A stretch of DNA of 64,000 bases from Macrostomum lignano (taxonomy: Eukaryota). A program made the translations under genes and the position numbers. The first letter of the stretch is position 1, and every line of letters begins with the position of its first letter. Below, in pieces: positions 1 to 64,000 of the stretch. The notes beneath the pieces are model-generated. The model was not told the DNA's origin. It ran no database searches and saw only the letters and a program-made list of their open reading frames with translations. The stretch spans positions 204,484 through 268,483 of the forward strand of contig NIVC01000244.1 in NCBI GenBank assembly GCA_002269645.1, read 5' to 3'.

Positions 1-18
1 AAAACTCTAGGGAATTAC

Positions 19-12871
<12,853 letters not shown>

Positions 12872-13951
12872 AGTATACAGATTTTTAAAAAGTTAATCTT
12901 ACCGAAAGCCGTCTGAAGACAGCGCCGAGGCATTTTGAATTCAAAATCTCCTTCGATTAGCGCTCAATTTAATCGCAATCTCAGCTAAAGCAAGGTGAAA
13001 ATATGCCGAAGCAGTCTCTGGTCTATAAAGATAGTTTGAAAGAATGTTGATTGAATGTTCTTGCTTTTTAAGAGCTGCGAGTTCTTTTATAACACTGGGC
13101 GGGCCCTCCTCGGTCTTGTCGAAACTGGACGAGAATGAAGGACAAGTGGAGAGCGAATTGGTCACAGAATCGTTGGCTGGATTAATACGAGCCAGCAGGC
13201 AGTGACATTAGAGACACCCACACACACAGGACCCCTAGTGCGCTCCACTTCTCTCCCTCTCTCTCTCAGCAACAGTAGCATCTCATTGTGTCGGACTGGC
13301 TATAAGTTAGCAATGCTGGACTCGCTCTGTTTAAAAAATTGTGGCCTTGCGTTTTACAGATTCGTTTTTTTAAGGAAGGCCAGACTGAGAGCAGATGGCA
13401 ACTCCACCCTGTCTTTCGGGTAGTTTTCCAAACGACTAAATTCAGTTCTACGAATAGAGAGAGAGAGAGAGAGAGACTCATGTTTTGATGGCGAGCACTT
13501 CCTACCGGTTTCGGCAGAATTGCAGCAATTGCACACTCGCTATACTAGGGAAGCAAGCTGAATGATGTCGCTGGCGCAATTTCATAATGCCGATTCTATA
13601 AAGAAAGCTTTTAAATAATGAGACCTCAAAAAATTATTTTTTTAAATTTCTTTTCGGTAGTTCAAAGATGCTTTTTAGGTAGATTGAGCTTGCATGTTCT
13701 CAGAAAAAATGGCAACCATTTTCGGAAATGACCGAGTCTGTTTCAGTGTAAAGTTGTAAACGTAAAATAAAATAATTTCTTTGACTAGGAAGAGAATGCG
13801 CGTTCGGCATTTCTAATATTTTATTAGAACTTCACTTTAAGCAGCACTCGCAACTGATTGCTTAGTGCATGCCAGCCAGCCAGCTGACTAGGAAAATCAA
13901 TTGGAATTTTTTAAAACAAAATCTCAAATGAAAATATTCTCGCGCAAACAA

Positions 13952-15646
13952 TCAGTAGTCTTCGTCATCGTCGTAGTATGCCGCCAAATCGTCATCGAAG
14001 TTGGACACGGCAAACGCGTCTTGCTCGGCTCGATCGTGAACCCCGCTTCGTCCGCCAGCTGGAGATCCTTTAGCTACGTAGTCTTCAACACGGGTTGGCA
14101 CTGTTACACCGTCCGCCACTGCCTCTTGCTTGGTGACTTCGACTTGCCTTCTGAAATTGTGCGACCGCGGAGTAACGGGAGAGTGACATCACACTGACAA
14201 TCAGACAGTGGCATTGACAATCAGACCGGAGGAGTGGCATTACAGTCTTGAAACAGAGGCATGGTATCTTAATGAACAATCTAAGATACTTGATGATGTA
14301 TTCACCTGACAATGTCAAAGTACTCCGTATTGGCGCCATCCTTCCACTTGCGATACATGACAGACGCGTCCACATTGGCTGGCGAGCTGGTATTGGGTTC
14401 ATTGAGCAGCGAAATTACGCTGAGCAGTACAGTGCGAACATTCTGAGTAGGATTCCATCGTTCGGACGGCAATTCGCCACTAACTGGGTCCTCGCCTGGT
14501 GGGTGCAAAATGGATATGCACACCTTGCCGTCCTAGGTTTGAAAAAAGGATTTAAGTAATTGAACACCGAAGACCTTGAAAGTTTATTAATGGAAGCTGT
14601 AGACCATTACCTCATAGATGTTTGGATGCCACATTTTCGTAACGAATTTCATTGATGGAGGAGAGTATGGATAATCATTTGGAAACTTCAAGTCAGCCTA
14701 AAATTTTGCATTGTTGGTGTGTGTATGTTATTGAAAAAATGTTCATGTTATTTAAATGCATATGCAGATTCTGCAATGCTAAAAAGTAATATACAACAAA
14801 ATTTTCATACTTGCTTTCTGAAGGATAATTTAAAGAAATTGAACCTATTCATTATTTTAAATTTTAAAGAAAATATTGCAAAAACAAATTTTCTATCTAT
14901 GGTATTAACTTTGTGTATATTTTATCGAAAAATAAAAAAGGCAATTGATTCGTTTGTGTTTCTATATTTGAACCTGCTCCTGCTCCTGCTCTGTTCTGCT
15001 CTGCTCTGATCCTGCTCTGTTTGGCAGCTAATAATTAATAAATATTTAATACAAAATCTTCAGTTACTGATCAGAAGTCTTTTGTGAACTTTTTAAAACA
15101 AAAAACGATTCGTCTAGATTATTTTTAGATGCATAAAATAAAAAAGCAAGAATTTCTGCTTTACTGAGTAAATACTTTTTGGCAGAATCGGAAACCGAAT
15201 ATGTATACATACACGATCACTTGCTCAGAAAAAAGTCACATAAAATGAAATACATAGAAAATAAATCCAATAATTTTTGCTCCAGGTAAAAATCTGAGCA
15301 AGTTTTGATTTAAGAAAGCATTTATAAGGAATTAGCAGATCCACGACTAAAACTATGGACTTAAGTATATTAAATATTTCGAGCCATTTTTTGTTTCCTT
15401 ATTGTAGTCTAACTTTTAGTTAAAGGATGAGCTAGTGAAGCAGAAATGATTCAAAAAGAATAATCTCACCTTTAGGTAGCCACCTTCGTATAGAGTGCCT
15501 GGAGGACCAAAGATTACAACATTCCAATCATAAATGTTATCGTCATTTTTTAGGTGTACTAAAAATCCTTCCACAGGGGAATCGTTAAGACTCTTAAATT
15601 CTTGCTGGAGCACTTTTATTGAAGTGCTCTTGGATAGGAGAGCCAT
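13952..15646 (-). CDS. CDC34: Ubiquitin-conjugating enzyme E2, Cdc34/UBE2R type
   Basis: Exons 15646-15470, 14697-14611, 14532-14306, 14150-13952, all with GT/AG sites and matching phases. Active-site region [18 protein letters not shown], Cdc34/Ubc7 acidic loop [15 protein letters not shown], acidic C-terminal tail [15 protein letters not shown]. Confidence 0.95.
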
Positions 15647-16592
15647 ATTTTGCACTCTGTAAGTGTGGGAAAATAGTTATTTAGGTAAACACGATCAATT
15701 GTCTGTGCAAAATTTCGCACCGCAATCAACGAATTTAATTTAGTGCATTAAAGTTTTCACTGTACTCATTAAAACAATCAGTCAAACATGAACTCTTAAA
15801 AGAATATATTTTAAGAAATTTATTTTGCAATAAAATTATTTCTTGTTTTTTGTAAAACTTATTGGTATCTATTTTAAGAGCTTAAAATTCCTTACTGACC
15901 CACGTGGCCTTGAGCAAGTACTAGGCCTGGCCTACCGCTATAGCGCAGGCACCTTATTACACAATTTTTTAACCGCAGCAATCTGACAAGTTAAGTCTAC
16001 TCTACTCTAGCTTATTTTAGCTGCGATCCATTTTTCGATAATCATGTAGCCTAGGTTAATTTATAATTTTTACTACTTTCAATATACTAGAAAATGCTAA
16101 TATTAAATTTAACAGTAGAAATGTCAAATTATAAGTATGACATGTATATGATTTCAGTCTATGCTTTTACTTAATTAAAAGAATAGGAATTAAGTTTTAT
16201 TGTAATTTTTTATTTTCTAGGCCTCATACTATTGCTAAGAAACCAGTGGAATTTTGAAAGTCTTTTTATTTTTCATCTTTCAACTTTTGTGTAGGCCTAA
16301 TAAATATTTTTGCCTACCTTAGACTAAGTAAAAAGACACTTTAGACCCTACTTTTAAAAATTGGTCAAATAGACCTGGTAAAAAAAGTTGTAAAACTTTT
16401 GTATCCTAAATCTAATGGCAATGCACTATTTATACCATGGCTTTATTGTTGATTATATATTAAAATATTTTTATTAGTTTTTTATATATAATAAAATAGG
16501 CCTAGTCGAGTTGATTGTTTTTTCAAGCAGCATCCTTGTCAATGTCAGATAGCAGCTTAAGACAGGCTCATTAAGAAGATACTTGTATATTA

Positions 16593-17851
16593 TACGAGGG
16601 GAAGTAAAAAAGTAATGATATTTTTCAAAGGACAGAAAGTCATGTCAAGGCTTTTTTCTCTACAAAATCTCTACAAAATCTCCATCCAGTTCTAGGCACT
16701 TTTCTATATGATAGTGCCATCACTCTAGCCCCAAGCCACTACTGAGCTTCTGTTTTCACCTCCTCCTTGCCTAAATATCATATTCCTTTTATTGTTTCCT
16801 TCAACTTTGGAAATAGGAAGAAATCTAATAGAGCAAGATCAGGGCTATAAGGAGTTTGGGAGGGAATTTTTCAGCAAAATTGATGCAAAATGCCTTATCA
16901 AAGCTGTAAAGTATGTGCCAAGGCATTGTTGTGGTCGAAGAAGATGCGCCAGTGGAGCTTGCCAGGTCACTTGCAGCACATCTTTATAGAAGGCCCTAAT
17001 AATCATACACTACAACTCTAAGAAGACTAGTAAGGTAACTCCCTTTGCATCCCAGAAAATGGTTGCCATGACCTTGGCCACAGAGTGGTTGGCCTGCAAC
17101 TTATTTGGCCTAGTAGATCCTTGAGGCAGCCACACTTTTGACTGGATTTTAGACTTTGGATTGTACTAGTAGATCCAAGTCTTACCAGGTATTACCAGTT
17201 ACCAACCATTTGAAAAATTGTCAGCATCAATGTCAAGGCAGTTGAGCAAGTTTGCTATGCACTTGCTACATTGGGCCTTGTGCTCCAGGTGCAATGCCAA
17301 TAAAACCCAATGGGCACTTAGCTTGTTGAAGCCCAAATTGTCTATCAAGATCAAATGAACACTGCCATCTGAGATGCCCAGTTCCTCAATAATAGCCTCA
17401 ATGGTCACACGCCAGTCTTGCTCAACTTTTTGATGCACAGCAATAACTATCTCTTCTGTGTGCACTGTGCTCAGTTGTCCACTGCAGTCAGCATCTTCAA
17501 TGGCCTTCTGACAGACCTTAAACTCTTGGATCTACCAATAAACAATAGGATTCAGTGGGCAGCATCCCCAAAGACCTTCTGTAAAGCCTCAAGGATAGCA
17601 GCCAGCTTCTAATGCAACTGCATTAAAAACTTCACATTGAAATGCATTTCAAGTTTGAAATTTCCCATTGTTGAAAATGGGTACTGCATTTGTACTTCGC
17701 CCATGGTTGAACTATATATCCAAAAAGAGCAAAAAAGCATTACAATAAGAAACAAAAGATGCTTATTCAAGTGGAAAATGTCTGGGTTCAATATTTATTT
17801 TCTGCCTTGTGCAGGAGCAAAATTATCATTACTTTTTTACTTCCATCAATA
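16593..17851 (-). mobile_element. Degenerate full-length mariner (Tc1/mariner) DNA transposon
   Basis: Left end TA|TACGAGGGGAAGTAAAAAAGTAATGAT (16591-16619); inverted copy ATCATTACTTTTTTACTTCC at 17825-17844 (20-bp perfect match); about 1.26 kb. Minus-strand transposase remnants: NVKFLM, ALQKVFGDAA, EDADCSGQLST, RVTIEAIIEELGISDGSVHLIL..LGFNKLSAHWV, VTGNTW, PYSPDLALLDFFLFPKLK (~16800-16850). Interrupted by stops and frameshifts. Confidence 0.9.
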
Positions 17852-18190
17852 GATCAATATAGAACATGCTATAGTGACCTAGGTCCTTTGCTTTATTTCC
17901 TAAAAATATCTTACTACTGCCACCAAATATAGAATGTTTCTACCCTTTCTTAGTGCACATCCATAATTAAAATTTTAATATTTGTACAGAAACTGCTCTT
18001 GAAATCCATCCCAAGAACCCTAATAATTATAAAAATTGTTGATACACTCATACTTCAAATTAAACTATGAATGATACAAATTTGAAACTTGAATTAAATG
18101 GCATCCAGCCTAAAAACCCATGTCAACTAAATTGCAGTTTGCTACTGTACTAGAATTTCATATTTGAAATTGTCTACCATACATTTACAG

Positions 18191-21100
18191 GCAAGCCATC
18201 AAACTGTGCCAGCGCCCCCACTGCCGCAGTGCCTGCCTGGACTTCAGTGTCCACTTGCACAGCTGAGCCCTCGGCAGAGACGCAAAATTAGTAGAAAATG
18301 GCATCAAGCTGCTTCAGCAGCCGGCTCCACAGTGCTAAGCGCCGAGCCCACAGCCTGCTTGTTAGTGGCCAATGCTGGCCTCCATAATGGCATCGGTGAG
18401 TCCAACCTAGTCAGTCTGGGCTTGCCAGGCCTAATCAGAGTTATCCAACCAGCTGGCCAGTCTCACTGCTTCCTGCTATTCCACGATGCCGCCTCAGCAG
18501 AAGAGGCTGCCGCTGGTTTGCAGTTACACCAACTGGCCGATTCCATGCCTGCGGGCTCAGTTCTGTATGTCTTCTTTGCTGATCCGGAGTTGGCAGTCAA
18601 ACAGGTGCAATCTTCGGATCCCAATGAGGTGAGTGGGTCTAAGCGTTTATAGGCTCAATATATTCTTAAATCTAGTATTGATTTAGTATGATTCATTTGA
18701 AGTTGCTCGCAAAATTACAGAAATTCAGATCCTTGGCTTGGCCACCGCCACCCTCCCAGATCCTTAGTTGCTGGGTCATCAACACCCTCTCAGATCCTTA
18801 GTTGCGGTGCCACCGCCACCCTCCCAGATCACCAGTTGCTGGGCCACCGCCAGACTTTCAGATCCTTAGGCTGTGCCACCCTTACCAGATCACCTGTTGC
18901 TGGGCCACCCCCCACCCTCCCAGATCCTCAGTTGCTGGGCCAACCCCACCCTCCCATATCCTCAGTCGCTGGGCCACCCCCACCCTCCCAGATCCTCAGT
19001 CGCTGGGCCACCGCCACCCTCCCAGATCACCAGTTGCTGGGCCACCGCCAGACTTTCAAATCCTTAGGCTGTGCCACCCTTACCAGATCACCAGTTGCTG
19101 GGCCACCCCCACCCCCCAGATCCTTAGTTGCTGGGCCACCCCCCCCACCCTCCAGATCCTCAGTTGCTGGGCCAACCCCACCCTCCCATATCCTCAGTCG
19201 CTGGGCCACCCCCACCCTCCCAGATCCTCAGTCGCTGGGCCACCGCCACCCTCCCAGATCACCAGTTGCTGGGCCACCGCCACCCTTCCAGATCCGGGAC
19301 GGCTGTGCCACCCTCCCAGATCTTTAGTTTGGCAGGTTTCTTAATTTCTATACCATAGCTATGAGCATATCATGGTATCGTTAACATTGTCGTAATCTGT
19401 GCTTAAAGGTGGCTATAACAAATCTAGCCGACAGCAGCGCGTTGCCGCCCGGTCTCAGCCTCACCTTGGACGCCGTGTCGCTGGCGGAGGAGGCCGAACT
19501 CCTGGCCCTGGTCGATGCCGAGCTAGACAGCGGTGACCGCGACGTCGCCATTGCCGACGGCCGCCTACGCAATCGCCGCGTTGTGCACTGGGGCCACGAG
19601 TTTCTCTATGGTCGAAACCGGCTGGCTCCGCTGCCCGACCGGCCGCTTCCCCCCGCCTGCGCGACCGTCGCCGATCGACTGACGCCGGCCTGGCTGCCCA
19701 GGCCCGACCAGCTGACTGCCAACGTCTACGAGCCAGGCGGCGGCATCGCTGCTCACGTGGACTCGCACGCCGCTTTCGGCGATTCAATTCTGTCTGTCAG
19801 TCTGGGCAGCGGCTGCGCTTTCAGATTGACCCGGCCCGGCCGGCCCACCGTCTGTCTGGCGCTGCCGCCTCGATCCGCTCTGCTGCTGACTGGAGAAGCG
19901 CGCCTAGTCTGGCGCCACGAGATTCCGGCGCGCCAGGTTGACTTGGTTGCTTCTGCTAGCAGCAGCGGAGGCTGCGATTTAGTTAAGCGAGGTCGACGGG
20001 TGTCGCTAACCTTTAGGCAAGCTCGGCAATCCAACCAGCCGTGCAGATGCGGCTTCGGCGACGTCTGCGACGAAGATCGAGGCGTTGATGGTGCTTCTAG
20101 GTTAGCTAACTCGCCTCCACTGATATTTTTGTGCCGAAGCCGAATTTGCGTGATCTTTACCCGAATGTTAGTAGCCTTATAATCCAATGCGTGATAATCT
20201 TCATCCTATGACTGATTATCTTCATCCTATGACTGATTATCATCATCCTATGGCTGATTATCTTCATCCTATGGCTGATTATCTTCATCCTATGGCTGAT
20301 TATCTTCATCCTATGGCTGATTATCTTCATCCTATGGCTGATTATCTTCATCCTATGGCTGATTATCTTTATCCTATGGCTGATTATCTTCATCCTATGG
20401 CTGATTATCTTCATCCTATGGCTGATTATCTTCATCCTATGGCTGATTATCTTTATCTTATGGCTGATTATCTTCATCCTATGGCTGATTATCTTCATCC
20501 TATGACTGATTATCTTCATCCTATGGCTGATTATCTTCATCCTATGGCTGATTATCTTCATCCTATGGCTGATTATCTTCATCCTATGGCTGATTATCTT
20601 TATCTTATGGCTGATTATCTTCATCTATGGCTGATTATCTTCATCCTATGGCTGATTATCTTCATCCTATGGCTGATTATCTTCATCCTATGGCTGATTA
20701 TCTTCATCCTATGGCTGATTATCTTCATCTATGGCTGATTATCTTCATCCTATGACTGATTATCGTCATCATATGGCTGATTATCTTCATCCTATGGCTG
20801 ATTATCTTCATCCTATGACTGATTTCGTCATACTCTGGCTGATTATCTTCATCCTGGCTGATTATCTTCATCCTCTGGCTGATTATCTCATCCTCTGGCT
20901 GATTATCTTTATCTTATGACTGATTATCTTTATCTTATGGCTGATTATCTTCATCCTCTGGCTGATTATCTTTATCTTATGACTGATTTTCGTCATCATA
21001 TGACTGATTATCGTCATCATATGGCTGATTATCTTCATCCTTTCGCGGATTTTCTACACAGTAGGAATGCAAAGCCATTTCTCCGCCCGCAGAACTACCA

Positions 21101-22381
21101 AAGTAGGGGGCCCCCTAAAACTGCAAACTGCCATCAAGTCACCAGCTTTTCGGACCGCCTAGATAAATATTCAACAATTCTGCTGGAAGGGAAGTTTGGA
21201 TTTTCCCATAAGCGCCAGTGTATTCAATACAGCCTCTGTACGCCAATCAGCACTGCGCCTCAGTGCAGCCTTGCCAAGTCTCCAAATTTCATCAGCACTT
21301 TGACCATGTGTCTGCATCAGCTCTGACTTCGTTACTCACCCGCCTTCAACCAGACAGAGCTTCTGGACCTTCAATATGTTGGCACCAGGTGACTATGGAC
21401 ACCTGTTTTGAATTTCTTGGATGTCGCAGATCAAAATTCAATAATGAGCAAACCTCAAGGCTGATGATATAGCCATGCTAAAAAAATTATTAATGTCCAC
21501 ATTGACGTTGATGCTCTCTGATCCCATTTCAATCTTGATTTCCGAGATTCCATTACGACTAAGCCATGACTCGTACCTGCAATTCCAGCCTCAGCCCCGC
21601 CGAGAGCCAGCCAACTCAGCAACAGCAGGCTCTAGATCCAGCCAGCCTTGAGCGCGAGTTCGTACACTCAGTGTACGACTCCATCGCCGATCATTTCAGC
21701 GACACCCGGCACTCGCGCTGGCCCCGCGTGGCCGCTTTTCTAGCGGACCTGCCGCCAGGCTGTCTGCTTTTAGACATCGGCTGCGGCAACGGCAAGAACA
21801 TGTTGGCTAGGCGGGATCTGCTAGCTATTGGCTGCGATCGCAGCGTGGCGCTGTGCACCGTGTGCGCTAGCCGCAGCCTGCCGGTATTCCAAGCCGACGC
21901 TTTGCAATTACCATTGCGCAATGCCGTATTCGATGCGGCCGTGTGCATTGCCGTATTGCATCATTTGAGTACTAGGGAGCGCCGGTTAGCCGCTATTAAG
22001 GAGCTGGCCCGCGTCAGCAGGCCTAACGCGCCGATTCTAATCTACGTGTGGGCTATGGAGCAGCGGCGCAATGGCAAAGCATCGGCCTACTTAAAGAAGC
22101 CAGAGGAGTCTGACGATGCCGGACAGAGAGGGGAACAGTTGGTTCGCGATGCCCGCACGGGTCTGGGCGTTCATCGGCCCGGCTCCGAATTCAAATCTGC
22201 CGACATGCTGGTGCCTTGGCGCAGCCGATCAGACGAACGATTGCGCTTCTATCACTTGTTTGTTGAAGGCGAATTAGACCAGCTGTGCACAGATAGCGGC
22301 CTGTTCCAACTGATCGAGGCCTACTACGACAATGGCAACTGGTGCGTCCGACTGTTGCGCAACGATGCGCCTGTCAGCTGA
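18191..22381 (+). CDS. ALKBH8: tRNA wobble-uridine modifying enzyme ALKBH8 (RRM + AlkB 2OG-Fe(II) dioxygenase + Zn motif + Trm9-like methyltransferase); start exon not found
   Basis: Exons 18191-18628, 19409-20100, 21589-22381, joined by phase-0 and phase-2 junctions. [14 protein letters not shown]; dioxygenase HVD..H..RVSLTFR; CRCGFGDVC Zn motif; SAM motif [11 protein letters not shown]; [12 protein letters not shown] and YYDNGNWCV. Confidence 0.93.
18730..19322. repeat. ~33-34-bp minisatellite in an ALKBH8 intron
   Basis: Recurring CAGTTGCTGGGCCACC.CCACCCTCCCAGATC with a higher-order period of about 198 bp. Confidence 0.9.
20187..21042. repeat. 21-bp minisatellite in an ALKBH8 intron
   Basis: Unit ATGGCTGATTATCTTCATCCT; source of the MADYLHP and MKIISHR ORFs. 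Confidence 0.97.
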
Positions 22382-22640
22382 ATTGCAAGTACTTTTTTTC
22401 CGCATTTTCAATTGTCTTCATGCGTTTGTTAACATGATTGATTGATCTAAATTTGTTTGAGTTTTGTGTGATGTCGGAGCATATTTTCACTGGTGCATAG
22501 ATTCCTTTGGTACATAGATTAATAATACGCAGTTACAAATACGAAAATTGTGTACAGAACAAATGAAGTATAAAACAATCATTTGTTTTCGCTTACATGC
22601 TTTTAATTATTTAACTACAGCGCTAGTTTTGGATCGTAGC

Positions 22641-23653
22641 TTTAGCTTACAATTAGAGATTATCTAATTTTAACTGAATGCAGCTTTGAAAAATGTATGC
22701 GAAGTACACGCAAAGTTCAGCGCCACATGTACATGTGCAATGAGCCTGTTCGAGCCGCAAAAAATCACGTTTTCATGAAGATCAGCGAATCTTACATGTA
22801 GTTAAAACAGCAATTTAATATTTTTAAAATCACCTTGTGCAGATCAATCAAACTACTTCCATGCATAGCGTCTGCTGATTTCTGCTTTTACTTCTTAGTT
22901 GCTCAGGGTCTTACAACTGAACTGGGGATGTACGGGCCTGTATGTTAACTTATCTAAGTTACATCTTGATCCAGCTATATCAGAACAAAGTCGAGTTAAA
23001 ACAAACTGACTAGATAAATTGTATTTATAGTACTGCTGCATCAACTTTAAATATTTTGAAGCCACAAAATATATTTAAAAAACGATTCTATTGCCTCTTC
23101 TCTCGAATTAAATAGAGGACTTAAACTTTTAATTCTACTGTTTTTTCCGAGAAATCTAACAGTCTTTGTTGTTGCCGATGATGATGATGCCCATTTGAAT
23201 TGAACAAAGGCCATATCCACATAATTCTCGATTTCGAAACTCGAACTAATACTCGTCATACCCATGAACACGGTGTCTTGACTGCTGATTTTAGTTCCTT
23301 TTTAAATAGTTAATGTGGTTTAATAAATATCTGTTGCATCTATCTATGCAATAGCCTAGGTAGCCGGTAGGCCTATTGTCTATTGAGTATTGACCAGCTG
23401 TCCAGACTCCAGAGCAGTTATACATGTAAAACTTTGCTGCTATGTAAATGAATAGTAGAGCAGACGAAATTGTATACAATGCCAATAAAAGAGTAGGCTT
23501 AACAGCCATTTTTTCTACAAGCAAATGATAGAACGACTGCTAAAAAAAGTCTGACCTCCCTTATAAAGGCATCTTTAGCTTACATTAGAGATTATCTAAT
23601 TTTAACTGAATGCAGCTTTGAAAAATGTATGCGAAGTACATGCAAAGTTCAGC
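22641..23653. repeat. Pair of ~80-bp direct repeats (22641-22721 and 23574-23653)
   Basis: TTTAGCTTACA(A)TTAGAGATTATCTAATTTTAACTGAATGCAGCTTTGAAAAATGTATGCGAAGTACA(C/T)GCAAAGTTCAGC occurs twice, differing by one indel and one substitution. Confidence 0.9.
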
Positions 23654-24085
23654 TTTTTGTTCAGGTTCATAAGTTCCTGAGTTCAAAGTTTAGGTTGTTG
23701 ATATATATGATATTGTGATGTTTGATATATAATTTTAGCAGGCAATGTAAATCATTTTGATAAGAATTTTGAATCAAAAATCAAATGGTCAAATACTTTT
23801 ACAATTACAAGTAGTAAATAGTTTGTTAGAGATGAAAAATTTTTTATTCAAAATTCACATTTGAATTTATGTAATTTTGGTTATGGCTTTGTGTTTGTAG
23901 CTTTGATTTACTTTAATTTCTAGAGACAAAGAAAATAAAACATTTACTTTAATAAATGGCAATAAATAAACAAACTTATTTTTATAGGGGCCTAATTAAA
24001 GGCATAGGCCAATTATTGGATTCATATATATATTATTAGTTATTAATGGTTATTAGGTTATTTCAACTATAGCTATACCTTAGAT

Positions 24086-24806
24086 TAGTGATGGATCAAA
24101 ATTATTTTTTAAATCAAAATCAAAATCGAAATTTTTGGTTCCTTAGAATCGAAATTGAAATTGAAATCAAAATTTTTGAGCTTAACAAATTTTTACTTGT
24201 TCACTATGCAAAAAGGTTAATACCTTGCCTCTGCATGTATGAGCTTACATGTTTTATAAAAAGTATCTTTGATATGTTTAAACCAGAATACTTAAGATTT
24301 AACTTACTTTAAAAATAAGAAATAGAAAATGCTGGTGTATTATGTATTATACACTCGTCCACATAGAAATATAATAGAAGTTGTATTATACTTCACCGCT
24401 GTTTAAGCTGAAGATCTAGATACGAGTAGCCTATATCCATTTCATTAAGGCTTTAAGTCTTTAGCCAATTAAAATCCATGCCGATGAGTTCAGCCAGTGG
24501 GCTTGTGGAGGATGAGGTGGGTGCAGCACAAGGCCTGGAACAGTGTGTGCAGTGTGCCCCGCACAATCCTTTCTTGTAGAAAAGACAATTCTCACTTTGA
24601 ACTGCACTTCATTTCACTTCCTATAGATTTTCTTACTCGTGTAGCATGATCATCAATGTCTAAATAGTTAAAATATAATCAAAATTTTGAAATGATTTTC
24701 GATGAATGGTGTTTAAATTCAAAATTGAAATCGAAATTATTTCAATGCAAAATTGGTTTCAAAATTCAGAATATCGAAATCAAAATCGAATTTTGATCCA
24801 TCACTA
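24086..24806. mobile_element. Non-autonomous hAT-like DNA transposon (MITE), 721 bp
   Basis: Perfect 18-bp TIR TAGTGATGGATCAAAATT / AATTTTGATCCATCACTA; 8-bp TSD CCTTAGAT at 24078-24085 and 24807-24814; subterminal AAATC(G/A)AAA repeats at both ends. Confidence 0.9.
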
Positions 24807-25689
24807 CCTTAGATGATATCTTTTTGCTAGGAAAATTCTATTACATAGAAGCATTCCTAGGCTAATATCTTACCTTAGCAGATGCCATAGTCTAGATCAT
24901 TAGATCATACTGGGTACATGCCTAGGCCCTAAACAAAAATCAAATAATTACAAATGTATGCCAAAAAAATTGAATGCATGCCTATTCTCAAAACTATGAG
25001 GTGTTGTGACAAAAATTGACCTTTTTTTACATTGTGACAATAAAAAACCTTTTCTAAATTGTGCAATGAACCTTTTTGGCAAATAATTTAGTTAATTTTT
25101 TGCCTTTTCAATGATAATATTCATAATGAAAAAAACAATACATGCAAAGATTTGTTTAAATACTTTATTACAAGCTTTAAAAACCTGGAAAACTTGAAAT
25201 TTATGCTTAAAAATGAACCTTTTTTCATTTCTTTTCTACTACACAATAACTCTTCCGCATGATTCTATGAAGTGTATGCCAGCCATGCAGTGTGCATGCA
25301 TACTATTTTCTTAGGAGTAATGCACACCAACTATGCATGCTTATTTTGGCATGCAAGGCCAATGCACACCCAAATTTTTGGGTGTATATTACATGATCTG
25401 GAGTGTGGAGTAGATGCAACATAAGATATGCTATGTCCATTGTATTTGATATAAAACATGGAATAGTATATAACATAATGCAATAAATATAAACTATTAT
25501 TGATAATTAAATATAGACAAAAAGCCTACATTAGAAAATGATACATGAAAAAAATATTAAAATACAGTTGTCAATACAAAGTTTATTTTGAAAATAATGG
25601 GATTTTTTTTTGTTTTAGGCCTTTGAATAAACTGTAGCTTGATTAATTATAATCTTAGTCATAACCACAAAAAGTAATCATGCTTGGGT

Positions 25690-25841
25690 GCAACCTAGGG
25701 ATTCACCTGGCTGTTTCTATTGGCAACACATACATGTAAGTTGTTATTGGATGAAATAGTAGTCACGTGACTGCTCTTAGCCAATAGCAACTTACATGTG
25801 TGTGTCGCCAATAGAAACAGCTGAGTGATTCCTAAGGTTGC
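25690..25841. repeat. ~150-bp imperfect palindrome (fold-back or MITE-like)
   Basis: Left arm GCAACCTAGGGATTCAC..CTGTTTCTATTGGCAACACATACATGTAAGTTGTTATTGG; right arm CCAATAGCAACTTACATGTGTGTGTCGCCAATAGAAACAG..GTGATTCCTAAGGTTGC; centred on AGTCACGTGACT. Confidence 0.85.
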
Positions 25842-26565
25842 GCATGTATAAAAGTAATAAATAGTATTTTCAAAAGTTTTTTGTTTAATTTACAATACAT
25901 ATTAAGCATACAAATATTAGCAGAAAAGTAATAGAATTGTAATAAACAAGCAATTGAATAGTTTTAGAAAGGCAGGTCACCATTTCAAGTCTATGGCTAC
26001 TATTGCATACCACTAAAGTCAATTTATCTTAACTTGAGCCCTTACTATCCCAACTACGAGTACAATGTGTATGTGGCATCAGATAGAATATCTCTTCTGT
26101 TTAAGTCCCCAAGCCCATGAATTTAAGAGCTTCCCTCATATTGACAGTGAAAAAACCATATTTTAACATTAGTCTCAACCATCCCTATCGTACAATGGGC
26201 ATATGGCATCAAAAGTCCTTGTTGCTTAAGTCCTTAGCCCTAGCCCCTAGGGACTTAAAAGCTCACCTCACAAAAGCTTTGAAACCAGCAACATTGATTC
26301 ATTTCTAAAACTTTTTCACTGCTCTACCCCCACCAATCAACTCAATGGCTCCAATAGTCTTTTATGTCTCAAGTCTTACAAGTTTTTGAGTGGCTTAGAT
26401 GCAGGAACTAGATATGGAAATATGTGCTCCTGTAACCATATCTGTATCCAGAGTTACAATGAAACTCTAAAAGTTGCCACTTTTCTACAGCCTTCCTGGC
26501 CAACTTTGCTCTTGTCTTTCATTGGACACTCTGCCAAGCGCCAAGTCCATTATTAGTTGGCCATG

Positions 26566-26940
26566 GAGCTGCAGCAGCAGCAGCAGCAGCAGCAGTCTCA
26601 TCATCATCAAGCCAGTGGGTTGCTCCGCTCTGCTCAAAGCTGCGAAGATGTTCAACAACTGATTCCTAATGCTACTGTCAGTAGTTCGGTTGGACAGAGC
26701 GCATCTAGCGGCAATGATCAGCTGATGTTGTCCGCGGCTAGGGAAGAGCGCGCCACCTCCACTGTGCTGCCCAGTAGTCAGCAGGCGGCCACCAGCACCT
26801 CGGATCTGTTGGACGCCTGCGGTGGCGTTGGCAGCGGTATTCAAGAAGGCTGTCCGCTTGTTGTCTGGCACTGCCGCTCGCCGTCCTCGCAGCTGTGCGA
26901 CCAGCAGCAACATATGGCTACCGGCTCTGCTGAATGCGCG
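26566..26940 (+). CDS. Putative 5' exon (polyQ/His, low complexity), probably belonging to the MARCH-like gene
   Basis: Open frame MELQQQQQQQQSHHHQ...SAECA ending at a strong GTGAGT donor; GC-richer than its flanks. Linkage to the RING exon is inferred. Confidence 0.45.
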
Positions 26941-27179
26941 GTGAGTCTGGTTTTTTGTTTAGTTATCTAAGCTGTGTACTTATTTTGAGCACACACATGC
27001 TCTCGCAGGGGCCCTGACTTCCAATCGTCAGGCATGTACACTCTCTGTGCCTTTGGGGTTGGTCCTCGTGGCCGAGAATCGCGGAGGGAGGGATGAAATC
27101 GAAGAGGATGGGAGAGGAGTGAAAAGAAGAAAGAGGAGAGGAGAAAAATGAGAGGAGAGAAAGACAAGAGAAGAGAATG

Positions 27180-27860
27180 AAATGAGAGAGAGGAAAGAAG
27201 AGAAGCAGATGAGCGATATGGTACAGATAAGAAAGGAAAGAAGAGAAGCAGATGAGAGATATGGTACAGATAAGAAAGGAAAGAAGAGAAGCAGATGAGA
27301 GATATGGTACAGATAAGAGAGGAAAGAAGAGAAGCAGATGAGAGATATGGTACAGATAAGAGAGGAAAGAATAGAAGCAGATGAGAGATATGGTACAGAT
27401 AAGAGAGGAAAGAAGAGAAGCAGATGAGAGATATGGTACAGATACGAGAGGAAAGAAGAGAAGCGGATGAGAGATATGGTACAGATAAGAGAGGAAAGAA
27501 GAGAAGCAGATGAGAGATATGGTACAGATAAGAGAGGGAAGAAGAGAAGCAGATGAGAGATATGGTACAGATAAGAGAGGAAAGAATAGAAGCAGATGAG
27601 AGATATGGTACAGATAAGAGAGGAAAGAATAGAAGCAGATGAGAGATATGGTACAGATAAGAGAGGAAAGAAGAGAAGCAGATGAGAGATATGGTACAGA
27701 TACGAGAGGAAAGAAGAGAAGCGGATGAGAGATATCGTACAGATAAGAGAGGAAAGAAGAGAAGCAGATGAGAGATATGGTACAGATGAGAGAGTACAGA
27801 TAAGAGAGGAAAGAAGAGAAGCAGATGAGAGATATGGTACAGATAAGAGAGGGAAGAAGA
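27180..27860. repeat. 43-bp GA-rich minisatellite
   Basis: Unit AGATGAGAGATATGGTACAGATAAGAGAGGAAAGAAGAGAAGC. Confidence 0.95.
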
Positions 27861-28609
27861 GAATATGAGAGTGGAGAGAAGGAATTAGAGAGTAGAGAGC
27901 TTAGAATAGCCACAAACCTTTAGCGGGCCGGATTGCTATTGTGAAGTTTCAAAGGACCCCATGGTCGGATAGAGAGGCTTTGCGGTCCGGAGTTTTCCAA
28001 CCACTGTTCTAAATTAAAAGATACTGAGACATAAATTAATCGTTTACTGCTTTTAAATGATCACGATTTGTGAATTCAAGGCACAAATAGAAAGCAAGAA
28101 AAAAAGAACAAATTTTTGATACTACTAAGCATTATACTCTAGTAGTATGTCCTTTGTGTGAGGCATCTCACGATAGGCTGTTTAAGTCTAGCAGTTGACG
28201 TTTTAATTGTTGATAACTAACCACTCGACAACAAGCTGTTCGCTAATTTTCCTCGCGCTATATAATTGGCCTGTTGGGTAATAATTTTTGTCCAAATTGC
28301 AGACTCTAATACTTTTAGAAAAACTTCGGTTAGCAATTTAACTGTCGCACTGCCTAATAACTGAAGCTGTATGTCGCGTTCTCATGTCTGACTAGAATAA
28401 ATTAGCATTAAATTCTGCTGCTCGTTTGTAACAGCGCACATTTTAGTCTAGCGATCTTTTTAACAAAATGTTGCAGTACTTGTAGCTTTTAGCAAATTTG
28501 TATTTAGCTAAATCGAAGTTACAAAATTTAGAACGCTTTTTATTATCATGTCTGCGGAATGGGCAGAATAGCCGTCGGCGCTGGTTTGTGCGATGATTTC
28601 GCCGAAGGC

Positions 28610-28880
28610 GTTGTGCCAGGGGGGTTGTAGCGTCGGACTCACGACTTAAAGGTCGGGGGTTCGATTCCCGATCCTTCTGGTCTAATTTGTGTCCTTGAGA
28701 ACTTTGCACTTAACTCTGCATTGCTTCAGTTCACCCAGCTGTAAAATGGGTGCCAGCATTAGCTGGGGTAATTGAGGGTGTGTGGCGACCCCCCAGTCCA
28801 TGGACTGAACAGCCGTACGCAGCCTTCAGATGCGCCGCGCGAATGCTGCGGCTGAGCTGTCGGTTGCACATCTGGCTCAA
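28610..28880 (+). mobile_element. tRNA-derived SINE with a CORE-like central domain
   Basis: tRNA-like head with A-box-like GGTTGTAGCGTCGG and B-box GGTTCGATTCCC, followed by GTGTCCTTGAGAAC...CACTTAAC...CTTCAGTTCACCCAGCTGTAAAATGGG, resembling the MIR/CORE consensus. A related head lies on the minus strand at 30643-30700. Confidence 0.7.
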
Positions 28881-28952
28881 TTGGGTCAGGTGTGATCAAT
28901 TATTATTATTACTATATTGTCAGTATCCCTGTGCGACATGTTTTCCCGTCAG

Positions 28953-30280
28953 CCAGCTCGACTGAAAAATTGCTGATGGCACAGTTTGTATCACCCGTTC
29001 CAACCCTTCCGCAGCCGCTGCATCTTCAGCACTATCAGCATCAGTTGCCGGTGTCTGCCGGTGTCTCACCAGATACCGCCGACTCTCAGGCTGACATCTG
29101 CCGAATCTGTCACTGTCCGGACACTGATCCGGCCGGCGATAATCCGCTTATATCGCCCTGTCTGTGCTCCGGCTCTTTAAAATACGTGCACAGAGACTGC
29201 CTGCAGCACTGGGTTAAATCGCAGGATATTAAAGTTTGTGAATTGTGCAAATTTGGCTTTGTTATGCGGGTCACTACTAAGCCGATTAGCGAGGTGAGAA
29301 ATATGTCTTAACCCTTCCTACGTACCTGTCAATTAACATATTTTTATCCGACCCTGTCAGCCAATCAGAATCTACCCCTATCCAACCCTGTTAGCCAATC
29401 AGAACCTACCCCTGTTCGACCCTATCAGCCAATCAGAATCCATCTCTATCCGATCCTGTCAGCCAATAAGATTAGTCCCTATCCGACCTGTCAGCCAATG
29501 AGCTTCGTCCCTATCCGACCCGACCCTGACAACCAATCAGCTTCGTCCCTATCCGACCCGACCCTGACAACCAATCAGCTTCGTCCCTATCCGACCCTGA
29601 CAGCCAATCAGCTTCGTCCCAATCCGACCCTTCAGCCAATCAGAATTCATCCCTATCCGACCCTGCCAGACAATCAGAATCCATCCCTATCCGACCCTGT
29701 CAGCCAATCAGAATCCATCCCTATCCAACCCTGCCAGCCAATCAGAATCCATCCCTAACCGACCCTGAAAGCCAATCAGAATCCATCCCTATCCGACCCT
29801 GACAGCCAACCAGCTTCATCCCTGACTCCCAGTTCACTAATCCCAGCTCATTTTCTCAATAAAACTAGAGTACTAATAGGATGAAACTCTCCAATTCCGC
29901 AGTGGCGAAAGCTGGACATTAGCTCACTAGAGCGGCGCAAGATAATCTGCAGCGTCTCATTTCACATCATCGCGCTCACCTGCGTGATCTGGTCCCTATA
30001 CGTGCTAATAGAGAAGACCAGCGCCGAGATCAACTCGGGCAAGCTGGAGTGGCCGTTCTGGACTAAGCTGGTAGTTGTAGCCATCGGCTTCACCGGCGGC
30101 ACAGTATTCATGTACGTGCAGTGCCGCACCTACTTCGGCTTGTGCAGACGGTGGCGCTCGTTCAATCGGACCTTCCTTATTCAGTCGGCATCCGAGGAGG
30201 AGCTCAGCCGGGCCAGGGCGCTGGCCAAAGCCCGGCCGCCAAGACGGTCGAGTGATTACTGCAGCGACGAATTAGTGTAG
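28953..30280 (+). CDS. MARCHF8: Membrane-associated RING-CH E3 ubiquitin ligase (MARCH1/MARCH8 type)
   Basis: RING-CH exon (~28953-29293): CRICHC...[24 protein letters not shown]...CELCK. Last exon 29903-30280: [36 protein letters not shown]...[19 protein letters not shown], two TM helices, closely matching MARCH1/8. The acceptor of the RING exon is uncertain. Confidence 0.92.
29345..29815. repeat. ~33-34-bp minisatellite containing AGCCAATCAG, in a MARCH intron
   Basis: Unit approximately CCCTATCCGACCCTGTCAGCCAATCAGAATCCAT. Confidence 0.9.
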
Positions 30281-30642
30281 TGTGTGTGTGTGTCCTGTAC
30301 CCCAGCCAACTGGAGCAGAATGTCGGCAATCTTACTGTATATTTTTCAGAATACAGTATAGCAAAATAGCAAATCTTTACGAAATCTGTGTTTGAACTGT
30401 TGTGTTTGATCTAGCGTTGCCGCAAACAGCAAATTCGGAACTAGAGGAGTTGTATTGCTAAAACACTGAAAACTTCCCTATTTCGCTGATGCATTTTGAA
30501 GCAGAAACTGCTATGCATGCATAACGGTCGATCCAATTAAAAGTACAAAGTTTTCAGGTAAAAAAAAATCCATGTTTGTCCATGGGCCAAACATGATTAT
30601 TCCAGTGGGATAATAATTAACAAATTATTCCAGTGGAATCAA

Positions 30643-30700
30643 GAATCGAACCCCCGACCTTTCAAGTCGCGATTCCGACGCTCTAACCACTAGGCTACAA
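30643..30700 (-). mobile_element. tRNA-like SINE head, related to the 28610 copy
   Basis: Reverse complement GTAGCCTAGTGGTTAGAGCGTCGGAATCGCGACTTGAAAGGTCGGGGGTTCGATTC carries A- and B-boxes and is nearly identical to 28624-28667; the anticodon stem does not pair. Confidence 0.65.
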
Positions 30701-32229
30701 CCTCTATTGTCTATGATTCACTGCCAATTGTGAGAGATTCTTCAATTTAGACTACTGAGAAAAGTAGACGAATAAAGATTTTAATTGTAAAATCTCTCAG
30801 ATCTCTTTCACGACAAAAGAATGTCTCCATAAAATAACCGTCTGTGCACACTAAGAGTGGTGGCAGAGGACGGCGTGTGGCTTATGGCCGACTGTGGCTG
30901 TGGAAAATGAACCAGAGACCTGTCTGCTGTCTCTCTGTCTGTGCAAGGTTCGATCGAGTACAGCTAAGATAGACAACAGGCTTCGAAAATTTTGGCTCGT
31001 TTGTGCCAGAGACAAAACGCAAATTTGTTTGTCTCTTAACAGAGTGAGTGTTTGCATGTTGTCTATGGCCCAACTCTGTTCTATGGGCTTTCAACTTGGG
31101 ATTTCCGTTTTCTAACTTAGTGCGTCATGACAAAAGCAATGATCGCCTACTGATTAGTAGTAGGGAAAGAATGTGAAGAGACAAACACAGACAAGGACTA
31201 CTTAAGTAAAAGGACAGGAACTACGTTTCTTGGAAAAGTTTTAGGAGGCTGGTTTTTATCGAAAAATACATTTGCGGATATCAAATTAACATGGAATCCT
31301 GATTTTCTGAACAATAGCTTTAAATATATATAAAAAGCGTATAAGAAAGGCAAGCTATACCAAAAGATGAACACTGGGTTTTCCTTCTATCAAAAGCAAT
31401 AACAATTTCCGTATTGTACTTTTTCAGTAAAACCTGCCTCCTAACTTTTTTAAGAAACCTTTGAGTGTGTGTTCAGATGTGTAAATTATGCTAGCTAGCC
31501 TACTAACCAGTAGCAAGGAAAGAACACATGACGCGAATCTGAATTGAGTGCAAATTTTCCAAAGTGGTAAGTAAGAATGGTGTAAATTGTTTTTGAAAGA
31601 GTCGCATTCCCATACCTCTTTACCCCGATCTCTGTTGTTGTTGTTTTTTTAACTTAAGTACCAACGGCGTGAGTGTCACTATGCCTCTGGTTTTGGCCTC
31701 GTCAGTTAACTCAGAATTCTAAAAAATGTTTTTTTCAACGTTTCCCTCTGCTGCTTCCTTTGTCGTTGTTTTTAAAAACCTATTCTATTGCTGGTTAGAT
31801 GCTGACACTACTGGCAGATTGTGTGAGCGTTTTGTTTTAACTATTGCAATATTATTGATTTGGCCATTCTTGATTTTGATGCTTCAATTCTGATTGCTTG
31901 CGCATGGCGAGTGTTTTTATAACGCCTATATGCTTTCAGCACCTGCTTGCTCTGCATACACGCCCAATGGCCTAGTCTCGTCTCATTGCTGAGCCTGTGT
32001 AAAATATAACTGTTTGAGTTTTATTGTGTAACTTACTGTATTGCGTTATCTCTGTCTTTGCCTGACTCTTAGTATTGAATCTCTCCCCTGCTGGCAATGC
32101 CTGCTGGCTTCATCCTGGATTTGTCCTAGTTGATGAGCAAAGCCTGTCTGCTAGCTGACGTTCGAATTGCCCTAATTGTTGAAGTTTTGTCCAGGTTGTA
32201 CCTGTCTAGTGCTTTATAGACTCCACTTG

Positions 32230-33020
32230 TCGCTAGTTAGTTAGTTTACTTGTTAGTAGGTTAGTTAGTTATTTAGTTAGTTAATCAGTCAGTCAGTCAG
32301 TCAGTCAGTCAGTCAGTTAGTTAGTTAGTCAGTCAGTTAGTTAGTTGGTCAGTCAGTCAGTCAGTCAGTTAGTTAGTCAGTTAGTCAGTTAGTCAGTCAG
32401 TTAGTTAGTTAGTTGGTCATCAGTCAGTCAGTCAGTTGTTAGTTAGTTAGTCAGTCAGCCAGTCAGTCAGTCAGGCAGTTAGTCAGTCAGGCAGTCAGTC
32501 AGTCAGTTAGTCAGTCAGTCAGTCAGTCAGTCAGTCAGTCAGGCAGTTAGTCAGTCAGGCAGTCAGTCAGCCAGTCAGTCAGTCAGCCAGTCAGTCAGCC
32601 AGTCAGTCAGTCAGGCAGTTAGTCAGGCAGTTAGTCAGTCAGTTAGTCAGTCAGCCAGTCAGTCAGCCAGTCAGCCAGTCAGTCAGCCAGTCAGTCAGTC
32701 AGTCAGCCAGTCAGTCAGTCAGGCAGTCAGTCAGACAGTCAGGCAGTCAGTCAGCCAGTCAGTCAGCCAGCAGGCAGTCAGTCAGCCAGTCAGGCAGTCA
32801 GTCAGCCAGTCAGCCAGTCAGTCAGCCAGCAGGCAGTCAGTCAGTCAGTCAGTCAGTCAGGCAGTCGGTCAGCCAGTCAGTCAGCCAGTCAGTCAGTCAG
32901 GCAGTTAGTCAGTCAGGCAGTCAGTCAGTCAGTCAGTCAGTCAGTCAGTCAGGCAGTCAGTCAGTCATTTAGTCAGTCAGTCAGTCAGTCAGTCAGGCAG
33001 GCAGTCAGGCAGGCAGTCAG
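32230..33020. repeat. Compound tetranucleotide microsatellite (AGTT/AGTC/AGCC/AGGC)n
   Basis: Directly visible. Confidence 0.97.
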
Positions 33021-34195
33021 CTAGTTTCAAGAACAGGCTTTGGTCACTGTCGTAAGCCCTAACGCGCGCAGGGTGTGCGGCTGCCCTGGCTTTCTCATTG
33101 TTAAGCACGCGCGCCCTCAGCCTTGGGGGTTGGCCCTCATAACGGCTGGAATCGCACGACAAGCACCATGGAGTCGAGTCTGTCTGGCAGGGGAGTTTGG
33201 CACTGTACATACCAAATCTGTTAATACTTGGCGTCAGCAAGCTTCACACCGGTTTGTGCAGTTAAATTCAAAACCGCACGCTGTCGTTGTGCTTTTCACT
33301 AAGAAGTTAATCTCGTCTGTTTTATTGTTTATTAACTTTGTTTTAACAATGGTTTATTAGTCGCATCCGGTCGGCTTCAAATGCCCTTTATTGTCCCAAG
33401 TTGAGGGATTTTTCCCTTCGTCTCTGGCAGATTCTAATGTTAATACTGTTGTTTAGATTTGTCAATAGCGTCTTGTTTATATTCGTCTCTAGCATGTATA
33501 ACTACGCTTAGTCAGGTCTTATTTTTGTTTGTCTAACAAATAGGATTGCAGACTTGGATCGTGACCTGTTTAATTTCAGTATGGCATATTTTATTGAGCT
33601 GTTTGAAATGCTGAGTACATGAATATTAGAAATACAGTACATTCAAGTTGCCATTGTATTCAATGCCGTGCTAATTAACGTTGTCGTAAAAAATTGATGC
33701 TAAAAATAGTTTTCATTTCCTTTGTTTGATTTTGTCATTTTTGCGCTACTAATAGTAGTTAAATAATATATCATCTCAACTTCGAATTTGTCAATGGTGA
33801 ATTGAAATTTGTCGGCTGACAGGTCTTCACGGGTAATTTGACAGTTAATTCAAAATGTCTGCGTGCGCCAGACAGGGAGGTCAGCAGGAGCAACAGGAAA
33901 ATCTGCAACAAGCTTCTGCTGCATTTTTGAGGGTCACAGTCTCTCCTGCACACACCTCATCCACCTCATCAGTTGTCCTCTTGGTGTCCAGTTCTATTGT
34001 GAAATGACATCATTGTATTGTTAACAAGTATAATCCTGAAATTTTCAAATTTACCCATTTTGTAGATATATTTATTTTGTGGCTCAGAGCTGACACAAGT
34101 TTACATAGCTATTGAAATTTAAGACAGCCCTGCGAATTCTGATTTATCCGCATATTTGAACTCATGTATTCGCTTTAGTCCATAGACGGGAGTAG

Positions 34196-34645
34196 CTCTG
34201 ACAGCCAGGCCATGTACAGATACAGTTAGGCCATAGACATATGCAGCTAGGCCATAGACAGATGCAGCTAGGCCATACACATATACAGCTAGGCCATAGA
34301 CATATACAGCTAGGCCACAGACATATACAGCTAGGCCACAGACATATACAGCTAGGCCATAGACATATACAGCTAGGCCATAGACATATACAGCTAGGCC
34401 ATAGACAGATACAGCTTGGCCATAGACAGATACAGCTAGGCCATAAACAGATACAGCTAGGCCATAGACAGATACAGCTAGGCCATAGACAGATACAGCT
34501 AGGCCATAGACAGATACTGCTAGGCCATAGACAGATACAGCTAGGCCATAGACAGATACAGCTAGGCCATAGACAGACACAGCTAGGCCATAGACAGATA
34601 CAGCTATAGGTCATAGATAGACACACTTAGGCCATAGACATGCAG
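34196..34645. repeat. 21-bp minisatellite
   Basis: Unit GCTAGGCCATAGACAGATACA. Confidence 0.96.
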
Positions 34646-34751
34646 CACGCAGATACAATACTCGTATTCGACAGACAAAGCCTGCAGCCTACATAGCTAC
34701 AGGCAACCGAGCTGTAACTATGTATTCTGGCCTACTGGCTAATGGTTGCAG

Positions 34752-35277
34752 TCAGTCCTGCCTGGCGAATCTCTCCAGGCTGCCCCGAACTGCGCCGCCG
34801 TCTCGGCCGGCCCCAACCCCCGACCCGGCCGCAGCTCGCTGCCCGCCGAGATCGATGCTGGCCAAGTAGGCGGCCAGTCTGGCCACGTTTGGCTGGCTGA
34901 ACAGCCAGATGAGGCCCAGCATGGTGCTGAGCACTCCCAGGCAGCTGCACACTGCGGCCACGCGGCCGTAGGCCACAGCGCGTCGCCTATCAGCGGCCGC
35001 TCTCGACGGTTGGCCTTCGGCGTCGCGTCGATCGCCGCGGGCCAGCAGGCTGTGCGAACGCATCGACAGGGCGACGGCGACGCCGCCTAGCAGGCAGTTG
35101 AAGCAGAGTGCCGTCACGGCCGAAACTACAAAGTTGGTCACTCGGTTGGTGTTGCCCCGGCAGCTGACGGCTCTGGCGGAGGCGCCGGCTCCAAACCGGA
35201 TTGGGAGGAGGCGCGGCGGAGCGGCGGCGACAGCGGCGCGGTTGATTTGCGTTTGCTGCGGCTGCTGTAGTTGCCAT
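34752..35277 (-). CDS. CD225/dispanin (IFITM/PRRT-like) membrane protein; 5' end uncertain
   Basis: SAVTALCFNCLLGGVAVALSMRSHSLLARGD...AVAYGRVAAVCSCLGVLSTMLGLIWLF matches the CD225 pattern S(I/L)FxTLxxNxCCLGxxAxxYSxK...GD followed by a second hydrophobic helix. The good-context ATG at 35277 is out of frame with this domain. Confidence 0.6.
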
Positions 35278-35324
35278 GGAAGCTCCGGAGCGGCGTCCGG
35301 CCTTTGGGCGGTTTTCGTGAATCT

Positions 35325-35520
35325 TTTCCAAATTTTTCCCGAATCTTTCCTGAATCTTTTCTGAATCTTTTCTGAATCTTTTTTGAATCTTTCCTGAATC
35401 TTTCCTGAATCTTTTCTGAATCTTTTCTGAATCTTTTCTGAATCTTTTCTGAATCTTTTTTGAATCTTTCCTGAATCTTTTCTGAATCTTTTCTGAATCT
35501 TTTCTGAATTTTTTCTGAAT
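35325..35520. repeat. 11-bp minisatellite
   Basis: Unit TTTTCTGAATC. Confidence 0.95.
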
Positions 35521-35554
35521 AATTTTCGAATCTATTTATGCGTAGAATACTTTA

Positions 35555-37175
35555 CTCTGGTGCCACTCCTACTGCCCATCTGGCGCCACTCCTGTTGTCC
35601 ATCTGGCGCCACTCCTACTGCCCATCTGGCGCCACTCCTGTTGTCCATCTGGCGCCACTCCTACTGCCCATCTGGCGCCACTCCTGTTGTCCATCTGGCG
35701 CCACTCCTACTGCCCATCTGGCGCCACTCCTGTTGTCCATCTGGCGCCACTCCTACTGCCCATCTGGCGCCACTCCTGTTGTCCATCTGGCGCCACTCCT
35801 ACTGCCCATCTGGCGCCACTCCTGTTGTCCATCTGGCGCCACTCCTACTGCCCATCTGGCGCCACTCCTGTTGTCCATCTGGCGCCACTCCTACTGCCCA
35901 TCTGGCGCCACTCCTGTTGTCCATCTGGCGCCACTCCTACTGCCCATCTGGCGCCACTCCTGTTGTCCATCTGGCGCCACTCCTACTGCCCATCTGGCGC
36001 CACTCCTGTTGTCCATCTGGCGCCACTCCTACTGTCCATCTGGTGCCACTCCTACTGCCCATCTGGCGCCACTCCTACTGCCCATCTGGCGCCACTCCTG
36101 TTGTCCATCTGGCGCCACTCCTACTGCCCATCTGGCGCCACTCCTGTTGTCCATCTGGCGCCACTCCTACTGTCCATCTGGTGCCACTCCTGTTGTCCAT
36201 CTGGCGCCACTCCTACTGCCCATCTGGCGCCACTCCTGTTGTCCATCTGGCGCCACTCCTACTGCCCATCTGGCGCCACTCCTGTTGTCCATCTGGCGCC
36301 ACTCCTACTGCCCATCTGGTGCCACTCCTACTGCCCATCTGGCGCCACTCCTACTGCCCATCTGGCGCCACTCCTGTTGTCCATCTGGCGCCACTCCTAC
36401 TGCCCATCTGGCGCCACTCCTGTTGTCCATCTGGCGCCACTCCTACTGCCCATCTGGCGCCACTCCTGTTGTCCATCTGGCGCCACTCCTACTGTCCATC
36501 TGGTGCCACTCCTACTGCCCATCTGGCGCCACTCCTGTTGTCCATCTGGCGCCACTCCTACTGTCCATCTGGCGCCACTCCTACTGCCCATCTGGCGCCA
36601 CTCCTGTTGTCCATCTGGCGCCACTCCTACTGTCCATCTGGTGCCACTCCTACTGCCCATCTGGCGCCACTCCTGTTGTCCATCTGGCGCCACTCCTACT
36701 GTCCATCTGGCGCCACTCCTACTGTCCATCTGGCGCCACTCCTACTGTCAATCTGGCGCCACTCCTGCTGTCGATCTGGCGCCACTCCTACTGTCCATCT
36801 GGCGCCACTCCTGCTGTCTATCTGGCGCCACTCCTGCTGTCTATCTGGCGCCACTCCTGCTGTCCATCTGGCGCCTGCACTCCTACTGTCCATCTGGTGC
36901 CACTCCTACTGCCCATCTGGCGCCACTCCTACTGTCCATCTGGCGCCACTCCTACTGTCAATCTGGCGCCACTCCTGCTGTCGATCTGGCGCCACTCCTA
37001 CTGTCCATCTGGCGCCACTCCTGCTGTCTATCTGGCGCCACTCCTGCTGTCTATCTGGCGCCACTCCTGCTGTCCATCTGGCGCCTGCACTCCTACTGTC
37101 CATCTGGCGCCCCTCCTACTGTCCATCTGGCGCCCCTCCCGCTGTCCATCTGGCGCCAATCCTGCTGTCCATCTG
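35555..37175. repeat. 23-bp minisatellite, each unit containing the palindrome TGGCGCCA
   Basis: Units CCATCTGGCGCCACTCCT(ACTGC/GTTGT) alternate; produces 540-600-aa stop-free ORFs in all three + frames. Confidence 0.97.
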
Positions 37176-37604
37176 GCGTCAACAGAAGGTTTAAGCACTT
37201 TCCGTCAGCCTATAAAACCCCTATTGAACTTTTGCACTTTCTATTCCAAAGAAAGTTTGGTTGTTCTTGTCCGCTGTCTTCAGCTTTTCTATCGTATGTT
37301 TCTTGCAAAAGAAAGTAAAAAGTACGAATTCCCCAGTCATTAATTATTCCATTAACTACTCACATTTGAGTCTGGAGAAACTGCGTCAGGACTTGGCTGC
37401 TTTACCAAGGGGCTGCCTGCCGTTGAGGCCAACCTGTTGTGGATGCAGGAGACCCAGAGAGAGAGAGAGCGCTCAGGGAAGCTGCTCTGATGTCCACTTG
37501 AAATCGAACTGGACTCGTACGTTTATTAGCCAAGATTTGGATGGGAGTGCAGGGTCTTGGCCTCTCCTAGCTGATTGGATTCTGCCTGGTGCAAGGAGAG
37601 CCTC

Positions 37605-39290
37605 ACTCTAGTCTCTCACTCTAGCATGTCACTCTAGTCTCTCACCCTAGCCTCTCACTCTAGTCTGTCACTCTAGCCTCTTACTCTAGCCTAGCATGTC
37701 ACTCTAGCCTGTCACTCTAGCCTCTCACTCTAGCCTGTCACTCTAGCCTCTCACTCTAGCCTCTCACTCTAGTCTCTCACTCTAGTCTCTCACTCTAGCA
37801 TCTCACTCTAGCCTGTCACTCTAGCCTCTCACTCTAGCCTGTCACTCTAGCCTGTCACTCTAGCCTCTCACTCTAGCCTCTCACTCTAGCATGTCACTCT
37901 AGCCTCTCACTCTAGCCTATCACTCTAGCCTGTCACTCTAGCCTGTCACTCTAGCCTCTCAATCTAGTCTCTCACTCTAGCCTGTCACTCTAGCCTCTCA
38001 CTCTAGCCTGTCACTCTAGCCTGTCACTATAGCCTCTCACTCTAGCCTGTCACTCTAGCCTCTCACTCTAGCCTGTCACTCTAGCATGTCACTCTAGCCT
38101 CTCACTCTAGCCTCTCATTCTAGCCTGTCACTCTAGCCCGTCACTCTAGCCTCTTACTCTAGCCTGTCACTATAGCTTGTCACTCTAGCCTCTCACTCTA
38201 GCCTCTCAATCTAGTCTCTCACTCTAGTCTGTCACTCTAGCCTCTCACTCTAGCCTAGCATGTCACTCTAGCCTGTCACTCTAGCCTGTCACTCTAGCCT
38301 CTCAATCTAGTCTCTCACTCTAGCCTGTCACTCTAGCCTCTCACTCTAGCCTGTCACTCTAGCCTGTCACTATAGCCTCTCACTCTAGCCTGTCACTCTA
38401 GCCTCTCACTCTAGCCTGTCACTCTAGCATGTCACTCTAGCCTCTCACTCTAGCCTCTCATTCTAGCCTGTCACTCTAGCCCGTCACTCTAGCTTGTCAC
38501 TCTAGCCTCTCACTCTAGCCTGTCACTCTAGCATCTCACTCTAGCCTGTCACTCTAGCCTGTCACTCTAGCCTCTCACTCTAGCCTCTCACTCTAGCCTG
38601 TCACTCTAGCCTCTCACTCTAGCCTGTCACTATAGCTTGTCACTCTAGCCTCTCACTCTAGCCTGTCACTCTAGCATGTCACTCTAGCCTCTCACTCTAG
38701 CCTCTCAATCTAGTCTCTCACTCTAGTCTGTCACTCTAGCCTCTCACTTTAGCCTAGCATGTCACTCTAGCCTGTCACTCTAGCCTCTCACTCTAGCCTG
38801 TCACTCTAGCATCTCACTCTAGCCTGTCACTCTAGCCTCTCACTCTAGCCTCTCACTCTAGCCTCTCACTCTAGCCTGTCGTTCCAGCCTCTCACTCTAG
38901 CCTGTCACTATAGCTTGTCACTCTAGCCTCTCACTCTAGCCTGTCACTATAGCTTGTCACTCTAGCCTCTCACTCTAGCCTGTCACTCTAGCCTGTCACT
39001 CTAGCCTCTCACTCTAGCCTGTCACTATAGCTTGTCACTCTAGCCTCTCACTCTAGTCTGTCACTCTAGCCTGTCACTCTAGCCTCTCACTCTAGCCTCT
39101 CAATCTAGCCTAGCATGTCACTCTAGCCTCTCACTTTAGTCTCTAGTCTCTAGTCTGACTAGTCTGTCACTCTAGTCTGTCACTCTAGCCTGTCACTCTA
39201 GCCTGTCACTCTAGCCTCTCACTCTAGCCGGTCACTCTAGCCTGTCACTCTAGCCTGTCACTCTAGCCTGTCACTCTAGCCTCTCACTCT
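37605..39290. repeat. 13-bp minisatellite
   Basis: Unit CACTCTAGCCT(C/G)T. Confidence 0.97.
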
Positions 39291-40274
39291 TACACTACTC
39301 CCAATTATTTAAGCATTTCGCATTGCTTTATTCGTTATTCTTCTTTTTTTAATAACACTAGCTTGTCACATTGCTCCCTTGCTAAATGAGTCAGTCACTC
39401 GAGTAAGTCGGTCACTCTACTCTCCCTTTTCTCTCGGCACACAGCCACCCAATATGTCATTCTTACAATTTTTGATGACTCCCCAAATTTTTCTCTGCCA
39501 AATGCCGAAGAGATTGTACTTTTACACTGGCATCGCTTTGAATTTCTCTGCTCGTGCACAGCCCAGAAGAAATTAATCACAATTAGCTGGGAGACTGGGC
39601 GGGCTAGAAGGAATGAGTAATTACTGCCCCAAGCCACCCCCCCCCCCCTATTTCCAGATAAGCGGAATTACGATTAGCCAAAAAGAGAAGATCGCTAGTA
39701 AGCATGCCTGGTGGGCAGACTTGAAATAGATGCAACTTTTAATTTATTTAGAATTATTATTTTAATAAGATTAGCAGTAGTATGTTGCAGAAAGTTTGAT
39801 AATTAATTATTAATAATATAATAGGAACAGTGCTAACAGGGTGCTTGGAGAGGAGAGAGAGGTGAGGAAGAGAGAGATGGACAGAGAGAGAGGTGGACAT
39901 ATTCAGACAGACGATTCAATTCGAAAAAACAAAAATATGGTCTAGAAAGCGATTTCGAGTTCTGCCTCTCCATTTCCCTATCAGCTTGGACAGTCGCTCT
40001 ACTATTGTCAGCAGGCAGAGGGTTATTATTAGTAAATCGAAACTGATTAAAATCAATGACGTAATAAATGACAAGAACTGCAAGAAGCAACTCCATTTGC
40101 ATTGCAGGGTTGGGGGATGGGTTAGGAAAGCATTAGTGAATGAAGTAGTAAATTAAATAATCAATATATTAGGCTAGAGCGGAAGCAGCAAGCAGTAAAG
40201 CAGGTAAATGTCCCGGCGGAAGCATTGGGAGGCGGTTCGGAGGCAGTTCCTCTGTAAAATAGCTACTCAAAATC

Positions 40275-40720
40275 CACAGATACTAAAATAACTGGATGGG
40301 CCACTCAGGCACATATACTTAGTAAAACAGCTTTCTACTTTCAGTTCAGTAGCAAAGAAGAATACATAAGCTATTTCATAAAAATAAAGGCAGCCGAAAT
40401 GGCTTTGATAAGTTTAGAAGCCCAAGCTTGAAGGCGTAAACAGCTTGCTAATTGGTTCAGAAATAATGTACATTAGCCAGTCCACTGAAATGTACATGGT
40501 GGCTTTAGGCTGGAATTCCGAGAAAGGCAATAAAACTTGGGGTGGGGCGGGGGGTAGTGTGGAAAGGCGCAGTTGGAGGGTTTAAGCTGGGGTAAGAGCC
40601 AATAAATGAGCCTTGACTTTAAAAATAAAATAAAATGCTTCTGTTTAACTTACTACTGAACAGAAAGTAGCTTACACGCAAATGTGCTGAGTGGCCCATC
40701 CAGTTATTTTAGTATCTGTG
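40275..40720. mobile_element. MITE, 446 bp, with ~40-bp TIRs and an 8-bp TSD (hAT- or P-like)
   Basis: TIR CACAGATACTAAAATAACTGGATGGGCCACTCAG(G)CACAT at 40275-40314, inverted at 40682-40720; TSD TCAAAATC at 40267-40274 and 40721-40728; further inverted similarity internally (CTACTTTCAGTTCAGTAG vs CTACTGAACAGAAAGTAG). Confidence 0.88.
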
Positions 40721-41041
40721 TCAAAATCCAGTAACAAAAGCAGCAATTCAAAACTGTTTGCTTCCAGACTTGGAAGCCAGAGAGAAAAAAGACGACGAAG
40801 AATTGCTAGAAACAAGGAGGCTGAGAAACAGGCCGCTAGGCTAGACAGAAATGGTTTGGTAAAAATTTTTCATTAGTCTAACGGGGTAGCGGGTCTCAGA
40901 GAAGATCCACTCGCTTCCAACTCGCTGTAGCTAAAGCAATTAATTGCGAGCGGCAGACTGGCGACTTGCTGGTGAGTCACTCCTTCTCTCTTCCTCTCCT
41001 CTCTTTCACTTTTGGGATGCTTTTGTGGTTCTTCTCAAGCG

Positions 41042-44000
41042 TCAGCACGGCAGAATCTGGAGTGAGGGAAAGCAGTGTGGCTGTCAGAGAGGTTCCAGTA
41101 CCGGGTCTAGAGGTTCCAATACCGGGTCTAGAGGTTCCAGCACCGGATCTAGAGGTTCCAGTACCGGGTCTAGAGGTTCCAATACCGGGTCTAGAGGTTC
41201 CAGCACCGGATCTAGAGGTTCCAGCACAGGGTCTAGAGGTTCCAGCACCGGGTCTAGAGGTTCCATTTCTGGGTCTAGAGGTTCCAGCACCGGGTCTAGA
41301 GGTTCCATTTCTGGGTCTATAGAGGTTCCAGCACCGGATCTAGAGGTTCCAGCACAGGGTCTAGAGGTTCCAGCACCGGATCTAGAGGTTCCAGCACCGG
41401 GTCTAGAGGAACTAAACTGGGTCAAATTATATTCCCACCCTATGCAGCGGAAACAAACGGGATTAAAGTGGCAAACTTTTTACCTGCAACGAGAAGCAGG
41501 CGGTCTCTTTGGCACCGTCCGGGCCAGTCAGGTCGATCCTGTAGAGCCCGGAGTCGGTCGCGGCGGCCGCGGCGATGTTCAAGGAGTGGTCGCAGTCTGC
41601 TGACACCAGCCTCAAGCGGTCGCCATCGTTTGATAGCTGGCCAGTTGCAGTTCCGTTCTCCTTTGTCCAAGTGGCTGCATTTGATAGGGAAATTTTTTAA
41701 ATAGAGCTGTGTCCACAGTGTGATAGTTGAAATAGAGCTGTGTCCACAGTGTGATAATTGAAATAGAGCTGTGTCCACAGTGTGATAGTTGAAATAGAGC
41801 TGTGTCCACAGTGTGATAGTTGAAATAGAACTGTGTCCACAGTGTGATAATTGAAATAGAGCTGTGTCCACAGTGTGATAGTTGAAATAGAGCTGTGTCC
41901 ACAGTGTGATAATTGAAATAGAGCTGTGTCCACAGTGTGATAGTTGAAATAGAGCTGTGTCCACAGTGTGATAATTGAAATAGAGCTGTGTCCCCAGTGT
42001 GATAATTGAAATAGAGCTGTGTCCACAGTGTGATAATTGAAATAGAGCTGTGTCCACAGTGTGATAGTTGAAATAGAGCTGTGTCCACAGTGTGATAGTT
42101 GAAATAGAGCTGTGTCCACAGTGTGATAATTGAAATAGAGCTGTGTCCACAGTGTGATAGTTGAAATAGAGCTGTGTCCACAGTGTGATAATTGAAATAG
42201 AGCTGTGTCCACAGTGTGATAGTTGAAATAGAGCTGTGTCCACAGTGTGATAATTGAAATAGAGCTGTGTCCACAGTGTGATAGTTGAAATAGAGCTGTG
42301 TCCACAGTGTGATAGTTGAAATAGAGCTGTGTCCACAGTGTGATAGTTGAAATAGAGCTGTGTCCACAGTGTGATAATTGAAATAGAGCTGTGTCCACAG
42401 TGTGATAATTGAAATAGAGCTGTGTCCACAGTGTGATAGTTGAAATAGAGCTGTGTCCACAGTGTGATAGTTGAAATAGAGCTGTGTCCACAGTGTGATA
42501 GTTGAAATAGAGCTGTGTCCACAGTGTGATAATTGAAATAGAGCTGTGTCCACAGTGTGATAGTTGAAATAGAGCTGTGTCCACAGTGTGATAGTTGAAA
42601 TAGAGCTGTGTCCACAGTGTGATAGTTGAAATAGAGCTGTGTCCCCAGTGTGATAGTTGAAATAGAGCTGTGTCCACAGTGTGATAGTTGAAATAGAGCT
42701 GTGTCCACAGTGTGATAGTTGAAATAGAGCTGTGTCCACAGTGTGATAGTTGAAATAGAGCTGTGTCCACAGTGTGATAGTTGAAATAGAGCTGTGTCCA
42801 CAGTGTGATAATTGAAATAGAGCTGTGTCCACAGTGTGATAGTTGAAATAGAGCTGTGTCCACAGTGTGATAGTTGAAATAGAGCTGTGTCCCAGTGTGA
42901 TAATTGAAATAGAGCTGTGTCCACAGTGTGATAGTTGAAATAGAGCTGTGTCCACAGTGTGATAATTGAAATAGAGCTGTGTCCACAGTGTGATAATTGA
43001 AATAGAGCTGTGTCCACAGTGTGATAGTTGAAATAGAGCTGTGTCCACAGTGTGATAATTGAAATAGAGCTGTGTCCACAGTGTGATAGTTGAAATAGAG
43101 CTGTGTCCACAGTGTGATAGTTGAAATAGAGCTGTGTCCACAGTGTGATAGTTGAAATAGAACTGTGTCCACAGTGTGATAATTGAAATAGAGCTGTGTC
43201 CACAGTGTGATAGTTGAAATAGAGCTGTGTCCACAGTGTGATAATTGAAATAGAGCTGTGTCCACAGTGTGATAGTTGAAATAGAGCTGTGTCCACAGTG
43301 TGATAATTGAAATAGAGCTGTGTCCCCAGTGTGATAATTGAAATAGAGCTGTGTCCACAGTGTGATAATTGAAATAGAGCTGTGTCCACAGTGTGATAGT
43401 TGAAATAGAGCTGTGTCCACAGTGTGATAGTTGAAATAGAGCTGTGTCCACAGTGTGATAATTGAAATAGAGCTGTGTCCACAGTGTGATAGTTGAAATA
43501 GAGCTGTGTCCACAGTGTGATAGTTGAAATAGAGCTGTGTCCACAGTGTGATAGTTGAAATAGAGCTGTGTCCACAGTGTGATAATTGAAATAGAGCTGT
43601 GTCCATAGTGTGATAGTTGAAATAGAGCTGTGTCCACAGTGTGATAGTTGAAATAGAGCTGTGTCCACAGTGTGATAGTTGAAATAGAGCTGTGTCCACA
43701 GTGTGATAGTTGAAATAGAGCTGTGTCCACAGTGTGATAGTTGAAATAGAGCTGTGTCCACAGTGTGATAATTGAAATAGAGCTGTGTCCACAGTGTGAT
43801 AATTGAAATAGAGCTGTGTCCACAGTGTGATAGTTGAAATAGAGCTGTGTCCACAGTGTGATAGTTGAAATAGAGCTGTGTCCACAGTGTGATAGTTGAA
43901 AAAGAGCTGTGTCCACAGTGTGATAATTGAAATAGAGCTGTGTCCACAGTGTGATAGTTGAAATAGAGCTGTGTCCACAGTGTGATAGTTGAAATAGAGC

Positions 44001-47000
44001 TGTGTCCACAGTGTGATAGTTGAAATAGAGCTGTGTCCCCAGTGTGATAATTGAAATAGAGCTGTGTCCACAGTGTGATAATTGAAATAGAGCTGTGTCC
44101 ACAGTGTGATAGTTGAAATAGAGCTGTGTCCACAGTGTGATAGTTGAAATAGAGCTGTGTCCACAGTGTGATAGTTGAAATAGAGCTGTGTCCCAGTGTG
44201 ATAGTTGAAATAGAGCTGTGTCCACAGTGTGATAGTTGAAATAGAGCTGTGTCCACAGTGTGATAGTTGAAATAGAACTGTGTCCACAGTGTGATAGTTG
44301 AAATAGAGCTGTGTCCACAGTGTGATAGTTGAAATAGAGCTGTGTCCACAGTGTGATAGTTGAAATAGAGCTGTGTCCACAGTGTGATAGTTGAAATAGA
44401 GCTGTGTCCACAGTGTGATAGTTGAAATAGAGCTGTGTCCCCAGTGTGATAGTTGAAATAGAGCTGTGTCCACAGTGTGATAGCCAAAATAGAACTGTGT
44501 CTACGGATGGCTCGCTACTGAACAGTCAGTAGTAAAAACGCGTGTTGCAATATAGAATAATATTGGGTACCTGTCAGTCCAGGCAGCTTAGCTTTGCAGG
44601 CCACGGTGACCGCGGCGCCGGCCTGGACCGTCGCCGACTCCGGGAAAGTCTCCAGCAGCTCGGACGGAGCGTCCGGCTCGTCAGGCGGCGGGGCCACCCG
44701 AACGGAGCACTGGGCCACGGCGGCGACGGCTGAGTCAGCGGCGAGCAGTTCGGCTCGGTACTGGCCGGAGTCGTCGGGGAAAAGCGCCTCCACGGACTTC
44801 AGTAAGAATGCGCCTGATGCCGGATCCGAGACCTGTTGGCATTGGGTTGCGGTTGCACTGCCTGTCTGAACGCTTTTGTTGGAATGAAGAGTCATTGTTG
44901 GTGTCAGATAGGGGAGTCATAGTGTCATATAGAAGTTTTACCTGATTCCATATGGCATATAGGAACCTTTAGTAGTTTTAGATTTGGGTCATTCTTTGTG
45001 TCAGATGGTCATTTTTGATGTTAAATAGGCAGATACTATTAGTGTCAGATGGGGTTATAGTTGATGTCAGACAGGAGTCACTATTAGTGTCAGATGGGGT
45101 CATAGTTAGTGTCAGATAGGAGTCACTATTAATGTCAGATGGGGTTATAGTTGATGTCAGATAGGAGTCACTATTAGTGTCAGATGGGGTCATAGTTAGT
45201 GTCAGATAGGAGTCACTATTAGTGTCAGATGGAGGTCATAGTTTGTGTCAGATAGGAGTCACTATTAGTGTCAGATGAGGGTCATAGTTTGTGTCAGATA
45301 GGAGTTACTATTAGTGTCAGATGAGGGTCATAGTTCGTGTCAGATAGGAGTCACTATTAGTGTCAGATGAGGGTCATAGTTAGTGTCAGATAGGAGTCAC
45401 TATTAGTGTCAGATGGAGGTCATAGTTTGTGTCAGATAGGAGTCACTATTAGTGTCAGATGAGGGTCATAGTTTGTGTCAGATAGGAGTTACTATTAGTG
45501 TCAGATGAGGGTCATAGTTCGTGTCAGATAGGAGTCACTATTAGTGTCAGATGGCGGTCATAGTTGGCGTCAGATAGGAGTCACTATTAGTGTCAGAGGA
45601 GGGTAATAGTTTGTGTCAGATAGGAGTTACTATTAGTGTCAGAGGAGGGTAATAGTTTGTGTCAGATAGGAGTCACTATTAGTGTCAGATGGAGGTCATA
45701 GTTGGCGTCAGATAGGAGTCACTTTTGTGTCAGATGGGGGTCATAGTTTGTGTCAGATAAAAGTCATTCAAGCAGCCAGTCTCACCTGCTCAAAATCGGC
45801 CGACACCGGTTTTCCGTTCGCCGTCCACCGCACGGCCGTCACCCCGCCGGACGCTTTAAGCGCCAGCTCGAACGGCTCGCCATCTTTGACCGACAGCGAC
45901 CGCGGATGCGCGTCGATTTTCACCTGGGCCGCCTGCGCCTTCGGCGCTTCAACAGTCAGACGGCAGGAGGTCTTGGCGGAGGCGCCACTTGCCGAGCAAG
46001 TGCAGGTGTACAGGCCGGAGTCCTCCACCAGAGCGTCGGGCAGCAGGAGGCTTGACGAGGTGCCCGACGTGCGGATCTCGAGAGCGCCCTCCTCGGCCTG
46101 CGCCGGCTTGCCGTCCAGGTCCCAGGCGATGCCGATGTCATCGGCAGCGGCGTTGAAGGTGCAGCTCAGCTCGACCCGGTCGCCCTCCTTGGCTGTCAGG
46201 GCTGCTGGCAGCTTCTTTGTGACCTCAGGGGCCGCTTTGGGGGCCTCCGACGCTGATGACGTGGATATCTCCGTCTGTTTCTGCCGGGAGCTCCGCTCCG
46301 ACGCGCGGCTCACGGAGGTGGCGCTGGTCGATGAGCGCATCTCCGTGCGCGACGTTGAACTGGTCGATGTGGACTCGAACTCCAGACTGTACTTCTCCTC
46401 GACGATGGTGGAGGAACCGCCACCTGCGCCGCTGCGCTGCGATCGCGAGTAGGTCTCGCTGAGCCGGTCGACGCTCATCGACTCTTTGAAGCGGACGCCG
46501 CTGCCGCCTGAGCCAGCCGACTTGACGCGACTCTCACAGACGTCCAGCTTGCACTGGGTCTCGTCCTCGCCTTTGGCGTTCTTCACCCGGACCGAATAGC
46601 GGCCGGAGTCCTGCGTGCTGGCGGAGAAAATCTCCAGGCTGGCCACGCCGCTGACAACCTGCGGGAGAGGGCGGAGTTCAGCTCAGGGTTCAGCTCAGGG
46701 TTCAGCTCAGGGTTCAGCTCAGGGTTCAGCTCAGGGTTCAGCTCGGGGTTCAGCTCAGGGTTCAGCTCAGGGTTCAGCTCAGGGTTCAGCTCAGGGTTCA
46801 GCTCAGGGTTCAGCTCGGGGTTCAGCTCAGGGTTCAGCTCAGGGTTCAGCTCAGGGTTCAGCTCAGGGTTCAGCTCAGGGTTCAGCTCAGGGTTCAGCTC
46901 AGGGTTCAGCTCAGGGTTCAGCTCAGGGTTCAGCTCAGGGTTCAGCTCAGGGTTCAGCTCAGGGTTCAGCTCAGGGTTCAGCTCAGAGTTCAGCTCAGAG

Positions 47001-50000
47001 TTAAACTCGGGACCATAGACTGGGATTAACAATGGGATCACAGGCTGGGATAAAGGACTTTGTATAGAGCTAGCAGCTGAAAGTACCAGAACAGCAACAC
47101 GCAGCTACTAAAGTCCCAACAGTTGATAGACTGTATTCTCTCTCCCGCAGACGCACCTGCAGGTTGTAATCCTTGCCCGCGGCTGCAGCTCGCGACCGTC
47201 CTTTGTCCAGAACACCTCCGGCGGCGGCAGGCCGTCAAAGGTGCAGCTGAGCTTGACAAAGCCGCCCTCCTGAATGAAGCGATTCCGCAGCGGGAAGGTG
47301 ACCTTGGCCGGCCTGTCCGGCTCCTTCCACAGCTCGGGCAGCGGCGACGGCGACTTCCGGGGTCTTGGCGTCCTCTCGGCCGGCTCCAGGTTGTCCTTGG
47401 GGGCCATCGGCTCCACGTGCAACTTGATGGTGGCCTCCTTGCGGCCGAAGGAGTTTTCCGCTTTCACCTGGCGTGGGATTGCGAGGCTATCTTTGTCCAG
47501 AGTGGGCTATCAATGATTTCCTAAATGTCCAGAGTTGGCTATCTATGATTTCCTAAATGTCCAGAGTTGGCTATCAATGATTTCCTAAATGTCCAGAGTG
47601 GGCTATCTATGATTTCCTAAATGTCCAGAGTGGGCTATCAATGATTTCCTAAATCTTCAGAGTGGGCTATCAATGATTTCCTAAATGTCCAGAGTTGGCT
47701 ATCTATGATTTCCTAAATGTCCAGAGTTGGCTATCTATGATTTCCTAAATGTCCAGAGTTGGCTATCTATGATTTCATAAATGTCCAGAGTTGGCTATCA
47801 ATGATTTCCTAAATGTCCAGAGTTGGCTATCTATGATTTCCTAAATGTCCAGAGTTGGCTATCTATGATTTCCTAAATGTCCAGAGTGGGCTATCAATGA
47901 TTTCCTAAATGTCCAGAGTTGGCTATCTATGATTTCCTAAATGTCCAGAGTTGGCTATCTATGATTTCCTAAATGTCCAGAGTTGGCTATCTATGATTTC
48001 CTAAATGTCCAGAGTTGGCTATCTATGATTTCCTAAATGTCCAGAGTTGGCTATCTATGATTTCCTAAATGTCCAGAGTTGGCTATCAATGATTTCCTAA
48101 ATGTCCAGAGTTGGCTATCTATGATTTCCTAAATGTCCAGAGTTGGCTATCTATGATTTCCTAAATGTCCAGAGTTGGCTATCTATGATTTCCTAAATGT
48201 CCAGAGTTGGCTATCTATGATTTCCTAAATGTCCAGAGTGGGCTATCTATGATTTCCTAAATGTCCAGAGTTGGCTATCTATAATTTCCTAAATGTCCAG
48301 AGTGGGCTATCTATGATTTCCTAAATGTCCAGAGTTGGCTATCTATGATTTCCTAAATCTTCAGAGTGGGCTATCAATGATTTCCTAAATCTTCAGAGTG
48401 GGCTATCAATGATTTCCTAAATCTTCAGAGTTGGCTATCAATGATTTCCTAAATGTCCAGAGTTGGCTATCAATGATTTCCTAAATGTCCAGAGTTGGCT
48501 ATCTATGATTTCCTAAATGTCCAGAGTTGGCTATCTATGATTTCCTAAATGTCCAGAGTTGGCTATCTATGATTTCCTAAATGTCCAGAGTGGGCTATCT
48601 ATGATTTCCTAAATGTCCAGAGTTGGCTATCTATGATTTCCTAAATGTCCAGAGTTGGCTATCTATGATTTCCTAAATCTTCAGAGTGGGCTATCAATGA
48701 TTTCCTAAATCTTCAGAGTGGGCTATCAATGATTTCCTAAATCTTCAGAGTTGGCTATCAATGATTTCCTAAATGTCCAGAGTTGGCTATCAATGATTTC
48801 CTAAATGTCCAGAGTTGGCTATCTATGATTTCCTAAATGTCCAGAGTTGGCTATCTATGGTTTCCTAAATGTCCAGAGTTGGCTATCTATGGTTTCCTAA
48901 ATGTCCAGAGTTGGCTATCTATGATTTCCTAAATGTCCAGAGTTGGCTATCAATGATTTCCTAAATGTCCAGAGTTGGCTATCTATGATTTCCTAAATGT
49001 CCAGAGTGGGCTATCTATGATTTCCTAAATGTCCAGAGTGGGCTATCAATGATTTCCTAAATGTCCAGAGTTGGCTATCTATGATTTCCTAAATGTCCAG
49101 AGTTGGCTATCTATGATTTCCTAAATGTCCAGAGTTGGCTATCTATGATTTCCTAAATGTCCAGAGTTGGCTATCTATGATTTCCTAAATGTCCAGAGTT
49201 GGCTATCAATGATTTCCTAAATGTCCAGAGTTGGCTATCTATGATTTCCTAAATGTCCAGAGTTGGCTATCTATGATTTCCTAAATGTCCAGAGTTGGCT
49301 ATCTATGATTTCCTAAATGTCCAGAGTTGGCTATCTATGATTTCCTAAATGTCCAGAGTGGGCTATCTATGATTTCCTAAATGTCCAGAGTTGGCTATCT
49401 ATAATTTCCTAAATGTCCAGAGTGGGCTATCTATGATTTCCTAAATGTCCAGAGTTGGCTATCTATGATTTCCTAAATCTTCAGAGTGGGCTATCAATGA
49501 TTTCCTAAATCTTCAGAGTGGGCTATCAATGATTTCCTAAATCTTCAGAGTGGGCTATCAATGATTTCCTAAATGTCCAGAGTTGACTATCAATGATTTC
49601 CTAAATGTCCAGAGTTGGCTATCTATGATTTCCTAAATGTCCAGAGTTGGCTATCTATGATTTCCTAAATGTCCAGAGTGGGCTATCTATGATTTCCTAA
49701 ATGTCCAGAGTGGGCTATCTATGATTTCCTAAATGTCCAGAGTTGGCTATCTATGATTTCCTAAATGTCCAGAGTGGGCTATCTATGATTTCCTAAATCT
49801 TCAGAGTGGGCTATCAATGATTTCCTAAATCTTCAGAGTGGGCTATCAATGATTTCCTAAATCTTCAGAGTTGGCTATCAATGATTTCCTAAATGTCCAG
49901 AGTTGGCTATCAATGATTTCCTAAATGTCCAGAGTTGGCTATCTATGATTTCCTAAATGTCCAGAGTTGGCTATCTATGGTTTCCTAAATGTCCAGAGTT

Positions 50001-53000
50001 GGCTATCTATGATTTCCTAAATGTCCAGAGTTGGCTATCTATGATTTCCTAAATGTCCAGAGTGGGCTATCTATGGTTTCCTAAATATTCAGAGTTCGAT
50101 GCCGAAAAATGTCAAACTCACCAGTCTAAAATGTGACATAAAAATTAACAACGTTGAGAGTTCATCAGTAACTCACTTTGATACCTAAAAATCCTTAATT
50201 TAATTACTGCCATCAAAACAATGCCATCAAGTCACCTGGTAGTCCCCTCCGTCCTCCGGCTTGACACGGTTGATCTTTAGCGAGAAGTCGTGTCCGGCGT
50301 AGCGCTGCATGTACTTCACCGACTGCATCAGCGCCTCGTCGTTCCTAGCCCAGGTGACAATGGGTGGCGAGATTGACAGCACCTTGCACTCGAACACGGC
50401 GTTCTGGCCCTCCAGGCAGTAGGCGTTCTTTGAGCGAAGCACGAAACGGGGCACGGCCTCGCGACGGTCTGGGGATTTTGATGGCATTTATCAGTTTGGA
50501 TGGCTGCGTCATATACACGTAGAGACTAGTGGCTTCCCTAACAGTCATATAGAGACTAGTGGCTTCCCTAACAGTCATATAGAGACTAGTGGCTTCCCTA
50601 ACAGTCATATAGAGACTAGTGGCTTCCCTAACAGTCATATAGAGACTAGTGGCTTCCCTAACAGTCATGTAGAGACTAGTGGCTTCCCTAACAGTCATAT
50701 AGAGACTAGTGGCTTCCCTAACAGTCATGTAGAGACTAGTGGCTTCCCTAACAGTCATATAGAGACTAGTGGCTTCCCTAACAGTCATATAGAGACTAGT
50801 GGCTTCCCTAACAGTCATATACAGACTAGTGGCTTCCCATACGGTCACAGAGAGTGGCTTCCCACTGGTCATAGAGATTTGCTTCCCACTGGTCATAGAG
50901 ATTCGCTTCCCACTGGTCATAGAGATTCGCTTCCCACTGGTCATAGAGATTCGCTTCCCACTGGTCATAGAGATTCGCTTCCCACTGGTCATAGAGATGA
51001 TTAGCTTCTCCTACTGTCATAAAGAGTGGTTTTGCCCTGGTACTCACCAAAGCTGGTCTCGTGCATCTGGAACTCTTTCATTCTCAGCTTTCGCAACGAG
51101 CTAAAGTCGGCCAGTCGAGCAATGCCCAGATTGCCGCCAAACCAATTAGGCTGCAAAAAAAGTTGAAATTCAGCGATAGTCTACTTATTTTGAGTAGAAG
51201 ATACTGAGATTGGCGAGTATTTTTTGAGATTATGTTCTTAATCTGCATCTCCTAATCGGTTAATTCCAAGTGCTTACATGCAGATCTTGCATCTTCTGCC
51301 GTAGTTTATCGTAGCGGCTGGCGGGAATCCTCTTGTCCAGACCTTCGGCGGCCCGCTGCAGCCACGGATGGTCCAGGGCCTCGTGCACAGTCAGCCGTTT
51401 TTCTGGCCGTCTGACTAGCAGGCTCTTGATGAAGTCCCGCGCCTCGTCTGACACGCTGGCGAAAGCGTCCCGATCGAAGTCCCAGTCGCACTTTTTCACG
51501 TTGCCAAGAGTCTCGTAGTCGTCATTGCCAGCGAATGGCGACAAACCGCTTAGCCTGGAATGGAGAGGACAGCAGTGTGTCTATTAGAGTGTGTCTATCG
51601 GAGTGTGTCTATTGGAGTGTGTCTATCGGAGTGTGTCTATTGGAGTGTGTCTATTGGAGTGTGTCTATCGGAGTGTGTCTATTGGAGTGTGTCTATCGGA
51701 GTGTGTCTATCGGAGTGTGTCTATCGGAGTGTGTCTATTGGAGTGTGTATATTGGAGTGTGTCTATCGGAGTGTGTCTATCGGAGTGTGTCTATCGGAGT
51801 GTGTCTATCGGAGTGTGTCTATTGGAGTGTGTATATTGGAGTGTGTCTATCGGAGTGTGTCTATTGGAGTGTGTCTATTGGAGTTTGTCTATTGGAGTGT
51901 GTCTATTGGAGTTTGTCTATTGGAGTGTGTCTATTGGAGTGTGTCTATTGGAGTGTGTCTATTGGAGTGTGTCTATTGGAGTGTGTCTATTGGAGTGTGT
52001 CTATTGGAGTGTGTCTATCGGAGTGTGTCTATTGGAGTGTGTCTATTGGAGTGTGTCTATCGGAGTGTGTCTATTGGAGTGTGTCTATTGGAGTGTGTCT
52101 ATCGGAGTGTGTCTATCGGAGTGTGTCTATTGGAGTGTGTCTATTGGAGTGTGTCTATTGGAGTGTGTCTATTGGAGTGTGTCTATCGGAGTGTGTCTAT
52201 TGGAGTGTGTCTATTGGAGTGTGTCTATTGGAGTGTGTCTATTGGAGCAGTGCCTATTGGAGCAGTGCCTATTGGAACAGTGCCTATTGGAGCAGTGCCT
52301 ATTGGAACAGTGCCTATTGGAACAGTGCCTATTGGAACAGTGCCTATTGGAACAGTGCCTATTGGAGCAGTGCCTATTGGAGCAGTGCCTATTGGAACAG
52401 TGCCTATTGGAGCAGTGCCTATTGGAACAGTGTCTATTGGAGCAGTGCCTATTGGAACAGTGTCTATTGGAGCAGTGCCTATTGGAACAGTGCCTATTGG
52501 AACAGTGCCTATTGGAACAGTGCCTTTTGGAACAGTGCCTATTGGAACAGTGCCTATTGGAACAATGCCTATTGGAGCAGTGCCTTTTGGAACAATGCCT
52601 ATTGGAACAATTGTCCCGGTCCGGCCGCACACTCACAGCACGTAGGCCAGCACTCCAACCGCCCACATGTCCGTGTAGAACCCGACGCCGTCATTGTCGG
52701 CGATCTCTGGTGCGGCGAACTCGGCAGTCGCGGTGGTCACCTTCACCGTCTCGTTGGGATTCAGGCGGGTGGCCAAGCCGAAGTCGATGACCTTGATGCT
52801 GGTGGACTTCGACGTCTCGCATATGAGATTCTCCGGCTTAATGTCCAGGTGCACAATGCCCTGCTCGTGCATGTGCTTGAGCCCGTCGCACACCTGGCGC
52901 ATGTACTTGATCACCTCCGCCTCGGACATTTTGTACGAGTCGTCGGCGATGCGATCGAACAGCTCGCCACCAGAAAGAAACTCCATGATGAGCACCATCT

Positions 53001-56000
53001 CGTTCACGTCGTCGTAGACGTCATGCAGGTTAATGAGTTTGGGATGGTGCAGTGCGTTCATGATGCTCACCTCGTTGCGCACCGTCTGCTTGTCCAGCGA
53101 GTAAGGCGTGTCGATGAACTTCGCCACGAATATCTGGCCGGTGGCCTTCTCCTTGCAGCGGTGCACCACACCGAAGGCGCCGCTGCCAAGCTCCTCTAGG
53201 ATCTCGTAGTCGTCGTACACCGAGCCGGTCTTGATGCTGACGGGGTAGGGCCGGTGCCTGTCCCACAGGTTGCTGTAGCAGGAGTCGTAGTTGCTGGGCT
53301 TCGGCCCGTCGTGGCCGCGTTTGCCGCCGAGCTCCGAGCGGACGTCGCCGGCCCGGCGGGCCTGGACTCGCGGCTCGGCCAGGCGGTAGGGCCCGACGGA
53401 CGGCGACGGGTCACTGCGGCCGTAGAGATTCTCGGCGATCACGCGGAACTCGTAGTCTTTGTCGCGCAGCAGACTGTCAACCGACGCCTGGGCGAAGCGG
53501 GACTGGGCGCAGCGGACCCAACTGCCCGATGGGAGCTCCCGCTTTTCGATGTCGTAACCGCTGATGTACACTCCGCTCTGCTCTGGGTCCAGCGCCGGCT
53601 GCCAGGACAGCACAATGTTGGTGTCGGTGACAGCCTCCGTGCGGAGGCTCTTGGGCGGATCGGGCCGGTCGTTGACGGTTACCTCGATGCTGGCCGAGGC
53701 GGCGCCGATGTCGTTCTCCAGTGTCAGACTGTAGACGCCCGAGTCCTCGCGGCTGAGGTCGTTCACGGTGAGGATGCAGTGGCGCTCCTTCTGTTCGATT
53801 TCGAACTTTCTACCCGGCTTCAGCTCGACTCCGTTGAGCTTCCAGACGGCGCTCGGTTTCGGATATGCGGTGAACGGCAGCTTGATGGTGAGGTTGTCGC
53901 CCTTGTCCATGACCGTCGGCGCGTCAAATCTCGCCGGCTTGCGGATCTTCGGCTCCGACCGGATGGTCAGGTCGGCCCGGCTGGCGCGCGACCCGACGCG
54001 GTTGCTGACGCGGACGCTGTACTCGTCGGCGTCGTCGATGGAGCAGTTGTTCACCACCAGGTAGTAGCGGTCGCCCTCCTTTCCGATGTCGTACTTGCTG
54101 GAGGGCGCGAGCTCGCGGACGCCCTTGGACCAGACTACGTCGAACGGCGGGCTGCCGTTCAGCTGCACCTCGAACTCCGCCCGCTTGCCCTCGTTGGCCT
54201 GCTGGCGCTTCAGCTGGGTGGTGAACTGCGGCAGGGACTGCGCCTTCGGGTCCTTCACTGTCACCTTGCGAGACGCGCCAGACGGCTGGCTCAGCCCGGC
54301 TTCGTTCTCAGCGAACACGCGGAACTCGTAGTCTTTGTCCTCGATGAGGTTGGGGATGTTGCAGGTCGTGTTGTGAATCGGCGCGAAGTTCACCCGCGTC
54401 CAGGCGGCGTCGCTGGCTCCGGCCTCGCGCTTCTCCACGTAGTAGCCGGTGATCTTGCCGCCGCCGTCCGACACCGGGCGACTCCAGCTCAGCGACACGA
54501 AGTCGGCGCCGACCTCCTCGGCCTCCGGCTCGCCGGGTGCCTGCGGCTTGTCTGCCGAATGCGAAATTTTGGCAGTTTAGGGCACAATGTCCAGATTAAA
54601 TTAGGGCCTGTAATATTGGTTTTCACCTTCTGTTTCAAAATGTATCCTACCCTGAACTGGAGGGTGAAACTAGGGTGAACTGGAGCTAAGTTTAATGTAT
54701 TCGCTTGCTCACGGCTGACTGCTGCATGTCTGCTGACGGAATTATTGAGATACTCGTCGGCAATAACCGCAACAACCCCGGCTTAACCTGTGCAGTGTTA
54801 GCGGCAAATACGTAGAGCTAGAGACCCTCTCCAAGCCCCTAAAAATCCCCAACACACTACTCACAGTAACCAGGCCCTAGTAAAAATTCTAACCCTCTGG
54901 ACACGATATCTAACATTCTGTGCTGGATTTGCAATACAATGGTCTGAAAATCATAATGAAATTTTCGGCAACCAACCAAACGGCATTTTGGCCACAATGG
55001 GCTCCGTTGTCTCTAGCGGCTCGCTGCTTCCGTTCTCATTGACGGCAAATACGCGGAAACTGTACTCAGAGTTCTCCACCAGGCCCTGGACGTCGACGCT
55101 TGTATCCTAGGTAGGCGTGTTAAGTTGCTATGAATAAATCTTCACAATTGACTGGTAGCTGTATTTACTTTGATCTTTAAAAGTCTGCCTGTTTGCAGTG
55201 GCTTCTAGCCTAACTAGCTGGTTAAAGGAAAAGTTAAACGGTCGGTAGGCAGGTGTGCAAACGAAAAACTTTTAGTTGACGCAAGACCAATAGTTGGTGG
55301 AGAGATTCAAACTCGTTAAATATATATATATAGTTTTATATTATACTACAGGCAGTGTCAGACAAAGACACTAAGATACTACTTGTCATATCTGGCTTGT
55401 CTGTCATAGTCTAACACTGACAATGCATTCTAATAGGCAGCAACATGCCTTGCTGGCTACAGCTATATCGGTTGTAGCTCTGCTAATCCGAGTGGCACAA
55501 ACTGCGCCTGTGACTGACACAACGTGGTCTACTGACACTGCTAGTTACGCTAGCTCTACGGCTGCTCCCACGTCAGGGAACAATGTCACTATGGCAACGG
55601 TTGTGACTACGTCGATAGGGACTACTGTTTCCTTCTCTGACAGTACTACATCTGATGTGCTGGGAACACCTCCAGACCCGACAACATTCCCAACACCCGC
55701 TGACACGACAACATACCCAACCCCTTCAGACCCGACAACATTCCCAACACCTCCAGACCCGACAACATACCCAACACCTCCAGACCCGACAACATACCCA
55801 ACACCTTCAGACCCGACAACATTCCCAACACCTTCAGACCCGACAACATACCCAACACCTTCAGACCCGACAACATACCCAACACCTCCAGACCCGACAA
55901 CATTCCCAACACCTCCAGACCCGACAACATACCCAACACCTCCAGACCCGACAACATTCCCAACACCTCCAGACCCGACAACATTCTCAACACCTCCAGA

Positions 56001-59000
56001 CCCGACAACATTCTCAACACCTCCAGACCCGACAACATACCCAACACCTCCAGACCCGACAACATTCCCAACACCTTCAGACTCGACAACATTCCCAACA
56101 CCCGCTGACACGACAACATTCCCAACACCTCCAGACCCGACAACATTTCCAACACCTCCAGACCCGACAACATACCCAACACCTCCAGACCCGACAACAT
56201 ACCCAACACCTTCAGACCCGACAACATTCCCAACACCTTCAGACCCGACAACATACCCAACACCTTCAGACCCGACAACATACCCAACACCTCCAGACCC
56301 GACAACATTCCCAACACCTCCAGACCCGACAACATACCCAACACCTCCAGACCCGACAACATTCCCAACACCTCCAGACCCGACAACATTCTCAACACCT
56401 CCAGACCCGACAACATTCTCAACACCTCCAGACCCGACAACATACCCAACACCTCCAGACCCGACAACATTCCCAACACCTTCAGACTCGACAACATTCC
56501 CAACACCCGCTGACACGACAACATTCCCAACACCTCCAGACCCGACAACATTTCCAACACCTCCAGACCCGACAACATTCCCAACACCCGCTGACACGAC
56601 AACATTCCCAACACCAACAAACCCGACAACATTCGTAACGCCGGCTGCAGAGAATATTTCAACAACTCTAAGCGCTGCAGAAATGGAGCAGAAACGAGTG
56701 GAAGTTGTGATCAGAAACTACCAAACCGCTTCAACTAACGTGGGAGCGTACTTGGTACCGGTGCTCCTTGCAGGCGGGTTCATATTTATCATAGTCTCGT
56801 TAATTAGAACCGCAATTAACGCTGGGTTGTAAAGAACTACGGATGGAGGCGTTATCTTGACGCTCGTTGACATTTTTTCAATAAGCTACTGTAAACTGTA
56901 GATAAATTACTCCATATTCTAATACTGAACGAGAGTTTAACCTGATTTTATAGAAAATGTATCCATGATTAATACGTTATTGAAAGCAGCAAACTGCAGC
57001 AAAGCAAAGCAAAAATAAACCGATTTATTTCCTTCTCGCCTCACCTTACAAAATGACGCAACAGTCAGCCAGTTCTCCTTGTCCTTTTCTTTGCGCTCAA
57101 CAACGTAGTGCGTCACCTTGGAGCCGCCGTCATCGCGCGGCGGCTTCCAGCTGAGCTTGCACGCATTCTTTGTGACGTCAGAGGCCTGCAGAGGCCCGCC
57201 AGCTGCGCTCGGTTTTGCTTTCACCTTCAGGCTAAACGGCGCAGCCGTAGAGCCGCTCTCGTTAGCCAGCTCCAACTTGTAGTCGCCGGCATCCTCCCGC
57301 TGCAGGTCCTTGATCTGCACCACAACGTAGTCGTCGAACTCTTGCAGCTTAACGTTGGGCGACTCACTTAGGTCTTTGCTGCCCTTCTTCAGGCCCAACT
57401 TCAGCGGTCCATTGCCGGAGAAAAACACTTTGAACTTAACACCGTCTCCGACGTCTCCGGACTGGTCTGGCACGGCCCGCTCCAGCTTCGGTGGCCGCTG
57501 AACGTTCAGACGAGCACTGGTGGATTCCCGACCCGCCTTGTTAGCCAACTCACAGGTGATCTCTCCGGCGTCACTCTCCGAGAGGTCGTTCAGGGTTAGC
57601 GTTGCCACTTCACCATCGCTACTGATCTGCGCCCGAGCGGAAGGCCGCAGCTCGATGCCGTTCTTGAACCAGCGCACCTCCGGCGGCGGCTTTCCATCGA
57701 TTCGGCAAGTGAAGGTTGCCGACCCACCGACTGCCCCGGTGGCCGCCTGCAGCCGGCTGAGGAACTCGGGCGACGCACCCGCCTTCCGGTCTTCGATCTT
57801 CGTCGGCAGCGACGGAGGAGACGGGTCGCCTTCGCCAGACGCGTTCAGAGCAGTCACTCGAAACTCGTACTCTTCGTCTTCGTCCAGCCCATCGATCAGA
57901 GCGTCACTGGCCGAGCCTGGAACAGTGGCGGCCGTCTCCCAGTCACCATTTTTCTTTCGCTTCTCAACTTTGAATCCTGTCAAGCGACCGCCGCCCTCGT
58001 TTAGCGGCTTGGTCCACTCCAGCTCCGCAAAGTTCTTGCCAGTCTTGGTGACCGCCGGAGTTCCCGGATTTCCTGGTGGACTAATCTTCGATTTGGTCTC
58101 CACCGGCTTGGTGGCAGCGCTGGGCTCGCCCAGGCCGGCATCATTTTTGGCGCGGACACGAAATTCGTATTTAGTATTCTTGTCGAGTCCAGGCACTGTC
58201 ATCTTGTTGCCCTTGACTGGGAAGTCATTCGCCTTCTTCCACTTGTTGCTGCTCGGCTCTTTGTACTCAACAACGTAGCCTTGAACTTTGTTGCCGCCGT
58301 CGCTACGTGGCTTTTTCCAAGACAACGAAACCGAGCTCTCATCGACGCCCGTCACATCGAGTCCCTCCGGCGCGCCAGGCGGCTGGAAGGCAAGCTTCGG
58401 CGTCACCGCCGTCTCGAGCTCCAGCGGCTCGCTAAGCCCGTGCAGATTCTCCGCACGAACTCGAAACTTCACAGGCTTGCCTTCGTCCAGGCCGAATGCC
58501 TCATACTCCGGCTTCCTGACGAACTTTGACAGCGGAACCCACTCGCCCGTGCGCGGGTCCTGCTTCTCAACGACATAGTTTTCAACTGGCGCTCCGCCGT
58601 CGTCCTTCGGTGGCCGCCAGGTAAGCGTGCAACTGTCGGGTCCGATTTTGGACACCTCCAGCGGACCTTCAGGCATCGCCGGTTTGTCCACGATATTAAC
58701 TTTTGGCTCTATCGAGTCGCGGCCTGCTCGGTTCTTGAGCGTGACAGTATACTTCCCTTCGTCAGCCTTAACAGCCTTTTTGCAGACGATGACCACTTCC
58801 GATGTCTCCTCACGAATTTCAAAGCGCTCTACTGGTACCGCGGTAGCGCCATGGAAGCACTCGACATTCTCTGGCGGAGAGCCTTCGAACGGAATGCGAA
58901 GCTTGAACTCTTCGCCAGCGGCAGCTGTGACGTCCTTGGTAGCGAAATCGGATAGAATTCGAGGCGCAGTTTGCGGCGCTTGCACTTTAACCGCATCGGT

Positions 59001-62000
59001 GGGCTCGCTGGGCTCACCTGGGCCAGCTTTGTTCACAGGAGTGACGCGAAACTCGAACTCCTTGCCTTCCGGCAAGTTTTTGGCGGTGAAGTTTGTACTG
59101 GACACTGGGGTTACTGAGGCCTTCGACCAGGATTTATCACCCTTAGCTCGCTTCTCCACAATGTAGCCAGTGACGGGGGAGCCGCCATTGTTCCTTGGCG
59201 GCTGCCAGCTGAGCGCTACACTGTCTGCGGTCACTTCCTCCACCGCTGGCTGGTTGCAGGCGGACGGTGGATCAAATGGCAGCTTCGGTGTGACTGGCGA
59301 GATCGTCTGTAGGGGTTCGCCGCGGCCCTGGGCGTTCTCAGCCATTACTCGAAACTCATAAGGCTTGCCCTCTTCGAGGTTCTTCACAGTGGCGGTCGGT
59401 GAGCTCAAGAAGCTGCTAACGGGTAGCCATTCATCTGTGCCCTTAATTCGTTTCTCAAGCACATAGTTGGACACGGGCTCACCGCCGTCCGACTTTGGCG
59501 GTGCCCACTTCAGCGTCACCTGGTTGGCGTCAATGTCAGTGGCTTCCAGTGGGCCTGTGCAAGGACCGGGCTTATCAAGCACGGTCACTCGAAGCGAGCC
59601 AGTGTCCTTGCCCATGGAGTTTCGCAGCGTGATTTTGTACTCTCCGCTGTTGCTACCAGTCGCCTTGGCAACCGTGTAAACTAACTGCCCAGCATCGCCA
59701 TCGGGTGTCTCCGTGATACTCAGCTTACCCTCCGACGTGGCGTCAAAGTCCTTATCGTCCTTCTCGAATTCGGCCGTCGGCTTGGGGAAGCCGGTGTAGG
59801 GGATCTTGATCACCAAGTCTTGGCCGGCCTTGATTGTCAGGTCGCGCAGTCCGGACAGGTCGAGCCGCGGCGCTTCAGGCTGGTTCTCCGCCTTGAGTGT
59901 CTTCGTAGGCCGGGTCGGTTCGCCCGGTCCGGCCTCGTTCTCCGCGCGCACCCGAAACTGCGCCTCCTCACCCTCGGCCATCGGCACAAAGGCGGACCGC
60001 TCGTTGGCTGGCACGGTCTTCACTGGCACCCATTCGCCGTCCGGATTCTTCTTCTCTACTACGTAGTCCTTCACCTTGCCGCCGCCTTCGTTCTTCGGCT
60101 TAGCCCAGCTGAGCTGCACGCCGTCCTTCTTCTGCTTGTCAACATTGAGGTCGCCCGGAGGCCCGGCTGGGAACACCGGGTCGCGAACTATCAGCGGCTG
60201 GGTTGCTTTCGACGGCTTGCCAAGTCCAGCGGCGTTGACAGCGCAAACGCGGAACTCGTACTCGCGACCCTCGTTGAGGCTAGTGACATTGAAGGATAGT
60301 TTCTCCGTTGATGGCACAAACGGGGTCGCCTTCTCCCAGTCGCTGCCCTTCTGCTTCTTTTCTATCACGTAGCCAACAATTGGATTGCCGCCGTCACTTT
60401 TCGGCGGCTTCCAAGCCAGGGACACCTGGAATCGGTCGTACTTTTCGATGGTCAGGTGCTCCGGCGCGTCTGGCGCGTCGAAAGGATTTTTGGCTAGAAT
60501 CGCGCCGCCACTCGTCTCCAGCGGCTCGCTGACACCGAACCTGTTGACTGCCTTGACTCTGAACCTGTAGCGCTTGCCTTCAACGAGCTGTTTCACTGCA
60601 CAGGTGGGCTGGTCGGTGGCGCCTGGCACTTTTTCCCAGATTCCGCTGCCCTCCTCACACATTTCCACAATGTAGTCGAGTATCTCGCAGCCACCAGTGT
60701 CCTTCGGCGGCTTCCATTGCAGCCGACACGAATCCGCCAGTAGGTCTTTCACTTCCAGCGGGCCCTCAGGCGGATCCGGTTTGTCCATCACAACAACACG
60801 GATGCTAGCATCCTCCTTTCCGTGCTCATTTGTCAGCGAGACATGATAAGTACCAGCATCGGCCTTTTTTGCGCTGTCCACACGAAAGCCAGTGAGTTCC
60901 TCAGTGTCCGTCACCCTGGCGGCGGCCTGCATCTGTGCTCTGGAGTCTCTGGTCCACGTGATGGTCGGCTTCGGAGCGCCCTCGATCGGGATCTGAATTT
61001 CGATTGGCTCGCCGGCGCGGACGCGAATCTCTCTGCCCGGCCCGAGTCCCAGGGAGTCCAGGTTCAGCTTCGGTGCCGCCTTCGCTGGCTTGGCCTTGAC
61101 GTGCTTGCTGGGTCCCGAAGGCTGGCTGGGTCCGGCCTTGTTCACTGCGGTCACTCTATACTCGTATTCTTTGTTCTCTTTTACAGTCTCGTCGGTGAAT
61201 TCCAGTTCTACCACCCGGTCTCTGGTCACCTTGGTCCACCTGGTGCCCTTGATTTCCTTACGCTCGATGATGTAACCGAGAATCGGCGCTCCACCATCGC
61301 TGCGCGGCGGCTTGTAGGCGATCTTCACGAACGTCTTGTTGTGGTCCAGAATCTCGGGCGGGGACGGTGCGTCCGGTTCTTCGAATGGATTCTTGATCTT
61401 CGTTGGCTCCTCCGTCTCCAAGGGTTCACCAACTCCCTGAGCGGTTTCCGCTGACACACGAAAGAGATACTCGTGGCCCTCCTGCAGCTTATTCACCGTG
61501 AATGTTGTGCCAGCAACCATCTCAGACACAGTCTCCCACTCTCGCTTTTTCAAATCGTACTTCTGCAAAACATAATTTTGAATTGGACTGCCCCCGTCAT
61601 CTTTGGGCGGCTTCCACGACAACTGACAGCTATTCTTAGTTACTTCTGACACCTGGAGCGGCCCCTCTGGTCGGGACGGCTTTCCTAAGACAACTACTTC
61701 AATTTCAGCGGAGTCCTCGCCGACTTCATTAGTGACTGTCAGACGGTAGAGCCCGGTGTGCTTGCGCAAGCCTTCCTTAATAGTCACCTTGGAACAGCCG
61801 ATGTCGGACTCGACTTGAATATCCTCCGCAAGCGGATTGTCGCCCACCACCCAAACTGGCGTTGGCGGCGGCTCACCAATGAATTTGAGCTCCAGAACAA
61901 TTGGCGCACCCGCCTTTATATTAACGGGCTTGATGCCCATGCGATCGATGCGCGGCTTAAGGAAGCGCGGCTTGGCTACCACTGGCCCGGCCGGGGCGCT

Positions 62001-63780
62001 CGGGTCCGAGCTGCCGGCTTTGTTCACCGCGATCACCCGGAACTCGTACTCCTGGCCCTCTTTCAGGCCTTCGACTTTTGCTTTCAGATCTTTCGGACCA
62101 ACCTCCTTGGCAACGGTCCAAGTGGTTGATGTCTTGCTGCGACTCTCAATCACATATTTTAACACTGGCGAACCGTTGTCGTTCTTTGGAGCAGTCCAAT
62201 CCAGCTCGGCAAAGTTCTTGTCCCAGTCCAGCAGTTTGCACGGACCGGGAGGATCTGGCGGATCCCAGGGATCTCGAGCTAAGGTGGCTTTCGTGGTCTC
62301 CAACCAGTCCGAGTGACCCTCTGCGTTAACCGCCCTCACACGAAACTTGTACTTGTTGCCCTCCACTAGACCCGTCACCCGGCACTCCTCTTTTTTCACA
62401 GACTTAAACGGCTTCCACTGTCCATCGGCAACGTCCATGAGCTCGACATCGTATGCAGTGATTGGCGAGCCGCCATCGTCTTCTGGCGGGTCCCACATCA
62501 GGGTGCAGCCGTCGTGAGCCAGCTCCATTACGTCCAGTGGCTCACCTGGCTTATCTGGACGATCTAGTACCTCGAATTCGAATGGCACGTACTCCTCGCC
62601 GGCACTGTTGAACAGCTTCAGCTGGTACTTGCCCCGATCTGCTCTTGTCGCGCCCCGTGCGTCGTCCAGCACCAGTTGCACCTGGCCGGGACCGGGGATG
62701 GCTTTTAGCTGCACCGTCTCCGGCACAGGTTCACCGTTGCGGATCAAGGCGACATTCGGTATGGGAAAGCCCTTGACCGGGATGGAGCAAGAGAACGGCT
62801 GGCCCTTCTTGACGCGCATCATCTGGGCCAGCTTGCCGGCCAGACAGGGCGGCTTCTCGCATTCCTCAACCTGCATATTGCACTTGCAGCCGTGTTTGCC
62901 AACCTTGACCGAGTACTCGGCCTCGTCATCCAGTTCGAGACTGTTGAATATTAGATAGTAATCGTCTTTGTTCTGTTTGACCTCGATCCGCTCGTTCGGT
63001 TGAATTGGTTCGCCGTTCTTGAACCAATATACCTCGTGCTGCTTTGGATTGCGCAACGACACCATGAGCTCCTTTTTGCGCAGCTCGATGCCCTTAGTGT
63101 CGTATAGGCTCTTCTTGAACTCGACGTCGGCTATGAAGGACGAATTAAGCGGAGGCAATTGTGTTAATAGGTTTCATACCAAGGAATATTTGATTATAGT
63201 AAATGGCTCACGTTTTACGGTCAATTTTGCTACTGTAGTCTTCTTCGCTGTGCGACAGATAATTACGCCATGCCAGTCCATGTCCAGATTGAAGACTGTC
63301 AGCTTTCGCTTGGTCCTCTGAAGAGACTCCATCTTGTACTGTGTCTCATCCTTCTCTTCCAGTTTCTGAATAAATTTCGGGGCGTTAATTTAATCAATAA
63401 TGCATCCTGTAAACAGTCCCTAAACTAGTAGAAAAGGCTATGAAATTTTTAAGATACGAGTACACCAGGTAGCAATGCTGGTCTCACCTGCAGCTTGGAT
63501 ACGTCCATCGGATTTACATCCGGGTTTGAGCAGAAGAACCACTTCACCACAGCGTCCTTCTCGTTCACTTCGCATTCGAATACCACCTCTTTGTCACCTT
63601 CGAAACATTCTTGAGGCCGAAGGTTGCGGTTGAAAAACCAATTAGGATCATCCACGATGATGTCAGTGTAGGTCTCGTCGCCCTCCACCAAGCAGGCGAA
63701 CTCAGTCTCGTCTTCGTCGCGAGCTTTGACTATGCGAAGGATGCAGCGATTCTCGCGTCGCTTCATCTCGTATCGATTCG
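41042..63780 (-). CDS. unc-22: Twitchin/projectin (titin-family giant Ig/Fn3 kinase), 3' part; 5' end outside the window
   Basis: Exons 63780-63488, 63366-63214, 63130-57045, 55106-54977, 54551-52637, 51554-51278, 51150-51048, 50468-50236, 47467-47157, 46658-45786, 44832-44571, 41674-41484, 41056-41042 (ending ILPC*). Ig/Fn3 super-repeats; kinase GSGAFGVV, FVAKFI, HLDIKPEN, IDFGLA, TTATAEFAAPE; regulatory tail ARLADFSSLRK; then RREAVPRF and five C-terminal Ig domains. Confidence 0.97.
41088..41408. repeat. 21-bp minisatellite (last twitchin intron)
   Basis: Unit GGGTCTAGAGGTTCCAGCACC. Confidence 0.95.
41700..44485. repeat. 31-bp minisatellite, about 90 units (twitchin intron)
   Basis: Unit AAATAGAGCTGTGTCCACAGTGTGATA(G/A)TTG; stop-free on the minus strand, giving 900-1015-aa pseudo-ORFs. 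Confidence 0.98.
45030..45765. repeat. ~45-bp dimeric (22+23) minisatellite (twitchin intron)
   Basis: Alternating GTGTCAGATAGGAGTCACTATTA and GTGTCAGATG.GGGTCATAGTT. Confidence 0.92.
46676..47000. repeat. 12-bp minisatellite (twitchin intron)
   Basis: Unit GGTTCAGCTCAG. Confidence 0.97.
47497..50092. repeat. 32-bp minisatellite, about 80 units (twitchin intron)
   Basis: Unit ATGATTTCCTAAATGTCCAGAGTTGGCTATCT. Confidence 0.98.
50520..50998. repeat. Adjacent 30-bp and 24-bp minisatellites (twitchin intron)
   Basis: AGAGACTAGTGGCTTCCCTAACAGTCATAT followed by CTTCCCACTGGTCATAGAGATTCG. Confidence 0.95.
51575..52612. repeat. Adjacent 14-bp and 15-bp minisatellites filling the intron within the kinase domain
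   Basis: TATTGGAGTGTGTC up to ~52245, then TATTGGA(A/G)CAGTGCC. Confidence 0.97.
55423..56832 (+). CDS. Nested antisense intronless gene: type-I membrane mucin-like protein with ~36 nine-residue (D/S)PTT(F/Y)PTP(P/S/A)-type repeats
   Basis: One 469-aa frame contains a signal peptide (ALLATAISVVALLIRVAQTAP), N-glycosylation sequons NVT and NIS, the repeat block, a TM helix VGAYLVPVLLAGGFIFIIVSLI and a short tail RTAINAGL*. It lies entirely within twitchin intron 57044-55107. Confidence 0.8.
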   Translation: MHSNRQQHALLATAISVVALLIRVAQTAPVTDTTWSTDTASYASSTAAPTSGNNVTMATVVTTSIGTTVSFSDSTTSDVLGTPPDPTTFPTPADTTTYPTPSDPTTFPTPPDPTTYPTPPDPTTYPTPSDPTTFPTPSDPTTYPTPSDPTTYPTPPDPTTFPTPPDPTTYPTPPDPTTFPTPPDPTTFSTPPDPTTFSTPPDPTTYPTPPDPTTFPTPSDSTTFPTPADTTTFPTPPDPTTFPTPPDPTTYPTPPDPTTYPTPSDPTTFPTPSDPTTYPTPSDPTTYPTPPDPTTFPTPPDPTTYPTPPDPTTFPTPPDPTTFSTPPDPTTFSTPPDPTTYPTPPDPTTFPTPSDSTTFPTPADTTTFPTPPDPTTFPTPPDPTTFPTPADTTTFPTPTNPTTFVTPAAENISTTLSAAEMEQKRVEVVIRNYQTASTNVGAYLVPVLLAGGFIFIIVSLIRTAINAGL

Positions 63781-63784
63781 CTGT

Positions 63785-64000
63785 GTACTGAAGTTTGATT
63801 AGATCAGAGCGAATGCGGATGCTACAGTGTGGGTTAATGTACTGAAGTTTGATTAGATCAGAGCGAATGCGGATGCTACAGTGTGGGTTAATGTACTGAA
63901 GTTTGATTAGATCAGAGCGAATGCGGATGCTACAGTGTGGGTTAATGTACTGAAGTTTGATTAGATCAGAGCGAATGTGGATGCTACTTGTGGGTTAATG
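63785..64000. repeat. 54-bp minisatellite (twitchin intron, runs off the window)
   Basis: Unit GTACTGAAGTTTGATTAGATCAGAGCGAATGCGGATGCTACAGTGTGGGTTAAT. Confidence 0.95.

What the first reader, a model, noticed from the sequence alone, without database searches (positions are those of the whole stretch)
55423..56832. Antisense gene nested in a twitchin intron that splits an Fn3 domain: membrane-anchored 9-mer Thr/Pro/aromatic repeat protein
Seen: the host intron (57044-55107) interrupts an Fn3 domain (WLTVASFCK|DTSVDVQGL). On the opposite strand it holds a complete ATG-to-stop ORF with signal peptide, ~36 units of a 27-nt repeat, a TM helix and an 8-aa tail. A 405-nt (15-unit) block is duplicated nearly exactly (55741 vs 56146). 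Unlike the neighbouring intronic satellites, the repeat has a 3n unit and non-repetitive in-frame signal and TM flanks, which argues for real coding. Inference: an intronless (possibly retroposed) orphan surface mucin, or a satellite domesticated into a coding sequence. The F/Y at every ninth residue may give a regular rod or adhesive surface.
Basis: partly seen in the sequence, partly recalled or inferred. Interest (0 to 1): 0.7.

Follow-up and report, generated by a model that had tools for sequence, protein, structure and literature searches.

The report
Orphan membrane mucin gene inside twitchin intron
A small intron of a twitchin (giant muscle protein) gene carries, on the opposite strand, a complete single-exon reading frame for a membrane-anchored mucin-like protein with no detectable relatives. 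This is most likely a real but ordinary lineage-specific nested gene, not a chance product of an intronic satellite.

Summary
An ATG-to-stop ORF of 469 aa lies at 55423..56832 (+). It sits inside a 1938-nt phase-0 intron (57044..55107, − strand) that splits an Fn3 domain of a twitchin-like gene. The ORF holds 36 indel-free 27-nt units (TPPDPTTFP). A 15-unit block is duplicated, exact over about 430 nt.

An open repeat proves nothing: four of six frames are open, no single substitution makes a stop, and many neighbouring satellites also have 3n units.

The unique flanks carry the evidence. They show no nucleotide similarity to the repeat. They nevertheless encode a signal-peptide-like N-terminus, a 46% Ser/Thr stretch (0 of 3806 open non-coding windows reach this), a 22-aa hydrophobic helix and an 8-aa tail. 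Only one other ORF of 60 in the window has both hydrophobic ends, trivially, because it is the (AGAC)n repeat itself. Codon usage matches a neighbouring genuine mucin gene, not twitchin.

No homologue of the flanks was found anywhere, but the source organism's lineage is itself absent from the databases. Expression and conservation therefore remain untested.

Verdict: probably a real, lineage-restricted, cell-surface mucin-like nested gene, a new member of a known kind. I found no evidence for retroposition or for birth from a satellite. Interest is modest.

The parts
55107..57044 (-). Host intron of the twitchin-like gene (1938 nt, phase 0, GTGAG...CTAG) that splits an Fn3 domain. The nested ORF fills 73% of it.
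   Evidence: Splicing restores a full fn3 match (5-83 of 84, 62.7 bits).
57045..63158 (-). Upstream host exon encoding Fn3/Ig modules of twitchin, ending ...WLTVASFCK.
   Evidence: (fn3 E=2.8e-177, I-set E=1.2e-99).
54981..55106 (-). Downstream host exon (second half of the Fn3: DTSVDVQGLVENSEYSFRVFAVNENG...). Its 3' end is approximate.
55321..55333 (+). TATA-like run (TATATATATATAG) about 100 nt upstream of the ATG. Candidate core promoter only.
   Evidence: The motif density of 0.43/kb in the window gives roughly a 13% chance of one in 316 nt, so this is weak evidence.
55423..56832 (+). Complete single-exon ORF of 469 aa with an ACAATGC start context (A at -3) and a TAA stop.
55423..55503 (+). 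Residues 1-27, a signal-peptide-like N-terminus: n-region MHSNRQQH, h-region ALLATAISVVALLI, then RVAQT|AP.
   Evidence: maximum 12-aa Kyte-Doolittle hydropathy is 2.73, reached by only 3 of 139 ATG-led open non-coding windows. AlphaFold helix at residues 3-26. The cleavage site is inferred from the -3/-1 rule and was not run through SignalP.
55504..55665 (+). Residues 28-81, a non-repetitive Ser/Thr-rich stretch (46% S+T) with an NVT sequon at N54.
   Evidence: 0 of 3806 open non-coding windows reach 46% S+T (maximum 35%); no nucleotide similarity to the 27-mer (z = -1.6). Thr codons are mixed (ACT/ACG/ACA/ACC), against 96% ACA in the repeat.
55666..56637 (+). 36 units of 27 nt, residues 82-405: TP[PSA]D[PST]TT[FY][PS]. 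Composition is 37% Pro, 35% Thr and 11% Asp.
55747..56151 (+). Units 4-18, the first copy of the 405-nt higher-order duplication.
56152..56556 (+). Units 19-33, the second copy of the 405-nt duplication, unit-for-unit identical to units 4-18.
56638..56739 (+). Residues 406-439, a non-repetitive juxtamembrane stalk (TPAAENISTTLSAAEMEQKRVEVVIRNYQTASTN) with an NIS sequon at N411.
   Evidence: a helix from residue 418 onward.
56740..56805 (+). Residues 440-461, VGAYLVPVLLAGGFIFIIVSLI: a 22-aa hydrophobic helix, either a transmembrane anchor or, less likely, part of a GPI signal.
   Evidence: 19-aa hydropathy is 2.56, reached by only 1 of 322 stop-preceded open non-coding windows; helix with pLDDT of about 80-88.
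56806..56832 (+). Residues 462-469, RTAINAGL, an 8-aa tail starting with Arg, followed by the stop codon.
57014..57019 (+). AATAAA, 182 nt after the stop and 26 nt before the host exon. Candidate poly(A) signal that would keep the transcript inside the intron.
   Evidence: The motif density of 0.65/kb gives roughly a 13% chance of one in 212 nt, so this is weak evidence.

Best explanation
The ORF is a genuine, intronless (at least in its coding part), lineage-restricted protein-coding gene. It is nested antisense in a twitchin intron.

Its product would be a type I membrane mucin-like glycoprotein. A cleavable signal peptide (about 27 aa) directs it into the secretory pathway. A roughly 410-aa ectodomain has no Cys, is 39% Ser+Thr and 30% Pro, and carries 43 acidic against 3 basic residues. 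Such a domain would be densely O-glycosylated and would adopt an extended, stiff, negatively charged 'bottle-brush' conformation, roughly 80-100 nm long by analogy with known mucin domains. A single C-terminal helix with an 8-aa tail holds it in the plasma membrane.

The tail is too short to signal. The protein would therefore act through its ectodomain, as a glycocalyx, barrier, lubrication or anti-adhesion (or ligand-display) molecule. Its length would be tuned by unequal crossing-over in the 27-nt array; the exact 405-nt duplication is a recent event of that kind.

Shown here: the ORF, the repeat anatomy, the nesting, the non-random protein-like flanks, the mucin-like codon usage and the absence of homologues. 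Inferred: transcription, signal cleavage, O-glycosylation, surface location and function.
For: (1) Both unique flanks are open: 81 and 64 codons from ATG to repeat and from repeat to stop. Only 4.1% and 6.7% of equal-length non-coding windows are open.

(2) The hydrophobic segments sit where a type I membrane protein needs them. The N-terminal segment scores 2.73 (3 of 139 controls reach it). The C-terminal segment scores 2.56 (1 of 322 controls reach it).

(3) Of 60 ATG ORFs of 80 aa or more in the window, only this one and the trivial (AGAC)n read-through have both hydrophobic ends.

(4) The non-repetitive residues 28-81 are 46% Ser+Thr, with 0 of 3806 controls reaching this. They use mixed synonymous codons and have no DNA similarity to the repeat. 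The composition is therefore a protein-level property, not decayed repeat.

(5) With a codon model trained on the neighbouring multi-exon mucin gene, the N flank beats 1579 of 1579 open non-coding windows and the C flank beats 96% of them. Both fall within the range of true coding windows.

(6) GC3 of the flanks (0.43-0.48) matches that mucin gene (0.40).

(7) AlphaFold, run on the single sequence, gives helix 3-26, disorder 27-417 and helix 418-466, with pLDDT up to 88 in the anchor.

(8) The protein meets published operational mucin thresholds (ST at least 20%, P at least 5%, at least 4 repeats, repeats at least one third of length; PMC2515642). Here ST is 36%, P is 26%, there are 36 repeats, and repeats make up 69% of the length.

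(9) A TATA-like motif about 100 nt upstream, an A at -3 of the ATG, and AATAAA 182 nt downstream all lie inside the intron.

(10) Nested genes in long introns and orphan lineage-specific mucins are both common (PMC3814207, PMC5174743, PMC9417175).
Against: There is no transcript, protein or cross-species evidence of any kind. Exact look-ups and homology searches found nothing.

With a codon model trained on twitchin, the flanks score like non-coding sequence (-0.23 and -0.16, against a coding 5th percentile of about 0.5).

Within the array, substitutions give no sign of purifying selection: about 5 synonymous and 10 non-synonymous distinct changes. No stop can be reached by a single substitution, so the intact frame there is expected by default.

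Other satellites in the window also have 3n units, and some have flanks open for 48-64 codons.

The promoter and poly(A) motifs are individually expected by chance at about 13% each.

The control samples for the hydrophobic segments are small (139 and 322 windows), and the tests are not fully independent.
Confidence: 0.7

Rival explanations
1. This is a non-coding intronic minisatellite whose open frame, ATG and stop are chance. The 'signal peptide' and 'TM helix' are accidents of intron sequence.
For: The genome region is packed with tandem arrays (76 TRF rows, at least 19 distinct arrays) and several have 3n periods. The 27-mer is open in 4 of 6 frames. Other arrays have flanks open for 48-64 codons. 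A twitchin-trained codon score places the flanks among non-coding windows. No homologue exists.
Against: The joint empirical frequency of open N flank (0.041), open C flank (0.067), N-terminal hydrophobic run (0.022) and C-terminal hydrophobic run (0.003) is about 2e-7, before adding the Ser/Thr-rich flank (fewer than 1 in 3806). The only other ORF in the window with both hydrophobic ends is a microsatellite artefact. The flanks are unrelated to the repeat. They score as coding under a mucin-trained model.
Confidence: 0.08
2. This is a silent or dying copy: a duplicated or retroposed copy of a mucin gene that lives elsewhere in the genome. It is still intact but is not expressed from this site.
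For: It is a single exon. It sits in an intron with only 316 nt upstream and 212 nt downstream for regulatory signals. Young duplicates inserted in introns are the usual source of nested genes (PMC5174743).
Against: There is no poly(A) tract after the 3' end, no direct repeat of 8 nt or more shared by the two flanks, and no similarity of the flanks to anything else in the window. The ORF has no frameshift or stop in 147 unique codons. TATA-like and AATAAA motifs are in place. No parental copy could be sought, because the genome is not available.
Confidence: 0.12
3. De novo origin: an intronic 27-nt minisatellite expanded in a stop-free frame and recruited adjacent intron sequence as signal peptide and anchor. 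This would resemble the way cod antifreeze glycoprotein arose from repeated non-coding DNA (my recollection of that case, not checked here).
For: The locus lies in a satellite-prone region. The protein has no homologue in 1.84 billion representatives. The array is young and dynamic, with an exact 405-nt duplication. Codon usage is unlike that of the host gene.
Against: Obtaining a signal-like start, a 54-aa Ser/Thr-rich segment and a 22-aa anchor from random intron sequence is just as improbable as the chance hypothesis. The lack of homologues is expected anyway, because even twitchin finds nothing closer than 46% identity. In the mammalian orphan mucins studied so far, repeats were gained by pre-existing secreted proteins (PMC9417175).
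Confidence: 0.07
4. Same gene, different anchoring. The C-terminal hydrophobic segment is a GPI-attachment signal (omega site in ...QTASTN...), so the mature mucin is lipid-anchored, as in many parasite surface mucins.
For: Small residues (A, S, T, N, G) lie just upstream of the hydrophobic run, which sits only 8 residues from the C-terminus. There is no real cytoplasmic domain.
Against: The hydrophobic run is a full 22 aa. It is followed by Arg and 7 more residues, the classic positive-inside stop-transfer arrangement. The spacer between candidate omega sites and the hydrophobic run is short. AlphaFold models one continuous helix, 418-466. No GPI predictor could be run.
Confidence: 0.2
5. The ORF is the main coding exon of a larger + strand gene with a further upstream (5'UTR or coding) exon. 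It would then not be strictly intronless, nor confined to this intron.
For: A pyrimidine-rich tract ending in AG (about 55390-55409) lies just upstream of the ATG and resembles a 3' splice acceptor (by inspection).
Against: An in-frame stop at 55372 and an ATG followed immediately by a signal-like sequence make this the natural translation start. A TATA-like element lies about 100 nt upstream within the intron.
Confidence: 0.12

Closest known systems
Small cell-surface sialomucins of vertebrates (CD43/leukosialin, PSGL-1, CD164, endomucin, the CD34/podocalyxin family)
   Same: The architecture matches: signal peptide, long O-glycosylatable Pro/Thr/Ser domain with short tandem repeats, single transmembrane helix. 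From my own knowledge, not checked here, CD43 and PSGL-1 also have their coding sequence in a single exon, and the decamer array of PSGL-1 varies in copy number.
   Different: There is no sequence relationship. No Pfam family reached a meaningful score and none was above its cut-off. There was no PDB hit at E of 1 or less and no homologue in large-scale searches. The tail here is only 8 aa, whereas those proteins have signalling or ERM-binding cytoplasmic domains. The repeat is strongly acidic and carries an aromatic residue at every ninth position.
Classical membrane-tethered mucins (MUC1, MUC3, MUC4, MUC12, MUC13, MUC16, MUC17)
   Same: A tandem-repeat PTS domain that makes up most of the protein, membrane anchoring, and repeat-number dynamics.
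   Different: There is no SEA, NIDO/AMOP/vWD or EGF module between the repeats and the membrane. There is no Cys at all. The protein is much smaller.
Schistosoma mansoni polymorphic mucins (SmPoMuc)
   Same: A signal peptide followed by a variable number of 9-aa tandem repeats encoded by 27-bp units in an invertebrate. The family is lineage-specific (PMC2576457).
   Different: In SmPoMuc each 27-bp unit is a separate exon inside a genomic repeat of about 1 kb. The gene has 15 exons and a conserved C-terminal domain, and the paper mentions no transmembrane segment (PMC2576457). Here the 36 units are contiguous in one exon and are followed by a membrane anchor. No sequence similarity was detected.
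Lineage-specific 'orphan' mucins arising by gain of PTS repeats ('mucinization')
   Same: Mucins are defined by function rather than descent, and new ones arise repeatedly through exonic repeat gain and copy-number change (PMC9417175). This ORF fits that pattern of an orphan with a young, dynamic array.
   Different: The documented cases are secreted mammalian proteins in the SCPP locus with identifiable non-mucin precursors. No precursor can be identified here, and this protein is membrane-anchored.
Nested (intronic) protein-coding genes
   Same: The ORF lies wholly inside an intron of another gene, on the opposite strand, and is short. About 10% of Drosophila genes are nested, and they typically arise by insertion of short young genes into long introns (PMC3814207, PMC5174743).
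   Different: The host intron is short (1.9 kb) and is 73% filled by the ORF. The transcript limits are unknown.
Non-coding intronic minisatellites of the same window
   Same: It is a tandem array with 0% indels, about 92% unit identity and higher-order duplication, like its neighbours.
   Different: It is the only array whose unique flanks continue the frame to an ATG and a stop and encode a signal-like start, a Ser/Thr-rich stretch and an anchor-like segment.

Membership tests
Mucin / mucin-like protein (operational definition, PTSP-Miner and Lang criteria cited in PMC2515642) | Ser+Thr at least 20% and Pro at least 5% of the protein | tested here: met
   S+T is 35.6% and P is 26.2% of the 469 aa.
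Mucin / mucin-like protein (operational definition) | At least 4 tandem PTS repeats occupying at least one third of the protein | tested here: met
   36 repeats cover 324 of 469 aa, or 69%.
Mucin / mucin-like protein (operational definition) | Entry into the secretory pathway (signal peptide) | tested here: inconclusive
   An n/h/c-like N-terminus, hydropathy of 2.73 and an AlphaFold helix at residues 3-26 are present. No dedicated predictor was available and no experiment was done.
Mucin / mucin-like protein (operational definition) | Dense O-glycosylation of the PTS domain | not testable with these tools
   This needs glycoproteomics or lectin and mobility assays.
SEA-type membrane-tethered mucins (MUC1-like) | A SEA (or NIDO-AMOP-vWD) module between the repeats and the transmembrane helix | tested here: not met
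   The Pfam scan of the whole protein and of the C-terminal 73 aa shows no such domain, even at E of 10 or less.
Vertebrate sialomucin families (CD34/podocalyxin, CD164, endomucin, leukosialin) | Sequence homology of the conserved juxtamembrane, transmembrane and cytoplasmic regions | tested here: not met
   No Pfam family reached its cut-off. phmmer of the C-terminal 73 aa against 1.84 billion representatives gave 0 hits at E of 0.001 or less.
SmPoMuc family | A 27-bp repeat exon embedded in a genomic repeat of about 1 kb, plus a conserved multi-exon C-terminal domain | tested here: not met
   The repeats are contiguous with no intervening introns. There are no homologues. Family features are taken from PMC2576457.
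Nested gene | The coding sequence lies entirely within one intron of a host gene | tested here: met
   The ORF at 55423-56832 lies inside the intron at 55107-57044, whose splicing restores an Fn3 domain.
Nested gene | An independent transcription unit (own promoter and poly(A) site, and a transcript) | not testable with these tools
   Only motif-level hints exist: TATA-like at 55321 and AATAAA at 57014. No expression data for the organism are in any collection.
Processed retrogene | A poly(A) tract at the 3' end and flanking target-site duplications | tested here: not met
   There is no A-run after the AATAAA and no shared k-mer of 8 nt or more between the 316-nt upstream and 212-nt downstream flanks. 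No flank similarity was found elsewhere in the window.
Twitchin (the host gene label) | An Fn3/Ig super-repeat protein with a C-terminal MLCK-like kinase closest to twitchin kinases | tested here: met
   fn3 and I-set matches. A Pkinase domain is split over 52636-54576 and 51263-51580. The best solved kinase matches are twitchin 3uto, 1kob and 1koa (331-410 bits), against titin kinase 1tki at 174 bits.

The most novel reading that the evidence does not exclude
The gene was born in place. A 27-nt intronic minisatellite with a stop-free Thr/Pro frame expanded inside a twitchin intron and captured neighbouring intron sequence as a signal peptide and membrane anchor. That would make a new surface mucin from non-coding DNA, an invertebrate, membrane-bound parallel to the de novo origin of cod antifreeze glycoprotein. 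Its antisense position could also couple its expression to, or interfere with, twitchin transcription in muscle.
Probability: 0.07. Interest if true: 0.7.

Novelty: new member of a known kind. Interest (0 to 1): 0.3.

Why it matters
If it is real, this is an unannotated, taxonomically restricted surface glycoprotein that homology-based annotation cannot find. Repeat masking of a satellite-rich intron would probably erase it.

It shows that, in genomes full of intronic minisatellites, the unique flanks of an array can separate a coding VNTR from junk. The repeat period and the open frame of the repeat cannot.

Biologically it would add one more independently evolved mucin. It would also offer a compact sense/antisense pair, a muscle giant and a surface mucin, for studying transcriptional interference between nested genes. 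None of this changes current understanding, because both nested genes and orphan mucins are well documented.

Tried and rejected
1. Exact-sequence look-ups of the 469-aa product in the gene-position index and in the 15-billion-protein collection found it not on record.

2. A word-indexed homology search with the whole protein gave only two low-complexity matches: a bacterial lipoprotein-like YPTPPDPQ repeat protein and a T/P-rich repeat protein. I rejected both as compositional.

3. The same search with the two unique flanks joined gave nothing at E of 0.1 or less.

4. An exhaustive phmmer search of the C-terminal 73 aa against 1.84 billion representatives gave 0 hits.

5. Back-translated pattern scans of viral contigs (C flank) and metagenome contigs (N flank) found no relatives.

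6. I tried to fetch the orthologous intron through the adjacent twitchin exon. The best protein hit was 46% identical (a monogenean titin). Metagenome loci were at most 53% identical, and that over only 29 residues. The organism's lineage is therefore absent and no comparative test is possible.

7. Pfam at E of 10 or less and the PDB at E of 1 or less gave nothing meaningful.

8. An Rfam scan of the whole window gave nothing.

9. A codon-usage test trained on twitchin made the flanks look non-coding. I set it aside as a discriminator once the neighbouring genuine mucin gene proved to have the same low GC3 as the ORF.

10. Synonymous versus non-synonymous variation among the repeat units is uninformative. 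The ratio is about 5:10, and no stop is reachable by one substitution.

11. Searches for retroposon or transposon signatures (target-site duplication, poly(A) tail, inverted or direct terminal repeats, dispersed copies in the window) found none.

12. A tblastn search for in-window paralogues of the flanks found none.

Full report
**What is there**

The + strand carries an ATG-to-TAA ORF at 55423..56832 (469 aa). The nearest upstream in-frame stop is at 55372, and there is no earlier in-frame ATG.

Tandem Repeats Finder reports one 27-nt array at 55665..56634 with 35.9 copies, 92% matches and no indels. Read in the ORF's codon register there are 36 units from 55666, with consensus ACACCTCCAGACCCGACAACATTCCCA = TPPDPTTFP. 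The variants are TP[P/S/A]D[P/S/T]TT[F/Y][P/S].

Units 4-18 are repeated unit for unit as units 19-33. At a lag of 405 nt there is no mismatch between 55744 and 56173. The array therefore underwent a very recent 15-unit duplication. The unit occurs nowhere else in the 64 kb.

**The host gene**

On the − strand a 2073-codon open exon ends ...WLTVASFCK at 57045, followed by GTGAG. At 55107/55106 a CTAG|G acceptor opens DTSVDVQGLVENSEYSFRVFAVNENG....

Joining the two sides gives a full Pfam fn3 match (positions 5-83 of 84, 62.7 bits). The upstream part alone matches only positions 5-42.

The exon carries 13 Fn3 and 8 I-set matches. Further downstream lies a protein kinase domain split over two exons. 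Its best solved relatives are the twitchin kinases 3uto, 1kob and 1koa, well ahead of titin kinase.

The ORF fills 73% of the intron.

**What does not count as evidence**

- The repeat is open in four of six frames.
- None of its nine codons can become a stop by one substitution, so 970 nt without stops or frameshifts is the default outcome.
- The distinct changes among units are about 5 synonymous and 10 non-synonymous, roughly the neutral proportion.
- A 3n unit is not special here. Neighbouring arrays have periods of 21, 21, 21, 12, 30, 24, 15 and 54.
- Some neighbouring arrays have flanks open for 48-64 codons.
- A codon model trained on the twitchin exon (GC3 0.69) scores the ORF's flanks like non-coding DNA.

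**What does count**

All the evidence lies in the 243-nt and 195-nt unique flanks.

1. *Both flanks are open.* In unique non-coding sequence of this window, 4.1% of 243-nt windows and 6.7% of 192-nt windows are open.

2. *The hydrophobic ends are in the right places.* The first 30 residues contain MHSNRQQH-ALLATAISVVALLI-RVAQT|AP, with a 12-aa hydropathy of 2.73. Only 3 of 139 ATG-led open non-coding windows reach that. The last 35 residues contain VGAYLVPVLLAGGFIFIIVSLI followed by RTAINAGL-stop, with a 19-aa hydropathy of 2.56. Only 1 of 322 stop-preceded open windows reaches that.

3. *The ORF is unique in the window.* Among all 60 ATG ORFs of 80 aa or more, only this one and the (AGAC)n read-through have both hydrophobic ends. 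In the read-through the hydrophobicity is the repeat itself.

4. *The N flank is Ser/Thr-rich at the protein level.* Residues 28-81 are non-repetitive and 46% Ser+Thr. None of 3806 open non-coding windows exceeds 35%. This stretch has no nucleotide similarity to the 27-mer (local alignment z = -1.6; the C flank gives z = 1.2). It uses ACT, ACG, ACA and ACC for Thr, whereas the repeat uses ACA 96% of the time. The mucin-like composition continues into unique sequence in the same frame, which a non-coding satellite has no reason to do.

5. *Codon usage matches a genuine mucin gene.* The window also holds an unmistakable multi-exon mucin gene (1-12,900, − strand) whose GC3 is 0.40, like the ORF flanks (0.43-0.48). 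A codon model trained on that gene puts the N flank above all 1579 open non-coding windows and the C flank above 96% of them. Both lie inside the leave-one-exon-out coding range.

6. *The predicted structure fits.* AlphaFold on the single sequence gives helix 3-26, no structure for 27-417, and one helix 418-466 with pLDDT of about 80-88 over the anchor.

7. *Motifs are in place, weakly.* A TATA-like run lies about 100 nt upstream, there is an A at -3 of the ATG, and AATAAA lies 182 nt after the stop and 26 nt before the host exon. These would keep the whole transcription unit within the intron. Each motif has roughly a 13% chance expectation, so this is only mild support.

Multiplying the empirical frequencies of openness and the two hydrophobic ends gives about 2e-7, before the Ser/Thr criterion. 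This is rough, because the control samples are small and the tests are not fully independent. Even so, chance does not plausibly survive correction for the roughly 20 arrays and 6 frames of the window.

**What the protein would be**

The domain order is:

- signal peptide (about 27 aa);
- a 54-aa Ser/Thr-rich segment with an NVT sequon;
- 324 aa of nonamer repeats;
- a 34-aa stalk with an NIS sequon;
- a 22-aa helix;
- an 8-aa tail.

The ectodomain has no Cys. It is 32% Thr, 30% Pro and 7% Ser, with 43 acidic and 3 basic residues. It exceeds the published operational mucin thresholds (PMC2515642).

Established knowledge of mucin domains makes the most likely behaviour dense O-glycosylation. 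That would give an extended, stiff, strongly anionic stalk, tens of nanometres long, anchored in the plasma membrane. With essentially no cytoplasmic domain it would work through the ectodomain, as glycocalyx, barrier, lubrication, anti-adhesion or glycan display.

Array length would change by unequal exchange, as the exact 405-nt duplication shows. These steps are inferred, not shown.

A GPI anchor is a minority alternative. Small residues lie before the hydrophobic run and the tail is very short. Against it, the run is 22 aa, it is followed by Arg plus seven residues, and it is modelled as one long helix.

The regular F/Y at every ninth residue is real. Its significance is unknown. The acidic, membrane-bound context does not resemble the basic Tyr/DOPA adhesive repeats of mussel foot proteins (my own knowledge, not checked here).

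**Relatives and origin**

No relative was found by any of these routes:

- exact look-up;
- word-indexed search with the whole protein, which gave only compositional hits;
- the flanks alone;
- exhaustive phmmer of the C-terminal 73 aa against 1.84 billion representatives;
- viral and metagenome pattern scans;
- Pfam;
- the PDB.

This says little about age. The adjacent, well-conserved twitchin exon finds nothing closer than 46% identity (a monogenean titin). No orthologous locus could be retrieved.

There is no trace of retroposition or of a mobile element. There is no poly(A) tract, no shared k-mer of 8 nt or more between the flanks, no terminal repeats, and no dispersed copies in the window.

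A birth-from-satellite origin is not excluded but has no positive support. It requires the same improbable flanks to arise from intron sequence. In the documented mammalian cases, new mucins formed by repeat gain in pre-existing secreted proteins (PMC9417175).

**Comparison with known things**

Functionally it resembles small membrane sialomucins (CD43 and PSGL-1 type). In repeat size it resembles the 9-aa/27-bp VNTR of Schistosoma SmPoMuc.

It fails the membership tests for all of these:

- it has no SEA or other juxtamembrane module;
- it has no homology to the sialomucin families;
- in SmPoMuc every 27-bp unit is its own exon within a 1-kb genomic repeat and the gene has 15 exons (PMC2576457).

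It fits two broad and well-known categories. One is nested genes: about 10% of Drosophila genes, usually short young genes in introns (PMC3814207, PMC5174743). The other is orphan, lineage-specific mucins (PMC9417175).

**Verdict**

The main remaining risks are that the copy is intact but silent (about 0.12) or a chance ORF (about 0.08).

It is a new member of known kinds, of modest interest. Its main practical lesson is for annotation of satellite-rich genomes.

Noticed in passing
window 449-12892, - strand: A large multi-exon secreted mucin-like gene. At least 11 exons each encode a module of about 100 aa containing Cys (conserved ...GCF.PLP..C... motif) followed by a Thr-rich linker (31-56% S+T). 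No Pfam family passes its cut-off; there is only a sub-threshold 'New_glue' hit. Its GC3 of 0.40 contrasts with 0.69 in twitchin.
   Followed up: partly
window 19409-20179 and 21566-22378, + strand: A 2OG-Fe(II) oxygenase domain (E=1.9e-16) is followed by a class I methyltransferase domain (E=2.5e-13). This is an ALKBH8-like arrangement on the strand opposite to both neighbouring genes. A 21-nt, 41-copy satellite (20192-21055) lies between the two parts.
   Followed up: partly
window 12000-64000: The density of distinct tandem arrays is extraordinary: at least 19 families with periods of 4-54 nt. Examples are a 31-mer x90 at 41699-44501, a 32-mer x81 at 47494-50096, a 23-mer x70 at 35556-37178, a 13-mer x128 at 37603-39290, and (AGAC)133 at 11996-12524. 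Most have 0-2% indels, and many give ORFs of hundreds of codons that are artefacts.
   Followed up: partly
window 51263-51580 and 52636-54576, - strand: The twitchin kinase domain is split by an intron (Pkinase positions 1-189 and 187-263). That intron is almost entirely filled by 14- and 15-nt satellites (51574-52609).
   Followed up: partly
window 55666-56637, - strand (host sense): Read in the host's sense, each 27-nt unit contains GAG|GTGTTG, a 5' splice-site-like motif. The twitchin pre-mRNA therefore carries about 36 decoy donors within this intron. Whether they affect splicing is unknown.
   Followed up: no
window 55390-55409, + strand: A pyrimidine-rich tract ending in AG lies just upstream of the ORF's ATG and could be a 3' splice acceptor. 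The nested gene might therefore have an upstream non-coding exon.
   Followed up: no
window 57045-63158 vs 449-12892: Two neighbouring genes on the same strand differ strongly in codon usage (GC3 0.69 vs 0.40, against an intron GC of 0.42). A single codon model is therefore unsafe for gene finding in this genome.
   Followed up: yes
window 57045-58244, - strand: The best database match of this twitchin exon is only 46% identical (titin of the monogenean Cichlidogyrus casuarinus). The next named hits are rotifer and nematode proteins. The source organism belongs to a lineage not represented in the protein collections, and its identity remains unresolved.
   Followed up: partly
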